From the NCBI GenBank assembly GCA_022340585.1, contig JAJDNS010000037.1, forward strand, positions 4,834 through 68,833: a stretch of DNA of 64,000 bases. The letters are read 5' to 3'. This DNA comes from Acidobacteriota bacterium (lineage in GTDB: Bacteria; Acidobacteriota; Vicinamibacteria; Fen-336). This document shows positions 1 through 64,000 of the stretch, one piece after another (the stretch's first letter is position 1; every line of letters begins with the position of its first letter). A program made the translations under genes and the position numbers. The notes under the pieces are model-generated. The model made no database searches, was not told the DNA's origin, and worked only from the letters and a program-made list of their open reading frames with translations.

Positions 1-1252
1 GGGCTACCGGGAGCTGTTCGCGGACCTCGAGGAGTGGCTGACCGAGATCACCGGCCTCGCCGCGGTGTCGCTGCAGCCCAACTCCGGGGCCCAGGGGGAG
101 TACGCTGGCCTCCTCACGATCCGGGCCTACCACCTCAGTCGTGGCCAGGCCGAACGCACCGTCTGCCTGATCCCGGTCTCCGCCCACGGGACGAACCCGG
201 CCAGTGCGGTCATGGCCGGATTCGAGGTGGTGCCGGTGGCGTGCGACGCCCACGGGAACATCGACGTGGTCGACCTTCGGGCGAAGGCCGACGCCCATCG
301 GGAGCGCCTGGGGGCGCTCATGGTGACCTACCCGTCGACCCACGGCGTCTTCGAAGAGGCCATCCGGGAGATCTGCCAGGCGGTCCACGACGCCGGCGGG
401 CAGGTCTACATGGACGGGGCGAACATGAACGCCCAGGTCGGCCTCACGCGGCCCGGAGAGATCGGGGCCGACGTCTGCCACCTGAACCTGCACAAGACGT
501 TCTGCATTCCCCACGGCGGCGGGGGGCCCGGCATGGGGCCGATCGCGGTGGCGGAGCACCTCGCGCCATTCCGCCCCAACCACCCGCTGGTGAAGACGGG
601 GGGCGAGCGCAGCCTCGGGGCGGTGTCCGCCGCCCCCTGGGGGAGCGCCGGCATCCTCGCGATCTCCTGGGTCTACATGAGGCTGATGGGCCCGGAGGGG
701 CTGCGGACGGCGACCCAGGTCGCCATCCTGAGCGCCAACTACATGGCGCGACGGCTGCAGCCCCACTACCCGATCGTCTACACCGGCGCCCGCAACCGTG
801 TCGCTCACGAGTTCATCCTCGACTGCCGGCCCTTCAAGAAGGCGGGGATCGAGGTCGACGACGTGGCGAAGAGGCTCATGGACTTCGGCTTCCACGCTCC
901 GACCATGTCCTGGCCGGTGGCGGGGACGCTCATGGTGGAGCCGACCGAGAGTGAGTCGAAGGCCGAGCTCGATCGCTTCTGCGACGCCCTGATCGCCATC
1001 CGCGAGGAGATCCGGGCCGTCGAGACGGGTCGTCTCCCCGTGGAGGAGAGTCCCCTCCGGAGGGCCCCGCACACCGCGCAGGCGGTCACGGCGTCGGAGT
1101 GGGACCGACCCTACAGTCGACGTCAGGGCGCGTTCCCCGCCCCGTGGGTCGAGGCGGCCAAGTTCTGGCCGGCGGTGGCGCGGATCGACAACACCTGGGG
1201 CGACCGCAATCTCGTCTGTGCCTGCCCCACCGTCGAGGAGATGGCGCGCTAG
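1..1252 (+). CDS. gcvPB: glycine dehydrogenase (decarboxylating) subunit 2, C-terminal part (5' partial at window edge)
   Basis: ORF 65..1252 is in frame with sequence from the window start. The PLP-dependent GcvP C-terminal motifs are present ([33 protein letters not shown]). Confidence 0.88.
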
Positions 1253-1280
1253 CGCGCCCCGAGTGGCCAATCGAGGGTCC

Positions 1281-1994
1281 ATGGTCGGGCGCCGCAGCCT
1301 CCGGGCCGGCGCTCCCCGCTCCCGCCGGTCGGCGCGGCCGCGCCCGCGCGGGCCCTCGGGGCCGCCCGTGCTCTCCCTCGTTCTCGTTCCGGCCGCGGCG
1401 ACGCTCGCGGTCACCCTCCTCCGCCTCGCCGGTGAGCTGCTCGAGTGGGACCCGCGGTTCTTCAGCCGGGCCCCCGGGGGAGGGCTGGCGGTCGTCGGCA
1501 TCGCGTGGCTCGTGCCGGTCGTCGGCCTCCACTTTGGCCACCGCCTCGCTCGGGCGGAGCAGAGTCCCGCCTCCCTCGCCCGCGCCGCCGGTCTGCCCCT
1601 GGCCGCCCTCGTCGTCCCGCCGATCCTCGCCCTGCTGGCTCCGCGCCTGGGCCTGGGCGGCAGCGCGACCGGCTATCTCGTGGTCTGGGCGGTTGCCGCG
1701 GTGCTGACGGTGATCGTGGCCTTCGCGGCGTGGCCCGCGCTCGGCCGCGTGCTTCTCGCCTACGCCGTCCTCGCGCGCGTCCCGGTCGTGGCGGTCATGT
1801 GGGCGGCCATCCGGGGAGCCTGGCGCACCCACTACGATGCGCCGCCCCCGGGCTTTCCGTCCGTGACCCCGACGCTGCGCTGGATGTGGACCGGGGTGCT
1901 CCCCCAGCTGACGATCTGGATCGCGTGGACCGTCGCGGTGGGGGCGCTCTTCGGCGCCCTCGGCTGGTATCTGGCCTCCCGCCACGACCGCTGA
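1281..1994 (+). CDS. hypothetical integral membrane protein
   Basis: ORF 1218..1994 has several hydrophobic helices (VVGIAWLVPVVGL, VVWAVAAVLTVIVAFAAW). ATG at 1281 chosen as start. No recognisable family. Confidence 0.45.
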   Translation: MVGRRSLRAGAPRSRRSARPRPRGPSGPPVLSLVLVPAAATLAVTLLRLAGELLEWDPRFFSRAPGGGLAVVGIAWLVPVVGLHFGHRLARAEQSPASLARAAGLPLAALVVPPILALLAPRLGLGGSATGYLVVWAVAAVLTVIVAFAAWPALGRVLLAYAVLARVPVVAVMWAAIRGAWRTHYDAPPPGFPSVTPTLRWMWTGVLPQLTIWIAWTVAVGALFGALGWYLASRHDR

Positions 1995-2053
1995 TCCCCG
2001 TGAGAGCGGTCGCCCCCGTCGGCGGCTATACTGGCTGCGCGAGGAAGATCCCG

Positions 2054-3337
2054 GTGCACACCGACATCCCGACCTATCGTGACAAGCTGACCGAGCTCAG
2101 TGACCAGCTCCGGATCGAGGGCCACCTCGGGCTGCTCCTCGTGGACGTCCGACAGCTCGCCCAGGTCGAGCACGACTACGGCTCGAAGGCCTTCGAGCAG
2201 GTCCTCTCGATGGTCACCGGGTTGATCACGGATCTGCAGGGGAAGGAGGTCCGGAGCGGCGACGTCCTCGCCCTCAACGACCACGACGGGAACGCCTTCC
2301 TGGTGTTCCTGAAGCCCCATCGGCCAGACAAGGAAGGACACGTCCCTCGCCTGGCCGACCTCGAGACGGCGGCCCGCCGTGTCGCCGACAACCTCAACCG
2401 CCAGCTGGCGGAGTTGACCTCCCCCTACCTGCGGGGCCGGCACACCGTCACCGTCGGCTACGCCATCGTCTTTCACAACCCACTGATCATGGAGGAGCGC
2501 GTGATCGCGCGGCTCGTGGGGGAGGCCTGGGAGAGCGTTCACATCCAGAAGATGCAGGCCGACTTCCAGACGCGGTGTCGTCTCCAGGACGTCCTGCTCG
2601 GGAAGCAGATCCACACCGTCTTCCAGCCCATCCAGGACCTGCAGAACGGGGGCATTCTCGGCTTCGAGGCCCTGTCGCGGGGGCCGGTCGGCTCGACGCA
2701 TCACAGCCCCCTCAACCTCTTCGAAGCGGCCGCCGCCGTCGACCTCGTGTTCGAGCTGGACCGCCACTGCCGCCGGAGGGCCATGCGCACGGCGCGGGAC
2801 CTGCCCTCACCGTACCATCTCTTCATCAACGTCGTTCCCGCCTCGATGTACGATCCCGACTTCCAGGGGGCGAGCCTGATCAAGCTTCTCGAGGGCCTCG
2901 GTCTCTCCCCGGACCGGATCGTGCTCGAGGTCAGCGAGCAGTACGCGATCGAGAACTACACGCTCTTCGCGGAGGCCCTCCAGAACTTCACCCAGCTGGG
3001 CTTCTCGATCGCGGTGGACGACATCGGCGCCGCCCACTCCGGCCTCGAGAAGATTGCCCACCTCAACCCGCGCTACCTCAAGTTCGACATTCAGCTCGTG
3101 CGCGACATCGACGAGAGCCACGTCAAGCGTGAGATGGCCCGGGCCCTCAAGACCTTCGCCGGGAAGATGGACTCGCGGATCATCGCCGAGGGGGTCGAGC
3201 GCGAGGGTGAGCGCCAGGCGCTCGTCGACCTCGGCATCGACTACGGCCAGGGATACCTGCTGGCGCGTCCCGCCGCCCTCGAGACGTTCGACCTGTCCGC
3301 CCCTCCGGCCGTGGACGACCGGGACGCGACCCGCTAG
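2054..3337 (+). CDS. signalling protein with degenerate GGDEF-like domain and EAL domain (putative c-di-GMP phosphodiesterase)
   Basis: C-terminal part of ORF 1445..3337: EAL-domain motifs (QPIQDLQNGGILGFEALSRGP, DDIGAAHSGL, GQGYLLARP) preceded by a GGDEF-like fold with no GGDEF/GGEEF motif. GTG at 2054 (alternative GTG about 2000). The upstream 1445..2053 extension is low-complexity and rejected. Confidence 0.72.
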   Translation: MHTDIPTYRDKLTELSDQLRIEGHLGLLLVDVRQLAQVEHDYGSKAFEQVLSMVTGLITDLQGKEVRSGDVLALNDHDGNAFLVFLKPHRPDKEGHVPRLADLETAARRVADNLNRQLAELTSPYLRGRHTVTVGYAIVFHNPLIMEERVIARLVGEAWESVHIQKMQADFQTRCRLQDVLLGKQIHTVFQPIQDLQNGGILGFEALSRGPVGSTHHSPLNLFEAAAAVDLVFELDRHCRRRAMRTARDLPSPYHLFINVVPASMYDPDFQGASLIKLLEGLGLSPDRIVLEVSEQYAIENYTLFAEALQNFTQLGFSIAVDDIGAAHSGLEKIAHLNPRYLKFDIQLVRDIDESHVKREMARALKTFAGKMDSRIIAEGVEREGERQALVDLGIDYGQGYLLARPAALETFDLSAPPAVDDRDATR

Positions 3338-3500
3338 CCGTTCAGGCCTCTGCGCGCCACCGCGCGGCCGGCCCGGCCGTGGCGGCCACCCGTCTGCGGG
3401 CCCGCAGGCTTCGAAGTGCAGCAGGGTCCTCGACGGGTCCCGCCCGCCCCGGCCGTGGATGCCACCGCGCGGCCTTCCTGGCTCGGACGGGGTCGGCTCG

Positions 3501-4886
3501 CTACCCCTGGGAATCGGACTTCTTGCGCTCGCGCACGAGGCGGGCGGCCTCGAGGCGGTCGGCAATGCCGCTCTCGTCGCCGCGTTCGGTGGGGTGATAG
3601 AAGCGCCGGCCGGCCAGCCCCTCCGGCAGGCAGTCCATCCCGGAGACCCCCTCGGCCTCGTCGTGGGCGTACCGGTACCCGTCGCCGTAGCCCAGGTCCT
3701 TCATGAGCCTCGTGGGCGCGTTTCGGATCCACAGGGGGACGGGCTCCGCCCGGGTTTCGAGCGCGTCCTTCGCCGCCTGACCGTAGGCCAGGTAGAGGGC
3801 GTTGCTCTTCGGTGCTGCCGCCAGGTACACGACGAGCTCGGCGAGGGCGAGCGCTCCCTCGGGCAGGCCGATGAAGTGCACCGCCTGCTGCGCGGCCATG
3901 GCCAGGACCAGCGCCTGGGGATCGGCGAGTCCGACGTCCTCCGAGGCGAAGCGCACGAGGCGGCGGGCCACGTAGAGAGGGTCCTCGCCCGCCTCCAGCA
4001 TGCGCGCGAGCCAGTACAGGCCGGCATCGGCATCGGAGTTCCGGATCGACTTGTGCAGGGCGCTGATGACGTTGAAGTGCTCCTCGCCGGCGCGATCGTA
4101 CAGGAGGGCCTTGCGCGCGAAGGCCTGCCGCATCGCCTCGAGGTCGACTCGTCGTCGCTCGTCCTCTCCCGGGCTGGCCGTCGTCACCGCGATCTCGAGG
4201 ACGTTGAGGGCGGTCCGCGCGTCGCCGTCCGACGCCCGGGCCAGGAAGCGGAGAGCGTCGTCCCCCACGTCTGCCTCGAGGGCCCCGAGCCCCCGGTCGG
4301 GATCGGCCAGGGCCTGCTCGAGGACCCGGAGGAGCTCCGCCTCGGCGAGCGGCTTCAGCACCACGACCCGCGACCGGGAGAGCAGGGCCGCGTTGACCTC
4401 GAAGGAGGGGTTCTCCGTGGTGGCCCCGATCAGGACGATGTCGCCCGACTCGACGTGGGCGAGGAGGGCGTCCTGCTGGGCCTTGTTGAACCGGTGGATC
4501 TCGTCGATGAGAACGATCGTGCGCTGCCCCCGGTGCCGTCGGCGTGCCTCGGCCGCCCGGAGAACCTCGCGCACGTCCTTCACCCCCGAAAGCACCGCGC
4601 TCATGGCCTCGAAGTGGGCCTTGGTCATGCGGCGGACGACGTGAGCCAGCGTCGTCTTGCCCGAGCCCGGAGGACCCCAGAGGATGAGCGAGCGCAACTG
4701 GTCCTGCTCGATGGCGCGCCGCAGGGGCCGCCCCGGGCCGAGAACCTCGTCCTGGCCCAGGATCTCGTCCAGCGTGCGGGGGCGGACGCGGTCCGCCAGG
4801 GGGGCGTCGGGCCGGGGCTCCGGCCCCTCCTCCGGCCCCGCCTCGGGGAAGAGCGAGCCCGTGTCCCGATCGCGCGCGCGGCCCAT
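3501..4886 (-). CDS. rarA: replication-associated recombination protein A (AAA+ ATPase RarA/MgsA)
   Basis: ORF 3501..5285. Walker [10 protein letters not shown], RarA signature ([34 protein letters not shown]-terminal MgsA helical domain). ATG at 4886 chosen because the upstream extension is low-complexity. Confidence 0.88.
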
Positions 4887-4896
4887 GTCCGTGAGC

Positions 4897-5727
4897 CTAA
4901 CGCCCCTCGCCGCTGGCGGCGAAGCCGCGCTGGCGGGCCGCCTCGAACAGCACGAGGCCGGCGGCCACGCCCACGTTGAGGCTCTCCACCGGAGAGGCGA
5001 GGGGGATGCGCAGTCGCGCCGTCGCCCGCCGGGCGACCTCGTCGGCGAGCCCCGCGCCCTCGCCGCCGAAGACGAGAGCCACCGGCGCGGCGAGGTCGGC
5101 CTCGTCGTACCGTGTCTCCCCGTCCGCGGCGGTGGCGAAGACATTGACGCCGCGCGCATCGAGTCGATCGAGAAGCGTCCCGGCCCGGGCCGCCCTGGCC
5201 AGCGGGAGACGGAAGGCCGAGCCCATGGAGCCCCGCAGGGCCTTCCACGAGAAGGGATCGGCGCAGCCCTCCACGAGAAAGGCACCGGTGGCCCCCGAGG
5301 CCTCCGCGGTGCGGACGAGTCCCCCGAGGTTGCCGGGGTTCTGGACGCCCACCGCCACCAGGATGAGGGGGGTTCCTTCGAAGAGCCGGCCCTCGTCGGA
5401 CGGGGGGCGGTGAGCGAGGGCGAGCAGACCCTGCGAGGTCTCGGCGTCGGAGAGGACCCCGAGGAGCCGCTCGTCCAGGCGGCGCACCGGGACCCCGCGG
5501 GCGCGAAGCGCGGCCACCACCGCGGCCCCCCCCGGTCTATCCTCTCCTCTCCCGGTGACGGCCGCCTCCGTGATCGTCACCCCTGCGGCGAGCGCCTCCT
5601 CCACGAGCTTCGGGCCCTCGAGCAGGCACAGACCCCCGGTCGGACCGACACCGCGCTCCTTGAGCGCCCGCAGGCGCTTGAAGAGCGGATTGGAGCGGCT
5701 TCGAACGACCTCTTCCCGGGGAGCCAT
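4897..5727 (-). CDS. TrmH/SpoU-family RNA 2'-O-methyltransferase
   Basis: C-terminal 276 aa of ORF 4897..6243. SpoU motifs ([60 protein letters not shown]). ATG at 5727. The gene lies 10 nt upstream of rarA on the same strand. Confidence 0.8.
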
Positions 5728-5784
5728 CGGCGTGAGAGCCGTGATAGTATCACCGGACTTTTTTCCGGAGGCGGGGACGGTTTC

Positions 5785-6267
5785 ATGGTGCTCGAAATCA
5801 AGAAGAGGCTCCAGGACGAGATCCGCACGGTCGAGTACGAGCTCAAGGTCGAGCTCCCGAAGGAGATCCTGCGGGCGCGGGAGCACGGCGATCTCCGTGA
5901 GAACGCGGAGTACAAGGCGGCGAAGGAGCGCCAGAGCTACCTCGAAGCGCGGGCGGCGCAGCTGCACCGGCGCCTCGCCGCCCTCAACATGGTGAACCTC
6001 GACCGCATCCCCCGTGACAAGGTGGGGCTCGGATCGACGGTGTTCGTGCGCCAGGAGGACAACGGCGAGGAGAAGGTGTACGAGATCGTGGTGCCCGAGG
6101 ACTCGGACCCCTCCATCGGTCGCATCTCTCCCTCCTCTCCCATCGGGAAGTGCCTTCTCGGGTGCGAGGAAGGCGACGTGGTCGAGATCCGAGTCCCCTC
6201 CGGGACGAGAGAGTACGAGATCACCCGGCTCGTCACCATTCATGACCAGGTGAAGGACGGCGAGTAG
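5785..6267 (+). CDS. greA: transcription elongation factor GreA
   Basis: 160-aa protein at the end of ORF 4657..6267 (ATG at 5785). Near-consensus GreA sequence (GDLRENAEYKAAKERQSYLEARAAQL ... VPEDSDPSIGRISPSSPIGKCLLG). Confidence 0.92.
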   Translation: MVLEIKKRLQDEIRTVEYELKVELPKEILRAREHGDLRENAEYKAAKERQSYLEARAAQLHRRLAALNMVNLDRIPRDKVGLGSTVFVRQEDNGEEKVYEIVVPEDSDPSIGRISPSSPIGKCLLGCEEGDVVEIRVPSGTREYEITRLVTIHDQVKDGE

Positions 6268-6278
6268 GGGCCGCTGGC

Positions 6279-7313
6279 GTGCCCCTGCCCGGTCTCACGT
6301 TCCTCGCTCTCGAGGGCAACCTCGGTGACCGCGTGGCCCGCCTCCCCGCCGCCGCGGGTGTTGGCCAGTTTCTCGGTGCTGGCGGCCGCCACCTGATGCT
6401 GGCCCCGACCGCGAACCTTCGGAAGTGGGCCGCCTCCCACCTCGGCCTCGGGAAGCCCCCGCCGCCCGGGCGCCGACCGAAGACCAACCTCGCTGGTCTC
6501 GCCACCTCTTTCGGGTGGGCTCGCACCAGTTCCCCCTTCGCCCAGCGCCTGCTCTACGAGCGTCTCGCTGCTCCCCTCATCCCCCTCTCGGAACGCCGGG
6601 ACCTGAAGCCCCCGGCCTTCCTCCACCTCGCGCCCCGCGACCGCTTTCCGCGGGTGACGGTGAGGGGTGGGGAGCGGGGACGGGCCGGCCTCTTCGGGCC
6701 GTTCCGGAGCCGGAGCGCGGCCGAGAAGGCTCGTGACACGGTGAACCGCCGCTTCCGCCTGCGCCCGTGCGACTACTCGTTCGAGCCCGATCCCGAACTG
6801 CCCCTCGGCGTCGGGTGCCTCTACGCGCAGGTCCGGTCGTGCGCCGCCCCGTGCCTGGCCCGGTTGAGCGAGGCGGACTACCGGGCCCTCGCGGGCCGGG
6901 CCGCCGACTGGCTGTCCGACCCCGCCGCGAGGCCCGACGCTCCCGGGGGGGTGCCGGCGACCGTCGAGGCGGTGGAGACGGCGCGCGCGGTCGTGCTCGG
7001 AGTCGGCCGGCGGGAGGTGGAGCTCTACCCGGTCCTCGGGGGACGCGTCCTCGAGGACGCCGTCGTCGTCACCCCACCGAACGAGCTGGTGGCGGCGGTG
7101 GCCCGCCTCGACTGGGCGGGGGACGGAGGCCCGGACGACTGGCCGTGGCTGGCGGCCTGGGTCGGCAGCGCCCGGGGGCGGAGCTCGTACGTTTCGGTGC
7201 GTGCGGCGGGCGCCGGGGAAGGCCTCGCCGTCGCCATCCGCTCCGCGCTTCCCGCGCGCTTCGCCCCCCCCTCGGGCGATGGTAACGTAGGGCCCTCGCA
7301 GGGGGAGGCTTGA
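6279..7313 (+). CDS. UvrC N-terminal-like protein (degenerate GIY-YIG domain plus UvrC Cys-rich region, no C-terminal half)
   Basis: Matches the UvrC N-terminus: FGPFRSRS...RFRLRPCDYS and CLYAQVRSCAAPCLARLSEADYRAL correspond to FGPFPN...RQC and [23 protein letters not shown]. The GIY-YIG block (GVGQFLGAGGRHLMLAPTANLRKWAASHL) is degenerate. Confidence 0.6.
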   Translation: MPLPGLTFLALEGNLGDRVARLPAAAGVGQFLGAGGRHLMLAPTANLRKWAASHLGLGKPPPPGRRPKTNLAGLATSFGWARTSSPFAQRLLYERLAAPLIPLSERRDLKPPAFLHLAPRDRFPRVTVRGGERGRAGLFGPFRSRSAAEKARDTVNRRFRLRPCDYSFEPDPELPLGVGCLYAQVRSCAAPCLARLSEADYRALAGRAADWLSDPAARPDAPGGVPATVEAVETARAVVLGVGRREVELYPVLGGRVLEDAVVVTPPNELVAAVARLDWAGDGGPDDWPWLAAWVGSARGRSSYVSVRAAGAGEGLAVAIRSALPARFAPPSGDGNVGPSQGEA

Positions 7314-8770
7314 AGGACTACTCGCCGCAGCGTCGGACGGCGCTCGTCTTCACCGGGAGCGGGACCAGTGGCGCCTACCACGCCGGCGTCCTCAAAGCCC
7401 TCGACGAGAGCGGCGTCAAGATCGACGTCGTCGTGGGCTCCGGCGTGGGCACGATTGCCGCCGCCTATGCCGCGGTGAGCGGGGGCTCGCGGCTGTATGG
7501 TCCGAACGGCTTCTGGCAGGGCACCGGCTGGAGCTCCTTCTACCGCCTCCGTCCCGTCCTCCGGCTGGCCTTGATCCTCCTGGGAATCTCGTTCGCGGTC
7601 TTCGCGCTGCCTCTCGTGGCGGGGCTCCTGGTCGGCCTCCTCTTTCCCCTGGTCCTCATTGCCGACCGCCTCTTCCCCGGGACCGCCTCGGGGCTGCTCG
7701 ACCGGATCTGGACCACCCCGGAAGCGCTCAGCGGGACCTATCTGGTCGCCCAGGCCGTGCCGGTCTTCGCGCTCGCCCTGCTCACCGTGGTCGTGGCCGT
7801 CGTCCTCCTGGTGCGCGACGGCCGCCGCATCCCGGAGGCGTTCGAGTCGCTGCTCGACGCTCGCCCGGGGCTCACCCGTCTCCGCAAGGGTCTCTGGGAC
7901 ATCGCCCGGGGAGCGTCGCTGTCGGGCGGTCCGCCCTCGGAGGCCGAGCTCGGCCGCCGGTACGCAACGCTCCTGACCGAGAACTTCGGTGAGCCCGGCT
8001 TCCGCGAGCTCGTCCTGCGGACGGCGGACCTCGATCGCGGCGACGCCCTGGCCTTCGTGCTCCTGCGGGAGCGACAGGCTGACGAGGCCAGTCCCCGGGC
8101 CCGTGGGGCGGGCCTGGCCGATTCGGTCGACCTGCGGGCGCGGGGCCACGACGCTCTCGTCTTCGACGCCGTGGCCACCGGCCTGCTGTGTCCCGTGGCG
8201 ATGCCGCTGCGGCGCGTCTCCTTCCCCAAGGGGGGCCCCTACGCCGGCGAGACGCACCGGCTGACCGACGCCACCTTCGTCCCGGGCAGCGGGATTGCCG
8301 AGGCCCTGGCCGCGGGGGCGGAGCAGGTGATCGTCGTGACCGGAGTCCCCGAACACCGGCTGCCGCTGGCCCGCCGGCGAGGGCCCCGGGCGCGGATGGA
8401 CGCCACCGTGCGCACCCTCGAGCAGCAGGCCGCCGGCGAGCTCAGCGCCGTCGATCGCCTCAACCGGATCGTGAGCACCCTCGGACACCGGGGGAGCGAC
8501 GGTCGTGGGGCGTGGGAGGACCCCGCCAGCGGGCGCATCTACCGCGAGGTGGACCTCTGGGTGGTGCGGCCCGAGCGCCGGTCTCTGGGGCCCATGGAGT
8601 TCGACGGAGCACGCGACCCCGCCACCGAGGTGGTGCATTCGGTCGAGGACCTTCTCGAGCAGGGCTGGCGCGACGCCTACCACCAGTTCGTGGAGCCCGT
8701 GGTCGGGCAGGCGCCCCTGCCGGAGCGCGAAGAGGGGAAGTACCGCAACACCCAGCCGGTGGATCTCTAG
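7310..8770 (+). CDS. patatin-like phospholipase family protein with a membrane segment (possibly catalytically degenerate)
   Basis: N-terminal patatin oxyanion-hole motif GSGTSGAYHAGVLKAL, then DVVVGSGVGTIAAA where GxSxG is expected. Two hydrophobic helices in the middle. ATGA overlap with the upstream gene. Confidence 0.68.
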   Translation: MKDYSPQRRTALVFTGSGTSGAYHAGVLKALDESGVKIDVVVGSGVGTIAAAYAAVSGGSRLYGPNGFWQGTGWSSFYRLRPVLRLALILLGISFAVFALPLVAGLLVGLLFPLVLIADRLFPGTASGLLDRIWTTPEALSGTYLVAQAVPVFALALLTVVVAVVLLVRDGRRIPEAFESLLDARPGLTRLRKGLWDIARGASLSGGPPSEAELGRRYATLLTENFGEPGFRELVLRTADLDRGDALAFVLLRERQADEASPRARGAGLADSVDLRARGHDALVFDAVATGLLCPVAMPLRRVSFPKGGPYAGETHRLTDATFVPGSGIAEALAAGAEQVIVVTGVPEHRLPLARRRGPRARMDATVRTLEQQAAGELSAVDRLNRIVSTLGHRGSDGRGAWEDPASGRIYREVDLWVVRPERRSLGPMEFDGARDPATEVVHSVEDLLEQGWRDAYHQFVEPVVGQAPLPEREEGKYRNTQPVDL

Positions 8771-8826
8771 GGAGAGCAGCGCGCCATGGGCGAGAGGCGG
8801 CGAGGGCCCGGGGGTGGCCTCGCCAG

Positions 8827-9375
8827 GTGATGATGCTTCCGGCGACCCAGCAGCAGATCGTGAGCCTGGGTCTTCTCGGGCTGGGGATCTACTTCACGGT
8901 GCAGCTGATCCGAGGCCTCCTCGGCTACCGGCGCTATCTCCGCGTGCGGCCGAGCGCGGTGGCGACATGGCCGGCACCCCGTCAGGCCCTGACCCGCTGG
9001 CTCGTGGCTCTCGGCGCCTTCGGTGGGGTGGTCGCCCTGTTGAATGCCTGGCTCCAGCGCCCGCCCCACCACGTCTACGGCCTGGCGGTGATGTCCGCCT
9101 ACTTCGTGGTGATGGTTCCCCTCGCGACGACGATCCGCCTCGGGATCTACCGCGACGGCATCTGGACCGAAGCCGGATTCATCCGGTGGGAGGAGATCGC
9201 CCGGGTCGCGTTCCTGGAGACGCCCGAGGTGGTGCTGCTCCTGCTCCCGCGGAGCGGCCGGGGCTCCTTCCACCTGCCCGTGCCCCCGGAGGAGTACGGG
9301 GCGGTTCGAAAGGTGCTCGCCGAGAGGTCGAGGACCGGCGAGCTGCACCTCGACCCGGCGATCCTCGGCCTCTGA
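8827..9375 (+). CDS. hypothetical small membrane protein
   Basis: C-terminal part of ORF 8188..9375 starting VMMLPATQQQIVSLGLLGLGIYF. Two to three transmembrane helices. The upstream part of the ORF is Arg/Gly-rich low-complexity and rejected. Confidence 0.5.
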   Translation: MMMLPATQQQIVSLGLLGLGIYFTVQLIRGLLGYRRYLRVRPSAVATWPAPRQALTRWLVALGAFGGVVALLNAWLQRPPHHVYGLAVMSAYFVVMVPLATTIRLGIYRDGIWTEAGFIRWEEIARVAFLETPEVVLLLLPRSGRGSFHLPVPPEEYGAVRKVLAERSRTGELHLDPAILGL

Positions 9376-9504
9376 CCCACCGTCCCCGGCCAAGGACACG
9401 ATCGCCATGGTGGAATCGTGTCCTTGGCCGAGGCATCCGGCCGCAGGCCGGTTCGGTCCTCGGAGGTTCGACTCTTTTGCGTGAAGCCGCGGTAGACTCC
9501 GAGG

Positions 9505-11364
9505 ATGAGCGACCAGGCCGCCCCGCCGAGGGGCCCGTCGTTCCTCGAGCGCCTGAGCGAAGGAGTCGTGGTCTTCGACGGTGCCATGGGGACCATGCTC
9601 TACGCTCGGGGCGTGTTCGTGAACCGCTGCTTCGACGAGCTCAACCTCTCCAACCCCGCCCTCGTGCGCTCCGTCCACGAGGAGTACCTGGTGGCCGGGG
9701 CCGAGGTGGTGGAGACGAACACCTTCGGCGCTCACCGCTTCAAGCTCGGCCCCCACGGGCTCGCCCCCCAGGTGCGCAAGATCAACCGGGAGGGAGCCCG
9801 GATCGCCCGCGAAGCGGCGGCCCATCGCGGACTCGTCGCCGGCTCCATGGGGCCCGTGGGCAAGCCCCTGGCCCCGCTGGGCCACGTGCCGCGGGAGGAA
9901 GCGATCGAGGCCTTTCGGGAGCAGGCCGAGGGGTTGCTCGAGGGGGGGGTGGACCTCTTCTTCGTGGAGACCATGCCTTCGCTGGGCCAGGCGACGGCCG
10001 CCCTCGAGGCCATCCGGTCCCACGACACCGACGTCCCGGTCGCGGTCAGCCTGACGTTCAACGAGGAGGGCAACACCATATACGGGGACACGCCCGAGGA
10101 TGCCGTGCGGACGCTCGAGGACCTCGGGGTGGCGGTCGTCGGGGCCAACTGCAGCCAGGGCCCCCAGGCCATGCTCGAGACCGTGGAGCGCATGGCGGCG
10201 GTGGCGCGGACCGTGCGGCTGTCGGCGATGCCCAACGCGGGCTCGCCGGCCCTCGTCGAGGGGCGCTACGTGTACCTCTGCACACCGGAGTACATGGCCA
10301 CCTGGGCCCGGCGCTTTCTCGAGAGTGGGGCGACGGTGGTCGGGGGATGCTGCGGGACGACTCCGGCCCACATCCGCGACCTGGTCCGCTCCGTCCGCAT
10401 GGTCCGCCCGTCCCGGAGCGAGGTGCGCGTCCTTCCCCCGCGTCGCCCGAAGGAGGCCCCCTCTCCCATCGCCCGCGAGGAGAAGTCGCCCCTCGCCCGC
10501 AACCTCGGACGCAAGTTCGTGGTCTCCGTCGAGCTCGACCCGCCCCGCGGGGCGGCCCCGGGGGTGGTGCTGGAGCGGGCGCAGTACTGCCAGGAGAACG
10601 AGATCGACGCCATCAACGTCGCCGACGGTCCCCGGGCCTCGGCCCGCATGAGCGCCCAGGCCCTCTGCGTGCTGCTCCAGAGCCAGATCGGAATCGACAC
10701 CATCCTGCACTACACCTGCCGGGACCGGAACCTCCTGGGCATGCAGTCGGACCTGCTCGGAGCCCACGCTCTCGGGCTGCGCAACGTCCTCGCCATCACC
10801 GGTGACCCGCCCAAGCTGGGTGACTATCCCGACGCGACCGCCGTCTACGACGTCGACTCGATTGGCCTCATCCGCATCCTCGACCACCTCAACCACGGGT
10901 GCGACCTCGCCGGCAACCTCATCGGCCCCGCCCTGGGCATTCACATCGGCTGCGGAGCGGACCCGAGCAAACCGGACGTGGAGAAGGAGGTTCGACGGCT
11001 CGAGGAGAAGGTGGCGGCGGGGGCAGAGTACGTCATGACCCAGCCCGTCTACGATCCCCGGACCCTGGAGCGGTTCCTCTCGATGATCGACCATCTGGAC
11101 GTGCCCCTCCTGGTGGGCATCCTTCCCCTCTACTCCCACCGCAACGCGGAGTTTCTCCACAACGAGGTGCCGGGGATGAGCATCCCCGACGACATCCGCG
11201 CGCGCATGGAGAAGGCGGGCTCGGGTGAGAAGGCCCAGGCCGAGGGGGTCGCCATCGCCCGGGAGGCGACGCTGGCCGCGCGCGAGAAGGCGCAGGGGGT
11301 CTACGTCATGCCGCCGTTCAACAAGGTGGAGCTCGCGGTTCGCGTCGTCGAGGTTCTCGAATAG
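9505..11364 (+). CDS. bifunctional homocysteine S-methyltransferase / 5,10-methylenetetrahydrofolate reductase
   Basis: N-terminal Hcy-binding domain (VVFDGAMGTMLY, CCGTTPAHI), then an MTHFR domain (FVVSVELDPPRG ... ILHYTCRDRNLLGMQSDLLGAHALGLRNVLAITGDPPKLG). Confidence 0.85.
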   Translation: MSDQAAPPRGPSFLERLSEGVVVFDGAMGTMLYARGVFVNRCFDELNLSNPALVRSVHEEYLVAGAEVVETNTFGAHRFKLGPHGLAPQVRKINREGARIAREAAAHRGLVAGSMGPVGKPLAPLGHVPREEAIEAFREQAEGLLEGGVDLFFVETMPSLGQATAALEAIRSHDTDVPVAVSLTFNEEGNTIYGDTPEDAVRTLEDLGVAVVGANCSQGPQAMLETVERMAAVARTVRLSAMPNAGSPALVEGRYVYLCTPEYMATWARRFLESGATVVGGCCGTTPAHIRDLVRSVRMVRPSRSEVRVLPPRRPKEAPSPIAREEKSPLARNLGRKFVVSVELDPPRGAAPGVVLERAQYCQENEIDAINVADGPRASARMSAQALCVLLQSQIGIDTILHYTCRDRNLLGMQSDLLGAHALGLRNVLAITGDPPKLGDYPDATAVYDVDSIGLIRILDHLNHGCDLAGNLIGPALGIHIGCGADPSKPDVEKEVRRLEEKVAAGAEYVMTQPVYDPRTLERFLSMIDHLDVPLLVGILPLYSHRNAEFLHNEVPGMSIPDDIRARMEKAGSGEKAQAEGVAIAREATLAAREKAQGVYVMPPFNKVELAVRVVEVLE

Positions 11365-11387
11365 ACTGGGACACCGGAGCTTCCCCC

Positions 11388-12314
11388 GTGTCTCGCGCTC
11401 TCCTCGTCGCGTTCGCCAGCCTGGCCGTGGTCGCCTCCGCCCCGGCGACCCAGGATGCCCCCGTGTTCGAGGTGGGGCTCGAGATCGTCAACGTGACGGT
11501 GACGGTGAAGGATCAGGACGGGAACCTGGTGAGCGACCTGCCGGTCGAAGACTTCGTGGTCACGGAGGACGGCCGGGAGCAGACGCTCGAGCTCTTCGCC
11601 CCGGCCAGCGATCCGACCGAGCGCGAGGAGCTGGCCCTCAACCTGGGGATGCTCTTCGACACGAGCGAGAGCATGCGGGAGAACCTCGAGCTCAGCCAGG
11701 CCTCCGCCGTGCGCTTCCTGGACTCCATCCCCCGGGCGCGCGACCTGATCCTCATCTTCTTCGACCGCGACATCCAGATCTCCCGGTACAACTCGGAGAA
11801 CCAGCAGGGGATCTTCGAGCGGATCCTCGAGACCGAGGGCCAGAGCTACACCGCTCTCTATGACTCCATCGTGGCGTACCTCTCCCGGGTCATCGACACG
11901 CCGGGACGGAAGGTGGCGGTGATCTTCTCGGACGGCGACGACACCATCAGCTCCGTTCGCCCCGCCGACGTCATTCACCTCGTCCGGTCGACGAACGTCA
12001 CGATCTATCCGGTCGCCTTCCCGGCCGAGCGGGGGTTGGGGAGCCAGTCCGCGATCCGGGCTCGAGCGTTCCTCGGGGAGCTCGCCAAGACCAGCGGGGG
12101 GAAGGTCTTCCGACCCGGGGCCTACCGCGAGCTGGCGGGGATGTACAACGAGATCCTCGACGAGCTCGGGGGGCAGTACGTCCTCGGCTACGTCTCCGAC
12201 AACCCGGCCCGGGACGGGAAGTACCGCCGGCTGAAGGTCGAGATCCGGCGTCCCGGCCTGCGCATCCGCCACCGCCCCGGGTACAACGCCCCCGTGGAGC
12301 CACCGGCGGAGTAG
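11388..12314 (+). CDS. VWA domain-containing secreted protein (Acidobacteria-type VWFA)
   Basis: Signal peptide MSRALLVAFASLAVVASAPA. VWA/MIDAS-like motifs (LNLGMLFDTSESM, VAVIFSDGDDTIS). The conserved C-terminal block (GYNAP) is typical of the TIGR03436 family. Confidence 0.8.
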   Translation: MSRALLVAFASLAVVASAPATQDAPVFEVGLEIVNVTVTVKDQDGNLVSDLPVEDFVVTEDGREQTLELFAPASDPTEREELALNLGMLFDTSESMRENLELSQASAVRFLDSIPRARDLILIFFDRDIQISRYNSENQQGIFERILETEGQSYTALYDSIVAYLSRVIDTPGRKVAVIFSDGDDTISSVRPADVIHLVRSTNVTIYPVAFPAERGLGSQSAIRARAFLGELAKTSGGKVFRPGAYRELAGMYNEILDELGGQYVLGYVSDNPARDGKYRRLKVEIRRPGLRIRHRPGYNAPVEPPAE

Positions 12315-12317
12315 CGG

Positions 12318-13358
12318 CTACTCCTCCTCGCCGGGCCGGCCGAGCCGGTCGGTCAGCGATTCGAGCCGACGCTCGAGCTCGCGGACACGCCTCTGCAGGT
12401 CGGGGAGCCTCGCGAACACGGCGGAGGAGCGGAGCCAGGTTCGGTTGTCGATGGCAGGGTACCCGGAGACCACCTCTCCCGCGCCGACCGAGCTCGGGAT
12501 GCCGGTCTGGGCCGTGGCGATCGCGCCGTCCCCGATCGTGAGGTGACCCGCCACCCCCACCTGCCCGGCGAGGGTGGCGCCCTTGCCGACGTGGGAGCTG
12601 CCCGCGATGCCCACCTGGCCGGCGAGCACGGTGTGCTCGCCCACCGTCACCGAGTGGCCGATCTGGACGAGGTTGTCGACCTTGCAGCCCCGGGCGATGC
12701 GGGTCTCCCCCAGCGCGGCCCGGTCGACGGCGGTGAGCGCCCCGATCTCCACGTCGTCCTCGATCACCACGATTCCCACCTGGGGAAACTTGTGGTACCG
12801 GCCGTCGTCGTCGCGGGCGAACCCGAACCCGTCGGCGCCGATGACCGCCCCGTTCTGGACGATCACCCGATCCCCCAGGCGGCAGTGCTCGCGGACCTGG
12901 ACGGCGGAGTGCAGCACGCAGTCTTCGCCGACCTCCACGCCCTCGGAGAGCACGACCTGGGGGTGGACGACGGAGCGAGCCCCGACCCGGACCCCGGGGC
13001 CCACCACCGCGAGGGCGCCGACATGGACGTCGGGGCCCAGCTCGGCCGTCGGGTCGATCCGGGCCGAGGGATCGATACCCGGGGCCGGCCGGCGCCCGGG
13101 GCGCACCATCGCCACCGCCCGGGCGAACGTCAGGTAGGGGTTGTCGGAGACGAGGCAGGGGACCGGCGCCTCCCGCTTCGGTCCCACGATCACCGCCGCC
13201 GCCTTCGTGGTGGCGAGGAGGGGCACGTAGCGTCGGTTGGCCAGAAACGTCAGGTCACCGGGACCAGCCTCCTCGATGCCGGCCACGCCCGTGATCTCCA
13301 CGCTGCCGTCACCGCGCAGCTGACAACCGAGCCGGTCGGCCAGCTCGCGAAGGATCAC
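12318..13358 (-). CDS. lpxD: UDP-3-O-(3-hydroxyacyl)glucosamine N-acyltransferase
   Basis: LpxD N-terminal domain followed by left-handed beta-helix hexapeptide repeats throughout (IGALTAVDRAALGETRIARGCKVDNLVQIGHSV...). Confidence 0.85.
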   Translation of the reverse strand: MILRELADRLGCQLRGDGSVEITGVAGIEEAGPGDLTFLANRRYVPLLATTKAAAVIVGPKREAPVPCLVSDNPYLTFARAVAMVRPGRRPAPGIDPSARIDPTAELGPDVHVGALAVVGPGVRVGARSVVHPQVVLSEGVEVGEDCVLHSAVQVREHCRLGDRVIVQNGAVIGADGFGFARDDDGRYHKFPQVGIVVIEDDVEIGALTAVDRAALGETRIARGCKVDNLVQIGHSVTVGEHTVLAGQVGIAGSSHVGKGATLAGQVGVAGHLTIGDGAIATAQTGIPSSVGAGEVVSGYPAIDNRTWLRSSAVFARLPDLQRRVRELERRLESLTDRLGRPGEEE

Positions 13359-13771
13359 CCCCGCTTGGCCTCCCCTGGTGTCGGCGTCCCCCCGCCGGGC
13401 TGCCCGGCCGCGGGCTTGAAGGGAGCGGACATCGTCGCCGCCGGCGGTTCCTTCTTCTCGCCCGCCGCGACGGAGCCGCTCAGCCAGGCCCCCTCCCGCA
13501 CCACCAGCACGCCCGCGTCGACGGTGCCCTGGACCCTCGCCTTCTCGGCCAGAATCAGGCTGCGGGCTCGCACGTCGCCCTTGAGCTCACCGGAGATCTC
13601 CGCGGTGTCCGCGACCACCGTGGCCTCGACCCGGGCCCCTTCGCCCAGAACCAGACGGCCCGAGATCTCGATCTCGCCCCGGAAACGGCCGAGAACGAGA
13701 GCATCCTTTCCCCGCAGCTTGCCTTCGATGTCGGTCTGAGCGTCGATCACCGTCGAGTTGTTTTCCACCAT
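13355..13771 (-). CDS. bactofilin family cytoskeletal protein
   Basis: 138-aa protein (ATG at 13771) with the DUF583 beta-helical repeat pattern (IEGKLRGKDALVLGRFRGEIEISGRLVLGEGARVEATVVADTAEISGELKGDV) and a Pro/Gly-rich tail. Overlaps the lpxD start by 4 nt. Confidence 0.8.
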   Translation of the reverse strand: MVENNSTVIDAQTDIEGKLRGKDALVLGRFRGEIEISGRLVLGEGARVEATVVADTAEISGELKGDVRARSLILAEKARVQGTVDAGVLVVREGAWLSGSVAAGEKKEPPAATMSAPFKPAAGQPGGGTPTPGEAKRG

Positions 13772-13882
13772 GCCTCCCCTGAGCTTGCCCGGGCATTCTA
13801 GCAAGAGACAGCCGTCGCCGGTGAGGAGCTTGTCCGCAGGACCGAGACGGGTCAGACTGGGGCCCCCGGGAGGAGGAACGAC

Positions 13883-14569
13883 GTGGACTACACCTACGAC
13901 GACATTGCTGGAATGATCGATCACTCGCTGCTCGTGCCCACTCTCACCACCGAGCAGCTGGAAGCGGGTTGCCAGCTCGCCCGCGAGTACAACGTCGCGA
14001 GCGTGTGCATCCTGCCCTACGCGCTGGAGCGGGCCAGCGGCCTCCTCGCCGGGAGCACGGTGCAGCCGAGCACCACCATCGGCTTCCCCCACGGTGGCCA
14101 GGCGACGAGCGTCAAGGTGGCGGAGGCGGAGCAGGCGCTCGCCGACGGCGGGACCGAGCTGGACATGGTGGTCAACATCTCCAAGGTGCTGAGCGGGGAC
14201 TGGGCCTACGTCCGGAGGGACGTGGAGGCCGTCCTCGAGCCGACCCACGCCGGGCGCATGAAGCTCAAGGTCATCTTCGAGAACTGCTATCTCGACGACG
14301 CCCAGAAGATCCGGCTCTGCGAGATCTGCGGCGAGCTCGGCGTCGACTGGGTGAAGACGTCCACCGGCTTCGGTACCGGGGGGGCCACCGACGAGGACCT
14401 CGTGCTGATGAGGAAGCACTCCCCCCCGCACGTGCAGGTGAAGGCGGCTGGGGGCGTGCGCGATCTCGACCGCCTGATCCGGGTGCGGGAGCTGGGCTGC
14501 ACGCGCTCGGGCGCCACCCGGACCCGGGACATCCTCGACGAGCTGAAGAGTCGCCTGGCGGCGAGCTGA
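13883..14569 (+). CDS. deoC: deoxyribose-phosphate aldolase
   Basis: DeoC motifs: CILPYAL, DMVVNIS, and the Schiff-base lysine context GVDWVKTSTGFGTGGAT. Confidence 0.85.
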   Translation: MDYTYDDIAGMIDHSLLVPTLTTEQLEAGCQLAREYNVASVCILPYALERASGLLAGSTVQPSTTIGFPHGGQATSVKVAEAEQALADGGTELDMVVNISKVLSGDWAYVRRDVEAVLEPTHAGRMKLKVIFENCYLDDAQKIRLCEICGELGVDWVKTSTGFGTGGATDEDLVLMRKHSPPHVQVKAAGGVRDLDRLIRVRELGCTRSGATRTRDILDELKSRLAAS

Positions 14570-14689
14570 AGCGGCCGGACGCTCGAGGCCGGCCCGGTCC
14601 CGGGGGGGGCGCCCGGGGAGCGAGCCGCGGCTCCTCGTCCCGCGCCGCGCCTGCTGCTAAGCTGTGGGGATGACCGTTGCCTCGGGGCG

Positions 14690-16738
14690 GTGGCCGTGAG
14701 CCCCCAGCGTGAGCCGGAGCGCCGCCTCGCGCCGACCCCGGCCGACGCGCGCTTTCGCCTCGTGAGCGACTTCGAGGCCAAGGGCGACCAGCCGCAGGCC
14801 ATCGAGGAGCTCACCCGGGGCATCGAGCGCGGTGGCCGGCACCAGGTGCTGCTGGGCGTGACCGGCAGCGGGAAGACGTTCACCGTGGCCTCGGTCATGG
14901 CCAACCTGAACCGGCCCACCCTCGTTCTCGCCCACAACAAGACGCTCGCCGCCCAGCTCTACCAGGAGTTCAGGGCCTTCTTCCCCGAGAACGCGGTCGA
15001 GTACTTCGTCTCCTACTACGACTACTACCAGCCCGAGGCCTACGTCCCCCAGTCGGACACCTACATCGAGAAGGAGGCCACGATCAACGACGAGATCGAC
15101 CGTCTCCGGCTCTCGGCCACGAGAAGCCTGTTCGAGCGCCGCGACGTGGTGATCGTCGCCTCGGTCTCGTGCATCTACGGCCTCGGGTCGCCCGAGGCGT
15201 ACTACGGCATGCTCCTGTTCATCCGGCAGGGAGACACCCTCGACCGCCGGGATCTTCTCGCCCGCCTCGTGGAGGCCCGCTACGACCGCAACGATCTCGA
15301 TCTCCGGCGCGGCACGTTCCGGGTCCGGGGTGACGTGGTCGAGATCGTCCCCGCCTACGAGGAGAGCGGGATCCGCGTCGAGCTCTTCGGCGACGAGGTG
15401 GAGCAGATCAGCGCCTTCGACCCGCTGACCGGGAAGACCACCGGCCGCCTGGCCCAGGTGGCCATCTACCCGTCGAGCCACTACGTGACTCCCCAGCCCC
15501 GTCTCGCCGACGCCATCGAGACCATCGAGGCAGAGCTCCTGGAGGTGAAGCCGAGGCTCGAGACCCAGGGCAAGCTGCTCGAGGCGCAGCGGCTCTACCA
15601 GCGCACCATGTTCGACCTCGAGATGCTCCGGGAGACCGGCCACTGCCACGGGATCGAGAACTACTCCCGCCACCTGTCGGGGCGGTCTCCCGGGGAGCCG
15701 CCGCCGACGCTTCTCGACTACCTGCCGAAGGATGCGCTGATGGTGGTGGACGAGTCCCACCAGTCGATCCCCCAGGTCCGCGGCATGTACGCCGGTGACC
15801 AGCAGCGCAAGAAGACGCTCGTCGAGTACGGCTTCCGCCTGCCCTCCGCCCTCGACAACCGCCCGCTCAGCTTCGACGAGTTCGAGACTCGGGTGGGGCA
15901 GTGCCTGTACGTCTCGGCGACGCCGGGACCCTACGAGCTGCAGAAGTCCGCCGGGGTGGTGACCGAGCAGGTCATCCGGCCCACCGGCCTCATGGACCCG
16001 CAGATCGAGGTGCGTCCGGTCGAGGGGCAGGTCGACGACCTGCTCGCGGAGATCCGCGCTCGCACCGAGAAGGGGCACCGGGTCCTGGTCACCACCCTGA
16101 CCAAGCGCATGGCCGAGGACCTGACCGAGTACTACCACGACCTCGGGGTCCGGGTGCGCTACCTGCACTCGGACGTGGAGACCCTCGAGCGCGTCCGCAT
16201 CCTCCGGGACCTGCGCCGGGGTGAGTTCGACGTGCTGGTGGGGATCAACCTGCTTCGGGAGGGTCTCGATCTCCCCGAGGTGTCTCTCGTGGCGATTCTC
16301 GATGCCGACAAGGAGGGCTTCCTCCGCTCCGGTGGCTCGCTGATCCAGACGATGGGGCGAGCCGCGCGGAACGTGGAGGGGATGGCCATTCTCTACGCGG
16401 ACAAGGTCACGGACTCGATGCGCGTGGCGATGGACGAGACCAGCCGGCGTCGCTCGCTCCAGGAGGCCTACAACCGCGATCACGACATCACCCCCGAGAG
16501 CATCGTCAAGAACATCGGCGAGCTGCTCTCCTCCGTCTACGAGCACGACTACGCGGCGATCCCCGAGGTCGAGGAAGAGCCCGAGGAGCGCTACCGGTCG
16601 CTGGAGGACATCGCTGCGGAGGTGAAGGCCCTCGAGAAGCAGATGCGCCAGGCGGCGAAGGCCCTCGAGTTCGAGAAGGCGGCCCAGATCCGCGACCGGG
16701 TCAAGGTGCTGCGGGCCCGGGAGTTCGGCCTGAAGTAG
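14690..16738 (+). CDS. uvrB: excinuclease ABC subunit B
   Basis: Full-length UvrB: GVTGSGKTF, beta-hairpin [10 protein letters not shown], helicase motifs, C-terminal UvrB/UvrC interaction helix ([21 protein letters not shown]). Confidence 0.95.
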
Positions 16739-16744
16739 GTCGGG

Positions 16745-17959
16745 CTACCAGATGCCCTCGGCCGGACCCGGCCGGCCGAAGTAGTAGCCCTGGCCGTGTG
16801 AGAACCCCGCGACCAGGCACGCGGCGGCCTCCTCGGCCGTCTCCACCCCTTCGGCGATCGTCCTGACCAGCAGCTCCCGGGACGCGGCCACCAGAGAGGC
16901 CACGAGTCGCTGGCGCGAGTGGGGGGCGTGGTCGATGCCGGTGATGAAGCGTCGGTCGAACTTCAGGTAGTGGGGTGGAGCTTCCGCCAGCTCGAAGAGG
17001 CGCGCCTGCCCCGCGCCGAAGTCGTCGTAGGCGACGCCCACGTTGACCTCCATGAGGCGGTTGCGCAGCCAGATGATGTAGTCGGCCTGGGCCAGGGCGG
17101 ATTCGTGGATCTCGAGGACGAGGTCCACGTTGGGGGCGAAGGCCCGCAGCTCCTCCAGCGACTCGACGAGGCCGGGAAGCTCCAGCTCCACGGGGTGGGT
17201 GTTCAGGAAGAGCAGGGGAGGCTGGGGTTGGCTGCGGATCATCTCGACCGCGTGCTGCCGGAACAGCCGGCTGAGCTCGACTTGTAGCTCCGGGCCCACC
17301 TCGCCGGCGATCTCGAACAGCTCCACCGGGCTCTCGGGGAGGCCCGGGTGTCGTCCGCGGCCGAGGGCCTCGCAGGCCAGCGGGTGGCGCGAGGGCATGT
17401 CGACGATGGGCTGGAAGACCATGGTCACCGCGCGCTTCTCGAGGAGATCACGGAGATCGTCGGGTGCCGTGGCCGAAGCCGCGGACCGCTTCGCTCGGGG
17501 GCTCTCCTCCGCCGCATGCGCGGCCTCCGCGCCGCTCCCCCTCTCGATCCGGAACTCGGAGTCCCCGAAGTGGAGGAGGTCGCCGTGGTGAAGGGCGGCG
17601 TCGGTCACGGGCTGGCGGTTCAGGAACGTTCCGTTCCGACTGCCGAGGTCTCGCACCCGCAGGGCCTCGCCGTCCGAGTAGATCTCCGCGTGGGTCTTGG
17701 ACACGTGAGCCGAGGAGAGGACCAGATCGACGTCGGGAGAGCGACCCAGACAGAAGGGGATCGAGCTGATGGGTGTCCGCTCGGGCGGGTCCCCGTTCCC
17801 GGTGCAGCTCTCGAGCACCCAGGAGTCCCCGAGCTTCGCCCGCGCGCGGGCCTCCAGGACCCGACCGCGGAGCTGGTCGGCGTCCGGAACGGCGAAGCGG
17901 AGCGTGTCGTGCTTTCGCCTGGCCACCGCCGGCGCCATCGTGTCGAACTCACTGGCCAT
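16745..17959 (-). CDS. FHA domain / EAL domain protein (putative phosphothreonine-regulated c-di-GMP phosphodiesterase)
   Basis: C-terminal 404 aa of ORF 16745..18316 (ATG at 17959). FHA motifs (FCLGRSPDVDLVLSSAHVSKTHAEI...RDLGSRNGTFLN), then an EAL domain (ACEALGRG, YDDFGAGQ, GQGYYFGRP). Confidence 0.75.
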   Translation of the reverse strand: MASEFDTMAPAVARRKHDTLRFAVPDADQLRGRVLEARARAKLGDSWVLESCTGNGDPPERTPISSIPFCLGRSPDVDLVLSSAHVSKTHAEIYSDGEALRVRDLGSRNGTFLNRQPVTDAALHHGDLLHFGDSEFRIERGSGAEAAHAAEESPRAKRSAASATAPDDLRDLLEKRAVTMVFQPIVDMPSRHPLACEALGRGRHPGLPESPVELFEIAGEVGPELQVELSRLFRQHAVEMIRSQPQPPLLFLNTHPVELELPGLVESLEELRAFAPNVDLVLEIHESALAQADYIIWLRNRLMEVNVGVAYDDFGAGQARLFELAEAPPHYLKFDRRFITGIDHAPHSRQRLVASLVAASRELLVRTIAEGVETAEEAAACLVAGFSHGQGYYFGRPGPAEGIW

Positions 17960-18140
17960 ACCGTGCCCGCACGATCCAGTGCAATTGTCGGGCCGTTCGG
18001 GGGGCCTTGATGAGCAAGCACTTACGGCGAAAGCCATGACCCCGTCTGACCGGATTCCAGACTCTGGATGTGGCGGCCGGAGGCCCGGGCGTGAATAAAG
18101 AGGGATCGATGGGCGGCGGGTGTCGTAATCTCTTGAGGGA

Positions 18141-20903
18141 GTGTCCGAGAACGCCATCTTTGCGTGTCCCTCGTGCGCCGCCCCGGTCGGGGAGGCCGCC
18201 CGGTTCTGCCCGTCCTGCGGCACCAACCTCGACATCCTGGACAGCCCGACCGGCACGGCCCCGCGGCCGGCCGCGCCCGCTCCGGGCAGCTCGCGGCGCA
18301 GCTCCGCCACTCCCACGAGCGCGACTCGGCTCGCGGCCTCCGGCGCCTCCGACCGGTTCGCCCCCGGGGTGGTCCTCCTCGGGCGCTACCGGATCCTCGG
18401 CCTGCTGGGCCGGGGGGGCATGGGCGAGGTCTACCGGGCCGACGACCTGAAGCTGGAGCAGCCGGTGGCGCTGAAGTTCCTGCCCGCCGGGCTCGAGGAG
18501 GACAGCGATCGCCTGGAGCGCCTCTTCGGCGAAGTCCGCATGGCCCGGCAGGTCTCGCACCCGGCCGTCTGCCGCGTCTGGGACATCGGCGAGGCGGAAG
18601 GGGCGCACTTTCTGTCCATGGAGTTCGTCGACGGGGAGAACCTCTCCTCGCTCCTGCGGCGCATCGGCCGCCTCCCCGCGGACAAGGCCCTCGACATCGC
18701 GAAGCAGATCTGCGGCGGCCTCGCCGCCGCCCACGAGAAGGGGGTGCTCCATCGGGACCTGAAGCCCGCCAACGTGATGCTCGATGGGCAGGGCAAGGTG
18801 CGGCTCACCGACTTTGGCCTGGCGGGTCTGGCCGAGGCCTTCACCGACGAGGACGTGCGCTCGGGGACGCCCTCCTTCATGTCGCCCGAGCAGCTGCTCG
18901 GCCGCGAGGTCACCGTCCGCAGCGACGTCTACTCGCTCGGCCTGCTGCTCTACGAGCTGTTCACCGGGCGCCGCGCGTTCGCCGGGAAGAAGCTGGGGGA
19001 GCTCACCCGCCAGCACCGCGACGAGCGCCCGATCGACCCGTCGGCGATCGTGCCGGACCTCGACCCGGCGGTCGAGGCGACGATCCTCTCCTGCCTCGAG
19101 AAGGACCCGGGGCGCCGGCCGCCCTCGGCCCTCGCGGTGGCGGCGATGCTGGGCGGTCAGGATCCCCTGGAGGCGGCGATCGCGGCCGGGATCACGCCCT
19201 CGCCGGAGCTCGTGGCGGCGGCCGGCGAGGCCGAGCGCCTGCCCCGGGCCACGGCGTGGGCGGGTCTGGTCACCGTTCTCCTCGCCGCCGTGCTGGCACC
19301 GCTGATGTCGAGCCCCTACTCGCTGGTCAACCTCGTGCCCGCGGAGAAGTCACCTGAGGTGCTGGAGGACCGGGCCCGAGAGCTGATGGCCCGCCTGGGT
19401 GTCGAGAGCGCTCCCGCCGACGTGGCCACCGGCCTCCGGGCCGACGTCGAGTACTTCCGGCACGCGCGCGAGGGGGACGATCCGCCGCGCGACTGGAGCT
19501 CCCTGGGAGACGGGTACCCTCCCGCGCTGCTCTTCTGGTACCGGCAGAGTCCCCGGCCCCTGGAGACGATGTGGATGAACGGGGCGGTGTCCTGGGAGAT
19601 GCCGCCTCGCCAGGTGTCGGAGATGGCGGGGGCGGTCTACGATCTGCGCGGCAATCTCGTGGAGTTCTACGCGGTGCCTCCCCAGGTCGAGGACGAGGCC
19701 GGGGGCGCGGCGTCCGTCGAGCCCGACTGGGGCCCCCTCTTCGCGGAGGCGCACCTCGAGCCGACGCAACTCACGCCCACGACACCCAGGTGGACGCCGC
19801 CCTTCTACGTCGACGTCCGGGCAGCGTGGACGGGGACGTGGCCCGACCGAGCCGACATCCCGATCCGGGTCGAGGTGGCTGGCTACCGGGGACGGCCGGT
19901 CTCGTTCCAGATCATCCAGCCCTGGACTCGCCCGGCGCGGATGCAGCCACGGGAGCACACCACTGCTCAGAGGTTCTCCAACTACCTGACCCTCGGCCTC
20001 ATCGTCCTCCTGGTGGGCGTGGGGGGTGTCCTGGCCCGGCGCAACCTGGTCCTGGGGCGGGGCGACCGCCGGGGCGCCTTCCGCCTCGCCGCGGCCCTGG
20101 CGGTGCTGGGAATGGGCAGCTGGATCCTGGAGGCCCACCACGTCGGTGACGTCGGGGGCGAGTTCGTGCTGGTCGCGAGAGGGGCGGGGATGGTCGTTCT
20201 CGTGTCGTGCCTTCTCTGGCTCTTCTACCTGGCTCTCGAGCCGTACGTTCGGCGGCTCCGCCCCAGCACCCTCGTCTCCTGGACCCGACTGCTCAACGGT
20301 GGCTTCGGGGACGCCGTCGTGGGCCGTGACGTCCTCATCGGCGCCACCTGGGGGGCGTTGCTGTCCTTCTTCTCGGCGGGGTGCAGCCTCTTGCCGGCCT
20401 GGCTGGGATTGCCCGCCGAGTCCCCGGGAATGGAGTGGCTCTCGACCCTGCTCAGTGCGAGGATCGTCGGTGCGCGGGTTCTCGACCTCCTCACGGGTGG
20501 CATCCTGCTGGGCCTGGGTGCTCTTCTGCTCTACCTCATCCTCCGCTTCGTGCTCCGGCGGGAGCTGCCCACCATGCTCGCCTTCGTCGTGATCCTCACG
20601 TTCGTCACCAGCGCGCACGGGGAGCCGCTCTGGCTGGCGGCGGCGGTGGGCCTGGTCATCATGAGCACGTACGCTGCCCTCCTGCTGCGCTACGGCCTCC
20701 TGGCGGCCTGCGCGGGGCCGTTCTTTGCGAACTGCCTGATGGGCTTCCCCTTGACGACGGAGCTCGCCAGCTGGCCGGCGGGCCCGACGCTGGTAGTGCT
20801 CCCCATGGTGGCGGTGGTCGCCATCGCGGCGTTCCGCACCGCCCTCGGCGGCTCGGGCCTGCGCCGCTATCTCGCCGGCGAGGCCGCCACCTCCCGCCCC
20901 TGA
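18141..20903 (+). CDS. serine/threonine protein kinase with N-terminal zinc ribbon and large C-terminal polytopic membrane domain
   Basis: Zinc ribbon CPSCAAP...CPSCG. Hanks kinase motifs (GRGGMGEVYRA, HRDLKPANVML, DFGLAG, SPEQL), then about 10 predicted transmembrane helices. Confidence 0.85.
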   Translation: MSENAIFACPSCAAPVGEAARFCPSCGTNLDILDSPTGTAPRPAAPAPGSSRRSSATPTSATRLAASGASDRFAPGVVLLGRYRILGLLGRGGMGEVYRADDLKLEQPVALKFLPAGLEEDSDRLERLFGEVRMARQVSHPAVCRVWDIGEAEGAHFLSMEFVDGENLSSLLRRIGRLPADKALDIAKQICGGLAAAHEKGVLHRDLKPANVMLDGQGKVRLTDFGLAGLAEAFTDEDVRSGTPSFMSPEQLLGREVTVRSDVYSLGLLLYELFTGRRAFAGKKLGELTRQHRDERPIDPSAIVPDLDPAVEATILSCLEKDPGRRPPSALAVAAMLGGQDPLEAAIAAGITPSPELVAAAGEAERLPRATAWAGLVTVLLAAVLAPLMSSPYSLVNLVPAEKSPEVLEDRARELMARLGVESAPADVATGLRADVEYFRHAREGDDPPRDWSSLGDGYPPALLFWYRQSPRPLETMWMNGAVSWEMPPRQVSEMAGAVYDLRGNLVEFYAVPPQVEDEAGGAASVEPDWGPLFAEAHLEPTQLTPTTPRWTPPFYVDVRAAWTGTWPDRADIPIRVEVAGYRGRPVSFQIIQPWTRPARMQPREHTTAQRFSNYLTLGLIVLLVGVGGVLARRNLVLGRGDRRGAFRLAAALAVLGMGSWILEAHHVGDVGGEFVLVARGAGMVVLVSCLLWLFYLALEPYVRRLRPSTLVSWTRLLNGGFGDAVVGRDVLIGATWGALLSFFSAGCSLLPAWLGLPAESPGMEWLSTLLSARIVGARVLDLLTGGILLGLGALLLYLILRFVLRRELPTMLAFVVILTFVTSAHGEPLWLAAAVGLVIMSTYAALLLRYGLLAACAGPFFANCLMGFPLTTELASWPAGPTLVVLPMVAVVAIAAFRTALGGSGLRRYLAGEAATSRP

Positions 20904-21006
20904 TCGTCGGCCCGCCGCTGCCGGAGCACCTCGTGGGCGCAGACGGTCCCCGGGACCGTTTGCTCCGTGGCCGGCGCGCCCCGGGCCCGGCCGGCATCAC
21001 CCCCCG

Positions 21007-21876
21007 ATGCTAATATCCCGGCCAATGACGGTCAGCGTCGAGGACGCCTTCGCCCACTGCGAGGCCCGGGTGAAGGCGCACTACGAGAACTTCCCGGTGG
21101 GCTTGTTCGTCCCGCGAAGAAAGCGCCCCTACGTCTATGCGCTGTACGCCTTCGCCCGGATCGCCGACGACTTCGCCGACGAGCCGATCTACGAGGGGGT
21201 CCGGCAGGAGAAGCTGGACCAGTGGGAAGCGCTCCTCGACGCCGCCTACCGGGGCGAGGCCGAGGGGCCGGTCTTCGTGGCCCTCGGCGAGACCGTGCGC
21301 CGGCTGGACATTCCGAAGGAGCTTCTCCTGGACCTGCTCTCCGCCTTCCGCCAGGACACGGTGAAGAACCGGTACCAGACCTGGGACGAGCTTCTCGACT
21401 ACTGCCGGCGCTCCGCCAACCCGGTGGGGAGGCTGGTGCTCCACGTGTTCGAGCAGGAGGATCCCGAGCTCCTGCCCCTCTCGGACGCGATCTGCACCGG
21501 GCTCCAGCTCGCCAACCACTGGCAGGACGCCGGAGTCGACTACGCCCGGGATCGGATCTACGTCCCCGAGGAGCTGATGAAGCGCCACGGGGTCGGCACC
21601 TGGGACTTCAGCACCGGGCGAGTCACCGACGGCTTCCGCGGGCTGATGGCGGAGCTCATCGCCCGCACGCGGGCGCTCTTCGAGGCGGGGCGCCCCCTGT
21701 GCGATCGCGTGGGCAGGGAGCTTCGCTTCGAGATGCGGCTCACCTGGCTGGGGGGGATGTCGATCCTCGACCGCATCGAAGCGGTGGGGGCCGACGTCTT
21801 CCACCGCCGGCCCTCGCACTCGACCCTCGACAAGGCCGCCCTCGCCTGGCGCGCCTGGCGCTGGTCCCCTCCGTGA
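21007..21876 (+). CDS. hpnC: squalene synthase HpnC (squalene/phytoene synthase family)
   Basis: Trans-isoprenyl diphosphate synthase head-to-head motifs (YAFARIADDFADE, DAICTGLQLANHWQDAGVDYARDRIYVP). First of three translationally coupled hpn genes. Alternative ATG at 21025. Confidence 0.8.
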   Translation: MLISRPMTVSVEDAFAHCEARVKAHYENFPVGLFVPRRKRPYVYALYAFARIADDFADEPIYEGVRQEKLDQWEALLDAAYRGEAEGPVFVALGETVRRLDIPKELLLDLLSAFRQDTVKNRYQTWDELLDYCRRSANPVGRLVLHVFEQEDPELLPLSDAICTGLQLANHWQDAGVDYARDRIYVPEELMKRHGVGTWDFSTGRVTDGFRGLMAELIARTRALFEAGRPLCDRVGRELRFEMRLTWLGGMSILDRIEAVGADVFHRRPSHSTLDKAALAWRAWRWSPP

Positions 21877-22715
21877 CCGAGAGCCCGAGCGCCCGGCTGA
21901 CCCGGAAGAGCGAGAGCAACTTCTACTACGCCTTCCTGACCCTGCCGCCGGAGAAGCGGCGCGGCATCTTCGCCCTGTACTCGTTCTGTCGAGACGTGGA
22001 CGACTGCGTCGACGAGGAGGACGGCGGGGGCGAGGCCGGCCTCGACGGCTGGCTGGGGGAGATCGACCGGTGCTACGGGGGAACGCCGGAAACCGAGCTC
22101 GGCCGCGAGCTGGCCGAGACGGTCGCCCGCTACCCGGTCCCGCGCTCGGCTCTCGAGGACATCGTGGCCGGCTGCCGCATGGACCTGACCCAGGATCGCT
22201 ACGAGACCTTCGCCGATCTGCGCGTCTACTGCGAGCGGGTGGCCTCGGCGGTCGGGCTCGCATCGATCGAGATCTTTGGATACTCGGAGCCGCGGACCCG
22301 CGAGTACGCGGTGGAGCTCGGGCTCGCGCTGCAGCTCACGAACATCCTCCGCGACGTGGCCCCCGATGCCGCGCGCGGCCGCCTCTACCTTCCCCTGGAG
22401 GACCTGGGGCGGTTCGGGGTGGCGGAGGAGGAGATCCTGGCGCCCGGCACCCCACGCTCTCCGGAGATCGGCAGGCTCCTGGCCTTCGAGGGCGACCGGG
22501 CGCGCGGGCGCTACGCCGCCGCCGCCGAGCGGCTGCCAGCCGAGGACCGACGCTCGATGCTGGCGGCCGAGACCATGGGGGCGATCTACCGCGAGCTCCT
22601 CGAGGAGCTCGGGCGGCGCGGGTATCCCACCGGCGGCGACCGGATCCGTCTCGGCCGCCCCCGCAAGGCCTGGATCGCGTTGCGCACGGCGGCGCGGGTA
22701 TACGGAGGAGTATGA
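21873..22715 (+). CDS. hpnD: presqualene diphosphate synthase HpnD
   Basis: In-frame part of ORF 20967..22715 starting at a GTG that overlaps the hpnC stop (GTGA). Motifs YSFCRDVDDCVDE and LQLTNILRDVAPDAARGRLYLP. Confidence 0.8.
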   Translation: MTESPSARLTRKSESNFYYAFLTLPPEKRRGIFALYSFCRDVDDCVDEEDGGGEAGLDGWLGEIDRCYGGTPETELGRELAETVARYPVPRSALEDIVAGCRMDLTQDRYETFADLRVYCERVASAVGLASIEIFGYSEPRTREYAVELGLALQLTNILRDVAPDAARGRLYLPLEDLGRFGVAEEEILAPGTPRSPEIGRLLAFEGDRARGRYAAAAERLPAEDRRSMLAAETMGAIYRELLEELGRRGYPTGGDRIRLGRPRKAWIALRTAARVYGGV

Positions 22716-24130
22716 AAGTCGTCGTCGTGGGGGGAGGCTTCGCCGGCCTGGCCGCCGCCATCGCGCTGCAGGAGCGACGCCACGACGTCGTCCTGCTCGA
22801 GCGTCGGGGCATCCTCGGTGGTCGCGCCACGTCCTTCCGCGACGCCGTCACCGGCGAAGACGTCGACAACGGGACCCACCTCATGCTCGGGGCCTACACC
22901 TCGACGCTGGACCTCGTCCGGCGGGCGAGCGCCGAGGACCTTCTGCTCCCCCAGCCGAACCTGAAGATCGCGTGGATCGACGACGAAGGCACGACCGCCC
23001 TCGACTGCCCACCCTTCGACGCCCCGCTGCACCTCCTCGCCGGGCTCGTGGGACTGCGGGTGCCCCTCCGGGTGAAGCTCGAGGCCCTGCGCCTGGGTCT
23101 GGCCGCCCGGTTTGGCCGCCCGCCGGTGGGGCTGACCCTCGCCGAGTACTTTCGGCGCACCGGCCAGGGCGAGACCGCCCGCCGCATGCTCTGGGACCCC
23201 CTCGCCCTCGCCATCCTCAACGAATCCCCGGACCAGGCGGCGGCGGTCCTGTTCCATCGCGTCTACCAGGAGGCCTTCCTCCGCGACCACCGGGCCTCTC
23301 GCCTGGTGTTTCTCCGCCGCGGCTGGGGCGTGCTCGTCGACCGTCTCGGGCGGTACTTCGAGGGACGAGGCGGCGTGGTGCGCCGCGGCGCCCTCGCCGA
23401 GGCCGTCGAGCTGGCCGGCGGTCGGGCCAGCGGGGTCCGCTACTCGCAGCGGGCGGGGGACCGGCGCGACGTGCAGGCCGGGCGAGGGGGCCAAGCGGGT
23501 CTCGAGCCCGCGGAGGCCGTCGTGTGCGCCGTCCCCCCCCGCGTGCTGCCCCGGCTTCTTCCCGAGGAGTGGCGGATGCGCCCGCCCTTCGCCGGGGTCG
23601 ATCGGCTCGGCCGCTCGCCCATCGTCTCGGTGGAGATGTGGCTCGACCGCGTGGTGGTGGACCGTCCCATGCTCGGCCTGCGCGACAGCGAGGTCGAGTG
23701 GGTGTTCGACAAGGGGCGCCTCTTCGGGCGTGCCGGCCCACCCCAGCACCTGGCGTTCATCGTGAGCGCGGCCTACCGGAGCGCACCGAAGAGGAACGCG
23801 GAGCTCGCGGGGGCGGCCGAGGCGGCGCTCCGGCGGTACTTCCCGGCGATGGCCGACGCGAAGGTCGAGCGGACCCTCGTGCTCCGGGAGCCCGACGCGA
23901 CCTTCGCCTCGACCCCGGAAACGGAGGAGCTTCGCCTGGGGGCCACCACCCCCATCGACGGCCTGTACCTGGCCGGGGACTGGACCAATACCGGCCTGCC
24001 CGCCACCATCGAGGGGGCGGTGCGCAGCGGGCGGCGGGCCGCCGAGCGCGTCGAGGCCTGGACCGCGGCCGGTGGCCCCGCCCCGGAGCGACCGCCGCTC
24101 TCGCCGTCGGGAGACGACGCCTCCTCGTGA
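22712..24130 (+). CDS. hpnE: hydroxysqualene dehydroxylase HpnE (FAD-dependent amine-oxidase fold)
   Basis: Starts MKVVVVGGGFAGLAAAIAL (Rossmann GxGxxG). ATGA overlap with the hpnD stop. C-terminal LYLAGDWTNTGLPATIEGAVRSG is typical of phytoene-desaturase-like enzymes. Confidence 0.8.
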   Translation: MKVVVVGGGFAGLAAAIALQERRHDVVLLERRGILGGRATSFRDAVTGEDVDNGTHLMLGAYTSTLDLVRRASAEDLLLPQPNLKIAWIDDEGTTALDCPPFDAPLHLLAGLVGLRVPLRVKLEALRLGLAARFGRPPVGLTLAEYFRRTGQGETARRMLWDPLALAILNESPDQAAAVLFHRVYQEAFLRDHRASRLVFLRRGWGVLVDRLGRYFEGRGGVVRRGALAEAVELAGGRASGVRYSQRAGDRRDVQAGRGGQAGLEPAEAVVCAVPPRVLPRLLPEEWRMRPPFAGVDRLGRSPIVSVEMWLDRVVVDRPMLGLRDSEVEWVFDKGRLFGRAGPPQHLAFIVSAAYRSAPKRNAELAGAAEAALRRYFPAMADAKVERTLVLREPDATFASTPETEELRLGATTPIDGLYLAGDWTNTGLPATIEGAVRSGRRAAERVEAWTAAGGPAPERPPLSPSGDDASS

Positions 24131-24780
24131 GCCGCGGCTGCTTCCCCCGCCTGCGGTGGGCCGCGGCCGCCTGGATGGCGGTGTACGTGCCGTCGTATGC
24201 CCTCGCCTACGGCTTCGCCAACTTCCTCTTCCTCTGCAATCTCGCGGTGATCCTGGTGGCGGCGGGGATCTGGACCTGCTCCCGCCTCCTGCTCTCCAGC
24301 CAGGCCGTGGGCATCCTGCTCGTCGGGATCGTCTGGACCGTCGACTGCGCCTCGGGTCTCCTGACCGGTGGCCACCTCATCGGAGGCACCGAGTACATGT
24401 GGGACCCGCGGTGGCCCCTCTTCACCCGACTGCTGTCCCTCTACCACCTCGTCCTGCCCGTGCTCCTGCTGGCCATCCTGCGTCGCATCGGCTACGACCG
24501 ACGCGGGTACCTGCTCCAGTCGGGGATCGCCGTCGTCGGGGTCGTCGCGGGACGCCTCTTCGGCCCGGAGTCCAACATCAACGACGCCTTCGTGGACCCG
24601 ATCCTGAAGAAGACCTGGGGAGGGCCGGCCACTCACATCGCGGTCGTCGCCGGAGCCCTCGTTCTCGTGGCCTACCCGCTGACCCACTTGCTGCTCACCC
24701 GCTTGTGCCCGTCCCCCGGCCAGGACGCCGCTGGAGATCCCGGCCCGGCCGGTGGGGCATCGGGCGAGGGATCTGTCTGA
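24127..24780 (+). CDS. hypothetical integral membrane protein translationally coupled to hpnE
   Basis: C-terminal about 217 aa of ORF 22276..24780 (GTG at 24127 overlapping the hpnE stop; alternative ATG at 24175). Five to six hydrophobic helices (FLFLCNLAVILVAAGIW, ILLVGIVWTV, LYHLVLPVLLLAIL). Confidence 0.5.
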   Translation: MSRGCFPRLRWAAAAWMAVYVPSYALAYGFANFLFLCNLAVILVAAGIWTCSRLLLSSQAVGILLVGIVWTVDCASGLLTGGHLIGGTEYMWDPRWPLFTRLLSLYHLVLPVLLLAILRRIGYDRRGYLLQSGIAVVGVVAGRLFGPESNINDAFVDPILKKTWGGPATHIAVVAGALVLVAYPLTHLLLTRLCPSPGQDAAGDPGPAGGASGEGSV

Positions 24781-24802
24781 CGAGGCCCCGGCCGCGGGAG
24801 CG

Positions 24803-26344
24803 CTACAGTGGCCGCTCGACCTCGGGGAACTTCAGCCAGACCGGGATCCCGCAGAAGTGGTCGCCCTCGGTGCAGGTGGGCGTGGTGCGCTGGTAGCGCA
24901 GGACGCAGGGCGGACCCATGTGGCGGGCCAGGCGCGGGTGGACGGCCCGGACCTGCTCGAGCTCGTCCATGGAGGCCCGGTAGATTTCCTCCTGGGCGTT
25001 GAAGCACGTGCGCATGACCCACTTGTGGGCGAGGTAGAGGAGGCTCCCGCTCTCGTGGAAGCGGAGGGCCTTGGCGTTGGGCAGGAGGTAGAGCGCCAGC
25101 TCGAGGGGCACGTCCATCTCGAGGAGCCGGTTCTTGGCCGCCCAGGCCCGCTCCATGGCCTCCTCGTACACCCCCCGGGCCGCCGGGTTCGCGGCGACGA
25201 GCGGGGGAGTGATGTAGTCGGGCCGGCGGGTGTCGGTGAGGGTCATGAGGGGCCGGGAGGCCGGGACCATCCGGTGGCGCTGGTCCTGGCTGTCGGCGGT
25301 GTGGGAGATCTTCTTGAGGAACGTGTAGGCGGGATGGTGCATGGCCCGGCCCAGGGGGGTGTGCACCGAGAGCTGCAGGGTCTCCAGACGGTAGCGGTTG
25401 ATCCCGGGGTTGAGGAGCCGCTCCAGGGCCTCGTCGTCGCCGAGGGTCTCGGGCCCCTGGCCGAGGACCGCGCGAACCGCCTCCGCCGTCGTCTCCTCGG
25501 CCCCCTCCATCCAGGCCACCAGGCGTGACGTGCGTCCGTCGAGGAGGGCGTCGAGGCGCGCCGCCTCGGCATCGCCGTCTGCGACCACGCGAGGGAGCCG
25601 GGTCTCCACGATCCCGTCCTCCTCCAGGGGCCCCTCGCCGATGCGCTCGAAGAAGTCCGGGTCCAGCCCCCGCACGTGGCCCACCATGGCCTCGACGACG
25701 GCCCGGGACTCGCGCGGGGCATCGCCGGTGAGGAGCATCCGGTGCAGCCGGTGGAGGACGATGCCGGACACGGTGTGGACCATGGAGGTGAACGCGGCCA
25801 CCGGGATCACGTAGCGGGCGATCTCGATGGCCTTCTTCTCCGCCTCCCGCCGCACCTTCTTCTGGCGCTTCTCGGAGGCGGATGGCGTGAGGTGGCGGAC
25901 GTCCGAGAGGATCCGCAGCGTGTCGTCCTTCAGGAGCGCCGTGAGCCGGCGGTAGTCCTCCCAGGCCGACTCGATGGCTCCCTCGTAGATCGCCCGCGCC
26001 TCACCGGCCAGCCCCCGGGGGACATGGGCCTTGATCTCGTCGAGGCGCACGAAGCGCTGGCTGGACTGCTCCGAGTTGTAGAAGGGGTGCGAGTGAAGGA
26101 AGCTCCAGACGAGCTGGCGGCTGACGTTCTCCAGGCCGAACTCGAAGTGGGCGTGCTGCCACACCGTGTGGTGGCCGGCCTCGAAGGTCAGGGGGCCGAT
26201 GGACTCACGCTGCGACGCGGTGACCTCGCCCGGGCCCACCACCCGGGGGGCGTAGCAGGTCCGGGCCGCGGAGATGGCGCCGTCGTAGGGATAGGCGGAC
26301 GCATTGCGCAGGGTGACGACGGGGGAGCCGGTCTGGACGGGCAT
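24803..26344 (-). CDS. tandem (fused-dimer) flavin-dependent thymidylate synthase ThyX-like protein
   Basis: Two ThyX folds in one 513-aa chain. Domain 1 has HHTVWQHAHFEF...SEQSSQRF and YVIPVAAFTSMVHTVSGIVLHRL, with RHR degenerate to HSH. Domain 2 has an intact QRHRMVPASR and LALYLLPNAKALRFHESGSLLYLAHKW. Confidence 0.65.
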   Translation of the reverse strand: MPVQTGSPVVTLRNASAYPYDGAISAARTCYAPRVVGPGEVTASQRESIGPLTFEAGHHTVWQHAHFEFGLENVSRQLVWSFLHSHPFYNSEQSSQRFVRLDEIKAHVPRGLAGEARAIYEGAIESAWEDYRRLTALLKDDTLRILSDVRHLTPSASEKRQKKVRREAEKKAIEIARYVIPVAAFTSMVHTVSGIVLHRLHRMLLTGDAPRESRAVVEAMVGHVRGLDPDFFERIGEGPLEEDGIVETRLPRVVADGDAEAARLDALLDGRTSRLVAWMEGAEETTAEAVRAVLGQGPETLGDDEALERLLNPGINRYRLETLQLSVHTPLGRAMHHPAYTFLKKISHTADSQDQRHRMVPASRPLMTLTDTRRPDYITPPLVAANPAARGVYEEAMERAWAAKNRLLEMDVPLELALYLLPNAKALRFHESGSLLYLAHKWVMRTCFNAQEEIYRASMDELEQVRAVHPRLARHMGPPCVLRYQRTTPTCTEGDHFCGIPVWLKFPEVERPL

Positions 26345-26400
26345 GAAGGAGACAGACTAGCCGACCGCCCGGACGCCGGCAAGACGGCCTCCCGGGACGG

Positions 26401-27177
26401 TCACAGGACCCGGATCAGGCAGCCCCCGTCCACCGAGAGCACGCTCCCGGTGATGTAGCTCCCGGCCTCCGAGGCCAGGAGCAGCGCCGGGCCCGCGATC
26501 TCCTCGGGGTGCCCCCAGCGCCCCAGGGCGGTGCGCTCGGCGAAGCGCTGCTTCTGCTCGTCGGAGAGGAGCCGTCCCGGAAGGTCGGTGAGGAAGGGCC
26601 CGGGCGCGATGCAGTTGACGGTGATCCCGAAGGGCCCGAGGTCGAGGGCCGAGGCCCGGGCCAGGCCGATGATCCCCGCCTTGGAGGCGCAGTAGCCGTT
26701 GCGCCCCTCCTTCCCCCCGAGGCCGAGGACCGAGGACACGTGGATGACCCGTCCCCAGCGCTGCTCCTTCATGGCCGGGACGAGGGCGCGGGTGAGGCGC
26801 ATGGCGCTCGTGAGGTTCAGCTCCATCATCGTGGCCCACTTCTCGTCGTCGACCTCGTCGATGGGCTGGGGGAGGTTCGTCCCGGCGTTGTTGACGAGGA
26901 TGTCGACCCGCTCCAGACGGCGCTTCACCTCCTCGGCGAGGATCTCGGCCTCCCCCGCGTCGGCTAGATCCGACACCGCCCATTCGACGCGCCGCTCGAG
27001 GCCGTCGGCGACGTCGGCGGCGGCGGCCTTGATCTCACTCTCTTTTCGGCTGCAGATCATGACATCGGCCCCGTGCTCCGCGAAGGCCCGGGCCATGACC
27101 TTGCCCAGCCCCCGGCTGCCGCCGGTGACGAGGGCGATGCGGTCGGTCAGGTCGAACAACGACTTCGGTGCGCTCAC
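26401..27177 (-). CDS. SDR family NAD(P)-dependent oxidoreductase
   Basis: C-terminal 258 aa of ORF 26401..29136. TGGSRGLGKVMA Rossmann motif, NNAG, and the catalytic YCASK. Confidence 0.8.
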   Translation of the reverse strand: MSAPKSLFDLTDRIALVTGGSRGLGKVMARAFAEHGADVMICSRKESEIKAAAADVADGLERRVEWAVSDLADAGEAEILAEEVKRRLERVDILVNNAGTNLPQPIDEVDDEKWATMMELNLTSAMRLTRALVPAMKEQRWGRVIHVSSVLGLGGKEGRNGYCASKAGIIGLARASALDLGPFGITVNCIAPGPFLTDLPGRLLSDEQKQRFAERTALGRWGHPEEIAGPALLLASEAGSYITGSVLSVDGGCLIRVL

Positions 27178-27378
27178 CCGCTTCTCCTTCCGGTGCCGGC
27201 CGGTCGCGAACCGGGCCGCGACCGGCCGAGGTGACGGCGTCTCCCGCTCCAGGGCCCGACGGACTCCGACCGGAGGGCCCCCGGATGTCGTGTGGGCCGA
27301 GACTATCATGGTGAGGGTTGTGCCCTGGGCGCCGGCAAGCCAGAATCGGCGGCACACGGTGGAGAAGGGGGTGTCCCG

Positions 27379-28260
27379 GTGAAGTGGCTTCAGGTGCAGG
27401 GCGACGAAGGGCCGCGTCTGGGGGTTCTCCGCGAGGACCGCGTGCTGTTCCTCCGAGAGGCCCGCGACGGCGTCCTCACGACCCTCGATCTGCTCGAGGC
27501 CCAGGAGGAGCGTGACCTGGACCCCGGTGACTGGCTCGCGGCCGCCGAGAGCGCGGGGGCCTTCTCGGAGGTGGGCTGGACCGAGCTCAGCGACGGGACC
27601 GGGGGCCGCCTCGCCTGTCCGGTGACTCCGCCGGAGGTCTGGGGCGCCGGAGTGACCTACCGGCGCAGCGCGGACTTCCGCGAGGAGGGGACCGGTTTCT
27701 ACGATCGCGTCTACGATGCCGACCGGCCCGAGCTGTTCTTCAAGGCCTCGTCCTGGCGGTGCTCGGCGCCCGGAGAGCCCATCGGCCGCCGCCACGACTC
27801 GACCTTCACCGCCTCCGAGCCGGAGCTCGCCCTCGTGCTGGGACGCCGGGGGACCATCCTCGGCTTCACCCTCGCCAACGACGTCTCGGCCTGGGACATC
27901 GAGCGCGACAACCCCCTCTACCTTCCCCAGTCCAAGATCTACCGCGGGTGCTTCTCCTTCGGTCCGGTCATCGTCACCCCCGACGAGGTGGCGGACCCCC
28001 ACCACCTGACCATGATCTGTCGCATTCTGCGCGGCGGAGAGGAGGTCTTCTTCGGCGAGACGAGCACCGAGCGTCTCAAGCGACGGTTCGCGGAGCTCGT
28101 GCAGTGGCTGCTCCGGAGCAACGACATCGCCACCGGGACGGTGCTCTCCACCGGGACCGGGATCATCCAGCCCCTGGATGTCGGACTCGAGGAGGGGGAC
28201 GTCGTCGAGATCTCCTGTCCCGAGATCGGGACTCTCGTCAACCCCGTGGCCACGGTCTAG
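27379..28260 (+). CDS. fumarylacetoacetate hydrolase (FAH) family protein
   Basis: FAH-fold motifs in the C-terminal half (ELALVLGRRG, GFTLANDVSAWDIE, LSTGTGIIQPLDVGLEEGDVVEI). GTG at 27379. Confidence 0.78.
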   Translation: MKWLQVQGDEGPRLGVLREDRVLFLREARDGVLTTLDLLEAQEERDLDPGDWLAAAESAGAFSEVGWTELSDGTGGRLACPVTPPEVWGAGVTYRRSADFREEGTGFYDRVYDADRPELFFKASSWRCSAPGEPIGRRHDSTFTASEPELALVLGRRGTILGFTLANDVSAWDIERDNPLYLPQSKIYRGCFSFGPVIVTPDEVADPHHLTMICRILRGGEEVFFGETSTERLKRRFAELVQWLLRSNDIATGTVLSTGTGIIQPLDVGLEEGDVVEISCPEIGTLVNPVATV

Positions 28261-28293
28261 CCGCGTGCGACGAGCCCCGGGGCGCGAGCGGCC

Positions 28294-29631
28294 ATGAGCC
28301 AGGTTGAGGCCCTTCGGTCGCCCCCTCGCACCCTGCGCGAGATGGTCGCGTACCTCGGACCGGGCCTGATCATCTCGGCCAACATCGTGGGCTCCGGCGA
28401 GCTCATCGTCACGACCCAGCTCGGAGCGAAGGCCGGCTTCGCGCTCCTGTGGTTCATCATCTTCAGCTGCCTGATCAAGGTCTTCGTGCAGATCGAGCTG
28501 GGCCGCTACGCGGTTTCCGAGGGGGTGACGACCCTGGTCGCCCTCGATCGTCTCCCCGGCCCCCGCGCCGTCGTCTCCTGGATCCTCTGGCTGTGGGTGG
28601 TGATGTACGTGGGCACTCTGTTCCAGATGTCCGGGATGGTGGGCGGGATCGCGTCGTTGTTCGCCACCCGGGGAGAGGTCTGGGCGCACACGGTCTGGAC
28701 GCTGATCCCCGCCGCCGCGTGCGCGCTGATCCTCAGCCGCGGACGGTACGGTCCCGTCGAGAAGGTCTCGACGCTGCTGGTCGTCACGTTCACGCTGGTG
28801 ACGATGGCGGCGGTGGTCGCGCTCTACTGGACGCCGTACCGGATCGGAGTCGACGAGATCCGGCACGGGCTCAGCCTCCATCGCCCCGACTCCTTCACCA
28901 CCGCCTTCGCCGCGTTCGGGGTGACCGGGATGGGGGCGTCCGAGCTCATCTTCTACCCGTACTGGTGCCTCGAGAAGGGCTACGCGCGCTTCGTCGGGCC
29001 GAGGGACGCCTCCGCGGAGTGGCTCGACCGGGCGCAGGGTTGGCTGCGGATGATGCGCGTGGATGCCTGGCTCTCGATGGTCATCTACACCCTCGGCACG
29101 ATCTGCTTCTACCTTCTCGGTGCGGCGGTCCTGCACGCGACGGGACAGGAGGTGAGCGGGGATCAGATGGTGCCGGCGCTCTCGAGCATGTACGTGGGGG
29201 CGTTCGGCCCGGCCGGCGGGTACATCTTCCTGATCGGGGCCTTCGCCGTTCTCTTCTCCACCGTCTTCGTCTCGACCGCCTCGAACGCGCGCCTGTTTGC
29301 CGACGGAGCGGTGCTGCTTCGTCCCTCCCGCTCCTCGTCCCCCGAGCAGCGGGCTCGCCTCGTCCGGGCCGCGTGCGTGGGGATCCCGGTCTTCCTGGTG
29401 ATCGTCTACATGGTGGTCGGAGCGCCGGTCTACCTGGTGATGGTGGGGGCACTCGCCCAGGCGCTGATGCTGCCGTTCCTCGCCTTCGCCGCCCTCTACA
29501 TGCGCTACCGCCTCACCACCGAGAGCCTGCGACCAGGCCGGGCGTGGACCCTGCTGCTGTGGGTCGCCTTCGCGTCAATGACCGCGGTGGGGCTGTATCA
29601 GTTCGGGCGGCAGCTCACCCTCTGGGGGTGA
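28294..29631 (+). CDS. Nramp-family divalent metal (Mn2+/Fe2+) transporter
   Basis: 445 aa with 11 transmembrane helices. Nramp signature at the N-terminus (YLGPGLIISANIVGSGELIVTTQLGAKAGFALLW). Confidence 0.85.
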   Translation: MSQVEALRSPPRTLREMVAYLGPGLIISANIVGSGELIVTTQLGAKAGFALLWFIIFSCLIKVFVQIELGRYAVSEGVTTLVALDRLPGPRAVVSWILWLWVVMYVGTLFQMSGMVGGIASLFATRGEVWAHTVWTLIPAAACALILSRGRYGPVEKVSTLLVVTFTLVTMAAVVALYWTPYRIGVDEIRHGLSLHRPDSFTTAFAAFGVTGMGASELIFYPYWCLEKGYARFVGPRDASAEWLDRAQGWLRMMRVDAWLSMVIYTLGTICFYLLGAAVLHATGQEVSGDQMVPALSSMYVGAFGPAGGYIFLIGAFAVLFSTVFVSTASNARLFADGAVLLRPSRSSSPEQRARLVRAACVGIPVFLVIVYMVVGAPVYLVMVGALAQALMLPFLAFAALYMRYRLTTESLRPGRAWTLLLWVAFASMTAVGLYQFGRQLTLWG

Positions 29632-29643
29632 GCCGCCGCTGGC

Positions 29644-31005
29644 TCAGGAGCCGGACGCGCGGGACAGGTCCCGCTCGTCGAGTCGCCGGCAACCCTCGAG
29701 AAGGATCTGATCGAAGCCTTCCCCGATGGGCTGCCCGTCGACCGAATGGGCGGGTGTGAACTGGAACTGGCCTCGGGGCCAGGTGAGCAGCGTGAACACG
29801 ATCTCTTCCGGCCGGTTGTCGCTACCGTTGGACCGGATGAGGTGCACGCCCCCGGCCCCGACGATCTCGCCGCTTCGGAACGTCACCTTGACCTGCTGGG
29901 GTCCATGTCGGACCAGGAGGGTGCCGGTGAGCTGGTTCAGGTGGCAGACCTGCAGCAGGCCGGCCGCCCCCACGAGCTCGACGCTCCCGCGGAACCCGGT
30001 GCCGGGCTGGGCCCCGGGCCGGAGGTCCTTGTACCGCTTCAGGATCAGCTCGAGTCGGATGACGAGCTCGCGGATCGTGATGGGCTTGACCAGGTAGTCG
30101 TCGGCGCCCAGTTGGAGTCCGGCGTAGCGCTTGTCTGGCTCGTCCCAGTCCGACAGGAAGGCCAGTGGCGTGCGGCGGAGCAGCCCGTGGCTCCGGATGC
30201 GGGCGCACAGGTCGAAGCCGCTCTGGTCGGGCAGGTCGACCTCGGAGAGGATGAGCCAGGGGCGTCGGGCGATGGCCAGCTGGAGGGCCTCCGCCGACGA
30301 CGAGGCCTCGTACACCACGAAGCCGTGCTCGGCCAGCACCCCTCGCACGAAGCGCCGGTACGCCAGATCGGGATCCACCAGGAGCGCGGTGCGGAGGGGC
30401 TTGGGGACGGTCTCGAAGGGCCGGTAGCGAATCCCGTTCGCCCACTCCGTCTCGGTGTCGATGGGAGTCCCTTCCTCGGCCTCCTGCCTCTGCTCGTCTC
30501 GCAGCAGGGCCGGCTCCACCACGTCACGGAACACCGTGTCGAGCCCCTTGACCAGGGCGTCGGGCTTCGAGGCCTTGGGCAGGTAGTCGATCAGCCCGAA
30601 GCGACAGGCCGGGTCGCGTCGGCTGCCATCGCCCCGGGCCCGCAGCAGGAACAGCGGAAACCGGGCGCAGGACGAGTCGCTGTGCAGCGCCCGAAGGACT
30701 GCGTAGCCCTCGGTACCCTGCGGTGGCGCCTCCCGGGGCGTGGGGTCGCCCTGCCGCCGTTGCCAGCGGGGCACGTGCTCGAGGGCGCCGAGGTTGAGAT
30801 CCACGGCCAGCACATCGGCGGCTCCGACCCGGGCGAGCTTCTCCGCGGCGGCGGGGTCGTGAGTGACGACTGCCCAGTAGTCCTCGCGGCGCAGGAGCAA
30901 TTCGGTGGCCTGCCCGCTCGAGGCCTCGCCGTCGACGACCAGAACGCGCCGAGAGACACGACCGTTACTGAGTTGGGGTGTGGGGTGAGTCCTCTCTTCC
31001 CGCAC
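29644..31005 (-). CDS. response regulator with two receiver domains and C-terminal DUF4388 domain
   Basis: REC1 (RVLVVDGEA...VLAVDLNLG) and REC2 (TALLVDPDLAYRRF...WLILSEVDLPDQSGFDL...DYLVKP), then a DUF4388-like domain (SVELVGAAGLLQVCHLNQLTGTLLV). Confidence 0.75.
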   Translation of the reverse strand: MREERTHPTPQLSNGRVSRRVLVVDGEASSGQATELLLRREDYWAVVTHDPAAAEKLARVGAADVLAVDLNLGALEHVPRWQRRQGDPTPREAPPQGTEGYAVLRALHSDSSCARFPLFLLRARGDGSRRDPACRFGLIDYLPKASKPDALVKGLDTVFRDVVEPALLRDEQRQEAEEGTPIDTETEWANGIRYRPFETVPKPLRTALLVDPDLAYRRFVRGVLAEHGFVVYEASSSAEALQLAIARRPWLILSEVDLPDQSGFDLCARIRSHGLLRRTPLAFLSDWDEPDKRYAGLQLGADDYLVKPITIRELVIRLELILKRYKDLRPGAQPGTGFRGSVELVGAAGLLQVCHLNQLTGTLLVRHGPQQVKVTFRSGEIVGAGGVHLIRSNGSDNRPEEIVFTLLTWPRGQFQFTPAHSVDGQPIGEGFDQILLEGCRRLDERDLSRASGS

Positions 31006-31317
31006 GATCGTCTCCAGTCACACACGTGGCCTGAAGGGCAGCGGGGGGAGGGACCCCAACTGTACCGGGTAGCGACCCCGGAGCCATCAACTACATGAGA
31101 ACCAGAGCACCTCGCGTTGCCGCCACGCCGAAGCGGGAAGACACGCGCGCAGCAATTCAAACTCAGGAACCCCGATCATTTCCCAAGAAACGCAGCGGAG
31201 TCAACAGAAAAATCGTTGCCTTGCCTGCGTAACGTACGGGCGGTAAACACTTTGCGTGGCCGGGATACTCCCCCGGGCGAAGAAACCCCCTCGGACGAGC
31301 TCCGACGTGCGGCCCTC

Positions 31318-32097
31318 TCACCGGCCGGAACGGGGAGCGAGCCTGCGCTTGAGGTCGTAGGAATACAGGCCGAGAGCCGTCCAGATGCAGGCGAAGGCCG
31401 CCAGGTGGGTGGCGTCGAAGGGCTCACCGAACACCGCCACCGCCAGGATGAAGTGCCCCGTAGGGGTCATGTACTGAAGGAAACCCACTGTCGCGAGGGT
31501 CAGCTTCCGGATGCCGTCGGCAAAGAAGAGGAGGGGAACGACGGTCACCGGTCCCGCCGCCGCGAGCAGCAGGGTGGTCGTCAGGTCCCCGGCGGCAAAG
31601 GCCCCGTCCCCCCTCACCCGGAGCCAGGAGAGGTAGCCCACGGTCACCGGCGTGAGGAGTGCGATCTCCACGAGGAGACCGAGCATCGGCGGCGCGTCGG
31701 CCACCTTGCGCACCAGGCCGTAGGTGCCGAACGAGAACGCCAGGGCGAGGGAGATCCACGGCAGCCCGTGCCGGGCGGTCAGGAGCAGGACGCCGCCGGC
31801 GGCCAGGGCCACCGCCGCCCATTGCGGCCTCCGCAGGCGCTCACCGAGGAAGACGAAACCGAGGAACACGCTGACCAGGGGGTTGATGTAGTAACCGAGG
31901 CTCGAGTCGAGGACCCGGTCGTGGCTGACGGCCCAGAGGAAGCAGAGCCAGTTGACGGTGATGAGCAGGGTGGAGGCGAGCAGCAGCCACCGAGTGCGGG
32001 AGGAGCCGAGGACCCGAACGAGCTCGCGGCCCCGGCGGCCGACGGCCACGAGGACCAGCAGGCAGGGCAGCGACCAGGCGATGCGGTGGGCCAGCAC
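31318..32097 (-). CDS. rarD: EamA/RarD-family DMT transporter (N-terminus probably extends to about 32211 with a non-canonical start)
   Basis: RarD-like motifs (RIAWSLPCLLVLVA, GYYINPLVSVFLGFVFLGERL). The track start at 32097 (GTG) leaves out an in-frame, RarD-like 38-aa N-terminal helix (GAFAFWGFIPLYWKLL) that has no ATG/GTG/TTG. Confidence 0.7.
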   Translation of the reverse strand: MLAHRIAWSLPCLLVLVAVGRRGRELVRVLGSSRTRWLLLASTLLITVNWLCFLWAVSHDRVLDSSLGYYINPLVSVFLGFVFLGERLRRPQWAAVALAAGGVLLLTARHGLPWISLALAFSFGTYGLVRKVADAPPMLGLLVEIALLTPVTVGYLSWLRVRGDGAFAAGDLTTTLLLAAAGPVTVVPLLFFADGIRKLTLATVGFLQYMTPTGHFILAVAVFGEPFDATHLAAFACIWTALGLYSYDLKRRLAPRSGR

Positions 32098-32207
32098 CTC
32101 CGTCGCCGGAAGGTGGGCGAGGAGCTTCCAGTAGAGCGGGATGAAGCCCCAGAAGGCGAAGGCGCCGGCGGTGGCGGCCAGGCCCTGGGCGGTGTCCCGG
32201 TTGGCGG

Positions 32208-32744
32208 TCAGGTCTCGTCCTCGTCCCGCAGGACGTGGGCCTCAAACTCCTTGATAAACGTCAGGCTCTTCATGTCGGCCATGCGGTCGAGGTAGACCTG
32301 GCCGTCGAGGTGGTCGCACTCGTGCTGGATGACGCGGGCGAAGAAGTCGGAGGCCTCCAGGGTGAACGGCTTTCCGTGGCGGTCGAGGGCCTCGAGCTTG
32401 AGGTGCTTGATCCGGGGGACGACACCCCGCAGGTCCGGGATCGACAGGCAGCCCTCCCAGCCGCTCTCAACCTGGTCGCCGAGGGGAGTGATCGTCGGGT
32501 TCGCGAGGACCGTGAACGGGACCTCCTCCTGCGATTCGGAGCCGGGCACCTCCAGGACGGCGAGGCGCAGGCCCACGTGGACCTGGGGCCCGGCCACGCC
32601 CACACCCTCGTACTCGTACATGGTCTCCTGCATGTCGTCGATCAGCTTCTGGAAGGCGGGGTCGCCGAAGGCCTTCCGCGGCACCGGCTTCGCCTCCGCG
32701 CGGATGATCGGGTGCCCGATGCGGGCGATCTTGAGAATCGACAT
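32208..32744 (-). CDS. def: peptide deformylase
   Basis: Def motifs GVGVAGPQV, EGCLSIPD and QHECDHLDG. Confidence 0.92.
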   Translation of the reverse strand: MSILKIARIGHPIIRAEAKPVPRKAFGDPAFQKLIDDMQETMYEYEGVGVAGPQVHVGLRLAVLEVPGSESQEEVPFTVLANPTITPLGDQVESGWEGCLSIPDLRGVVPRIKHLKLEALDRHGKPFTLEASDFFARVIQHECDHLDGQVYLDRMADMKSLTFIKEFEAHVLRDEDET

Positions 32745-32753
32745 GTTCTCTCC

Positions 32754-33635
32754 CTACTCGTAGAAGGCGTAGCGGTCGCCGGCCACAACCTCGATGACCT
32801 GGATGGACTCTTCCCGCAGGATCTGCATGCCCACGACCACGCCGGGGCCCTTGCGCCACAGGACGTCGTAGAGCTCTCGGAGGCTCGTGACCGTGTCGCC
32901 GTCCACCGACAGGATGACGTCACCACGCTCGAGGCCGGCCTTCTCGGCCGGCCCTCCCGACACCACCCCGGTGACGGTCACCGTCTCGTCGTGGGCCTGG
33001 GTGTAGAAGCCGATCCAGGCGTGCCTCTCGGTGGCCGGCATCGGCCGGGAGCTCTCGAGGAGCGCACGGCGTCGAGCGAACAGGGGGGCGGGGATGGCGA
33101 GGCTGTAGCGGCCCACCGCGGCGAGCCCGAGCGACACGATCCCGAGCACCCGCGCGCGATTGTCGAGGAGAGGGCCGCCGGCCAGCCCGGGGTTCATGGC
33201 GGTGGTCATGATCGCCTCGTCGAGCATGTACTCCCAGAACGCCTCGAAGGGCTCGACCGACGAGACGTGGCCACTGGCTCCCCGCCGTTCCTGCTCGCCG
33301 GTGCAGGTGAGGAGGAAGACGGGCTGACCGAGCCGCACCCCATCCGTGGAGATCCTCGCCGGCTCGAGGTCAGACCGCTCCACCGTGAGAAGGGCGAGGC
33401 CGCTCTCGTGGTCGACGGTGATTCCCGAGGTCGGGTTGACCCGCCCGTCGAGGGCCGTGACCTCCACGCGGGATGCGCCGAGGACCAGGTAGTGAGCGGT
33501 GAGAACACGTTCGGGGCTCACCGCGACCCCGGCCCCCATCCGCTCTTCGCCCAGGACGGCGGCCGAGGGGTGGCTCTCGGGGATCTCTGCGCGCAGGAAG
33601 ACCAGAGAGGCAGCGGCCAGGCGCGGGATGGTCAC
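32754..33635 (-). CDS. HtrA/DegP-like trypsin-fold protein with PDZ domain (predicted catalytically inactive)
   Basis: C-terminal 293 aa of ORF 32754..33923 (GTG at 33635; signal-peptide-like TIPRLAAASLVFL). Trypsin-fold blocks GAGVAVSPERVLTAHYLVLG and MNPGLAGGPLLDNRARVLGIV where GNSGGPL is expected. C-terminal PDZ (GVVSGGPAEKAGLERGDVILSVDGDTV). Confidence 0.7.
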   Translation of the reverse strand: MTIPRLAAASLVFLRAEIPESHPSAAVLGEERMGAGVAVSPERVLTAHYLVLGASRVEVTALDGRVNPTSGITVDHESGLALLTVERSDLEPARISTDGVRLGQPVFLLTCTGEQERRGASGHVSSVEPFEAFWEYMLDEAIMTTAMNPGLAGGPLLDNRARVLGIVSLGLAAVGRYSLAIPAPLFARRRALLESSRPMPATERHAWIGFYTQAHDETVTVTGVVSGGPAEKAGLERGDVILSVDGDTVTSLRELYDVLWRKGPGVVVGMQILREESIQVIEVVAGDRYAFYE

Positions 33636-33675
33636 CGGTGCGTCCGTTGGGGCCTCCGTGCAGTCGAAGGTGTGA

Positions 33676-34377
33676 TTATAGGGTGCGTGGCGGTCCGGGC
33701 AGGAGGAGGGGGAGCAACTCCCGCAGGTTCTCGACCCGGCGCCGTGGCCGACGTCCGGCCCTGGGCCGTCCCCGGTCCATCCAGCAGAACCGCATCCCCG
33801 CCGCGGTGGCCGCCCCGCCGTCGGTGGTCGGATCGTCTCCGACGTAGAGGGCGTGTCGGGCTGGAGCTCCCAGGGCACCGAGGGCCACGTGGAGGATCCG
33901 GGGATCGGGCTTCGCAAAGCCACAGCCCTGGGAGGTCACCACCACCTCGAAGAGGGGGGCCAGGCCCGAGACCGCGAGGCGCGAGCGCTGCACGCGGTCG
34001 ATCCCGTTGGTGACGACGCCCAGCCGATACTGCTTCCGGAGCTGAAGCAGCACGGGTCGGCAGCCGGGCAGGCGGTCTCCTCGCCGGGCGAGGTGATCCA
34101 GGTAGGTCTCCCCCAGGCGGCGGGCGGCCCGGGGTTGGGCTCCCATCTCCTTCAGCAGCTGCCGGAAGCGCTCCCGGGCGAGGGCGGGCTGGGAGATCTC
34201 CCCCCGACGGTAGGCCGCCCACAGCAGGTCGTTGATCCGGCGGTAGGCGCCGTGAGCGGCCGGCGAGTACGAAAGCCCGAGCGCCCGCAGCGCCCCCTTC
34301 AGGGCAGCGCGCTCGGCCCGGTCGTAGTCGAGAAGGGTGTGATCGAGGTCGAAGAGAACGACGCGAAGGCGGTGCAG
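33676..34377 (-). CDS. HAD-superfamily hydrolase (start uncertain: no canonical initiator upstream of the HAD motif I)
   Basis: The in-frame N-terminal extension of ORF 33676..34146 encodes HRLRVVLFDLDHTLLDY (HAD motif I). Other motifs: VVTNG, GFAKPDP, YVGDDPTTDGGAATAAGM. The only start codon 5' of motif I is CTG at 34375..34377, 4 nt after the infA stop; the ATG at 34146 would remove motif I. Confidence 0.6.
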   Translation of the reverse strand: MHRLRVVLFDLDHTLLDYDRAERAALKGALRALGLSYSPAAHGAYRRINDLLWAAYRRGEISQPALARERFRQLLKEMGAQPRAARRLGETYLDHLARRGDRLPGCRPVLLQLRKQYRLGVVTNGIDRVQRSRLAVSGLAPLFEVVVTSQGCGFAKPDPRILHVALGALGAPARHALYVGDDPTTDGGAATAAGMRFCWMDRGRPRAGRRPRRRVENLRELLPLLLPGPPRTL

Positions 34378-34381
34378 CGGC

Positions 34382-34600
34382 CTACTTGGCGCGGTAGGTG
34401 ATGAGCCCGCGCTTGAGGTCGTAGGGGGAGACCCCCACCGTCACGCGGTCGCCTTCGATCACCCGGATGCGGAACTGCCGCATCTTCCCGTTCAGCCGGC
34501 CCAGCACCTCGTGGTTTTCGCTGATCTTGATCTTGTAGTTCCCGCCTGCGTACACGTCCGTCACGACTCCCTGCAGCTCGATGAGATCGTCCTTGGCCAT
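34382..34600 (-). CDS. infA: translation initiation factor IF-1
   Basis: 72-aa near-consensus IF-1 (MAKDDLIELQGVVTDVYAGGNYKIKISENHEVLGRLNGKMRQFRIRVIEGDRVTVGVSPYDLKRGLITYRAK). Confidence 0.95.
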   Translation of the reverse strand: MAKDDLIELQGVVTDVYAGGNYKIKISENHEVLGRLNGKMRQFRIRVIEGDRVTVGVSPYDLKRGLITYRAK

Positions 34601-34664
34601 CCACACTCCTCAGTAACGTCACCGGTCACGTGGACCGGCGTTCAACTAACTCCCCATTATCCGC

Positions 34665-35498
34665 TCACTTGCCGGTGCGCGTCCAGTCCACGAGGCCCGG
34701 CCGTGTGGCCGGCTGGCATCGCGGGCAGAACCACGCGTCCATGCCCCGGACCCCGGCGGTGCGGATCTTCGATCCACAACGCGGACAGGTCTGCTTCCGA
34801 CGGACCTTCAGGAAGTCCCGGACCTTGACCTCGATGGGCTCGGCGCGACCGTCGACCTCCGCCACCGCTTCCTCCATCACCTTGACGATCGCCGCATGGA
34901 GTCGCACTCCGTCGTCGTGGGAGAGCTTCCGGCAGAAGGTCTTGGGGTGTATTCCGGCCTCGAACAGCACCTCGTCGGCGTAGGCATTGCCCAGGCTGTC
35001 GAGGGCCTTCTTGTCCAGGAGGAAGACCCGCACCTGGTCTCGCCGGTGCCTGAGGAGGCTCACGAAGCGCTCGGGCGTGAACCCGGGAGAGAGGATGTCC
35101 ACGCCTCCGGTCTGCATGCCGGGGATCGCCTTCCAGTCGTCGGTGGCGATCAGACAGGCCTTGCCCATCTTCTTGTCGTCGAGGTACCGGAGCTCGACCT
35201 CCCCGAAGCCCAGGGCGAACCCGAGCGATTTCTCGTCGGGCTCTCCGGGCTCGGCCAGCCGGAAGCGCCCCGCGAGCATGGGGTTCACCGCGAGGTCGAG
35301 CCCGTCGAAGCGGAAGACGATGAAGTGCGACCTCCGGACGGCGTCGGCCAGGGCTCGGCCGAGGAGGAGCGAGAGGTTGCCCTGGACGGCGAAGCGCAGG
35401 ACGACCGGCTCACCCACGCGCTCGGCCGTCACCACCTGGCCGAGGAGGCGTTCGCGCAGCCGCGAGAGGATGTAAAGCAGGTCAGGGAGCTCCGGCAT
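34665..35498 (-). CDS. mutM: formamidopyrimidine-DNA glycosylase (Fpg/Nei family)
   Basis: N-terminal MPELPDL (catalytic Pro2/Glu3), H2TH domain, and the C-terminal zinc finger CPRCGSKIRTAGVRGMDAWFCPRCQ. Confidence 0.88.
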   Translation of the reverse strand: MPELPDLLYILSRLRERLLGQVVTAERVGEPVVLRFAVQGNLSLLLGRALADAVRRSHFIVFRFDGLDLAVNPMLAGRFRLAEPGEPDEKSLGFALGFGEVELRYLDDKKMGKACLIATDDWKAIPGMQTGGVDILSPGFTPERFVSLLRHRRDQVRVFLLDKKALDSLGNAYADEVLFEAGIHPKTFCRKLSHDDGVRLHAAIVKVMEEAVAEVDGRAEPIEVKVRDFLKVRRKQTCPRCGSKIRTAGVRGMDAWFCPRCQPATRPGLVDWTRTGK

Positions 35499-35622
35499 CC
35501 CTCGTCCCTCCCGAGGACCGAACCGGCCTGCGGCCGGCTGCCTTGGCAGGCCTGGATTCTAGCCCCCTCGACGGCCAACTTCGATAGAATCGTGCAAACG
35601 ATTCCACTCGCGGGAGACGAAA

Positions 35623-38217
35623 GTGAGTCAGCACATCAGGCCGTGGCACGCGGGCCTCGTCGGGCTGTCGCTGCTCGCCGTTGCCCCCATTGCTCTCGGG
35701 CAAGAGCCTGCCGAGGTCTCGCCGGGCCCGACCACGCTTTCGGCAGTGGCCGGAGAGGAGTACGGCGCCGGAGGCTTCCACCGCTTCATGCTGGGTAGCG
35801 ACTACCGGGACCTGTGGACGACGCCCATCGAGGCCGAGGTCCTGGACCTGGAGTCCTTCGCCGGCGGGCTCACGCCGGTGATGCGGGTCGGGGGGCAGCA
35901 GTCGAAGGGACTCGCGCTGAAGGGCGCGGATGGCCGGGACTACACCTTCCGAGGGATCGACAAGGACCCGTCGGGCATCCTCCCGGCGGACCTTCGGGAG
36001 ACCGTAGTGGACGAGCTCGTCCAGGACCAGATCGCCGCCTCCCACCCGGCGGGCGCGCTGGTGGCGGAGGCGCTCGCGCACGCGGCGGGGGTCCGGACGG
36101 TGGACTCGCGCATCGTCGTCCTGGGAGACGACCCGGCCCTCGGTGAGTTCAGGGAGGCCTTCGCCGGAACCATGGGGACCATCTCCGTCTACCCCCAGCC
36201 GGTCTCGGACACGAACCCGGGCTTCGAGGGGGCCACCGAGATCCTGGATCACCTCGAGCTGTACGCGGCCCTCCGACGGAGCCCCGAGGAGCGGATCGAC
36301 GTCGAGGCGTTCCTGCGCGCGCGTCTCTTCGACGTCTTCATCGGAGACTGGGATCGCCACCGCAAGCAGTGGCGTTGGGCGAAGTTCCCCGGGAGTGACC
36401 TCTGGCAGCCCATTCCCGAGGACCGTGACCAGGCCTTCAGCCGCTACGAGGGTCTTCTCATGACCCTGGCGCGCCCCCGGCAGCCGCGGTTCGTGGTGTT
36501 CGGCCCGGACTACCCGAAGATGCTGGGGCTCACCTGGAACGGCTGGGAGCAGGACCGAGTCCTCCTGACCGGTCTGGAGTGGCCGGCGTGGGAGCGGATG
36601 GCCCTGGATCTGCAGGGGCGCATGACCGACGACGTGATCGAGCGGGCGGCGCGGAAGATGCCCCCGATGTACTTTGCCCTGGACGGCGAGCGGATGATCC
36701 AGGCCCTCCGGAAGCGCCGCGACGCGCTGCCCGACGCCGCCCGGGACTACTACGAGCTGCTTGCCGGCAAGGTGGATGTCCACGCCACCGATCAGCCGGA
36801 GGTGGCCGAGATCAGGCGGAGCCGGGACGGCACCCTGGACGTGACGATCACGCCGGCCGGGCCCGACGGGGAGCCGGAGGGAGAGCCCCTCTACCAGCGC
36901 CACTTCCTTCCGAACGAGACCGACGAGGTGCGCGTCTTCCTCCACGGCGGTGACGATCGGGCAGCGGTGCAGGGTCCCCGCGGGGGGATGGGGCTCCGGG
37001 TCATCGGCGGTGAGGGCGCGGACGTGCTCGACGACTCCCTCACGGGCGGAACGCGCTTCTATGACTCCTCCGAGGAGACGGACGTGCGCAAGGGGCCCGA
37101 CACCAGCCTCGACACCCGGCCCTACGAGGCCCCGGTGCCCGTGGCCCACGTCCCCTGGCTGCCGCCCCGCGACTGGGGGCACCAGATCCTGGGTGTCCCG
37201 TACTCGGGCTGGAGCGCCGACTACGGCCTCTTCCTCGGCACCGGCGTCGACTGGCGACGGTACGGCTTCCGCAAGTTTCCCTACGCGAGTCGGCACGTGC
37301 TCCGGGGCGGCTACGCCTTCCGGGCAAAGAGCGCCCGCTTCGACTACCGCGGAGAGTTCCGCCGGGAGAACTCGGAGGCCTACGCCAGCCTGCACGCGTT
37401 CGCCTCGGGACTGGAGATCCTCCGCTTCTACGGGCTGGGGAACGAGACCAGCGACGATCTGTCCGACGACTTCTACAAGGTGCGGCAGCGACAGTACCTG
37501 TTCGCCCCGGCGTACACCTTCCCTCTCGTCGGGGCGCTCGAGCTGAGCGTTGCCCCGGTGGTCAAGTACGCCTCCACCCGCGACGAGGAGGGGACCCTCA
37601 TCGGGCGCCGGGACCCGTACGGGGTCGGCCCCTTCGCCCAGGCCGGCGGGGCGATCCGGCTCGATCTCGACACCCGGGACAACGGAGTGGCCGCGACCCG
37701 CGGTGTTCACCTCCGGGCCACCGGGGCGGTGTACCCGTCGTGGTGGGACGTGGAGGAGACGTTTGGTCAGCTCTACGGAGACGTCTCCGGCTACCTCACC
37801 GCCCCGGGCCGGTTCGAGACGACCCTGGCCGTGCGTGCGGGCGGGCAGAAGAACTGGGGACAGTACCCGTTCCACGAGGCCGCCTTCATCGGGGGAGGCG
37901 GCTTCTTCGGCGGGTCACAGACGGTGCGCGGGCTCCCCCAGAACCGCTACGCCGGCGACGCGGCAGTGTACGGCAACCTCGAGGTCCGCACCCGCCTGGG
38001 CCGGGCGACCCTGATCCTGCCCGCGGACATCGGCGTGTTAGCCCTCGCCGACGTGGGCCGCGTCTTCCTCGACGGCGAGGAGTCGAACAAGTGGCACCCG
38101 GGCTGGGGCGGAGGGATCTGGCTGGCCTACCTCAGCCGGAGCAACACGGTCTCGATCGCGGTGGCCGAGAGCGAGAAGCGCGTGGCCCTCTATGTCCGCC
38201 TCGGCTTCGCCTTCTAG
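35623..38217 (+). CDS. large secreted outer-membrane protein with C-terminal Omp85 (bacterial surface antigen) beta-barrel-like domain
   Basis: Signal peptide MSQHIRPWHAGLVGLSLLAVAPIALG. C-terminal alternating beta-strand pattern ending in the OMP signature LYVRLGFAF. No obvious POTRA repeats. Confidence 0.68.
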   Translation: MSQHIRPWHAGLVGLSLLAVAPIALGQEPAEVSPGPTTLSAVAGEEYGAGGFHRFMLGSDYRDLWTTPIEAEVLDLESFAGGLTPVMRVGGQQSKGLALKGADGRDYTFRGIDKDPSGILPADLRETVVDELVQDQIAASHPAGALVAEALAHAAGVRTVDSRIVVLGDDPALGEFREAFAGTMGTISVYPQPVSDTNPGFEGATEILDHLELYAALRRSPEERIDVEAFLRARLFDVFIGDWDRHRKQWRWAKFPGSDLWQPIPEDRDQAFSRYEGLLMTLARPRQPRFVVFGPDYPKMLGLTWNGWEQDRVLLTGLEWPAWERMALDLQGRMTDDVIERAARKMPPMYFALDGERMIQALRKRRDALPDAARDYYELLAGKVDVHATDQPEVAEIRRSRDGTLDVTITPAGPDGEPEGEPLYQRHFLPNETDEVRVFLHGGDDRAAVQGPRGGMGLRVIGGEGADVLDDSLTGGTRFYDSSEETDVRKGPDTSLDTRPYEAPVPVAHVPWLPPRDWGHQILGVPYSGWSADYGLFLGTGVDWRRYGFRKFPYASRHVLRGGYAFRAKSARFDYRGEFRRENSEAYASLHAFASGLEILRFYGLGNETSDDLSDDFYKVRQRQYLFAPAYTFPLVGALELSVAPVVKYASTRDEEGTLIGRRDPYGVGPFAQAGGAIRLDLDTRDNGVAATRGVHLRATGAVYPSWWDVEETFGQLYGDVSGYLTAPGRFETTLAVRAGGQKNWGQYPFHEAAFIGGGGFFGGSQTVRGLPQNRYAGDAAVYGNLEVRTRLGRATLILPADIGVLALADVGRVFLDGEESNKWHPGWGGGIWLAYLSRSNTVSIAVAESEKRVALYVRLGFAF

Positions 38218-38993
38218 GCGCCCCGGCCCGCGGGCCGGACGAAGGCCCGCAGCTCCTCCTCGAGGAACGGCGCGCAGACGACCGCGTTGCCGCCGTGGAT
38301 GGAGCGGCCCCCGTCGAAGTTGAAGAAGCGGCAGCCGGCCTCCTCGGCCAGGATCATGAGCGGCGCGAGGTCCCAGGCCCTGGCGTTCAGCTCGATCCAG
38401 GCCTCCGCGCGTCCGGAGGCGACGAGGATCGCGTCCTGGCACCCGCCCATGCTCCGCACGGCCCAGTAGCCGGCCATGTACTCCACCATCCGGCCCGCCA
38501 GTGGGGTGGGGGCGAGATCGTTGAAGGCGGTGAGGGTCAGGATCGCCCGGTCGCGACGGTCGATGCTCGAGACCCGGATCGGGGTCTTGTTCACCCACGC
38601 GCCCTCCCCCTTGACCGCCCAGTACAGGGCCCCCTGGGCGACGAGGTTGCACACACCCAGGACGACCTCGCCTTCCGCCTCCAGGGCGATGAGGTTGCTC
38701 CATGTCGGCAGTCCCCGCAGGAAGTCGCGGGTGCCGTCGACGGGGTCGATGATCCAGCGGCGACCGCTCCACCCCGGGTCGTTCACGCCCTCTTCGCCGA
38801 GGAAGCCGTCCTCCGGGAAGGCCTTCCCGAGCTCCGAGACGATGAGCTCCTCGCAGGCCCGGTCGGCCTCCGTCACCGGGGAGTCGTCCGCCTTGTCCTC
38901 GCTCTCCACCCCGCGCGCCGCGTGCTCGAGGGCCAGCTTGCCGGCCTTGCGCGAGACGCGCCGGCACACCTCGATCTCCTCTTCCCAGGCCAT
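38214..38993 (-). CDS. inositol monophosphatase family protein (SuhB/HisN-like)
   Basis: IMPase motifs FLGEEG, WIIDPVDGTRDFLRG, and the WDLAPLMILAEEAGCRF metal-binding block. Confidence 0.8.
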   Translation of the reverse strand: MAWEEEIEVCRRVSRKAGKLALEHAARGVESEDKADDSPVTEADRACEELIVSELGKAFPEDGFLGEEGVNDPGWSGRRWIIDPVDGTRDFLRGLPTWSNLIALEAEGEVVLGVCNLVAQGALYWAVKGEGAWVNKTPIRVSSIDRRDRAILTLTAFNDLAPTPLAGRMVEYMAGYWAVRSMGGCQDAILVASGRAEAWIELNARAWDLAPLMILAEEAGCRFFNFDGGRSIHGGNAVVCAPFLEEELRAFVRPAGRGA

Positions 38994-39078
38994 GGGCGCA
39001 TTCTGCCATCGGATGGTGGAGCCGACGTCCTGGTGACGCCGCGAGCGGTCGAATCTTTCCGACCATTAGATTAGTCTT

Positions 39079-39094
39079 GACAAATCCATTTGTC
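39079..39094. promoter_or_regulatory. 16-bp perfect palindrome GACAAATCCATTTGTC overlapping a TTGACA -35-like hexamer, 19 nt upstream of the ArsR-family gene start (putative autoregulatory operator)
   Basis: Read directly from the sequence. Lies in a locally AT-richer intergenic segment. Confidence 0.5.
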
Positions 39095-39112
39095 GGGACT
39101 AGATCTTGCCGA

Positions 39113-39778
39113 ATGGAGAACGTATCAGCGGCGCGACCCCTCGACGTCATCCGGAGCCGGGAGACGGCGGCGACGCTTCTGCAGCCTCTTCGGCAGGAGA
39201 TCCTCGAGAGTCTGGGTGAGCCGGAGTCTGCCTCGGGCCTGGCGCGGCGGCTGGGACTGCCCCGGCAGAAGGTGAATTACCACCTCCGGGAGCTCGAGAA
39301 GGACGGCTTTGTGGAGCTGGTGGAGGAGCGGCGGCGGGGGAACTGCACGGAGCGGGTGGTCCGGGCCACGGCGCGCTCCTACCTCATCAGCCCCGAGGCC
39401 CTGGGGGCTCTGGGCTCCGACCCGGGGCGCATCCCGGACCGCCTCTCGGCGGCGTACCTGGTGGCCACGGCGGGGCGGGCAGTGCGGGACATCGGAGAGA
39501 TGCAGGAGCGCGCGGACGAAGAGGGGAAGCGCCTGGCGACCCTGACGCTGACCAGCGAGGTGCGCTTCGCGAGCGCGGAGGCCAGGAACGCCTTCGCCGA
39601 GGAGCTCGCGACGGCGCTGGCTGGGCTGGTCGCGAAGCACCACGACGAGAGCAGCCCTGGCGGGCGTCGGTTTCAGTTCTTCGTCGGGGGCTATCCCGCT
39701 CCCGGCGGACGAGACGGGGAGGCGGGGACCCGCGGGCGGTCCCCCCGGAGGACGGGGAAGAAGGGGGAGAAGCAATGA
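39113..39778 (+). CDS. ArsR/SmtB-family winged-helix transcriptional regulator
   Basis: ATG at 39113 (MENVSAARPLDV) within ORF 39077..39778. HTH block LQPLRQEILESLGEPESASGLARRLGLPRQKVNYHLRELEKDGFVE. Confidence 0.75.
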   Translation: MENVSAARPLDVIRSRETAATLLQPLRQEILESLGEPESASGLARRLGLPRQKVNYHLRELEKDGFVELVEERRRGNCTERVVRATARSYLISPEALGALGSDPGRIPDRLSAAYLVATAGRAVRDIGEMQERADEEGKRLATLTLTSEVRFASAEARNAFAEELATALAGLVAKHHDESSPGGRRFQFFVGGYPAPGGRDGEAGTRGRSPRRTGKKGEKQ

Positions 39779-40584
39779 GCAGGAGCGACGAGCGCACCAT
39801 CGAGATGACGATGGAGATCGACGCCCCCACGGGCGCGGTGTGGCGGGCCCTCACCGACGCCAGGGAGCTGGTCCGGTGGTTCCCACTGAAGGCGGAGATC
39901 GAGCCGCGGGTGGGCGGGCGCTACTGGATGTCGTGGGGCGACGAGTACGATGGGGAGAGCCGGATCGAGATCTTCGAGCCCGAGCGCCGCCTTCGGACCA
40001 CGTGGCCGTCCATGACGAAGAAGGAGGGCCGCCCCATCGAGCTCGCCGTCGACTACCACCTCGAGGGCCGGGAGGGTCGCACCGCTCTCCGCCTCGTTCA
40101 CTCCGGATTCGGCCGCGGCGCCAACTGGGACGACGAGTACGAGGGAGTCCACACCGGGTGGATGTTCGAGTTGCGGAGCCTGCGCCACTACCTCCAGCGC
40201 CACCCTGGCCAGGACCGCCAGGCGCTCTTCCTGGTAGGGCCAGGGAGCAGGCTCACCGGCGCCGAGGTGTGGGAGCGGGTCGTGCGTGACGGCTTCGGAA
40301 CCCCCGATCCGAGAAACCTGGTCGAGGGCGACCGGTACTCCTTTCCGGTTGGGGAGGGAACGGTCTTCGAGGGCACGGTCCTGGATTCCCGGCCCTCGAG
40401 GCAGCTCGCGGTGACCGTGGACGGCCTCCACGACGGGATCTTCCGCATCGAGGTCTTCGCGGCCCGTCCGCATCTCTGGCTGGCCGCCTGGGGCGAGGGA
40501 CGCGACGCCGTGGCCCGGTTCGAGAAGCCCTGGCGGCAGATGCTGGAGAGGGTACTGCCAGGGGAGGGGCCCCAGGAGGCCTGA
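39775..40584 (+). CDS. SRPBCC-family protein (AHSA1/polyketide-cyclase-like ligand-binding fold)
   Basis: ATGA overlap with the ArsR gene. Typical SRPBCC N-terminus (IDAPTGAVWRALTDARELVRWFP). The ArsR plus SRPBCC pairing is a common arrangement. Confidence 0.72.
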   Translation: MSRSDERTIEMTMEIDAPTGAVWRALTDARELVRWFPLKAEIEPRVGGRYWMSWGDEYDGESRIEIFEPERRLRTTWPSMTKKEGRPIELAVDYHLEGREGRTALRLVHSGFGRGANWDDEYEGVHTGWMFELRSLRHYLQRHPGQDRQALFLVGPGSRLTGAEVWERVVRDGFGTPDPRNLVEGDRYSFPVGEGTVFEGTVLDSRPSRQLAVTVDGLHDGIFRIEVFAARPHLWLAAWGEGRDAVARFEKPWRQMLERVLPGEGPQEA

Positions 40585-40633
40585 GCCCGCGTGCCGGCCG
40601 TCCCGACGGAGGCCAACATGAATCTCGGTTTCG

Positions 40634-40659
40634 AGTGACTCGGTCCGGACCGAGTCACT
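40634..40659. repeat. 26-bp perfect loopless palindrome AGTGACTCGGTCCGGACCGAGTCACT followed by a second 7-bp-stem hairpin (40664..40682) in a 317-bp lower-GC intergenic region
   Basis: Read directly from the sequence. Sits 50 nt downstream of the SRPBCC stop. Confidence 0.5.
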
Positions 40660-40901
40660 TGAACCTGAAACCCCATTTCAGGACCTCGTGCCCAAGCGCA
40701 GAGTGCGGCACCCAGCCACCCCTCCCGGCAGTGATGGCTCGCAAGGAGCCGGGGCACGGCCCAGCAGACGAGCCCATGAGGCCTCGAGCCTTGCCACGAC
40801 CCCGTCCCGCAACCCCAATCCGACCACGGACGAGCGCCAATGCCACTACGATCCCGACAGGCCAACTGCTGGACGGACCTGCACGAGAGGTACAGTCCCT
40901 G

Positions 40902-41228
40902 ATGACGATCTTCCAGATCAAGGTCGTTCACACCGTCATCTTCTGGGTTCTGAGCCTGTGCGTGCTCTATGTTCTCTTCAGTGGCGTTGCGGACCGGGTG
41001 ACGCCTTGGACCTGGGTGGCGATTCTGCTGTTGCTCGTCGAGAGCATCGTCTTGGTGGCCTTTCGGTGGACGTGCCCGTTGACGCTCCTCGCCGAGCGCC
41101 AGGGTGCGGTACGCGGCGAGGTGGCCGACATCTTCCTGCCGAAGTGGTTTGCGGATCGTGTCTTTCCGATCTGCGGCACGTTGTTCGGGATCGCCGTCAC
41201 CTTGGTGGCATGGCGTGTGCTGCGCTAG
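40902..41228 (+). CDS. small hypothetical membrane protein (about 108 aa, three transmembrane helices)
   Basis: ATG at 40902 (MTIFQIKVVHTVIFWVLSLCVLYVLF...) inside ORF 40635..41228. The upstream part of the ORF is non-coding-looking. Confidence 0.5.
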   Translation: MTIFQIKVVHTVIFWVLSLCVLYVLFSGVADRVTPWTWVAILLLLVESIVLVAFRWTCPLTLLAERQGAVRGEVADIFLPKWFADRVFPICGTLFGIAVTLVAWRVLR

Positions 41229-41322
41229 AAGGCCGGAACCCCAGACCACCAGAATGCCAATGGGAGATGAAGCTCGACGGTACGCGTCTGTGCGGCACGA
41301 ACCTCCGGTCCGAGCCCCGCCC

Positions 41323-42645
41323 CTACTGGCGGAAGAAGACGAGCGTGCCCGTCGGCACCCGGCGGCCGTCGATCTCGGTGCCGCTGCGGATGCTCCCTCC
41401 CGGGACGCGGTAGTAGGTCGAGGGGTAGTTCCATCGGTCGCCGGCAATCCGGGTGAGGTTCCGCGTCGAGGTCACGCGGCCCGCGTTGACGTAGCCCACC
41501 AGGACCCGGGTCCCCGAAGGGAGGCGTTGAAGGAGGCCGCGGCCCTCGGCGCCGGCGCTCAGCTCCGCACCGGTGCGCACCGACCCCGAAGGGAAGAGAT
41601 AGGTGGTCGTGCTCGCCTCCGCGGCGCTTCCCAGGAGGTCGGCGGCCACCGCGGGCTGGCTGACGAGCAGAAGGCCGTCCACGTAGGGCCGGGCGTCGTC
41701 GTCGTCGAGGAGCAAGGCGCCGACTCTCTTCGCCTGGTCGAGGAGCACGCGGGTGCCGAGGGGGATCTCATCCCAGTCCCGCATCCGATCGCCGGAAACC
41801 CGGGTGCCGTCGGGCAGCACGTAGACCGTCGAGGCGCTGGCGTAGGCGCGGCCGGCGATCGACCAGGCCGTCCGGTCGGGAGTGATCGTGTCGGCTCCCA
41901 CGTCGACACTGGCCCGGCGGACCGGGGGAGCGGGCTTCGGCGGTGGCGCGGGCCGCGCGGCGCGACGGGGCGGCGGGTCCGGGTAGAGCGTGCGCTGCAG
42001 CTCCCGATCGCCGACCCGGAGCCGTCCCGCCCGCACGTCAGGATCGTGGCGGGGAGCGTCCGTGAGCCCGATGCGCTCCCGCACGTCGGCCCGCGCGAAG
42101 ACCATCGCACACCGCTTGCGGCCACGGTGTCGGTAGGGGTGGAAGCGGTTGGCCGTCCCGTACGCCACCATCGAATGAGTCAACACCCGGTCGTCGGGGA
42201 TGCCGTAGAGGCTCTGGAGCTGTCGCACCAGCTCCTTGACTGCCGCAAGCTGCGCTCGGGTGGGCACCCGGTCGTGGTACCCCGAGACCTCGATCCCCAG
42301 GCTGACCTCGTCGAGCTCGGTGCGGCCGTTCCACATGCTTCGACCGGCGTGGGTGGCGATGCGGTGCCGGTCGAGGAGCCGCGTCACGCGCCCGTCGCGG
42401 TGCACGAAGTAATGGGCCTCGCCCAGCTTGCGCAGCTTGCGGAGGGATCCCGTCTCACGCCCCTCGGTCGTATGGAGGACGATGTAGCGGGTCTCGGGTC
42501 GAAGCGGGCGGCCGGCGTTCTCGGGGCCGAAGTCGGTACGGATCCGGAGGCCCCCGGCCCTGGCGACCCCCGAGAAGCACACCAGTGCTCCCACCAGGGC
42601 CAGTGCCCAGACGCCGCTGCCGATGCCTCCACCCGGTTTGGTCAT
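41323..42645 (-). CDS. N-acetylmuramoyl-L-alanine amidase (Amidase_2/PGRP domain) with signal peptide and C-terminal repeat domain
   Basis: ATG at 42645 (MTKPGGGIGSGVWALALVGALVCFSGVARA signal peptide). Amidase_2 motifs (YIVLHTTEG, HYFVHRDGRV, THAGRSMWNG). The C-terminal region has four repeats of the form GxxxSGxxxxG. Confidence 0.8.
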   Translation of the reverse strand: MTKPGGGIGSGVWALALVGALVCFSGVARAGGLRIRTDFGPENAGRPLRPETRYIVLHTTEGRETGSLRKLRKLGEAHYFVHRDGRVTRLLDRHRIATHAGRSMWNGRTELDEVSLGIEVSGYHDRVPTRAQLAAVKELVRQLQSLYGIPDDRVLTHSMVAYGTANRFHPYRHRGRKRCAMVFARADVRERIGLTDAPRHDPDVRAGRLRVGDRELQRTLYPDPPPRRAARPAPPPKPAPPVRRASVDVGADTITPDRTAWSIAGRAYASASTVYVLPDGTRVSGDRMRDWDEIPLGTRVLLDQAKRVGALLLDDDDARPYVDGLLLVSQPAVAADLLGSAAEASTTTYLFPSGSVRTGAELSAGAEGRGLLQRLPSGTRVLVGYVNAGRVTSTRNLTRIAGDRWNYPSTYYRVPGGSIRSGTEIDGRRVPTGTLVFFRQ

Positions 42646-42728
42646 CCCCTCGAACCGACACGCCTCCGGCCCATTCGGGCACCGGATGCATCCCGGATTC
42701 TTCCATATTTGGAGGTGTTTGTGTGACA

Positions 42729-42753
42729 GAATATGAGATTCCACTTCATATTC
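42729..42753. promoter_or_regulatory. inverted repeat GAATATGA-N9-TCATATTC in the AT-rich region about 85–110 nt upstream of the amidase gene start
   Basis: Read directly from the sequence. It is the only strongly AT-rich segment in the neighbourhood. Confidence 0.4.
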
Positions 42754-42865
42754 CTGAGAGCGGGGCCGGAGACCTCCGCGGCTGCCCAGTCGGGATCGCC
42801 GGGGTGCCCGGCGAGGTCCGGAGGAGAACCGGGGGACACGGTCGGCGTGTCCCCCGGGCACGTCT

Positions 42866-43975
42866 CTACAGCAGCTTCACGACCCGGTCGGCGAGGCCGC
42901 CCTCACCGACCACGACCGACAGCTGGGCCTTGTCCGCGACCTTCTCGAGGACCTCCAGCTCACGCAGGCGCATGAGCGTCGGGTTGGTCTCGAGGATCTT
43001 CGCGGTGTTGGCCTGCGACCGCATGGCCGCGGTCTCCTCGCGGCGGGTGATGAACGCGGCCTCCGCGGCCTTGCGGGCCTCGGTGACCTTGTTCATCAGC
43101 TCCTTCATCTCGCCGGGCAGGATGACGTCTCGAATACCCAGCGACTTGACCTCGAGTCCGATCGCGGACACGCGCGCGCGGAGCGCCCCGTCGAGCTCAC
43201 GGGCCACCCCGTCCTTCTCGCCGAGGAGCGCATCCAGATCCCGCGCGCCGATTCCGGCCCGCAGCACCAGCTGCGCCTCACGGTAGAGGGCCTGACGGTA
43301 GTCCTCGACGGTCGTCACCGTGACCAGGGGATCCGCGACCTGGTAGGTCACGACTGCGTTGAGACGCAGGGTGACCTTGTCCGCGGTCATGATCTCCTGG
43401 CCGGCCACGTCGAGCACCTGCTCGCGCAGCTCCACGATGAGGACCTTCGCTCGGGCGACGCCCTTCCAGAGCCCGTAGACTCCCGGGGCGAGCGTCGCCT
43501 CGTGACGCCCATCGCGGAACAGCAGACCCACCTGGCCCGCTTCGACCACGCTGGCCTCGAGCAGCTTCGACGCCCCCCGGGCCACCGAGATGGCCGCGAG
43601 GTCGCCGTGCTCGAGCAGCGCACCACGCGCGTTGATGGTCTCGACCTCGACGGCGTGGAAGACGGTCCACAGGGCGTACAGCCCCGGTCCCAGGACCGCC
43701 TCGACACGGCCGTCGATCCGGACGATGGCCCGCTCGTGGTCCTTCAGGTCCACGACGCGCGCCTCGTGCCGCAGCTCGCGCGACCGCGCGATGAGGTCGA
43801 GCTCCGCGTGCTCGATCCAGGCGTCGCGGACCGACAGACGGTCGATCCGCAGGCGCAGGAGCGGGTCCCACCGCCAGTGGACGCCCGGGCGCAGCACGCC
43901 CTCGAACGAGCCCTCCCGGAAGACGAGAACGCGCTCGTGCTCCCGGACCTTGATCCGACGAACGATGGCCCACAC
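42866..43975 (-). CDS. SPFH/band-7 domain protein (stomatin/flotillin/HflK-like)
   Basis: SPFH core within ORF 42866..44296 (VREHERVLVFREGSFEGVLRPGVHW...; later KVLIVELREQVLDVAGQEIMTADKVTLRLNAVVTYQV). GTG at 43975 chosen; the upstream part of the ORF is Gly/Ser/Arg low-complexity. Confidence 0.72.
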   Translation of the reverse strand: MWAIVRRIKVREHERVLVFREGSFEGVLRPGVHWRWDPLLRLRIDRLSVRDAWIEHAELDLIARSRELRHEARVVDLKDHERAIVRIDGRVEAVLGPGLYALWTVFHAVEVETINARGALLEHGDLAAISVARGASKLLEASVVEAGQVGLLFRDGRHEATLAPGVYGLWKGVARAKVLIVELREQVLDVAGQEIMTADKVTLRLNAVVTYQVADPLVTVTTVEDYRQALYREAQLVLRAGIGARDLDALLGEKDGVARELDGALRARVSAIGLEVKSLGIRDVILPGEMKELMNKVTEARKAAEAAFITRREETAAMRSQANTAKILETNPTLMRLRELEVLEKVADKAQLSVVVGEGGLADRVVKLL

Positions 43976-44326
43976 GGGGCACCTTCCTTTCTCCGCAGAC
44001 GACAACGGCAACGGCAACGACGACGACTCGATGAAGACGTCACCAGAAGAACCTCCGGAGGACGAGTCTCTCCGACCCGCCACACCCTCCGGTGTGGAGC
44101 CCCACTTGAGGCCGGTGGTCCCGCCCCCTCCGCCGCCGGCCCACCCGGCGAGCCCTTGTGGGCGCTCGGCCGGGTGGGCCGGGACGCTCGGGACCGCTTC
44201 CGCCGGCCGGTATCCGCGGGCTGCAGGACACCGTCCGGTGCCGTCCCGCCCTCGGCCCGTGGGGGCGCCGGGGGCGGGACTGGCGAGCCGACGCACGCCC
44301 CCCGAAGGCGTACGACGGGTACGACG

Positions 44327-44399
44327 GTTGTGGTGCGGGATTCGAACCCGCGTCTCCGAGTTATCGGCTCGGCGCCTTGACCCACTTGGCTAACCCCAG
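44327..44399 (-). tRNA. tRNA-like gene (anticodon loop CCGAUAA, GAU/Ile-like reading) with irregular acceptor stem
   Basis: Reverse complement shows U8, A9, D-arm GCCAAGUGGGUCAAGGC (G18G19), anticodon stem CCGAG/CUCGG, and a perfect T-arm GCGGG-UUCGAAU-CCCGC. The acceptor 5' CUGGGGU vs 3' ACCACAA pairs at only 5 of 7 positions. C33 instead of U33. No 3' CCA encoded. Confidence 0.45.
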
Positions 44400-44436
44400 C
44401 TTCGAAGGCTGGCTTGGTTGCCGACACCTCCCTTCG

Positions 44437-44979
44437 TCAGAACCCGTGCACGGAACGCACCCCGCCGACCGCCATGCGGGGCGGGTGCGCCGTCGGCCCG
44501 GGAGACAACGGCCTCGACGTGGGCGGGCAGGCCGCGGCGCGGACCATTCGGTCCGCGGCGTGGGTCGCCGCCCAGCTCTCGGGCTTCACCTGCGCCCGAA
44601 AGCCCTGGCTCACCACCAGGCCCACAAGCTCCTGGACGTACGCGCTGCTGCGGTGCGTCACCACGGGGTTGGCGTCGATGTGGACGGTCAGCTCTCCCGG
44701 CACCACCGGGTGGAGCCTCAGGCCCAGGTCCACCGACAGCCACACCTCGCGCATGAGGCGCTGGCGCAGCGACGCGATTCGAGGCGAGGTCTCGCGGGTG
44801 TAGGCCGCCCGCCCACCTCGACCCGGGCTCAGGATGGCGACCACGGTCACGAACCGGGTCACCCGGGTGAGCTGGAGCGAGTCGGTTCCCACGTGGACGC
44901 TCTGCCCTTCGCCCGCGTTGTCCCGCACGAAGTCCAGCACGTCCTCGATCCGCTCTCCCCTCAGCGTCCTCCACTGCAT
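44437..44979 (-). CDS. RNase H-like fold protein of the DUF458/YkuK family (tentative)
   Basis: 180-aa protein (ATG at 44979) inside ORF 44437..45129. VHVGTDSLQ...RFVTVVAILSPGRG...AYTRE pattern. Flanked on both sides by tRNA-like elements. Confidence 0.55.
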   Translation of the reverse strand: MQWRTLRGERIEDVLDFVRDNAGEGQSVHVGTDSLQLTRVTRFVTVVAILSPGRGGRAAYTRETSPRIASLRQRLMREVWLSVDLGLRLHPVVPGELTVHIDANPVVTHRSSAYVQELVGLVVSQGFRAQVKPESWAATHAADRMVRAAACPPTSRPLSPGPTAHPPRMAVGGVRSVHGF

Positions 44980-44998
44980 GGTCTCTCTCGCGTACGCC

Positions 44999-45077
44999 TG
45001 GTTCCCCCGGCCGGATTCGAACCGGCACCACACCGGGTCTGAGCCGGTGGCCTCTACCGACTTGGGGCTACCGGGGT
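44999..45077 (-). tRNA. tRNA-like gene with encoded 3' CCA; anticodon loop reads CUCAGAC (CAG) but body is class I
   Basis: Reverse complement shows a T-arm GCCGG-UUCGAAU-CCGGC, anticodon stem ACCGG/CCGGU, 5-nt variable loop and 3' terminal ACCA. The acceptor ACCCCGG/CGGGGGA has 1:72 and 6:67 mismatches. A CAG anticodon in a short-variable-arm tRNA is atypical for Leu. Confidence 0.5.
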
Positions 45078-45134
45078 CCCGTGGGCACACACTCCTCCTC
45101 CTCCATCGGCCTCGCCGATGGTCAGACAAACAAA

Positions 45135-45167
45135 AAGGCCTTCCGGGATCGCTCCCCGGAAGGCCTT
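45135..45167 (-). terminator. rho-independent terminator (13-bp GC-rich stem AAGGCCTTCCGGG / CCCGGAAGGCCTT, 7-nt loop, followed on the minus strand by TTTTTGTTTGT)
   Basis: Read directly from the sequence. Lies about 230 nt downstream of the arylsulfatase stop on the same strand. Confidence 0.6.
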
Positions 45168-45389
45168 CAGATGCGAAATGAGCTCAGGCCGTCTCTAGGG
45201 CGCAGACCCCTCCTTGCTGGAGCCAGGCGCACGAAGGTCACGCGGGCACACCTGGGTCCGCGAATACCAGCGCGTCGCACTGAGCAAGCTCGTCATCTCG
45301 ATCGGCACTCCATTCAACACAGCGTCACAGAAGGTAGGCAGCGAGGTCCACTCTGTCAATGGCTAATGTGCCAATGGCCGAGAAAGAGC

Positions 45390-46808
45390 TCAGGGCGCGC
45401 GACCGGGCTCGCGCACGCCCGTTCCCTTCTGCTCCGTGGCCGAGTCTCCGAGGTCCTTGCGCGCCTCCTCGGCGAGGGCCTCGAGCCGCTTCACGACGTC
45501 GGGGTGCTGCGCCGCCACGTCGGTGGTCTCCGAGCGATCCACCCGGAGGTCGAACAGCGCGAGACCGATGGAGCGCTGGGTGTACCGGCCCGGCATCCCG
45601 CCGGATCCGGGGGGGCCGTCCAGGCTCCGGTACTCGTGAGGGAAGTGCAGCTTCCACCGCCCGCTCCTCACCGCCTGCAGGTGCCGGCCCCAGTAGAAGA
45701 AGAGGGCTTCGTGAGGAGACACCGCCCCGGGGTCACCCAGGAGAAGCGGGCCGATGTCCTTCCCGTCGATGGGCAGCTCAGGCAGCGGCGCCCCGGCCAG
45801 GCGCCCGATCGTGGGGAGAAGGTCGATCGTCATGGCCGGCTCGGTCACCACCGTGCCCGCGGGGATCCGTCCCGGCCAGCGGGCGAGGAAGGGCACGCCC
45901 ACTCCGCCGTCGAAGGAGGTCCCCTTGCCCTCGCGCAGGGGCCCGGCCGACCCGGCGTGGTCGCCGTAGGACAGCCAGGGCCCGTTGTCGGACGTGAAGA
46001 TCACCAGCGTGCTCTCGTCGAGGCCGAGCCGCTCGAGGGTGTCGAGGATGCGCCCGACGGTGTCGTCGATCTCCTCGATGACGTCGCCGAAGAGCCCTCG
46101 TGGCGTCCGTCCGCGGAAGGCCTCCGACGCGAAGATCGGGACGTGGGGCATCGAGTGGGCGAGGTAGACGAAGAAGGGCTCGTCTCGGTGAGCCTCGATG
46201 AAGGCCACTGCCCGCCGCCCGTACTCGCCGGTGAGCTGCGACTGGTCGGGGTTGGTCTCGACCGTCTCCTCACCCTCGATGAGAGGCAGCGGAGGGTAGT
46301 CGCCGGGCCGTTCGGGGTGGAAGGGCCACATGTCGTTGGAGTAGGGCAGCCCGTAGTAGTCGTCGAAGCCGTGGCGGGTGGGCAGGAAGGGAGGCAGGTG
46401 CCCCAGGTGCCACTTGCCGTAGATCGCGGTGGCGTAGCCACCCTTCTTCAGCATCTCGGCGAGGGTCGTCTCCTCCGCTGAGATGCCGTGCCGGGCGCGG
46501 TGGTCGACGGCGCCGGTGAGGCCCACGCGCTGGGGGTAGGCCCCCGTGAGGAGGGCCGCTCGGGAGGCAGTGCAGACCGCCTGGGCCACGTAGAAGTCGG
46601 TGAAGCGCACCCCCTCGGCGGCGAGTCGGTCGATGTGGGGCGTCGAGTACCCCTGAGCCCCGAACACCCCCACGTCCCCGTAGCCGAGATCATCGGCGAA
46701 CACGAGGACCACGTTGGGGGGGCGCTCGGCGGCACCGGAGACGGAGGGGAGAAGGAGCGCCGCCATGCTCAGCGGAACGGCCAGCCGGACGGATCGATTC
46801 GCGCGCAT
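45390..46808 (-). CDS. arylsulfatase (sulfatase family, formylglycine-dependent)
   Basis: ATG at 46808 with signal peptide. Sulfatase signature CTASRAALLTG (C-x-A/P-x-R) and GKWHLG. Confidence 0.85.
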   Translation of the reverse strand: MRANRSVRLAVPLSMAALLLPSVSGAAERPPNVVLVFADDLGYGDVGVFGAQGYSTPHIDRLAAEGVRFTDFYVAQAVCTASRAALLTGAYPQRVGLTGAVDHRARHGISAEETTLAEMLKKGGYATAIYGKWHLGHLPPFLPTRHGFDDYYGLPYSNDMWPFHPERPGDYPPLPLIEGEETVETNPDQSQLTGEYGRRAVAFIEAHRDEPFFVYLAHSMPHVPIFASEAFRGRTPRGLFGDVIEEIDDTVGRILDTLERLGLDESTLVIFTSDNGPWLSYGDHAGSAGPLREGKGTSFDGGVGVPFLARWPGRIPAGTVVTEPAMTIDLLPTIGRLAGAPLPELPIDGKDIGPLLLGDPGAVSPHEALFFYWGRHLQAVRSGRWKLHFPHEYRSLDGPPGSGGMPGRYTQRSIGLALFDLRVDRSETTDVAAQHPDVVKRLEALAEEARKDLGDSATEQKGTGVREPGRAP

Positions 46809-46878
46809 GGGCTCCTCCGTTGGCGGCGATTCTACCCGTCTTGACATGCCGGGGCGGCCCAACTATACGAGAGAGCGG

Positions 46879-47844
46879 ATGTCTCCCTCCCTGGTCGTCG
46901 GCCTCAACGCGGTCATCGTCGCGGTAACCGACGAGGAGCCGCGGCTGCTCACCGTGGAGCGCGAGGAGCGGGGGCCGCGGGGGGCCGGCGCCGTGGAGAC
47001 GGCTCTCCCCTTCGGTCCCCTCGACCCCGCCGGTCACCGGACCCTGGAGCTGGGCTTGCGCGACTGGGTGCACGAGCAGACGGGGCTGGAGCTGGGCTAC
47101 GCAGAGCAGCTGTACACGTTCGGCGACCGCCACCGTGACCCGAGGGAGCGAGCGGGCGGTCCGCGCGTGCTGTCGATCGCCTACCTGGCCCTCGTGCGCG
47201 AAGGACGGGTGGCCGGAGGCGGGCGAGCCCGCTGGCGGGGCTTCTACGAGTTTCTGCCGTGGGAGGACGCCCGAGCCGGGCGGCCAGAGCTCGTCGACGG
47301 GGTGATCGCCCCGGCGCTCGCCGAGTGGGTGAGGACGGCCTCCGACGCCAAGACGCGCCGGGCCCGGCGCGAGCGTGCCGACATCGCCTTCGGCCTGCGC
47401 GGCGTGGCCTTCGGCAGCGAGCGGGTGCTGGAGCGGTACGAGCTCCTCTACGAAGCCGGTCTCGTCGGCGAGGCGCGACGCGATCGAGGCCGCGTCGCTG
47501 CCGTGAGGCCGTCGCTCCTGGGTGAGCCGATGGCCCTCGACCACCGACGCCTCATGGCCACCGCCCTCGGGCGCCTCCGCGGCAAGCTCAAGTATCGGCC
47601 GGTGCTGTTCGAGCTGGTGCCGCCCACGTTCACCCTCCTGCGCCTGCAGCGCGTGGTCGAGGCCCTGGCCGGGGTGCGTCTGCACAAGCAGAACTTCCGG
47701 CGCCTGGTCGAGAAGGGGGGGCTGGTCGAGGGAACCGGGGTGGTCGAGCCGCAGGGAATCGGCCGTCCCGCCGAGCTGTTCCGCTTCCGGCGTGAGGTCC
47801 TGCGCGAGCGCCTGGCTCCCGGCGTCGGGGTGGGGCGCCGCTAG
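46879..47844 (+). CDS. Nudix-related transcriptional regulator NrtR-like (Nudix fold plus C-terminal winged helix)
   Basis: ATG at 46879 within ORF 46714..47844. N-terminal Nudix-like fold with a partly degenerate Nudix box (GHRTLELGLRDWVHEQTGLEL). C-terminal about 120 aa typical of the NrtR DNA-binding domain. Sits immediately upstream of nadABC. Confidence 0.68.
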   Translation: MSPSLVVGLNAVIVAVTDEEPRLLTVEREERGPRGAGAVETALPFGPLDPAGHRTLELGLRDWVHEQTGLELGYAEQLYTFGDRHRDPRERAGGPRVLSIAYLALVREGRVAGGGRARWRGFYEFLPWEDARAGRPELVDGVIAPALAEWVRTASDAKTRRARRERADIAFGLRGVAFGSERVLERYELLYEAGLVGEARRDRGRVAAVRPSLLGEPMALDHRRLMATALGRLRGKLKYRPVLFELVPPTFTLLRLQRVVEALAGVRLHKQNFRRLVEKGGLVEGTGVVEPQGIGRPAELFRFRREVLRERLAPGVGVGRR

Positions 47845-47936
47845 TGCCCTCGTCCGGAATGAAGGTGTCGCAATCCGGGCACTGGAGACGAGCATGAGGC
47901 GGGCGACACCGGGTGGGCCGAACAGGGCTTGACTTT

Positions 47937-47955
47937 TATGCTCCGAAGTAGCATA
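47937..47955. promoter_or_regulatory. palindromic operator TATGCTCCGAAGTAGCATA overlapping a TTGACT -35-like element (putative NrtR site 1)
   Basis: Read directly from the sequence. The inverted half-sites TATGCT/AGCATA are shared with site 2. Confidence 0.6.
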
Positions 47956-48001
47956 TTGAGGATGATTTGGGCGGTATGGCCGCCCTTTCTTGTAGCGCTT
48001 A

Positions 48002-48022
48002 TTATGCTCCTCAAGAGCATAA
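48002..48022. promoter_or_regulatory. palindromic operator TTATGCTCCTCAAGAGCATAA (putative NrtR site 2), 14 nt upstream of the nadA start
   Basis: Read directly from the sequence. 21-bp palindrome with the same half-site as site 1. Confidence 0.6.
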
Positions 48023-48035
48023 GGGGAGGCCCAGG

Positions 48036-49073
48036 ATGAGCACGACGCCCCCGACCCCGGCGGGAGAGGAGCCCCGCTACACGCCGGCGGTGGCCCGTCG
48101 CACCGCCGACGTCCTCGAGCGAGTGCGCCGCGTCGTGCCCGAGATCGAGTGGCCGGTCCACGCCCCCTACATCGACGCCATCCGTGAGTGGAAGGCGAAG
48201 CGCAACGCCGTGGTCCTGGCCCACAACTACCAGACCCCGGAGATCTTCCACGGGGTGGCGGACCTCAAGGGCGACTCCCTGGCCCTGGCCCGCATGGCCG
48301 CGGACACCGACGCCGACGTGATCGTGATGGCCGGCGTCCACTTCATGGCGGAGACGGCCAAGATCCTGAGCCCGGAGAAGACGGTCCTCATCCCGGACCT
48401 GGAGGCCGGCTGCTCCCTCGCCGAGTCCATTACCGCCGCCGACGTTCGCCTGCTCCGCGAGCGCTACCCCGGCGCCCCCGTCGTGACCTACGTCAACACC
48501 TCGGCCGCGGTGAAGGCGGAGTCCGACGTGTGCTGCACCTCGGCCAACGCGGTGGAGGTCGTGGAGTCCCTCGAGGCCGACCGGGTCGTCTTCCTGCCCG
48601 ACGAGTACCTGGGGCGCTACGTGGCCTCGAAGACGGATACCGAGATCATCCTCTGGAAGGGCCACTGCGAGGTGCACGAGCGCTTCACCGGGAAGGAGAT
48701 CGAGGCCTACCGCGAGCAGCACCCGGGCATCTCGGTGCTCGCGCACCCGGAGTGCCCACCCGACGTTCTCGCCGCCTCCGATTTCGTGGGATCGACGTCG
48801 GGCCTGATCCAGCACCTGGCGGCCCACCGGCCCCCGCGCGTGGTCCTCATCACGGAGTGCTCCATGAGCGACAACGTGGCGGTGGAGTTCCCGGACACCG
48901 AGTTCATCCGCCCCTGCAACCTGTGCCCCCACATGAAGCGGATCACGCTGCCGAACATCCTCCGCTCGCTGCAGGAGATGGAGCACCGGGTGGAGGTGGA
49001 GCCGGAGGTGGCGGAGCGGGCCCGCGCCGCCGTCGAGCGAATGCTGGAGGTCGGGCGAGGAGAGGGCCGATGA
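48036..49073 (+). CDS. nadA: quinolinate synthase
   Basis: ATG at 48036 within ORF 47967..49073. NadA motifs ([39 protein letters not shown]). Confidence 0.9.
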
Positions 49074-50671
49074 GCGTCCGCCTGCAGGGAATCCGCGACG
49101 TCGACGTCGTGGTGATCGGCGCTGGCGCCGCCGGCCTGAGCGTCGCCCTCGGCCTCGAGGGCCGCGCGGTGGACCTCCTGGCCAAGGGCCCGCTCTCGCG
49201 GACCGGCAACAGCCCCCTGGCCCAGGGCGGGGTGGCCGCCGCCGTCGGCCCCGACGACACCCCCGGGCTCCACGCGGCCGACACCCTGGCCGTCGGGGGC
49301 GCGGTCGGCGATCCCGACACGGTGGCCCGGCTGACGACCGAAGGCCCGCAGCGAATGGCCGACCTCATCGAGCTCGGGGCACGCTTCGACCGTCACGCCG
49401 ACGGCGCCCTCGACCTCGCCCGGGAAGCCGCCCACTCCCGACAGCGGATCCTGCACGCCCGCGACGCGACGGGCGCCGAGATCGTTCGTGCCCTCGGGGA
49501 GGCAGTGGGCCGCGTCGGCGGGCTGACGGTCTTCGAGCGGAGCTTCGCCGTCGACCTCGTGACGGCCGCCGGGCGGCTCGTGGGCGTCCTCGTGCGGCAC
49601 GCCGACGGGACGCTGGTCCTGCACCGTGCCCGCGCCGTGGTCCTGGCGACGGGGGGTATCGGCCAGGTCTACTCGCGCACCACCAACCCGGTCGAGGCCA
49701 CCGGCGACGGGCTCGCCCTGGCCTGGAGGGTCGGGGCGCGGGTCGGTGATGTGGAGTACGTCCAGTTCCACCCCACCGCCCTCGACGTGGGCGAGGACCC
49801 GATGCCTCTCCTGACCGAGGCGCTCCGCGGGGCCGGGGCCCGGCTGGTCGACGAGCACGAGCGCCCCATCTTCGATGTCCCCGGGGGCGAGCTGCAGGCT
49901 CGCGACATCGTCGCCCGGGGGATCTGGGCGGCGCTGGGGCAGGGGCGCCGCCCCCTCCTCGACGCCCGGCAGGCCGTGGGGACGGCCTTCCCGGAGGAAT
50001 TCCCGACCGTCTTCGAGGCCTGCCAGAACCACGGGCTGGATCCCCGCGTCGAGCCCATGCCCGTCGCCCCGGCGGCGCACTACCACATGGGGGGCGTTCT
50101 CGTGGACGGGGACGGGCGCACCTCGGTGCCCGGTCTGTGGGCGGCGGGAGAGGTGGCGTGCACGGGAGTCCACGGTGCCAACCGTCTGGCGAGCAACTCG
50201 CTCCTCGAGGCCCTGGTCTTCGGGTCCCGGGCCGCGCGCTCGGTGGAAGAAGCGCTGGCCCGTGACGCCGATGCCCGTCTGCGTGATCTCCCCGACGACC
50301 TGCCCGTGGTGGCGGAAGCGTCCGCGGGCCGGGCCCAGGTGGCCCGACTGCGTCGGCTGATGTGGGACCGGGCGGGTCTGGTGCGCACGGGCGAGGGGCT
50401 GCGCGATGCTCTCGACGAGATCGATCACCTCCGGAACGGGCTGCCCGAGGGGGTCTCCGAGGCCCGCAACCTCGTCACCGTCGCCCACCTGGTGTCCCGT
50501 GCTGCGCTGGCCCGGCCGGAGAGCCGGGGGGGGCACTTCCGAGCCGACCATCCCGACACCCGGAGCACCTGGGCGCGTCGGCTCGTCCTGAGCCGCAGTG
50601 GCGACCAGGAGCTGCTGGCCTTCGAGCCGATCCGCCGCCCCTCGGCGCCGCGCCACCAGGCCTCGGCATGA
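49070..50671 (+). CDS. nadB: L-aspartate oxidase
   Basis: ATGA overlap with nadA. FAD Rossmann motif [15 protein letters not shown] and succinate-dehydrogenase/fumarate-reductase flavoprotein-like core ([14 protein letters not shown]). Confidence 0.9.
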
Positions 50672-51528
50672 GTGGAGTACCGGTCGCTCCTCTCCCGCCC
50701 CTGCTCTACGAGGAGCGGGTGCGCCGAGCCCTCGCCGAGGACCTGGGGCGGGCGGGGGACGTCACCACCGACGCCACCGTGCCCGCCGACCGGGCCGGCG
50801 AGGCGGCGATCGTCGCCCGAGCTCCGGGGCGGGTGGCCGGCCTCGACGTGGCCCTCTCGGCGTTCCGGGTGCTCGACCCGGCGACGACGACCGAGATCCT
50901 GCGAGCCGACGGGAGCGACGTGGACGGAGCCGCAGTGCTGGCCCGGGTCCGCGCGTCGGCCCGCGCGCTTCTCACCGGGGAGCGGACGGCGCTCAACTTT
51001 CTCGGGCACCTGAGCGGCATCGCCACCGCGACCCGGGACGTCGTCGCGCGCCTCGAGGGTCTGCCCACCAGGGTGGCGTGCACCCGCAAGACGACACCCG
51101 GTCTTCGGACCCTGGAGAAGCACGCGGTGCGACTCGGGGGCGGGGAGAGCCACCGCTATGGTCTCGACGACGCCGTCCTCATCAAGGACAACCACGTGGC
51201 CGTGGCCGGGGGAATCACCGCCGCGGTGGAGCGTGCACGGGCCAGCGTGAGCCACTTGGTCAAGATCGAGCTGGAGGTGGACACCCTGGCCCAGCTCGAC
51301 GAGGCCCTGAGTCTCGGGGTCGACGTGATCCTCCTCGACAACATGGATCTGGAGACCCTGCGCGAGGCGGCACGACGGGCGCGGGGACGGGCGTTGACCG
51401 AGGCCTCCGGAGGCATCCGCCCCGAGGACGTCCGGGCCATCGCCGAGACCGGAGTGGACCTCATCTCCCTCGGCTGGCTCACCCACAGCGCCCCCTCCCT
51501 CGACGTCGCCCTCGACATCTTCTCCTGA
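50668..51528 (+). CDS. nadC: nicotinate-nucleotide pyrophosphorylase (carboxylating)
   Basis: ATGA overlap with nadB. QPRTase motifs (GERTALNFLGHLSGIAT, CTRKTTPGLR, VLIKDNH, ILLDNM, ASGGI). Confidence 0.9.
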   Translation: MSGVPVAPLPPLLYEERVRRALAEDLGRAGDVTTDATVPADRAGEAAIVARAPGRVAGLDVALSAFRVLDPATTTEILRADGSDVDGAAVLARVRASARALLTGERTALNFLGHLSGIATATRDVVARLEGLPTRVACTRKTTPGLRTLEKHAVRLGGGESHRYGLDDAVLIKDNHVAVAGGITAAVERARASVSHLVKIELEVDTLAQLDEALSLGVDVILLDNMDLETLREAARRARGRALTEASGGIRPEDVRAIAETGVDLISLGWLTHSAPSLDVALDIFS

Positions 51529-51712
51529 GCCCGAGGGGCGTTCCCGGGGGCCGGCGAGACGGCGCTCGAGGTGTTGGGCTATCCTGTAGGAAAGACAGCC
51601 GTCAGTTCAGGTCGAGGTGATGCGGGGTTCTTGCGCCGGCCGGAGGTGTCCTCCGGATCCGGTGGTGGGCCCTCGCTGATGGGCTGGGGGGCGACCAGAG
51701 AGGGGAACGTCG

Positions 51713-52663
51713 ATGTCCGACAAGAAGATCATTGCCGTCATGGGGGCCACCGGTGCCCAGGGAGGTGGCCTGGTGCGGGCCATCCTGGACGATCCCAGCG
51801 GTGGGTTCGCGGTGCGAGCCGTCACGAGGAAGGCGAGCTCCGAAAAGGCCCGGGAGCTTGCGAAGCTGGGCGCCGAGGTCGTCGAGGCCGACGTCGACGA
51901 CGTGGAGAGCCTGAAGAAGGCGTTTGCCGGGGCGTATGGGGCCTACTGCGTCACCTTCTTCTGGGAGCACTTCTCGCCGGAGAAGGAGCTCGCCCACATC
52001 CGGGCGATGGCGACGGCGGCAAAGGAGGCCGGCCTGAAGCACGTCGTCTGGTCGACCCTCGAGGACACGCGGCAGTGGGTGCCGCTGACCGACGACCGGA
52101 TGCCCACGCTCATGGAGAAGTACAAGGTGCCGCACTTCGACGCCAAGGGCGAGGGCAACGCCATCTTCACCGAGCTCGGGGTGCCGACGACGTTTCTCCT
52201 GACGTCGTTCTACTGGGACAACTTCATCCACTTCGGGATGGGTCCGAAGAAGGGTCCCGACGGTGTCCTCGCCATCACGATGCCGATGGGTGAGGGCAAG
52301 CTGCCCGGCATCGCCGCCGCCGACATCGGCCGGTCCGCCTACGGCATCTTCAAGAAGGGCCCGGCGCTGGTCGGTCAGACCGTTGGCGTCGCCGGCGAGC
52401 ACCTGACCGGGGCCGAGATGGCCGCTGCCCTCGGACGCGCCCTCGGCCAGGAGATCCGCTACAACGACGTCCCGCCGGAGGTCTATCGCGGGTTCGGCTT
52501 CCCGGGGGCGGAGGACCTCGGCAACATGTTCCAGTTCAAGCGCGACTTCCAGGACGTCTTCTGCGGGGCGCGACCCGTCGACAAGGCCCGGGAGCTCAAC
52601 CCGTCGCTGCAGAGCTTCGAGGCCTGGCTCGCCGACAACAAGGACCGCATCCCCCTCGAGTGA
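51713..52663 (+). CDS. NmrA-family NAD(P)-binding protein
   Basis: N-terminal Rossmann motif IIAVMGATGAQGGGLVRA and NmrA-like architecture over the full 316 aa. Confidence 0.8.
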   Translation: MSDKKIIAVMGATGAQGGGLVRAILDDPSGGFAVRAVTRKASSEKARELAKLGAEVVEADVDDVESLKKAFAGAYGAYCVTFFWEHFSPEKELAHIRAMATAAKEAGLKHVVWSTLEDTRQWVPLTDDRMPTLMEKYKVPHFDAKGEGNAIFTELGVPTTFLLTSFYWDNFIHFGMGPKKGPDGVLAITMPMGEGKLPGIAAADIGRSAYGIFKKGPALVGQTVGVAGEHLTGAEMAAALGRALGQEIRYNDVPPEVYRGFGFPGAEDLGNMFQFKRDFQDVFCGARPVDKARELNPSLQSFEAWLADNKDRIPLE

Positions 52664-52754
52664 CGACGTCCCGAGGGAGGGGGCCGCGCCATCCTTGCCT
52701 CAGACCCCCGACCCTCGGATAGGATCGGGGGCCTGGGGCGAGCGGGAGGCGGTC

Positions 52755-53216
52755 ATGACTCCGGCCGGCGTTACCTTCGGCCACGTGAACATCGTCGCGA
52801 GAGACTGGAAGCGGCTCTCGCGGTTCTACCAGGCGGTCTTCGGGTGCGAGCCGGTGCCGCCGCGCCGCCAGCTGTCCGGGGCCTGGCTGGAGGCGGGTAC
52901 CGGTGTCCCTGGCGCGGCGCTGGAGGGCGAGCATCTCCGGCTTCCCGGCCATGGCCCCGACGGGCCGACCCTCGAGATCTACTCGTACTCGAGGGCCCTC
53001 GACCGGCCGGGGACCGCCGCCAACCGGCTGGGGCTCGGCCACCTCGCCTTCCGCGTTCCCCACGTCGAGGAGGCGCTGGAGCAGGTGCACGCAGAGGGCG
53101 GGCGCGCGCTGGGGGAGGTTGCCTCCGCCCGGGTCCCGGGCAGGGGGCAGCTGACGTTCGTCTACGCGTGTGACCCCGAGAGCAACATCATCGAGCTCCA
53201 GTCCTGGTCCGACTGA
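52755..53216 (+). CDS. VOC (glyoxalase/bleomycin-resistance/dioxygenase) family protein
   Basis: ATG at 52755 within ORF 52695..53216. Two beta-alpha-beta-beta-beta modules (FGHVNIVARD...; LGHLAFRVPHVEEALE...IIELQ). Confidence 0.7.
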   Translation: MTPAGVTFGHVNIVARDWKRLSRFYQAVFGCEPVPPRRQLSGAWLEAGTGVPGAALEGEHLRLPGHGPDGPTLEIYSYSRALDRPGTAANRLGLGHLAFRVPHVEEALEQVHAEGGRALGEVASARVPGRGQLTFVYACDPESNIIELQSWSD

Positions 53217-53315
53217 TCCCCGGAGGATCTGAAGCAAAGAGTCGCCCCCTCTGAGGCAAAGGGCCCATGGAAATTGCTTACTGGAATGGTGGGTAATTAG
53301 GGAGCAGGGGGATGA

Positions 53316-53882
53316 ATGAAGCTCTCGACCCGGGCCCGATACGCGCTTCGAGTGATGCTCGACATCGCGCGGCACGGGGGGCAGGAGACCCCGGTCCCCC
53401 TGGCCGCCGTGGCCACCCGGACGGACCTGTCCCACGGCTATCTCGAGCAGCTCGCCATGGGGCTCCGGCGGGCTCGACTCCTGCGCGGGGTGGCCGGTCG
53501 CAAGGGTGGCTACCTCCTGGGCTCGGAGCCCTCCCAGATCCGGATCGGGACGGTCGTCGAGGCCTCCATCGGTGAGGTCTGTCTCGTCGACTGCGTGAGA
53601 ACCCCTTCTCTGTGCGAGCGGGCGGGCCGCTGCGAGACGCGGGCGCTGTACTGCCTGCTGAACGACCGGATCGAAGAGACCCTCCAGTCCGTGACCCTGG
53701 CCGACCTGATGGACGAGGACTGGCTGGCTGCTCACGGGGGCATCACCCCCGCGGACCTGGCCACGGCGCCCGACGGACCGGATCCGTGCTCCGCGTCGCG
53801 CGGGCCCCGGCGGGGTCGCCCTCGGACCCGCAAGATGCCGGCTGCCGCCGGCGAGACCGCCGAAAGGAGCCCCACGGGATGA
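53316..53882 (+). CDS. Rrf2-family transcriptional regulator (IscR/NsrR-like, three-Cys cluster ligand motif)
   Basis: N-terminal Rrf2 HTH (MKLSTRARYALRVMLDIARHG). Cys motif CLVDCVRTPSLCERAGRC. Extended Arg/Pro-rich C-terminal tail. Confidence 0.8.
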   Translation: MKLSTRARYALRVMLDIARHGGQETPVPLAAVATRTDLSHGYLEQLAMGLRRARLLRGVAGRKGGYLLGSEPSQIRIGTVVEASIGEVCLVDCVRTPSLCERAGRCETRALYCLLNDRIEETLQSVTLADLMDEDWLAAHGGITPADLATAPDGPDPCSASRGPRRGRPRTRKMPAAAGETAERSPTG

Positions 53883-54430
53883 CGCCGACGACGGTGGAGC
53901 AAATGGTGGAACGAAGGATCGGAGACAAGGTCGTTCGCATCGTGCGCGACGACATCACGGACATGGAGGTCGACGCCTTCGTCTTCGACATCACCGAAGA
54001 CGTCAAGCTGGGCTCCGGCCACGGAAGCGCCATCCAGCAGCGAGGGGGCGTCAAGATCCAGGAGGCCCTCGACGCCATCGGGAGCTGCTCCGTCGGGGAG
54101 GCGGTCATCACCACCGGGGGGCTGCTCAAGGCGAAGCACATCATTCACGCGAACGGCCCCAAGTTCTGCGAGCCCGACGAGGAGGGCAAGCTGCGCCGGG
54201 CCGCCCGGGCCGCCCTGCGGCTGGCCGACGAGAACGGCATCGAGACCCTCGCGTTTCCGCCCATGGGGACCGGCCTCTACCAGGTGCCGGTGGACCTCTG
54301 CGCCCGCGTGCTGGTCGATACGGTCGCCGAGCACCTGGCCGGCGAGACCGGCCTCAAGGAGGTGCTGTTCGTCGTCCCCGACTCCCGTGAGCGTGGGGCC
54401 TTCGAGGCCCGGATCCAGGAAGGAGCCTGA
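53879..54430 (+). CDS. macro domain protein (ADP-ribose/O-acetyl-ADP-ribose binding or hydrolase)
   Basis: ATGA overlap with the Rrf2 gene. Macro motifs (IVRDDITDMEVDAFVF, HANGPKF, LAFPPMGTGLYQVP). Confidence 0.8.
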   Translation: MTPTTVEQMVERRIGDKVVRIVRDDITDMEVDAFVFDITEDVKLGSGHGSAIQQRGGVKIQEALDAIGSCSVGEAVITTGGLLKAKHIIHANGPKFCEPDEEGKLRRAARAALRLADENGIETLAFPPMGTGLYQVPVDLCARVLVDTVAEHLAGETGLKEVLFVVPDSRERGAFEARIQEGA

Positions 54431-54432
54431 AG

Positions 54433-55119
54433 ATGGAGCACCATGACCCGAGCACGCTCCTAGCCTCCGTCGAGACGATCCACTGGATCGCCCTCGCCAT
54501 CATGGCCATCGTCTACACCCTGCGCCTCTTCTGGCTGTACCAGTTCCGCAACGGCCGTGAGCGACAGCCCGCCGGCCAGCCCGACAAGACCAACGCCTCG
54601 AAGGGGGCCCTGTACTCCCTGGGCAACGTGCTCATGCCCTGGGCCATGGAGAGCACCCGGGACGGGCTGCCCTTCTATGCCACGTTCCTCGTCTTTCACC
54701 TCGGTGTCGCGGCCGGCATCGGCCTCGCCTTCGTGAGCTCGCTCTACCGGCCCGCGGTAGAGATCCCGGTGGTTGGAGTGACCGTCTTCGCGCTCCTGGC
54801 CGCGGCCTTCGCCATCGGCCTGTACCGGATCGTCCGGCGGTTCACTCTCCCGCACCTCAAGCTGATCAGCTCGCCCGACGACTACTTCGCGGTCGTCATG
54901 CTCACCGGCTGGTTCCTCTCCGGGATGCTCGCCCAGTCCTACTTCCTGGGCTGGCTCCAGAGCGAGCTGCTCCTCGTGGCCTTCCTTCTGTACACGAGCT
55001 TCTTCCTGATCTACGTGCCGTTCTCGAAGATCTCCCACTATCTCTACTACCCGTTCACCCGCTACTGGCTCGGCCGCAGCCTGGGCCACCGGGGCAGCAT
55101 GCCCTACGTCCGCGGGTGA
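54433..55119 (+). CDS. NarI/DsrM/HdrE-like membrane-bound cytochrome b subunit (putative)
   Basis: 228 aa, 5–6 transmembrane helices, with His residues positioned as potential haem ligands (HWIALAIMAIVY, FLVFHLGVAAG, SHYLYYPF). Immediately upstream of the Fe-S/CCG protein, as in DsrMK/HdrDE modules. Confidence 0.6.
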   Translation: MEHHDPSTLLASVETIHWIALAIMAIVYTLRLFWLYQFRNGRERQPAGQPDKTNASKGALYSLGNVLMPWAMESTRDGLPFYATFLVFHLGVAAGIGLAFVSSLYRPAVEIPVVGVTVFALLAAAFAIGLYRIVRRFTLPHLKLISSPDDYFAVVMLTGWFLSGMLAQSYFLGWLQSELLLVAFLLYTSFFLIYVPFSKISHYLYYPFTRYWLGRSLGHRGSMPYVRG

Positions 55120-55129
55120 AGGAGGCAAC

Positions 55130-56929
55130 TTGAGCGAACTTGCCCCGTCTCACAAGGTCGAGAAGATCCTCGAGCAGCTCCCCAGGAAGCTCACCCGGCA
55201 GGTGGTCGGCTCGCTGGTCGGCTGCGTGCACTGCGGGATGTGCCACGACTCCTGCCACTACGCCCTGGCCTTCCCCGACGACCCGAAGATGACCCCGTCC
55301 TACAAGGCGGACCAGCTGCGGAAGATCTTCAAGCAGCACCACGACTGGACGGGCCGGGTCTTTCCGAAGTGGGTCAAGGCCGGATCGCCGATGACCGACG
55401 ACGACCTGGAGGAGCTGAAGGACATCGCCTTCGGGACCTGCACCAACTGCCGCCGCTGCACCTACAACTGCCCCATGGGTGTGGACACCGCGACTCTCAA
55501 CCGCATCATGCGCGGGCTGCTCTCCCGCGTGGGCGTCATGCCCGAAGGCGTGCGGGTGGTGAGCAAGGACCAGTGGGAGATCGGGAACCAGATGGGGGTC
55601 CTCAAGGAGGACTACCTGGACACCCTCGACTGGATGTCCGAGGAGCTGGAGGAGCAGCTCGGGCACGACCGCGCCAGGATCCCGGTGGACAAGAAGGGCG
55701 CGAAGGTGATGTACACCATCAACCCCCGCGAGGCCAAGTACGACCCCCGGACGATCAAGGCCGCCGCCCTCATCTTCTATGCCGCCGGCGAGGACTGGAC
55801 CATGCCCAGCGAAGGCTGGGACCAGACCAACTTCGGCCTGTTCTCCGGTGACGACCAGCTCGGCGGCGTGTGCGGGAAGCGCGTCTACGAGAAGCTCGCC
55901 GAGCTCGGCTCGAAGGAGCTCGTCATCTCCGAGTGCGGCCACGGGTACCGGTCGACCCGCTGCGAGGCCCCGAACTGGGCCGGTGTCGACGTGGACTTCA
56001 CCATGGAGAGCTCGGTCATGACCATGCTCCGCTACGTGAAGGAGGGCCGCATCAAGGTCGACAAGAGCCGGAACAAGGAGCGGGTGACGTTCCACGACTC
56101 GTGTAACAACGCCCGCAGCTGCGGGTTCTACGAGGAGCCGCGGGAGCTGCTGAACCTGGTGGTCAGCGACTTTCAGGAGATGTACCCCAACCGCACGGAG
56201 AACTACTGCTGCACCGGCGGGGGCGGGGCCATGTCGATGGCGGAGTACACGCCCCGCCGTTTGAAGTCCGGCAAGGTCAAGGCCGACCAGATCAGGGCCA
56301 CCGGGGCGAAGGTCGTGGTGACCTCCTGCCACAACTGCGTGGACGGGCTCGGCGACCTCATCAAGCACTACAAGCTCGACTGCGAGGTGAAGCAGCTCGT
56401 GGACCTGGTGGCCGAGGCCCTGGTCCTCGACGAGCTCGAGAAGCCGAAGGCAGAAGCGGCCCCGGCAGAGGTCACGGCCCCGGCTCCGGCCCCGGTCGAG
56501 GCGGCCGAGCCCCGGCCGGAGCCGGCGGCGCCCCTCGGCGGACGGCGGATCCTCGTCGTCGACGACGAGGAGGACGTCCGGACGTTCCTTTCGACGGTCC
56601 TCGAGGACGCCGGGGCCGTGGTTCTGCAGGCCACGGACGGAGACGAGGCCATGGCCGCCATGGCGGCGGAGAAGCCGGACCTCGTCACCCTGGACCTGTC
56701 GATGCCCGGCAAGGATGGTGTCGAGGCCTTCGCCGAGATGCGGAAGCACCCGGGGATCAAGGAGATTCCGGTGTGCGTGGTGACCGGTCACCCGGAGTTT
56801 CGGAAGGTGATCTACGACCGGGCGGTCCCCCCGCCCGAGGGCTACATGGACAAGCCGATCGACGAGGAGGAGTTGGTCTCCAATCTCAAGCGCATCCTCG
56901 ATCTGCGGGAGAAGAAGACCCACCAGTGA
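55130..56929 (+). CDS. HdrD/GlpC/DsrK-like Fe-S protein (two 4Fe-4S ferredoxin motifs plus CCG domains) fused to a C-terminal response-regulator receiver domain
   Basis: CVHCGMCHDSCHY and CTNCRRCTYNCPMG (CxxCxxCxxxC[HP]). CCG-domain cysteines (CGHGYRSTRC, CNNARSC, NYCCTGGGG, SCHNC). Pro/Ala-rich linker, then a full REC domain (RRILVVDDEEDV...DLVTLDLSMPGKDG...GYMDKP). Confidence 0.75.
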   Translation: MSELAPSHKVEKILEQLPRKLTRQVVGSLVGCVHCGMCHDSCHYALAFPDDPKMTPSYKADQLRKIFKQHHDWTGRVFPKWVKAGSPMTDDDLEELKDIAFGTCTNCRRCTYNCPMGVDTATLNRIMRGLLSRVGVMPEGVRVVSKDQWEIGNQMGVLKEDYLDTLDWMSEELEEQLGHDRARIPVDKKGAKVMYTINPREAKYDPRTIKAAALIFYAAGEDWTMPSEGWDQTNFGLFSGDDQLGGVCGKRVYEKLAELGSKELVISECGHGYRSTRCEAPNWAGVDVDFTMESSVMTMLRYVKEGRIKVDKSRNKERVTFHDSCNNARSCGFYEEPRELLNLVVSDFQEMYPNRTENYCCTGGGGAMSMAEYTPRRLKSGKVKADQIRATGAKVVVTSCHNCVDGLGDLIKHYKLDCEVKQLVDLVAEALVLDELEKPKAEAAPAEVTAPAPAPVEAAEPRPEPAAPLGGRRILVVDDEEDVRTFLSTVLEDAGAVVLQATDGDEAMAAMAAEKPDLVTLDLSMPGKDGVEAFAEMRKHPGIKEIPVCVVTGHPEFRKVIYDRAVPPPEGYMDKPIDEEELVSNLKRILDLREKKTHQ

Positions 56930-56963
56930 GGCCGCGCCGTGGCGGAGGCCGCGGGAGAGACAG

Positions 56964-58451
56964 ATGCCGGCTGACAGCGCCGCGCCGCCGGTGGCGAACG
57001 CGGGCCCGGAGGGCCCTTACCGCCAGTACTTCGAGGACATGCCGTGCTACCTGTCCGTCCACGACCGGAGGTTCCGGATCGTCGACGGCAACCGCCGATT
57101 CCACGAGGATTTCGGGGGTCGGATCGGCGAGCCGTGCTACGAGGTCTACAAGGGCCTCGAGGGCGTCTGCCCGGACTGCCCGGTGGAGGCGACCTTCGCC
57201 GACGGAGGGAGCCACAGCAGCGAGCAGACCCTCATCAACAAGCACGGCCGGAAGGTCCCGGTCATGGTCAACACCACCCCCGTCCGCGACGAGGGCGGCA
57301 AGGTGGTGGCGGTCATGGAGATGCACACCGACCTCACCGAGGTGAAGCGCCTCGAGAGCCTGCTTCAGCACAGCCAGGAGCGTCTGGCCCAGCTCTTCGA
57401 GGAGGTGCCCTGCTATGTCACCGTTCAGGGCCCCGACCTCGTGGTGAGTCACGCCAACCGCAAGTTCCGCGAGACATTCGGGGCGGCGGTGGGGAACCAC
57501 TGCTACCGGGTCTACAAGCATCGGGAGGAGCAATGCCTGGTCTGCCCCACCCTGCGGACACTGGCCGACGGCGAGGTGCGCCATCACGAGGAGGTCGTGC
57601 TCTCGGCCGAGGGTGAGAGGATCAACGTCCTCTGCACCACCGCCCCCGTCCACGACGCCGAGGGACGCGTCGAGGGCGCCATCGAGATGTCCGTCGACAT
57701 CACCGAGCTGCGCCGGCTCCAGCCCCAGCTCGCCTCCATCGGGCTCCTGGTGGGCTCCATCTCCCACGGGATCAAGGGCCTCCTGAGCGGGCTGGACGGA
57801 GGCATCTACCTGGTCAACACCGGTCTGCAGAAGGACCGGCCCGAGAGGGTCAAGAAGGGCTGGGACATGGTCCAGCGGAACGTGACCGCGATCCGGAGCA
57901 TGGTCCTGGACATCCTCTACTACGCGAAGGATCGGGAGCTGCTGCTGAGCGACGTGAGCGTCGAGCAGCTCGTCTCCGAGCTGCGGGACGTGATCGGCAA
58001 GAAGGCCAGCGACCAGGGGACCGAGCTCGAGCTGGAGGTCCGCGGCGAGGCGGGCTCGCTCGAGGGCGACTACAAGGCCATCCGCTCCATGCTGGTGAAC
58101 GTCCTGGAGAACTCCCTCGAGGCCTGCCGGAGCGACCAGCAGAAGGACGGGCACCGGGTCCGGCTCGGTGTGTGGCGGACCCCGCCCTGGATGGTCTTCG
58201 AGGTCGAGGACAACGGAATCGGAATGGACCGGGAGACCCGGGAGAAGATCTTCTCCCTGTTCTTCTCGTCCAAGGGCATCAAGGGCACCGGCCTCGGGCT
58301 GTTCATCGCCAACAAGATCGTGGACCGGCACGGTGGCAGCATCGAGGTGGAGTCGGAGCCCGGACGGGGAACCCGCTTCCTCGTGCGTCTGCCCCTGGAG
58401 GCGCGACCGAGCACCCGTCCTCCCGACCAGGAGGTAGCGGAGACGACATGA
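56964..58451 (+). CDS. sensor histidine kinase with two Cys-rich PAS domains
   Basis: Two PAS domains, each with a C-x26/28-C-x10/11-C-x2-C pattern (MPCY...EPCYEVYKGLEGVCPDCP; VPCY...NHCYRVYKHREEQCLVCP). HisKA H-box SISHGIKGL. HATPase_c (DNGIGMD, GTGLGLFIA). Confidence 0.85.
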   Translation: MPADSAAPPVANAGPEGPYRQYFEDMPCYLSVHDRRFRIVDGNRRFHEDFGGRIGEPCYEVYKGLEGVCPDCPVEATFADGGSHSSEQTLINKHGRKVPVMVNTTPVRDEGGKVVAVMEMHTDLTEVKRLESLLQHSQERLAQLFEEVPCYVTVQGPDLVVSHANRKFRETFGAAVGNHCYRVYKHREEQCLVCPTLRTLADGEVRHHEEVVLSAEGERINVLCTTAPVHDAEGRVEGAIEMSVDITELRRLQPQLASIGLLVGSISHGIKGLLSGLDGGIYLVNTGLQKDRPERVKKGWDMVQRNVTAIRSMVLDILYYAKDRELLLSDVSVEQLVSELRDVIGKKASDQGTELELEVRGEAGSLEGDYKAIRSMLVNVLENSLEACRSDQQKDGHRVRLGVWRTPPWMVFEVEDNGIGMDRETREKIFSLFFSSKGIKGTGLGLFIANKIVDRHGGSIEVESEPGRGTRFLVRLPLEARPSTRPPDQEVAETT

Positions 58452-58846
58452 GGATCCTCGTGGTCGACGACGACCCCGACGTCGTCGAGTACCTGTCCTC
58501 CTTCCTCGAAGACGAGGGTTGCGAGGTCGCGTCGGCCGGCGACGAGCGCACGGCACTGGAAGAGGTGGAGCGCTCCACCCCCGACGCCATCCTGATCGAC
58601 GTCATGCTGCCCGGGCGGTCGGGTCTCGACCTCCTCCTCCGCCTGCGTCGTGACCCTCGTTGGACCGAGATTCCCCTCGTCCTCGTCACCGGAGACGACA
58701 GCGTGCTCAAGGACGAATGTCGCTCCTATCTCGAAGCTCATCCGGATGTCAGGGGGCCCGACCGCGTGCTCGGGAAGCCCATGGAACGCGACCTGCTTCT
58801 CTCGGTTCTGAAGGGGGTCGCCGTCGTCAGCACCACCCCGGGATAG
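58448..58846 (+). CDS. single-domain response regulator (CheY-like receiver)
   Basis: ATGA overlap with the upstream histidine kinase. MRILVVDDDPDV...ILIDVMLPGRSG...LVTGDD...GKP receiver motifs. Confidence 0.8.
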   Translation: MRILVVDDDPDVVEYLSSFLEDEGCEVASAGDERTALEEVERSTPDAILIDVMLPGRSGLDLLLRLRRDPRWTEIPLVLVTGDDSVLKDECRSYLEAHPDVRGPDRVLGKPMERDLLLSVLKGVAVVSTTPG

Positions 58847-58931
58847 AGGTTGGACGCCCCTCCCGGTGCTATGCTTGGCGCAAGGGAAGGGGGCGGCCCG
58901 AGTCCCGACTTTCGACCGCCAGGGAGGCGAG

Positions 58932-59330
58932 ATGGCCCAACTCCGCGTGCTCGTCATCGACGACGAGCCTGACCAGACGACCTACCTGTCCACCCTCCTG
59001 CAGGACCAGGGGTGGGAGGCGCGCACCGCGAACTCGGCCGACGAGGGCCTCGCCCTGGCCCGCGAGGAAGTTCCCGACGTGGTCCTCCTCGACGTGATGA
59101 TGCCCGAGCGCGGCGGCCTCAGCACCCTGATCGCCCTGCGCAAGGACGAGAAGACGAAGTCGGTTCCGGTGGTCCTCGTGACCGGGATCCAGGCGGAGCT
59201 CACCCACGACTTCTCCGCCTTCCTGGACCGCTTCAAGAAGCATCACCCGGACGCGTATCTCGAGAAGCCGGTGGACCCCGAGAAGCTCCTGAAGACCCTC
59301 GACGAGGTCTGCAGCCCCGCCGCCCCCTGA
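58932..59330 (+). CDS. single-domain response regulator (CheY-like receiver)
   Basis: ATG at 58932 (MAQLRVLVIDDEPDQ...VLLDVMMPERGG...LVTGIQ...EKP) within ORF 58866..59330. Confidence 0.75.
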   Translation: MAQLRVLVIDDEPDQTTYLSTLLQDQGWEARTANSADEGLALAREEVPDVVLLDVMMPERGGLSTLIALRKDEKTKSVPVVLVTGIQAELTHDFSAFLDRFKKHHPDAYLEKPVDPEKLLKTLDEVCSPAAP

Positions 59331-59548
59331 GGGAGCAGGGTCAGGCGGTGAGGTATCGCGCCGCGGGGCCATCAGGGCGGCGCGGTGCGAAATGAGAGGG
59401 ATGTGTCGGGGCAGGGAGCCGGGTGGAGTGGTGCGGTGTGGCGAGGCCCGGGGGAGACCTGGCGTCGGGGGATGGAGGTTGGTTGGGACGGGAGACGGCG
59501 CGAGGGGGAGATTGCGCTGGCATCGACGGCCCGGCGGCGATGCCAGCG

Positions 59549-60922
59549 CTATATGCCGTAGGTCTTGATCTTCTCCCAGAGGGTCTTGCGGCTGATGCCG
59601 AGGATCTCGGCGGCGTCGTTGCGGCGGCCGTCGGTGGCGGCGAGGGCGGCCCGAATGGTCTCCATCTCCGCGCGCTCGACCGCCCGCCGCAGTGGCTCGG
59701 CCGAGCGGGGGGACGCGAGTGACGGCGGCAGGGGAGGCGCGTCGCGCAGGCTCGGGGGAAGGTGCTCGGGGGTGATCTGGGACCCGCGGCAGAACACCAC
59801 CGCTCGCTCGATGACGTTGCGGAGCTCGCGCACGTTGCCGGGCCAGGCATGGCCGTCCAGGACCTCCAGGGCGTCGTCCGAGAGGCCCTCGATCTCCTTG
59901 CCGCGCTCGCCGCTGAACTCCCGCAGGAAGGCCTGGGCCAGCAGCGGGATGTCCTCGCGCCGCTCCCGGAGGGGCGGCAGGCGGATCGGGACGGTGTTGA
60001 TGCGGAAGAAGAGGTCTTCGCGGAAGCCGCCCTCGGCGATCCCCTCCTCCAGCGATCGCAGAGACGCCGAGACGAATCGGACGTCGACGTCGATCGGCCG
60101 GTTGGAGCCAAGGCGCTCGATCTGGCGCTCCTGCAGCACGCGGAGCAGCTTGGCCTGAACGGCGAGGGGCAGGTCGCCGATCTCGTCGAGGAAGAGTGTC
60201 CCGCCCGCGGCGGCCTCGAAGCGCCCGATGCGGCGCTGGGTAGCGCCGGTGAAGGCCCCCTTCTCGTACCCGAACAGCTCGGACTCCACCAGGGACTCGG
60301 GCAGGGACGCGCAGCTCACCCGGATGTAGGGCCCGGCCCGACGCCTGGAGTTGTAGTGAATGGCCGAGGCCACCAGCTCCTTCCCGGTCCCGCTGTCGCC
60401 CTGGATCAGCACGCTGGCGTCGGAGTGGGCCACTTCCTGGATGAGCCAGAAGACCTCCTGCATCTTCCTGGACTTGCCAATGATGTTGGAGAACGAGTAG
60501 CGCTCCTCGAGCTGCTCCCGAAGACGGACGTTCTCCTCCTGGAGCTGCCGCCGTGAGCAGACGCTCTCGATGCGAATGAGCAGCTGGGCCATCGAGAATG
60601 GCTTGGTGACGAAGTCGGCCGCTCCCTCGCGCATGGCCGCAACCGCCTTCTCGACGGAGCCATGGGCGGTGATGAGGAGCACCGTGGCGCCCGCGTGAAG
60701 CGCCTTGACCCGGCGCAGAAGCTCCATCCCGTCGAGGGATGGCATCACCAGGTCCGTCACCACGACGTCGTGAAGGTACTGCTCGAAGAGGGCCATGGCC
60801 TTGACGCCGTCGACGGCCACGTCGACGGTCCACCCGTTCTTCCGGAGCGCGTCGGCCATGCTCACCCGGAGCAGGGGCTCGTCCTCGGCGATCAGCAGGC
60901 GGTTGCCACACGGAGCCGTCAT
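59549..60922 (-). CDS. sigma-54-dependent Fis-family response regulator (NtrC-like: REC, AAA+ sigma-54 activator, HTH)
   Basis: REC ([11 protein letters not shown]...[12 protein letters not shown]). AAA+ with Walker [31 protein letters not shown]-terminal Fis HTH ([21 protein letters not shown]). Confidence 0.92.
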
Positions 60923-62415
60923 ACCTCGTCCTCGTCCTCCTGGTCCTCGTCCCTGGGGAAGAGGACGCGGAAGACCGACCCTTCACCCTCGGTGGTCTCC
61001 ACCTCGAGGCCCCCGCCGTGGGCGGTGGCGATGTTGTAGCTCACGGCGAGGCCGAGGCCTGTCCCCTTGCCCACGTCCCGGGTCGTGAAGAAGGGATCGA
61101 AGATCCGCTCGCGGATGGCCTCGGGGATTCCGGAGCCGGTGTCGCCCACCTCGACGACCTCCCACGCCCCCTGCCGCAGTGTGCGCAAGGTCAGCGTCCC
61201 GCCCTCGGGCATCGCCTGCAGCGCGTTGAGAACGAGGTTGAGGAAGAGCTGCTCGACCTGGAAGCGGTCGCCGACGATCCAGGGGTCGCGGGGATCGAGC
61301 TCGAAGCGGGGTTCCACCCCGCTCTTGCGGAGCTGGAACCGCACGAGGTCGATCACCTGCTTGAGGCTCTGGTTCAGCGAGGCCGGCCCGAGCCGCATGG
61401 AGCGAGGCCGCGAGAAGTCCAGGAGGCTGGCGACGGTGCGCTCGATCCGCTTGACCCCGTCGTGGATGAGACCGAGATACTGCTCACGCATCTCCGTGTT
61501 CTCGGGGTCGTCCCGCATGTTCTCGATGCAGGTCAGGACGCCGGCGACCGGGTTGTTGACCTCGTGAGCCACCCCGGCGGCGAGCGTGCCGACCGCGGCC
61601 ATCTTCTCGGTGTGGGCAAGCTGGGACTGCTGCACCTTCTCGCGCTCGCGGTTCTCCGCGAGCTCGTCCATCATGCCGTTGAAGGCCTTCCCCAGCTCTC
61701 CGATCTCGTCGTGGCGTCGCGACGTCGCGCGCACCGCGAGATCCCCGTGGGCCGCCCTCTGCATCACCTGGTGCAGGGCCAGGATCGGCCGGATCAGCCA
61801 CTCCATGGAGATGGCGCTGATCACGGCGTTGACCGCGAGCACCAGCAGCGCGATCACGACGAGGCGCGAAGCCATGAGCTCGATCTCCCGCTCCACCGGC
61901 TCCAGCGAGAAGCCCACCGCGAGGGAGCCCCAGAACTTGGTGGAGATGTGGAGCGGCTCCCGGATCTCGAGGACGCGCTCCCCTCCCTCCTCGATCCGTC
62001 TCTGGGCCGGGGGGGGACGCAGGACCGAGGCCGGATCGAGGGCCCGCTCGAAGGGGCGGCCCACCATCGGCCAGCGGTTGGAGTGGGTCACGATCCCGTC
62101 GGCGTCCGTCACGATGACGTAGAGCATCGCGTCGCGGTTGCTGGCGAGGATCTCGGAGATGTAGTTGTCGGTCAGGCCGGCGCTGGGGGCGCGTCCCAGG
62201 TCCTTGTTCATGAGGGCGTCGGTGATGGGGACCGCGAGGGCGGCGGCCACGCTCCGGGCCCGCCGCTCGATGGCATCGTTCTGCTGCTGGCGCTCGTGGG
62301 CGACGACGAGGAGGGTGACGATACCCATCGTGATCGCGATGGCCGCGTTCGAGAAGAGGAAGATCTTCGGCCGCAGCCCCAGCCTGGGAAGGCCGAGCCG
62401 CTCGGTCAGGGACAC
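60919..62415 (-). CDS. sensor histidine kinase with periplasmic-type sensor region and HAMP domain
   Basis: C-terminal 499 aa of ORF 60919..63234 (GTG at 62415). Two transmembrane helices flank an approximately 150-aa region. HAMP ([35 protein letters not shown]). H-box VAHEVNNPV. HATPase_c ([15 protein letters not shown]). 4-nt overlap with the NtrC-like gene. Confidence 0.8.
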
Positions 62416-63305
62416 TGCAGCTCTCCGCGGGGCTGGGTGAGGGCCGTCGGCCCGAAGACCCGCTCGGCCAGGCGACGCACCATGTCGTAGTCGGCGTCGG
62501 CGGCGATGGTGAAGCCACCGGTCAGCTCGAGATCCCACCGCTCCTCGCTCCGCCGGGGCCGGGCCCTTCCCGGGAAGCGGAGGAGGACGGTGGAGAGGGC
62601 GTCGCGTTCCGACCGGGAGCTGCCCGGTGGCGTCACCCAGGGATAGGCGGGGATGGGTCCGGATCGGGCGAGGCGGCGCAGTCCCCGGTGCAGGAACAGC
62701 TCGCCGATGACGTCGCGGACTCCGCAGGCCTCCACCTCGCCCATGAGCACCGCTCGCGCCGCGCGCTCGTGTTGCCCGAAGTAGTGGCATGTGAAGTCGC
62801 GTCCGGGCTCGAGGCCGGCGTCCAGGAGCATGGCCCGCGGAACGAGGTGCGAGGAGGTGGACAGGGTGTCCCCGAAGCCGATGCGGTGGCCCGCGAGGTC
62901 CTGGAGGCTCTCGAACGGGCTGTCGGATCGCACGAGGACGTCGCTGTAGAAGACATCGCTTCCCTGTGTCTGGAGCCGGAGCAGGGGCTCGGCGCCACAC
63001 CGGGTATGGGCGCGAACATAGCTGAGCGGGCCGAGGTAGGCGAGGGCCACCCGCCCCGTGCACAGGTCGTCCACCGCTTCCTGATAGGAGGCGCTCACCG
63101 CCAGCGCCCACGGCTCCCCGGTCTGCTCGCTCAGGTAGTCGACCAGCGGCTGGTACTTCACGTACATCGAGCGCGGGTTGTAGAAGCTCACCACCCCGAG
63201 CCGGGCGGGCGCGTCTTCGCCAGCCGCCCCCCATCCAGGGAGCGCCCCGAGCAGCGCGGCGAGGGTGAGCAGTCCCAGGCGACTAGGGCGTGGTCGTCCG
63301 TGCAC
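62406..63305 (-). CDS. PhnD/SsuA-type periplasmic substrate-binding protein (phosphonate/phosphite-binding-like), probably signalling partner of the downstream histidine kinase
   Basis: Signal peptide. PBP type-2 fold with PhnD-like motifs (YQPLVDYLSEQTG, VDDLCTGRVALAYLGPLSY, DLAGHRIGFGDTLSTSSHLVP). Its stop overlaps the histidine-kinase start by about 10 nt. Confidence 0.68.
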   Translation of the reverse strand: MHGRPRPSRLGLLTLAALLGALPGWGAAGEDAPARLGVVSFYNPRSMYVKYQPLVDYLSEQTGEPWALAVSASYQEAVDDLCTGRVALAYLGPLSYVRAHTRCGAEPLLRLQTQGSDVFYSDVLVRSDSPFESLQDLAGHRIGFGDTLSTSSHLVPRAMLLDAGLEPGRDFTCHYFGQHERAARAVLMGEVEACGVRDVIGELFLHRGLRRLARSGPIPAYPWVTPPGSSRSERDALSTVLLRFPGRARPRRSEERWDLELTGGFTIAADADYDMVRRLAERVFGPTALTQPRGELQCP

Positions 63306-64000
63306 GGATCCGCTCCACGAGGTCGGAGGCGCTCGCGTCTGCCTCGACCTCCTGTACTCCGGGCCAGCGCCGGGCCTCGGCCCGTTCCGCGGTCTCGGTG
63401 CCCACGCACCAGACGGCGGCGGCGCTTCTCCACTCCAGGCTGTCCCGCTCCCCGTCCAGCGCCTCCACGTCCTCCCGGGTGCGCATCACGCAGCCGGTGA
63501 GGGGAAGCGCCCGCATCACGATCCGGGCCGCCGGCGTGATCGGGCGGGGGACCGGGATCACCTCGGCTCCTGCCTCCTCGAGCGCCCCCACCACCTCTCC
63601 GGCGGAAGCGGGCACGACGAGACGCTCCCGTCCCAGGGGCTGCTCGCTCACCCAGTCCAGACGCCGGGCATGCTCGACGGAGGGGCCAATGACGAAGAGC
63701 CCCGGTGGCCCGAGGCCCGCCCTGGCCACGGCGTCGGGGAGGCCGGCGAGGGTCGAGACCACCGACCTCTGGGCGGCGGTGCTCCCGTGCTGCACCATCG
63801 CCGCTGGCGTCGTCGGCGACATCCCGCTCCGCAGGAGCTCGGAGACGACGTGGGGGAGTGCGGTCACCCCCATGTACCCGACGATGGTGGCGTGGGGGTC
63901 CTGGGCCATCAGGTCCCAGCGGACCTGAGGGCCGTCTCGCTTGATGCTCTCGTGGGCGGTGACGAGAGTGAGTCGCACGGCCTCTCCGCGGTGGGTCACC
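63283..64000 (-). CDS. uroporphyrinogen-III C-methyltransferase C-terminal end fused to uroporphyrinogen-III synthase (CobA/HemD), 5' partial at window edge
   Basis: HATIVGYMGV...LFVIGPSVE matches the C-terminus of SAM-dependent uroporphyrinogen methyltransferases. It is followed by a HemD-like domain (LVVPASAGEVVGALEEAGAEVIPVP). The ORF runs off the window end. Confidence 0.68.
   Translation of the reverse strand, partial: VTHRGEAVRLTLVTAHESIKRDGPQVRWDLMAQDPHATIVGYMGVTALPHVVSELLRSGMSPTTPAAMVQHGSTAAQRSVVSTLAGLPDAVARAGLGPPGLFVIGPSVEHARRLDWVSEQPLGRERLVVPASAGEVVGALEEAGAEVIPVPRPITPAARIVMRALPLTGCVMRTREDVEALDGERDSLEWRSAAAVWCVGTETAERAEARRWPGVQEVEADASASDLVERIRARTTTP

Follow-up and report, generated by a model that had tools for sequence, protein, structure and literature searches.

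A receiver domain built into the Fe-S/CCG subunit of a predicted quinone-linked redox module encoded beside a two-component kinase

The window, i.e. the whole 64-kb stretch of DNA analysed, contains a gene cassette in which the catalytic subunit of a putative membrane redox enzyme carries a CheY-like receiver (Table 1). Relatives of this fusion are encoded in 357 stretches of a species-representative genome collection, and the best 80 loci were kept for comparison. The order [Rrf2]-Macro-cytochrome b-Fe-S/CCG::REC-kinase-REC is retained in these best 80 of the 357 stretches, all from MAGs, which cover more than 10 phyla and show 65-91% identity between their fusion proteins. All-against-all clustering of the ORFs of the 80 loci returned Rrf2, Macro, cytochrome b, fusion, kinase and receivers as the only conserved families. 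In the window, the redox and kinase genes are neighboured by genes for Rrf2, Macro and a VOC-family protein.

Table 1. Genes and features of the cassette (positions in the window).
Feature	Position	Strand	Basis
Rrf2-family (IscR-like) transcription regulator	53316..53882	+	Pfam Rrf2 107.5 bits; NCBIfam rrf2_super above cut-off
Macro-domain protein, 183 aa, ADP-ribose-binder type	53879..54430	+	Pfam Macro 93.4 bits
NarI-fold membrane subunit, 228 aa, five long helices, HmcE/TmcC-like	54433..55119	+	
Fe-S/CCG catalytic subunit fused to receiver, 599 aa	55130..56929	+	Pfam, NCBIfam
Two CX2CX2CX3C motifs, two cubane [4Fe-4S] clusters	55214..55489	+	Pfam Fer4_8, Fer4_17
S-E-C269-G-H271 and complete CCG motif (C325, C360, C361, C400, C403)	55928..56338	+	Conservation, EtfD alignment
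Pro/Ala-rich variable linker	56441..56539	+	No conserved column; AF2
CheY-like receiver	56540..56899	+	Pfam Response_reg 80 bits (cut-off 30.2), residues 474-586
Soluble histidine kinase, two PAS folds and HATPase_c	56964..58451	+	Pfam PAS_4, HATPase_c 90.7 bits
Stand-alone receiver RR1, ATGA-coupled to kinase	58448..58846	+	Pfam Response_reg 74.6 bits
Stand-alone receiver RR2	58932..59330	+	Pfam Response_reg 73.4 bits

The first-pass annotation let the unit start with the cytochrome b gene at 54433 and missed the Rrf2 and Macro genes, which are syntenic members upstream of it. Rrf2 lies immediately upstream in 50-51 of the 80 loci, about two thirds, and its residues C93, C100 and C106 are 100% conserved (50 homologues). 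The Macro gene is syntenic in 74 of the 80 loci; its ATG overlaps the Rrf2 stop codon (ATGA), its own stop codon lies 2 nt ahead of the cytochrome b start, and the nearest solved structure of its product is TTHA0132 (2dx6, E 1.2e-23). Rrf2 may provide an extra layer of Fe-S-dependent transcriptional control, and the Macro protein is possibly a subunit sensing or binding a nucleotide of the ADP-ribose type. Downstream of the fusion there are three genes instead of the four counted before. The kinase gene follows after a gap of 34 nt and stands immediately 3' of the fusion in at least 69 of the best 80 loci. The ATGA coupling claimed for the downstream genes applies to kinase and RR1 (58448-58451), but RR2 follows only after 85 nt. 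Most loci have a receiver gene after the kinase, and in most related Acidobacteriota loci the RR2 orthologue is divergent and located upstream of Rrf2.

The fusion is encoded by a single uninterrupted ORF with a TTG start, an AGGAGG sequence 5 nt upstream of it and a GC3 of 0.95 along its entire length. Pfam searches found Fer4_8 (40 bits), CCG (39.5 bits, cut-off 20.6) and Response_reg in its product, in agreement with the domains called from the letters. Catalytic part and receiver form one protein in all best 80 of the 357 loci and in all 120 best protein matches; the receiver is thus truly fused, as had been proposed, and not the product of a frameshift. In the receiver D478, D479, the phospho-acceptor D522, T552, the switch residue Y572 and K575 are conserved among 79 homologues, and its alpha4-beta5 face (TGHPEFRKVIYDR...PPPEGYMDKP) is strongly conserved, too. 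AF2 models the domain with a pLDDT above 90, and Foldseek places it on other receivers with a TM of about 0.9. The linker in front of it has a pLDDT below 50 at residues 438-465, a disordered stretch of about 30 residues.

These data bear on the view that the role of the two-component genes is limited to transcriptional control of the redox genes. The fusion would then have arisen by evolutionary accident, its receiver being decayed or purely structural, or would stem from a frameshift or an assembly error. In Desulfovibrio the neighbours of hmc and tmc do regulate expression (rrf1/rrf2 for hmc). Against this view stand the uninterrupted reading frame in each of 80 independent assemblies, the uniform GC3 of the window ORF, the invariance of catalytic quintet and switch residue across phyla, and the lack of a DNA-binding response regulator among the families conserved in the 80 loci. 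We consider this view largely refuted already and most improbable. As neither such a regulator nor any further conserved gene was found in the 80 loci, the enzyme itself is the sole evident output of the cassette, which speaks for a receiver that gates it.

The membrane subunit has the five-helix fold of NarI. Its only histidines invariant across phyla are H89, at the cytoplasmic end of TM2, and H202, which follows TM5, while H17 and H219 are conserved to 62% and 75%. No second histidine was found in TM2 or TM5, so that the four-histidine di-haem pattern is absent. With just two invariant histidines, the subunit probably holds one b-haem at the cytoplasmic side, as in EtfD, and the former designation as a di-haem protein is not supported. 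Its description as NarI-like is borne out by the fold but not by profile membership: Pfam (including PF02665) gave no match at E<=0.01, the NCBIfam scores for HmcE (60.8, cut-off 275) and TmcC (56.7, cut-off 240) are both below cut-off, and a profile search of the PDB sequences returned no match.

In the catalytic part, the cubane ligands C32, 35, 38, 42 and C104, 107, 110, 114 belong to 13 cluster cysteines which, together with C269, show 100% conservation among 79 homologues; in the alignment of close homologues (A2) neither C269 nor H271 varies. One complete CCG motif is present (the window sequence has CCT in place of CCG), and the N-terminal CCG domain is degenerate. One CCG motif together with the cysteine of a T/G-E-C-G-H motif is the signature given for DsrK, HmcF and TmcB (PMC10861901). 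The ECGH motif is common to the fusion, a bona fide DsrK (P0142) and a near-TmcB protein (P0160), and the SECGH and CCG residues are predicted to form a non-cubane [4Fe-4S] catalytic site of the DsrK/TmcB/HmcF type. The best curated matches are HmcF (9.5e-98, 327.9 bits, cut-off 750) and TmcB (2.4e-93, 313.1 bits, cut-off 735), besides DsrK (1.4e-73, 248.1 bits, cut-off 400). Orthology to any of them was rejected because the score is under all three equivalog cut-offs. Judged from its sequence, the catalytic part is a clade distinct from HmcF/TmcB/DsrK; identity to non-fused relatives does not exceed 41%.

By whole-protein Foldseek the best match is mycobacterial EtfD (5e-13; PDB 9ojn), the nearest solved structure by sequence and by fold. 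C269/H271 and C325/360/361/400/403 align with EtfD C581/H583 and C637/672/673/709/712. EtfD likewise contains two cubane clusters, CCG domains and five TM helices with a single bis-His haem b beside the menaquinone site. It differs in being a single polypeptide, its membrane and Fe-S/CCG parts corresponding to separate genes here, in working with ETF, in lacking a receiver and in an identity of only about 20%. Alternatively, it might be that the module performs no thiol chemistry and is an EtfD-like wire between a soluble donor or acceptor and menaquinone, with the receiver still regulating it; the partner would possibly be recruited by, or be the same as, the Macro protein. Besides the fold, the one haem of EtfD, its non-catalytic non-cubane cluster completed by the histidine aligning with H271, and the tight coupling of the Macro gene to the cytochrome b gene fit such a wire. 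The ECGH histidine, however, is also present in DsrK and TmcB-like proteins and is thus no marker of a non-catalytic cluster. Moreover, three of the four ligands of the linear [3Fe-4S] cluster of EtfD (C503/C538/C581/C584) are missing from the fusion, which keeps only the C581 equivalent, C269. No ETF genes were found in the cassette by the 80-locus ORF clustering, and the scores of 248-328 bits for the HmcF/TmcB/DsrK families far exceed those for EtfD (about 48-53 bits). We regard a pure wire as quite unlikely.

Among known systems the Tmc/Hmc modules of Desulfovibrio are the nearest relatives, which had been overlooked in the first-pass annotation. HmcE/TmcC and HmcF/TmcB are the best-scoring curated families for both subunits, they share one CCG motif and the ECGH cysteine, and their genes already have response-regulator, kinase and Rrf2 genes as neighbours (rrf1/rrf2, DVU0258-0260-type). 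In contrast to them the cassette occurs in other phyla than that of Desulfovibrio, probably has one haem instead of two, carries the receiver on its catalytic subunit as well as a Macro protein, and is devoid of TmcA/HmcA, TmcD and HmcBCD; the periplasmic multihaem cytochrome c TmcA/HmcA and the accessory subunits are absent from the families conserved in the 80 loci. DsrMK of the menaquinol:DsrC-trisulfide oxidoreductase DsrMKJOP likewise combines a NarI-type cytochrome b with an Fe-S protein that has a GECGH cysteine and, besides its two cubane clusters, a single non-cubane CCG cluster, but DsrM is di-haem and DsrK has no receiver. Electrons in DsrMKJOP pass from menadiol via haem b and the non-cubane cluster to DsrC-trisulfide (PMC10861901). 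No dsrC, dsrAB or dsrJOP was found in the 64-kb window or the cassette. HdrDE of methanogens also pairs a membrane cytochrome b with a cytoplasmic 2x[4Fe-4S]/CCG subunit and uses a quinone-like carrier to drive disulfide reduction. It is archaeal, acts on CoM-S-S-CoB and lacks a receiver, and in HdrD both the complete CCG motif and the non-cubane cluster occur twice, in the fusion once. The catalytic kind is that of the membrane-anchored Fe-S redox enzymes used by sulfate reducers, here with a built-in receiver.

The kinase has no membrane segment. Each of its PAS folds contains the pattern C-x29-C-x10-C-x2-C (C28/58/69/72 and C150/180/191/194), and these cysteines and H268 (SISHGIKG), the putative phospho-accepting histidine of the DHp domain, are conserved to about 100% in 69 homologues. 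Its DHp domain is divergent, since Pfam HisKA found no match. The Pfam calls agree with the former reading of a Cys-PAS kinase followed by two stand-alone receivers. RR2 matches NCBIfam DVU0259_DivK best (75 bits), and the DVU0259 family ranks first or second for all three receivers, though below cut-off. The alpha1 motif [FY]LS[TS]xL[EQ]DxG is shared by RR1 and the fused receiver. The alpha1 specificity-helix motif is common to the three cassette receivers and differs in the neighbouring NtrC receiver, consistent with a kinase acting on the fused domain. In four loci where over 6 kb of sequence lies beyond the kinase, no free receiver is present, leaving the fused receiver as the kinase's sole partner in the cassette.

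The cysteines of the kinase could also mean that the enzyme is the sensor. The CCG module would then convey menaquinone-pool redox state to the kinase by reducing or oxidising its CxxC-containing PAS cysteine clusters, an enzymatic version of the quinone control reportedly exerted on the cysteines of ArcB (Malpica et al. 2004). The fused receiver would mainly dock the kinase DHp at the membrane enzyme, possibly draining phosphate, and the signal would exit via the single-domain receivers. Eight invariant cysteines including two CxxC motifs in a kinase without membrane segment suit this proposal, as do the long flexible linker, which fits tethering, and the lack of any other thiol substrate encoded in the cassette. 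In addition, the nearest relative lacking the receiver has a C-terminal DsrC-like domain at the receiver's position, followed by a free DsrC gene, which mirrors fused and free REC, DsrC being the substrate of DsrK. However, the DsrC-like domain of this sister protein has no Cys arm. The four cysteines per PAS fold, whose predicted places on A-beta, E-alpha and F-alpha surround the usual cofactor pocket, seem closer to a metal or Fe-S site than to a substrate disulfide, and a strongly conserved alpha4-beta5 output face and switch residues would be superfluous for a mere docking tag. Finally, the four lineages without any free receiver leave the signal without an output there. The sensor role appears unlikely, although less so than the wire.

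We favour the reading that the kinase phosphorylates the fused receiver and thereby gates a quinone-linked thiol/disulfide reductase, with a probability of roughly 45%. The redox enzyme may thus be switched directly by a signalling kinase. By homology with EtfD and DsrM, the membrane subunit would exchange electrons with menaquinone, and the non-cubane cluster would receive them by way of the two cubane ones; there, a cytoplasmic disulfide, trisulfide or thiol encoded outside the cassette would be reduced (or oxidised). The kinase would sense the cytoplasmic redox state, O2 or NO via PAS pockets holding metal or Fe-S sites and pass phosphate to D522. The alpha4-beta5 face of the phosphorylated receiver would dock on the catalytic domain or let go of it, so that electron flow could be turned on or off with no need for new transcription. 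The free receivers, paralogues of the fused one, may serve as phosphate sinks or kinase modulators.

The intact phosphorylation and switch residues of the receiver, the SECGH site with one CCG motif and fully conserved cluster cysteines, and the EtfD-like overall fold speak for the gated reductase. The PAS cysteines also do so, as the enzyme is not needed as sensor, and the four loci where the kinase is left with the fused receiver point the same way. Receivers regulating the enzyme they are attached to are known from CheB, PleD and RpfG. In these and WspR a linker likewise joins a CheY-like receiver to an enzyme gated by phosphorylation; there, the receiver is N-terminal and the enzyme soluble and not redox-active, whereas here it is C-terminal, on the Fe-S subunit of a membrane redox complex. 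Against the gated reductase it must be held that neither DsrC nor another candidate thiol substrate is encoded in the cassette according to the 80-locus clustering, that the AF2 model (pTM 0.57), with its disordered linker, does not confidently place the receiver against the catalytic part, and that CCG clusters may be pure electron relays, as in EtfD. Furthermore, quinone binding and haem number are deduced from homology, the DHp domain escapes Pfam, and the equally conserved Macro gene is left unaccounted for. Phosphorylation-gated electron flow and a redox readout feeding a phosphorelay, the two options raised originally, both remain the leading models.

On the favoured reading, the cassette would be a self-contained unit for a two-component-controlled membrane redox enzyme. 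More tentatively still, a two-component kinase would directly switch a quinone-linked Fe-S thiol-redox enzyme via a built-in receiver, post-translationally and at the membrane. We know of no characterised case of this kind, and our literature searches found none; nor did they find a description of a receiver-fused cassette, in line with the initial impression of an undescribed system. The fusion did turn out to be common (357 stretches with a relative, the receiver being present in all 80 kept loci), but not characterised. If the reading is true, the cassette would act as a 'redox valve' that is widespread among uncultured anaerobes and moves horizontally, with its Macro subunit also feeding in a signal of the ADP-ribose type. 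By a Rosetta-stone argument, the DVU0259-type receivers encoded as free proteins next to tmc/hmc of sulfate reducers would then bind TmcB/HmcF.

The fusion protein, in which an Fe-S/CCG protein of 599 residues carries a C-terminal receiver, is encoded in a run of seven consecutive plus-strand genes with GC3 values of 0.82-0.95; the cassette region, a chromosome stretch, has a G+C content of 70%. The first-pass annotation was correct in assigning a receiver to the Fe-S/CCG subunit, as Pfam places Fer4_8/Fer4_17, CCG and Response_reg in a single polypeptide. Its unit began at 54433, but the true start lies about 1.1 kb further upstream, where Pfam detects Rrf2 and Macro domains in the two genes preceding that of the membrane protein. 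The kinase gene encodes two PAS folds and HATPase_c, and Response_reg is found in both stand-alone receivers, RR1 and RR2. Reading of the junctions showed that three genes (kinase, RR1, RR2) and not four follow the fusion gene, and the ATGA coupling proposed for them holds for kinase/RR1 only, the other two junctions being gaps. A scan for an operon promoter or terminator yielded nothing above chance.

Genes of the cassette region with their positions in the window
Gene product	Position	Strand	Junction and remarks
Rrf2 regulator	53316-53882	+	ATGA overlap with Macro gene
Macro-domain protein	53879-54430	+	2-nt gap to membrane protein gene
228-aa membrane protein	54433-55119	+	10 nt with AGGAGG before fusion gene
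599-aa Fe-S/CCG protein with C-terminal receiver	55130-56929	+	TTG start; 34-nt gap to kinase gene
495-aa kinase	56964-58451	+	ATGA overlap with RR1
Receiver RR1	58448-58846	+	85-nt gap to RR2
Receiver RR2	58932-59330	+	Last gene of the seven

A genome scan with one genome per species detected 357 stretches encoding a relative, the best 80 of which were analysed as loci. The cassette was defined by tblastn of the window proteins against these 80 loci and by all-against-all clustering of ORFs of at least 90 aa; both approaches agree. Leaving out shadow ORFs overlapping the cassette genes, the widely shared families are the fusion (80 loci), the membrane protein (76), the Macro protein (74), the kinase (70), the receivers (62) and Rrf2 (51), in the fixed order [Rrf2]-Macro-cyt b-fusion-kinase-receiver. 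Nearly all missing genes are accounted for by contig ends. The exceptions are four loci (L049, L054, L063, L077) that extend more than 6 kb beyond the kinase gene without any free receiver, and an Elusimicrobia MAG (L067) with Macro, cyt b and fusion genes and no kinase in the 5.1 kb after the fusion, the sole kinase-less case among the loci long enough to judge. The RR2 orthologue is usually divergent and located upstream of Rrf2; in the clade of the window it lies behind RR1. Among the clustered ORFs of the 80 loci, no cytochrome c, DsrC, ETF, ADP-ribosyltransferase or DNA-binding response regulator belonged to the cassette.

All of these best 80 loci are from MAGs, with fusion identities of 65-91%. 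Their matches cover the query from residues ~1-23 to 591-599 and thus include the receiver in every case. According to the record titles, the Acidobacteriota are represented by Thermoanaerobaculia, Ca. Sulfomarinibacteraceae, Holophagae, Vicinamibacterales and Terriglobia, and further loci come from Planctomycetota, Myxococcota, Zixibacteria, Ignavibacteria/Kapaibacteria, Calditrichota, Gemmatimonadota, Elusimicrobia, Thermodesulfobacteriota and others. Three Acidobacteriota MAG loci (L001, L002, L042; 88-91%) are the nearest relatives of the window. The best 120 matches of a protein search (71-92% identity) are 572-623 aa long except one of 544 aa; each contains CCG and Response_reg, and all but one a Fer4-type domain. 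Both sets have the receiver and the catalytic part in one protein. An artefact can be all but excluded, and so can decay of the receiver. Clustering of a library at 50% identity reduces the fusion clade to one full-length representative (P0122, 58% identical), the other close matches being fragments. The next relatives, at 45% identity or less, are ordinary TmcB/HmcF/DsrK-type proteins of about 450 aa or NarI-fused versions. No isolate genome was seen among the named matches of two protein searches, one cluster look-up and the 80 loci; all were MAGs or metagenomes. For proteins from different phyla, an identity of 65-91% is unusually high; it indicates that the fusion is under strong constraint, spreads horizontally, or both. 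MAGs from sediment and groundwater (Acidobacteriota, Zixibacteria, Ignavibacteria, Planctomycetota, Myxococcota, others) contain the cassette in abundance, and together with this conservation the abundance makes an ecological relevance probable.

In 79 homologues the eight cysteines of two CX2CX2CX3C motifs are conserved to 99-100%, as are those of the CCG motif (C325, C360, C361, C400, C403) and C269 of the sequence S-E-C-G-H. One CCG motif together with an ECGH cysteine is the signature described for DsrK, HmcF and TmcB (PMC10861901), and the fusion protein carries exactly this signature. In DsrMKJOP, menadiol reduces the non-cubane cluster via the DsrM haems, and the substrate is the DsrC-trisulfide (PMC10861901). 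The best curated NCBIfam families were HmcF (9.5e-98), TmcB (2.4e-93) and DsrK (1.4e-73), each reaching less than two thirds of the equivalog cut-off. Judged by these profiles, the catalytic subunit is a member of the superfamily and no orthologue of any named enzyme. Among solved structures, mycobacterial EtfD is the closest (sequence E 1.9e-13; Foldseek 5e-13). In the alignment, the fusion protein lacks three of the four residues that ligate the linear [3Fe-4S] cluster in EtfD, and H271 is aligned with the histidine completing EtfD's non-cubane cluster. H271 was considered as a mark of a non-catalytic, EtfD-like cluster; this was ruled out, as ECGH is kept in true DsrK and TmcB-like proteins. 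Since bona fide DsrK has the equivalent histidine, too, H271 holds no information on catalytic competence. That the module is a pure electron wire in the manner of EtfD appears improbable to us.

The nearest relative without a receiver (P0125, 45% identical) is encoded on a JGI metagenome contig (L081, 1322-4081), where a NarI-like gene is found with that of a TmcB-like protein ending in a DsrC-like domain, followed by a free DsrC gene. This domain occupies the same fusion position as the receiver and has no usual C-terminal Cys arm. As proof of DsrC chemistry the arrangement is suggestive at most, given the missing Cys arm and the single metagenomic contig.

For the 228-aa membrane protein, Pfam gave no match to Nitrate_red_gam, and PDB sequence and profile searches were empty, too; the link to NarI is therefore taken from NCBIfam and from fold comparison. 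The protein aligns end to end with HmcE (1.5e-16) and TmcC (2.3e-15), and the eight best PDB matches in Foldseek are all NarI, albeit weak (E 0.015-0.04, TM 0.36-0.50). Homologues are labelled 'nitrate reductase gamma subunit' by JGI, and one of them has PF02665. A NarI-like character, as first proposed, is thus backed by the NCBIfam alignments and the weak fold matches but not by Pfam. The di-haem assignment is not supported: invariant across phyla are only H89, where TM2 begins, and H202, within the PFSKISHYLYYP motif that follows TM5, which does not agree with NarI-type ligation by two histidines in TM2 and two in TM5. H17 and H219 are invariant or nearly so in closer relatives only. The solved structure of EtfD shows five helices and a single bis-His haem b, located towards the cytoplasm, with a menaquinone site at a distance of 4-5 A. 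By analogy, the membrane subunit is a putative mono-haem, EtfD-like anchor that would bind quinone, and with such an anchor the cassette enzyme may work like DsrMK, TmcBC or HmcEF.

In the fused receiver, D478/D479, the phospho-acceptor D522, T552, the aromatic switch Y572 and K575 are present in all homologues. Conservation is strongest in the alpha4-beta5 face (T-G-H-P-E-F-R...Y.R...P.G-Y..K-P), through which receivers normally pass on the phosphorylation signal. In the linker (residues 438-470) not one column is conserved and the pLDDT is below 50, and AF2 did not place the receiver confidently on the catalytic part (pTM 0.57). We also considered whether the receiver, through C549 (96% conserved), could serve the CCG site as a thiol substrate. 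This is unlikely, because C549 lies in the central beta4 strand three residues before T552, and a second point against it is the lack of a conserved cysteine in the free receivers. All three cassette receivers are paralogues sharing the alpha1 motif [FY]LS[TS]xL[EQ]DxG and an extended alpha4 region, features missing from the neighbouring NtrC-type receiver. The DVU0259 family, named after a receiver gene of D. vulgaris, is the first or second best NCBIfam match for each of them, below cut-off. From the shared alpha1 motif, and as alpha1 is known to hold kinase-receiver specificity, we infer that one kinase serves all three.

The kinase has no hydrophobic segment and a divergent DHp domain with an invariant H268. 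Each of its PAS folds contains a C-x29-C-x10-C-x2-C pattern conserved to nearly 100%. By their position, these cysteines are on A-beta, E-alpha and F-alpha and surround the pocket that normally holds the cofactor of a PAS domain, which makes a metal or Fe-S site plausible; the one weak PDB match of the PAS region was uninformative on the Cys sites. Most simply, the enzyme is read as the output: the cassette includes a sensor kinase with likely cofactor sites of its own, it lacks a transcription-factor receiver, and in some lineages the fused receiver is the only one. D522 would be phosphorylated by the cassette kinase, and the alpha4-beta5 face would then gate a DsrK-type, menaquinone-linked thiol/disulfide (or trisulfide) oxidoreductase. 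We give this reading a probability of roughly 45%. The logic might also be reversed, with the enzyme setting the thiol state of the Cys-rich PAS domains from the quinone pool and the receiver acting as a docking handle. A hint in this direction is the DsrC-like domain of P0125 at the corresponding C-terminal position, with the free DsrC gene behind it; we regard this main rival as doubtful.

Neither the enzyme as output or as sensor nor an electron wire accounts for the Macro protein. It is similar to TTHA0132, an uncharacterised protein, and to macrodomains of the binder type; where MacroD enzymes have their catalytic GGG-V-D loop, its sequence is GSGHGSAI. As an obligatory partner, it would link ADP-ribose-type ligands to Fe-S/thiol redox chemistry. 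Directly upstream of Rrf2-Macro in the window (47967-53216, +) lie nadA-nadB-nadC for de novo NAD synthesis, followed by NmrA-like and VOC/glyoxalase-like genes (nadA, NmrA-like and VOC proteins checked against Pfam; nadB and nadC named from reading translations). This proximity is not conserved in distant loci, and NAD synthesis beside an ADP-ribose-binding Macro gene is probably a coincidence.

Of 50 related loci, 36 have a palindrome, TCCTA-N9-TAGGA, in front of the Rrf2 gene (mean of 7.5 and maximum of 15 in shuffled controls), about 41-44 nt 5' of the start (range L004-L077; e.g. L010, L031, L048) and usually centred on a TTGACA -35-like box. It is a likely Rrf2 operator and was not evident in the window's own clade (window 53217-53315, L001, L002, L042). 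Some loci without Rrf2 (L058, L065, L075) have a gene for an NtrC-like sigma-54 activator (44% identical to the NtrC of the window) upstream on the same strand, about 2.8 kb from the fusion start. Transcriptional control appears to differ between loci, with an unchanged core of the cassette. In the window, a convergent operon (59549-63305, -) encodes a PhnD-like periplasmic binding protein, an sCache/HAMP/HisKA kinase and an NtrC-type sigma-54 activator; being common only to L001, L002 and L042, it is outside the cassette. The remainder of the window has many signalling genes (1445-3337, 16745-18316, 18141-20903, 29644-31005), which encode two EAL-domain proteins (one with FHA), a 920-aa Ser/Thr protein kinase and a receiver-DUF4388 protein, surrounded by housekeeping genes (gcvP, uvrB, thyX, def, fpg, squalene/phytoene synthase). 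No dsr, apr or sat genes were found in the window.

Since at least one defining feature of each fails, the cassette stands outside Tmc, Hmc, Dsr, HdrDE and EtfD. Tmc and Hmc genes are already known beside response regulators, kinases and Rrf2. The regulation of hmc by rrf1/rrf2 is stated in one preprint (bioRxiv 10.1101/2023.11.02.564894, citing Keon 1997). In D. multivorans, the Hmc genes just downstream of tmcA1 adjoin three response regulators, four kinases and a USP, an arrangement likened by the authors to an operon-like structure described for D. vulgaris (PMC5109826). Compared to Tmc/Hmc, it is new that the receiver is covalently fused, that a Cys4-PAS kinase is dedicated to the cassette, that a Macro partner is added, that every periplasmic subunit is lost and that the distribution extends far beyond sulfate reducers. 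A literature search, covering the key older literature in part, revealed no description of the cassette or of any receiver-fused TmcB/HdrD/GlpC-type enzyme, in line with the initial impression of an undescribed system; the family is common, with 357 stretches, and no paper characterising it was found. The domain combination is already visible in automatic annotations, the best 120 protein matches being labelled just 'response regulator' or 'Fe-S oxidoreductase/CheY-like'.

The cassette is real, strongly conserved and uncharacterised. Although we infer its function throughout, it is surprising for specialists in anaerobic respiration or two-component systems, and directly testable. If phosphorylation gates electron flow, two-component signalling would act directly on a quinone-linked oxidoreductase, a possible new principle of regulation for respiratory and redox enzymology. 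A receiver welded to the catalytic subunit, together with a dedicated kinase, provides a concrete testable hypothesis for the control of DsrK-like Tmc/Hmc modules, and suggests that the receivers beside tmc/hmc in sulfate reducers may act on the enzyme and not on DNA.

Follow-up and report, generated by a model that had tools for sequence, protein, structure and literature searches.

Paired four-cysteine PAS domains in a soluble histidine kinase encoded beside a receiver-fused redox enzyme: a candidate redox sensor

What might two sets of four cysteines, spaced alike in adjacent PAS domains, do for a soluble bacterial histidine kinase, and what would that kinase control? The question is raised by a gene at 56964..58451 (+) in the window, the 64,000-nt stretch of Acidobacteriota DNA analyzed here. 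A first-pass annotation had read it as a histidine kinase with two four-cysteine PAS domains. Pfam and translation bear this out, and both peptide strings quoted in support are present exactly. PAS1 (residues 19–131, 57018..57356) and PAS2 (residues 141–253, 57384..57722) each match PAS_4/PAS_9, and are followed by a DHp region and a HATPase_c catalytic domain (residues 368–479, 58065..58400; Pfam 1.1e-25). The Pfam HisKA model has no match in the kinase. HMMER alignment to ThkA (PDB 3a0r), the closest solved kinase (E 6.3e-21, kinase residues 145–477 aligned), places H268 (57765..57767) of the DHp H-box SISHGIKGLL on the ThkA H-box RVAHEIRNPI, and this histidine is the predicted phospho-acceptor. 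Two PAS_4/PAS_9 domains, HATPase_c and a histidine on the H-box are the marks of a class I PAS histidine kinase. The protein has no transmembrane segment (KD19 hydropathy maximum 1.44).

The reading frame is well supported. An RBS-like GGGAGAG lies 7–13 nt 5' of the ATG, and GC3 is 0.93, as is usual for genuine genes in this window of ∼70% GC. All domain matches (Pfam) across the locus fall on the + strand. An antisense ORF of 556 aa (56886..58556, –) has none; unlike the + strand gene, it does not pass the GC3/GC2 filter, and we regard it as a high-GC artefact.

Both PAS domains contain the motif C-x29-C-x10-C-x2-C, which takes up eight of the ten cysteines in the kinase: C28 (57045–57047), C58 (57135–57137), C69 (57168–57170) and C72 (57177–57179) in PAS1, and C150 (57411–57413), C180 (57501–57503), C191 (57534–57536) and C194 (57543–57545) in PAS2. 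The spacings first reported for the motif, x(26–28) and x(10–11), were small miscounts. PAS1 and PAS2 are 37% identical and share all four Cys columns. In an alignment of 40 diverse PAS modules, four of the eight invariant columns are the motif cysteines, so the pattern goes beyond chance. Complete modules from 97 homologues include 106 with all four cysteines (CCCC), six that lack Cys1 alone, and one with CLSC. Both PAS domains are CCCC in 75 of 80 kinases from species-representative genome loci, a set retrieved with a pattern that fixed Cys1 alone among the four cysteines. The cysteines are thus conserved among orthologues, the point on which the original sensor proposal had been made to hang. 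All four columns are kept across phyla, down to a module identity of about 35%, and the generic PAS domains matched weakly by the module profile carry none of them. PAS2 is the more conserved module, and remains CCCC in distant homologues in which PAS1 degenerates; there PAS1 keeps Cys1 and Cys4 and loses Cys2 and Cys3 (CSxC patterns). With a search based on a 9-sequence alignment, we found 526 loci with the motif in species-representative genomes. The hosts are MAGs labelled Thermoanaerobaculia, Sulfomarinibacteraceae, Desulfobacterales, Zixibacteria and others.

The four positions are not equally constrained. Cys2–Cys4 are near-invariant, and the consensus surrounding Cys2 is GE[PH]C[YF]xVYK. 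Position 1 is Cys in the kinase's own clade and often Asp or Glu in a much larger sister family; this replaceability of Cys1 in sister clades is an observation beyond the first-pass annotation. The wider three-cysteine family also occurs in proteins labelled Dehalococcoidia and Asgard archaea. Of 224 modules with Cys2–Cys4 kept, 108 have Cys at position 1, 45 have Asp, 7 have Glu and only 2 have His. About 16% of such modules have Phe, Tyr, Val or Ile there, which means that not every module offers a fourth protein ligand. Exchange of Cys for Asp or Glu is typical of Fe–S ligands, and exchange of Cys for His is typical of Zn sites. Because position 1 changes to Asp or Glu and rarely to His, ligation of Fe–S is favored over that of Zn. 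Cys4 is followed by Pro in most modules (95 of 106), with Thr and Ile next most common. C-P motifs are known from ferredoxins, and the likeness supports the Fe–S reading.

To see where the cysteines fall in the PAS fold, we used an AF2 model of kinase residues 1–262 (mean pLDDT 92.5; 94–97 over residues 51–80). In this model, C28 immediately precedes A-beta, C58 opens E-alpha, and C69 and C72 are in the loop preceding F-alpha; Cys3 and Cys4 form a CxxCP knuckle ahead of helix F-alpha. HMMER aligns Cys2 with the photoactive cysteine of phototropin LOV domains (GKNCRFLQG versus GEKCYEVYK), and Cys2 again falls on C450 when the AsLOV2 match is extended without gaps. The significant part of the AsLOV2 alignment is limited to the H-beta/I-beta region (hmmsearch, hhalign), and the LOV equivalent of Cys1 is uncertain. 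Taken together, model and alignments suggest that the cysteines sit in or beside the canonical PAS cofactor pocket, with Cys1 probably close to Cys2–Cys4. The first-pass proposal of a ligand set suited to Fe–S, Zn or a covalently bound cofactor stands in part: the placement at the pocket and the precedents of OrpR and NreB agree with it, and covalent heme is unlikely, since the motif has CxxCP where heme attachment takes CxxCH. Foldseek against the PDB matched generic tandem-PAS redox and O2 sensors (DosP, NifL, FixL, MmoS) and no Cys4 relative. Likewise, the best 60 of 119 matches in a PDB profile search (to E about 0.56) included no family member and no NreB chain. The Cys4-PAS family has neither a solved structure nor a curated family model.

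The kinase gene belongs to a cassette whose order is Rrf2, MacroD-like, HmcE-like, HmcF-like::REC, kinase and stand-alone receivers, all on the + strand. The first gene (53316..53882) encodes an Rrf2-family regulator (Pfam Rrf2 7.4e-31), present at 54 of 71 loci, in which C93, C100 and C106 are 100% conserved among 56 cassette orthologues. The C-x6-C-x5-C spacing of these cysteines resembles that of the Fe–S-binding Rrf2 regulators IscR and NsrR. Overlapping its stop by 4 bp is the gene for a MacroD-like macro-domain protein (53879..54430; Pfam Macro 1.2e-26; 63 of 71 loci), predicted to bind or hydrolyze ADP-ribose; its NCBIfam match to O-acetyl-ADP-ribose deacetylase (8.5e-32) is under the curated cutoff. 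Next comes an HmcE/TmcC-like integral membrane subunit of the NarI-type cytochrome b family (54433..55119; NCBIfam HmcE 1.5e-16, TmcC 2.3e-15; 64 of 71 loci), with several hydrophobic segments and with H89 and H202 100% conserved.

The gene directly upstream of the kinase (55130..56929) encodes an HmcF/TmcB/DsrK-like CCG iron–sulfur protein fused to a receiver (Pfam Fer4_8, CCG, Response_reg; NCBIfam HmcF 9.5e-98, TmcB 2.4e-93, DsrK 1.4e-73). Its two CxxCxxCxxxC motifs are ∼97% conserved, its CCG-site cysteines (C325, C360, C361, C400, C403) are 100% conserved, and homologues are 72–92% identical across phyla. The C-terminal receiver (residues ∼472–590) is attached through an Ala/Pro linker, with phospho-acceptor D523 at 56696–56698, and the fusion is a single ORF at 61 of 71 loci. 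This gene lies directly upstream of the kinase at 64 of 71 loci, so the kinase's position after a redox module, pointed out from this one sequence, proves to be a conserved link. A NarI-type membrane subunit together with a CCG protein bearing two [4Fe–4S] motifs constitutes a module of the HmcEF/TmcBC/DsrMK type. Orthology to a named Hmc, Tmc or Dsr complex was considered and rejected: scores against the NCBIfam equivalog models are 327.9 bits versus a cutoff of 750 for HmcF, 313 versus 735 for TmcB, 248 versus 400 for DsrK and 60.8 versus 275 for HmcE.

Downstream, the ATG of a stand-alone receiver gene, REC1 (58448..58846; Pfam Response_reg 8.7e-21), overlaps the kinase stop (ATGA), and translation shows the canonical DD / D / T / K residues. 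A receiver gene follows the kinase at 60 of 71 loci. The second receiver, REC2 (58932..59330; Pfam Response_reg 2e-20), matches the NCBIfam DVU0259_DivK family (4.6e-21, under cutoff); at most other loci the REC2-type gene is divergent and upstream of Rrf2. The cassette receiver domains retain canonical phospho-acceptor residues, and neither Pfam nor related loci gave a DNA-binding response regulator in the cassette. The cassette is also kept at loci with differing gene order. A promoter and terminator scan of 53000–59700 returned nothing informative. Genes at 35–52 kb have unrelated housekeeping functions, and the flanks differ at other loci. Assignment to an anti-phage defence system was rejected, as PADLOC gave only weak generic receiver-domain matches for the cassette proteins.

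How might the cysteines and the cassette work together? We propose, with about an even chance of being right, that the PAS pockets contain Fe–S clusters responsive to oxidants or to the redox state of the cytoplasm, and that the kinase phosphorylates the HmcF-like receiver. Each PAS domain would hold a Cys-ligated iron–sulfur cluster in the canonical cofactor pocket, bound by Cys2 on E-alpha, by Cys3 and Cys4 of the CxxCP knuckle at the F-alpha N-terminus, and by a fourth Cys at the start of A-beta. If the cluster were oxidized, converted or lost, the helices would couple differently to the beta-sheet, and the change would travel down the PAS2–DHp helix to alter autophosphorylation at H268. 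The phosphoryl group would then pass to receivers that lack a DNA-binding output, namely the receiver fused to the HmcF-like protein and one or two stand-alone receivers; we infer these phosphotransfer partners from gene adjacency alone. The HmcF/DsrK-like and HmcE-like proteins would form a two-subunit membrane complex, a quinone-linked redox complex of the thiol/disulfide type, whose activity or assembly the kinase system would tune post-translationally. The transcription side would be handled by the Fe–S-type Rrf2 protein. That the likely output of the kinase is a receiver fused to the redox enzyme itself is a further observation beyond the first-pass annotation.

A bolder version, which we consider quite unlikely, makes the Cys4-PAS domains redox clients of the neighboring enzyme and closes a feedback loop that does not involve transcription. 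The HmcE-like subunit would carry electrons from the menaquinone pool to the HmcF-like CCG site, which would reduce or oxidize the PAS cluster or cysteines of the kinase, and the kinase would then phosphorylate the receiver on that same HmcF-like subunit. The respiratory complex would in this way report its own redox load and be regulated by phosphorylation, and the conserved macro-domain protein would add an ADP-ribose-linked input.

The ligand may be Fe–S, Zn or none, and the signal may be O2, redox potential, sulfide or NO. Zinc is the foremost alternative to Fe–S: the four cysteines may form a Zn(Cys)4 site that binds a single Zn2+, either structural or a redox switch of the RsrA/Hsp33 kind from which Zn is released on oxidation. 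Four cysteines that include a CxxC knuckle at a helix N-terminus would suit such a site. The PAS1 knuckle, CPDC, resembles the CPxC of zinc knuckles (Pro is found at position 70 in 25 of 106 modules), and AF2 models the region confidently without a cofactor. A precedent for zinc in a cytoplasmic PAS domain, bound through His/Asp/Glu ligands, is WalK (PMC6624279). Yet substitutions at position 1 are mainly Asp or Glu (52) and hydrophobic residues, with His seen only twice, and modules with three cysteines only are common. Moreover, the hosts and the neighboring genes are rich in Fe–S proteins, and both characterized Cys-PAS sensors bind Fe–S. On balance we judge a zinc site unlikely.

A metal-free switch, in which the cysteines form a disulfide, persulfide or polysulfide, strikes us as very unlikely. 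The oxidant could be a quinone, as for ArcB, or sulfane sulfur, as for SqrR/CstR, or the switch could be worked by the disulfide-reductase CCG site of the adjacent HmcF-like protein. The CCG site of characterized DsrK/HdrD relatives reduces disulfide or trisulfide substrates, and the product of the adjacent upstream gene has a fully conserved site of this type. The PAS domains contain a CxxC motif, the Cys1 and Cys4 that persist in degenerate PAS1 domains form a pair that may have its own role, and several host labels hint at sulfur-cycling lineages. However, a dithiol would leave unexplained both the joint invariance of Cys2 with Cys3 and Cys4 and the frequent Asp or Glu at position 1, and sensing of the ArcB type uses a kinase anchored in the membrane, whereas the protein here is soluble.

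We see little prospect for a third alternative, in which a cluster is bound but responds to a small molecule that reacts with it or becomes its ligand (sulfide/HS–, NO or O2), and not to the ambient redox potential. The model here is Bacillus licheniformis NreB, with a three-cysteine [2Fe–2S] cluster whose labile sulfur ligand is exchanged; near-invariant Cys2–Cys4 beside a variable position 1 mirror that cluster (PMC13478379). The partner enzyme, too, belongs to a DsrK/HmcF family linked to sulfur respiration. But the presence of all four cysteines in both PAS domains at 75 of 80 loci, in a set selected on Cys1, leaves no obvious open coordination site, and the scanned parts of the window showed no sqr, pdo or dsr genes. 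Finally, a reading in which the cysteines neither bind a cofactor nor take part in sensing, and in which PAS1 and PAS2, as paralogous modules, are alike only through recent internal duplication, is effectively refuted, and has next to no chance, given columns conserved across phyla and absent from generic PAS domains.

If the Fe–S reading of the PAS domains and the proposed phosphotransfer are confirmed, two-component control here would act directly on a respiratory or thiol-redox enzyme and not on transcription. Such control would also offer a way into the poorly understood modules of the HmcEF/TmcBC type and into the long-standing link of rrf1/rrf2 to the hmc operon. We found two experimentally studied cases of Cys-ligated Fe–S PAS sensors, NreB and OrpR; the Cys4 motif is a third candidate, with a sequence unlike that of either. 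It is common among uncultured bacteria, and their lineage labels hint at anoxic habitats with sulfur cycling. The cassette is unusually rigid, and the likely phosphorylation target is a receiver on an HdrD/DsrK-like membrane-complex subunit.

Several known systems invite comparison. ThkA of Thermotoga maritima, the best solved match to the PAS–DHp–HATPase part, has non-Cys residues or a gap at the Cys2–Cys4 positions. The closest solved structures to the PAS modules by profile search are LOV/phototropin and KCNH (EAG) PAS domains, at a weak E of about 1e-3. Only the Cys column is shared with LOV domains. The GXNCRFLQ motif is missing, there are three additional cysteines, and flavin binding is not expected because NCRFLQ is replaced by C[YF]xVYKxR. 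Sensors with c-type heme PAS domains, of the Geobacter GSU0582/GSU0935 type, need CXXCH; here the residue after Cys4 is mostly Pro, and we rejected that class as well. In E. coli ArcB, PAS cysteines couple the redox state of the respiratory chain to kinase activity. ArcB is membrane-anchored and uses two cysteines in intermolecular disulfides, whereas this kinase is soluble, with four cysteines per PAS in an arrangement that resembles a metal site.

The comparison with NreB, which the first-pass annotation had suggested, shows a motif of another type. In Staphylococcus carnosus NreB the PAS motif is C-x2-C-x11-C-x2-C. NreB is a soluble histidine kinase of the cytoplasm, its activity controlled by the Fe–S cluster of an N-terminal PAS domain, and in B. 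licheniformis C63, C66 and C78 ligate the cluster (PMC13478379). Like NreB of either species, the kinase studied here is soluble and has conserved PAS cysteines in the E-alpha to F-alpha region. But order and spacing differ: CxxC comes first in NreB and last here, an extra ligand position is found at A-beta, and there are two PAS domains rather than one. NreB passes its signal to the DNA-binding NreC within nreABC, whereas the presumed partners here are receiver-only, and one is part of a redox enzyme through fusion. The nreABC context (NarL-type NreC and the GAF nitrate sensor NreA) does not apply either, the neighbors being HmcE-like, HmcF-like::REC, receiver, Rrf2 and Macro proteins.

OrpR of Desulfovibrio vulgaris Hildenborough, an anaerobe, is a sigma54 activator whose [4Fe–4S] PAS domain senses redox potential; its ligands are C52, C61 and C65, with a nearby conserved Asp/Glu as a possible fourth (PMC8359166). 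Its three PAS cysteines likewise lie in the E-alpha/F-alpha region and span about the same 13–14 residues as Cys2–Cys4, and the possible Asp/Glu ligand parallels the Cys/Asp/Glu variation at position 1. However, compared by published spacing, OrpR has C-x8-C-x3-C where this kinase has C-x10-C-x2-C, and it has one PAS domain and a sigma54 AAA+ output rather than two PAS domains and a histidine kinase; the protein is not of the OrpR type. Judged by these motif spacings, the Cys4-PAS motif is a new variant among Cys-PAS sensors. The literature we searched gave no description of a C-x29-C-x10-C-x2-C PAS motif or of an HmcF/HdrD::receiver fusion.

The cassette as a whole recalls Hmc and Tmc of Desulfovibrio, where E-type membrane and F-type CCG subunits are likewise encoded with a receiver and Rrf2. 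The hmcABCDEF-rrf1-rrf2 arrangement matches the cassette's grouping of subunits, receiver and Rrf2 (10.1101/2023.11.02.564894). The cassette receivers match the DVU0259 family model, and Hmc and Tmc have regulators of the DVU0259 type. Because all NCBIfam scores fall under the equivalog cutoffs, the cassette proteins are relatives of Hmc/Tmc proteins, not orthologues. Moreover, the cassette has E and F subunits only, with no cytochrome c, HmcB, HmcC or HmcD, its receiver is fused to the F subunit, and it further encodes a dedicated Cys4-PAS kinase as well as a macro-domain protein. The recurrence of this kinase beside a receiver-fused membrane redox enzyme, across many phyla of uncultured anaerobes, suggests an undescribed wiring of redox sensing to a respiratory complex.

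The kinase is encoded by ORF 56964..58451 (+), whose 495-residue product is a genuine PAS sensor histidine kinase. Its ATG is preceded, at 7-13 nt, by an RBS-like GGGAGAG, and its GC3 (0.93) is like that of other real genes of the window (~70% GC). An antisense ORF of 556 codons, 56886-58556 (-), covers the whole gene. It did not pass the codon-position GC filter and was set aside as a typical high-GC artefact. Pfam places PAS_4/PAS_9 domains at about residues 19-131 (PAS1) and 141-253 (PAS2), and HATPase_c at 368-479. Among solved structures, Thermotoga ThkA (3a0r, E 6.3e-21) matches the PAS-DHp-HATPase part best, and alignment to it puts His268 (SISHGIKGL) on the H-box. No transmembrane segment was found in the kinase. 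Exactly the same protein is present on three metagenome contigs, and the nearest locus to the window, in an Acidobacteriota MAG (L007), shows 95% identity over PAS2.

Eight of the ten cysteines of the kinase fall within two motifs, comprising C28, C58, C69 and C72 in PAS1 and C150, C180, C191 and C194 in PAS2 (Cys1 to Cys4 in each). The two four-cysteine PAS domains described in the first-pass annotation are thus real, and both strings quoted there were found. The pattern was correct as well, with spacings slightly miscounted: x(26-28) and x(10-11) are in fact x29 and x10, giving C-x29-C-x10-C-x2-C in both domains. Although identity between PAS1 and PAS2 is just 37%, they have all four Cys columns in common. 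When 40 diverse modules (a module being one such PAS) were aligned, four of the eight invariant columns were the motif cysteines. A module HMM was also run over 97 homologues, without any cysteine filter. Complete modules carried cysteine at all four positions (CCCC) in 106 cases, lacked Cys1 alone in six (S, D, A, G, S and T) and read CLSC in one, the other matches being truncated fragments. A genome scan, with 526 confirmed loci in species-representative genomes, samples the family more independently, as the pattern searched for held only Cys1 of the four. Of the kinases at the 80 best loci, 75 are CCCC in PAS1 and PAS2 alike; two others show a single CCCC PAS, and in another two PAS1 is degenerate and PAS2 intact. 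Since the orthologues keep these cysteines, the earlier interpretation is supported in part: a putative redox sensor survives the test of conservation and is the best reading available.

A single-module profile run against 1.84 billion representative proteins matched 554 of them at E<=1e-30, rising to 11,587 when the threshold was E<=1e-10. In the 143 best new representatives (of 150 listed), Cys2-4 are kept in 224 of 292 complete modules; position 1 of these 224 is Cys in 108, Asp in 45, Phe in 12, Tyr in 11, Glu in 7 and His in only 2. Modules scoring >=150 bits are uniformly CCCC (37/37), those at 60-100 bits are mostly DCCC, and generic weak PAS matches (<40 bits) are mostly without any of the four cysteines (e.g. 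DARA). These tallies and score-dependent patterns indicate that the family core is a three-Cys motif, C-x10-C-x2-C, with position 1 being Cys in the clade of the kinase and often a carboxylate in sister clades. Among the latter are giant multi-PAS proteins, of which one is labelled Dehalococcoidia and another Promethearchaeota (Asgard archaea), labels that carry the three-Cys PAS module well past the cassette described below. The giant proteins (P0099, P0110, P0117, P0103 and P0135) reach 1,900 aa and contain as many as six three-Cys-core modules, with Asp or Tyr at position 1. In distant tandem kinases, a degenerate PAS1 tends to lose Cys2 and Cys3 and to retain Cys1 and Cys4. This joint retention hints that Cys1 and Cys4 may be spatial neighbours. 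PAS1 of P0102, P0120, P0131, P0134, P0139, P0142 and P0145 has Ser in place of Cys2 and lacks Cys3 (CSPC, CSIC, CSNC, CSDC or CSTC).

A confident AF2 model of kinase residues 1-262 (mean pLDDT 92.5; 94-97 over residues 51-80) was used to place the cysteines in the fold. By DSSP, C28/C150 lie directly before strand A-beta, C58/C180 are the first residue of helix E-alpha, and C69, C72/C191, C194 lie in the loop immediately before helix F-alpha. The modelled fold matches the tandem PAS of DosP, NifL, FixL and MmoS. By profile, the nearest PDB sequences are phototropin LOV and KCNH PAS domains, with no solved structure from within the family among the PDB profile matches listed. Cys2 falls exactly on the LOV photoactive Cys in the HMMER alignment, and on C450 of AsLOV2 too by gapless extension of a significant match. 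The cofactor pocket of LOV/PAS domains is lined by E-alpha, the N-terminus of F-alpha and A-beta. From this placement, we infer that the four cysteines cluster in the PAS pocket.

We favour an Fe-S cluster in each pocket. Pointing this way are the near-invariance of Cys2-4, a position 1 that alternates between Cys, Asp and Glu, a Pro following Cys4, the placement in the pocket, the lineages of the hosts and two experimental precedents. In OrpR, three cysteines of the PAS domain, with an Asp/Glu nearby, hold a redox-sensitive [4Fe-4S] (PMC8359166), and NreB also has an Fe-S cluster in PAS (PMC13478379). Oxidation, conversion or loss of the cluster would alter kinase activity at His268. Less probably, such a cluster could report another signal, being attacked by sulfide, NO or O2, by analogy with B. 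licheniformis NreB, on which sulfide acts thus. A thiol/disulfide or persulfide switch without metal, driven by quinones or the adjacent CCG site, could also operate. Degenerate CSxC modules and a DsrK-like protein encoded next door lend this switch appeal; it leaves Cys2 invariance and the carboxylates at position 1 unaccounted for. Four cysteines including a CxxC knuckle would suit a Zn(Cys)4 site, either structural or a zinc-thiolate redox switch, yet the fit is poor in part, with Asp/Glu rather than His replacing Cys at position 1 and three-Cys modules abundant. That the cysteines are purely structural or arose by chance is effectively excluded by their conservation.

The kinase is gene five of a tightly packed, same-strand cassette. 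Upstream lie genes for an Rrf2 regulator (53316-53882, +), a MacroD-like macro-domain protein of the ADP-ribose binding or O-acetyl-ADP-ribose deacetylase type (53879-54430, +), an HmcE/TmcC-like membrane protein (54433-55119, +) and an HmcF/TmcB/DsrK-like Fe-S/CCG protein with an Ala/Pro linker and a C-terminal receiver (phospho-acceptor D523; 55130-56929, +). After the kinase (56964-58451, +) come the receivers REC1 (58448-58846, +), whose ATGA overlaps the kinase stop, and REC2 (58932-59330, +). Cassette genes were counted in 71 genome loci that have 4 kb or more of DNA upstream. The HmcF-like core is directly upstream of the kinase in 64, and as a one-ORF receiver fusion in 61. The HmcE-like gene is found in 64, the macro gene in 63 (one of them with rearranged gene order), Rrf2 in 54 and a downstream receiver in 60. 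Host labels, all of MAGs, are Acidobacteriota (Thermoanaerobaculia, Sulfomarinibacteraceae, Holophagae), Myxococcota, Planctomycetota, Zixibacteria, KSB1, Desulfobacterales, Ignavibacteriales and Gemmatimonadota. One kinase with three CCCC modules is surrounded by the same genes in a different order, which speaks for a functional link and against synteny by descent.

Residue conservation is consistent with working redox proteins: the HmcF-like protein has two CxxCxxCxxxC motifs (~97% conserved) and CCG-site cysteines (100%), the HmcE-like protein H89 and H202 (100%), and Rrf2 C93, C100 and C106 (100%). The Rrf2 cysteine spacing is like that of Fe-S-binding Rrf2 proteins, and Rrf2 may be a second, transcriptional Fe-S sensor. 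Homologues of the HmcF-like receiver fusion are 72-92% identical across phyla, versus 45-67% for the kinase; the only annotations they carry are 'response regulator' or 'Fe-S oxidoreductase/CheY-like'. C549 of the fused receiver (IPVCVVTG) is 97% conserved. In D. vulgaris, rrf1 is a receiver protein. A minority of loci (L021, L049, L054, L068 and L077) have an unfused receiver directly upstream of the kinase, with a more divergent CCG protein where one is nearby; these may be intermediates between separate hmcF/rrf1 and the fused layout.

With an Fe-S cluster as sensor, the phospho-output would probably be post-translational control of the HmcE/HmcF-like complex, because the candidate partners are all bare receivers, one fused to the HmcF-like subunit; transcription would be covered by Rrf2. 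All three receivers, read from translations, have the canonical acidic pocket, phospho-acceptor Asp, Thr and Lys, and no cassette receiver has a DNA-binding domain. The MacroD-like gene is an integral, conserved member of the cassette, next to the genes of this complex; neither an ADP-ribosyltransferase nor a sirtuin was seen near it. About 6 kb upstream of it, ORF 46714-47844 (+) has a winged-helix domain of the NrtR type, a family of ADP-ribose-responsive Nudix-related regulators. Both genes relate to ADP-ribose, but their proximity is probably a coincidence, given that other loci have different flanks. The strand opposite to the cassette carries another two-component unit, unrelated to the first (59549-63305, -). 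It consists of a sigma54-dependent response regulator (59549-60922, -), a kinase of sCache_3-HAMP-HisKA-HATPase architecture (ending at 60919, -) and a phosphonate-binding periplasmic protein of the PhnD-like kind (62406-63305, -).

No Pfam/NCBIfam model is specific to this kinase family, only generic PAS and below-cutoff kinase models matching, and no description of the Cys motif or of an HmcF/HdrD::receiver fusion was found in the literature searched. Given this, and no solved structure, we regard the kinase as a predicted cysteine-ligated, metal-cluster-type PAS sensor with a new motif, and the cassette as undescribed and widely distributed. Another Cys-PAS sensor would not astonish a specialist; what stands out is how broad the family is, its double sensor and, most of all, a receiver fused to a DsrK/HdrD-like respiratory subunit, which make a regulatory principle that is clear, can be tested and may be new. 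The likeness to NreB, with which the first-pass annotation suggested an alignment, holds for mechanism but not for family: the kinase has neither the motif nor the operon features that define NreB. The kinase likewise lacks the motif and architecture of OrpR, and its PAS domains lack the LOV flavin motif and the CxxCH of heme-c PAS sensors. The cassette layout is similar to that of the D. vulgaris hmc operon, where rrf1 and rrf2 come after hmcF (10.1101/2023.11.02.564894). Compared with that operon, the cassette appears to have its rrf1-like receiver joined to the F subunit, and it includes a dedicated kinase.
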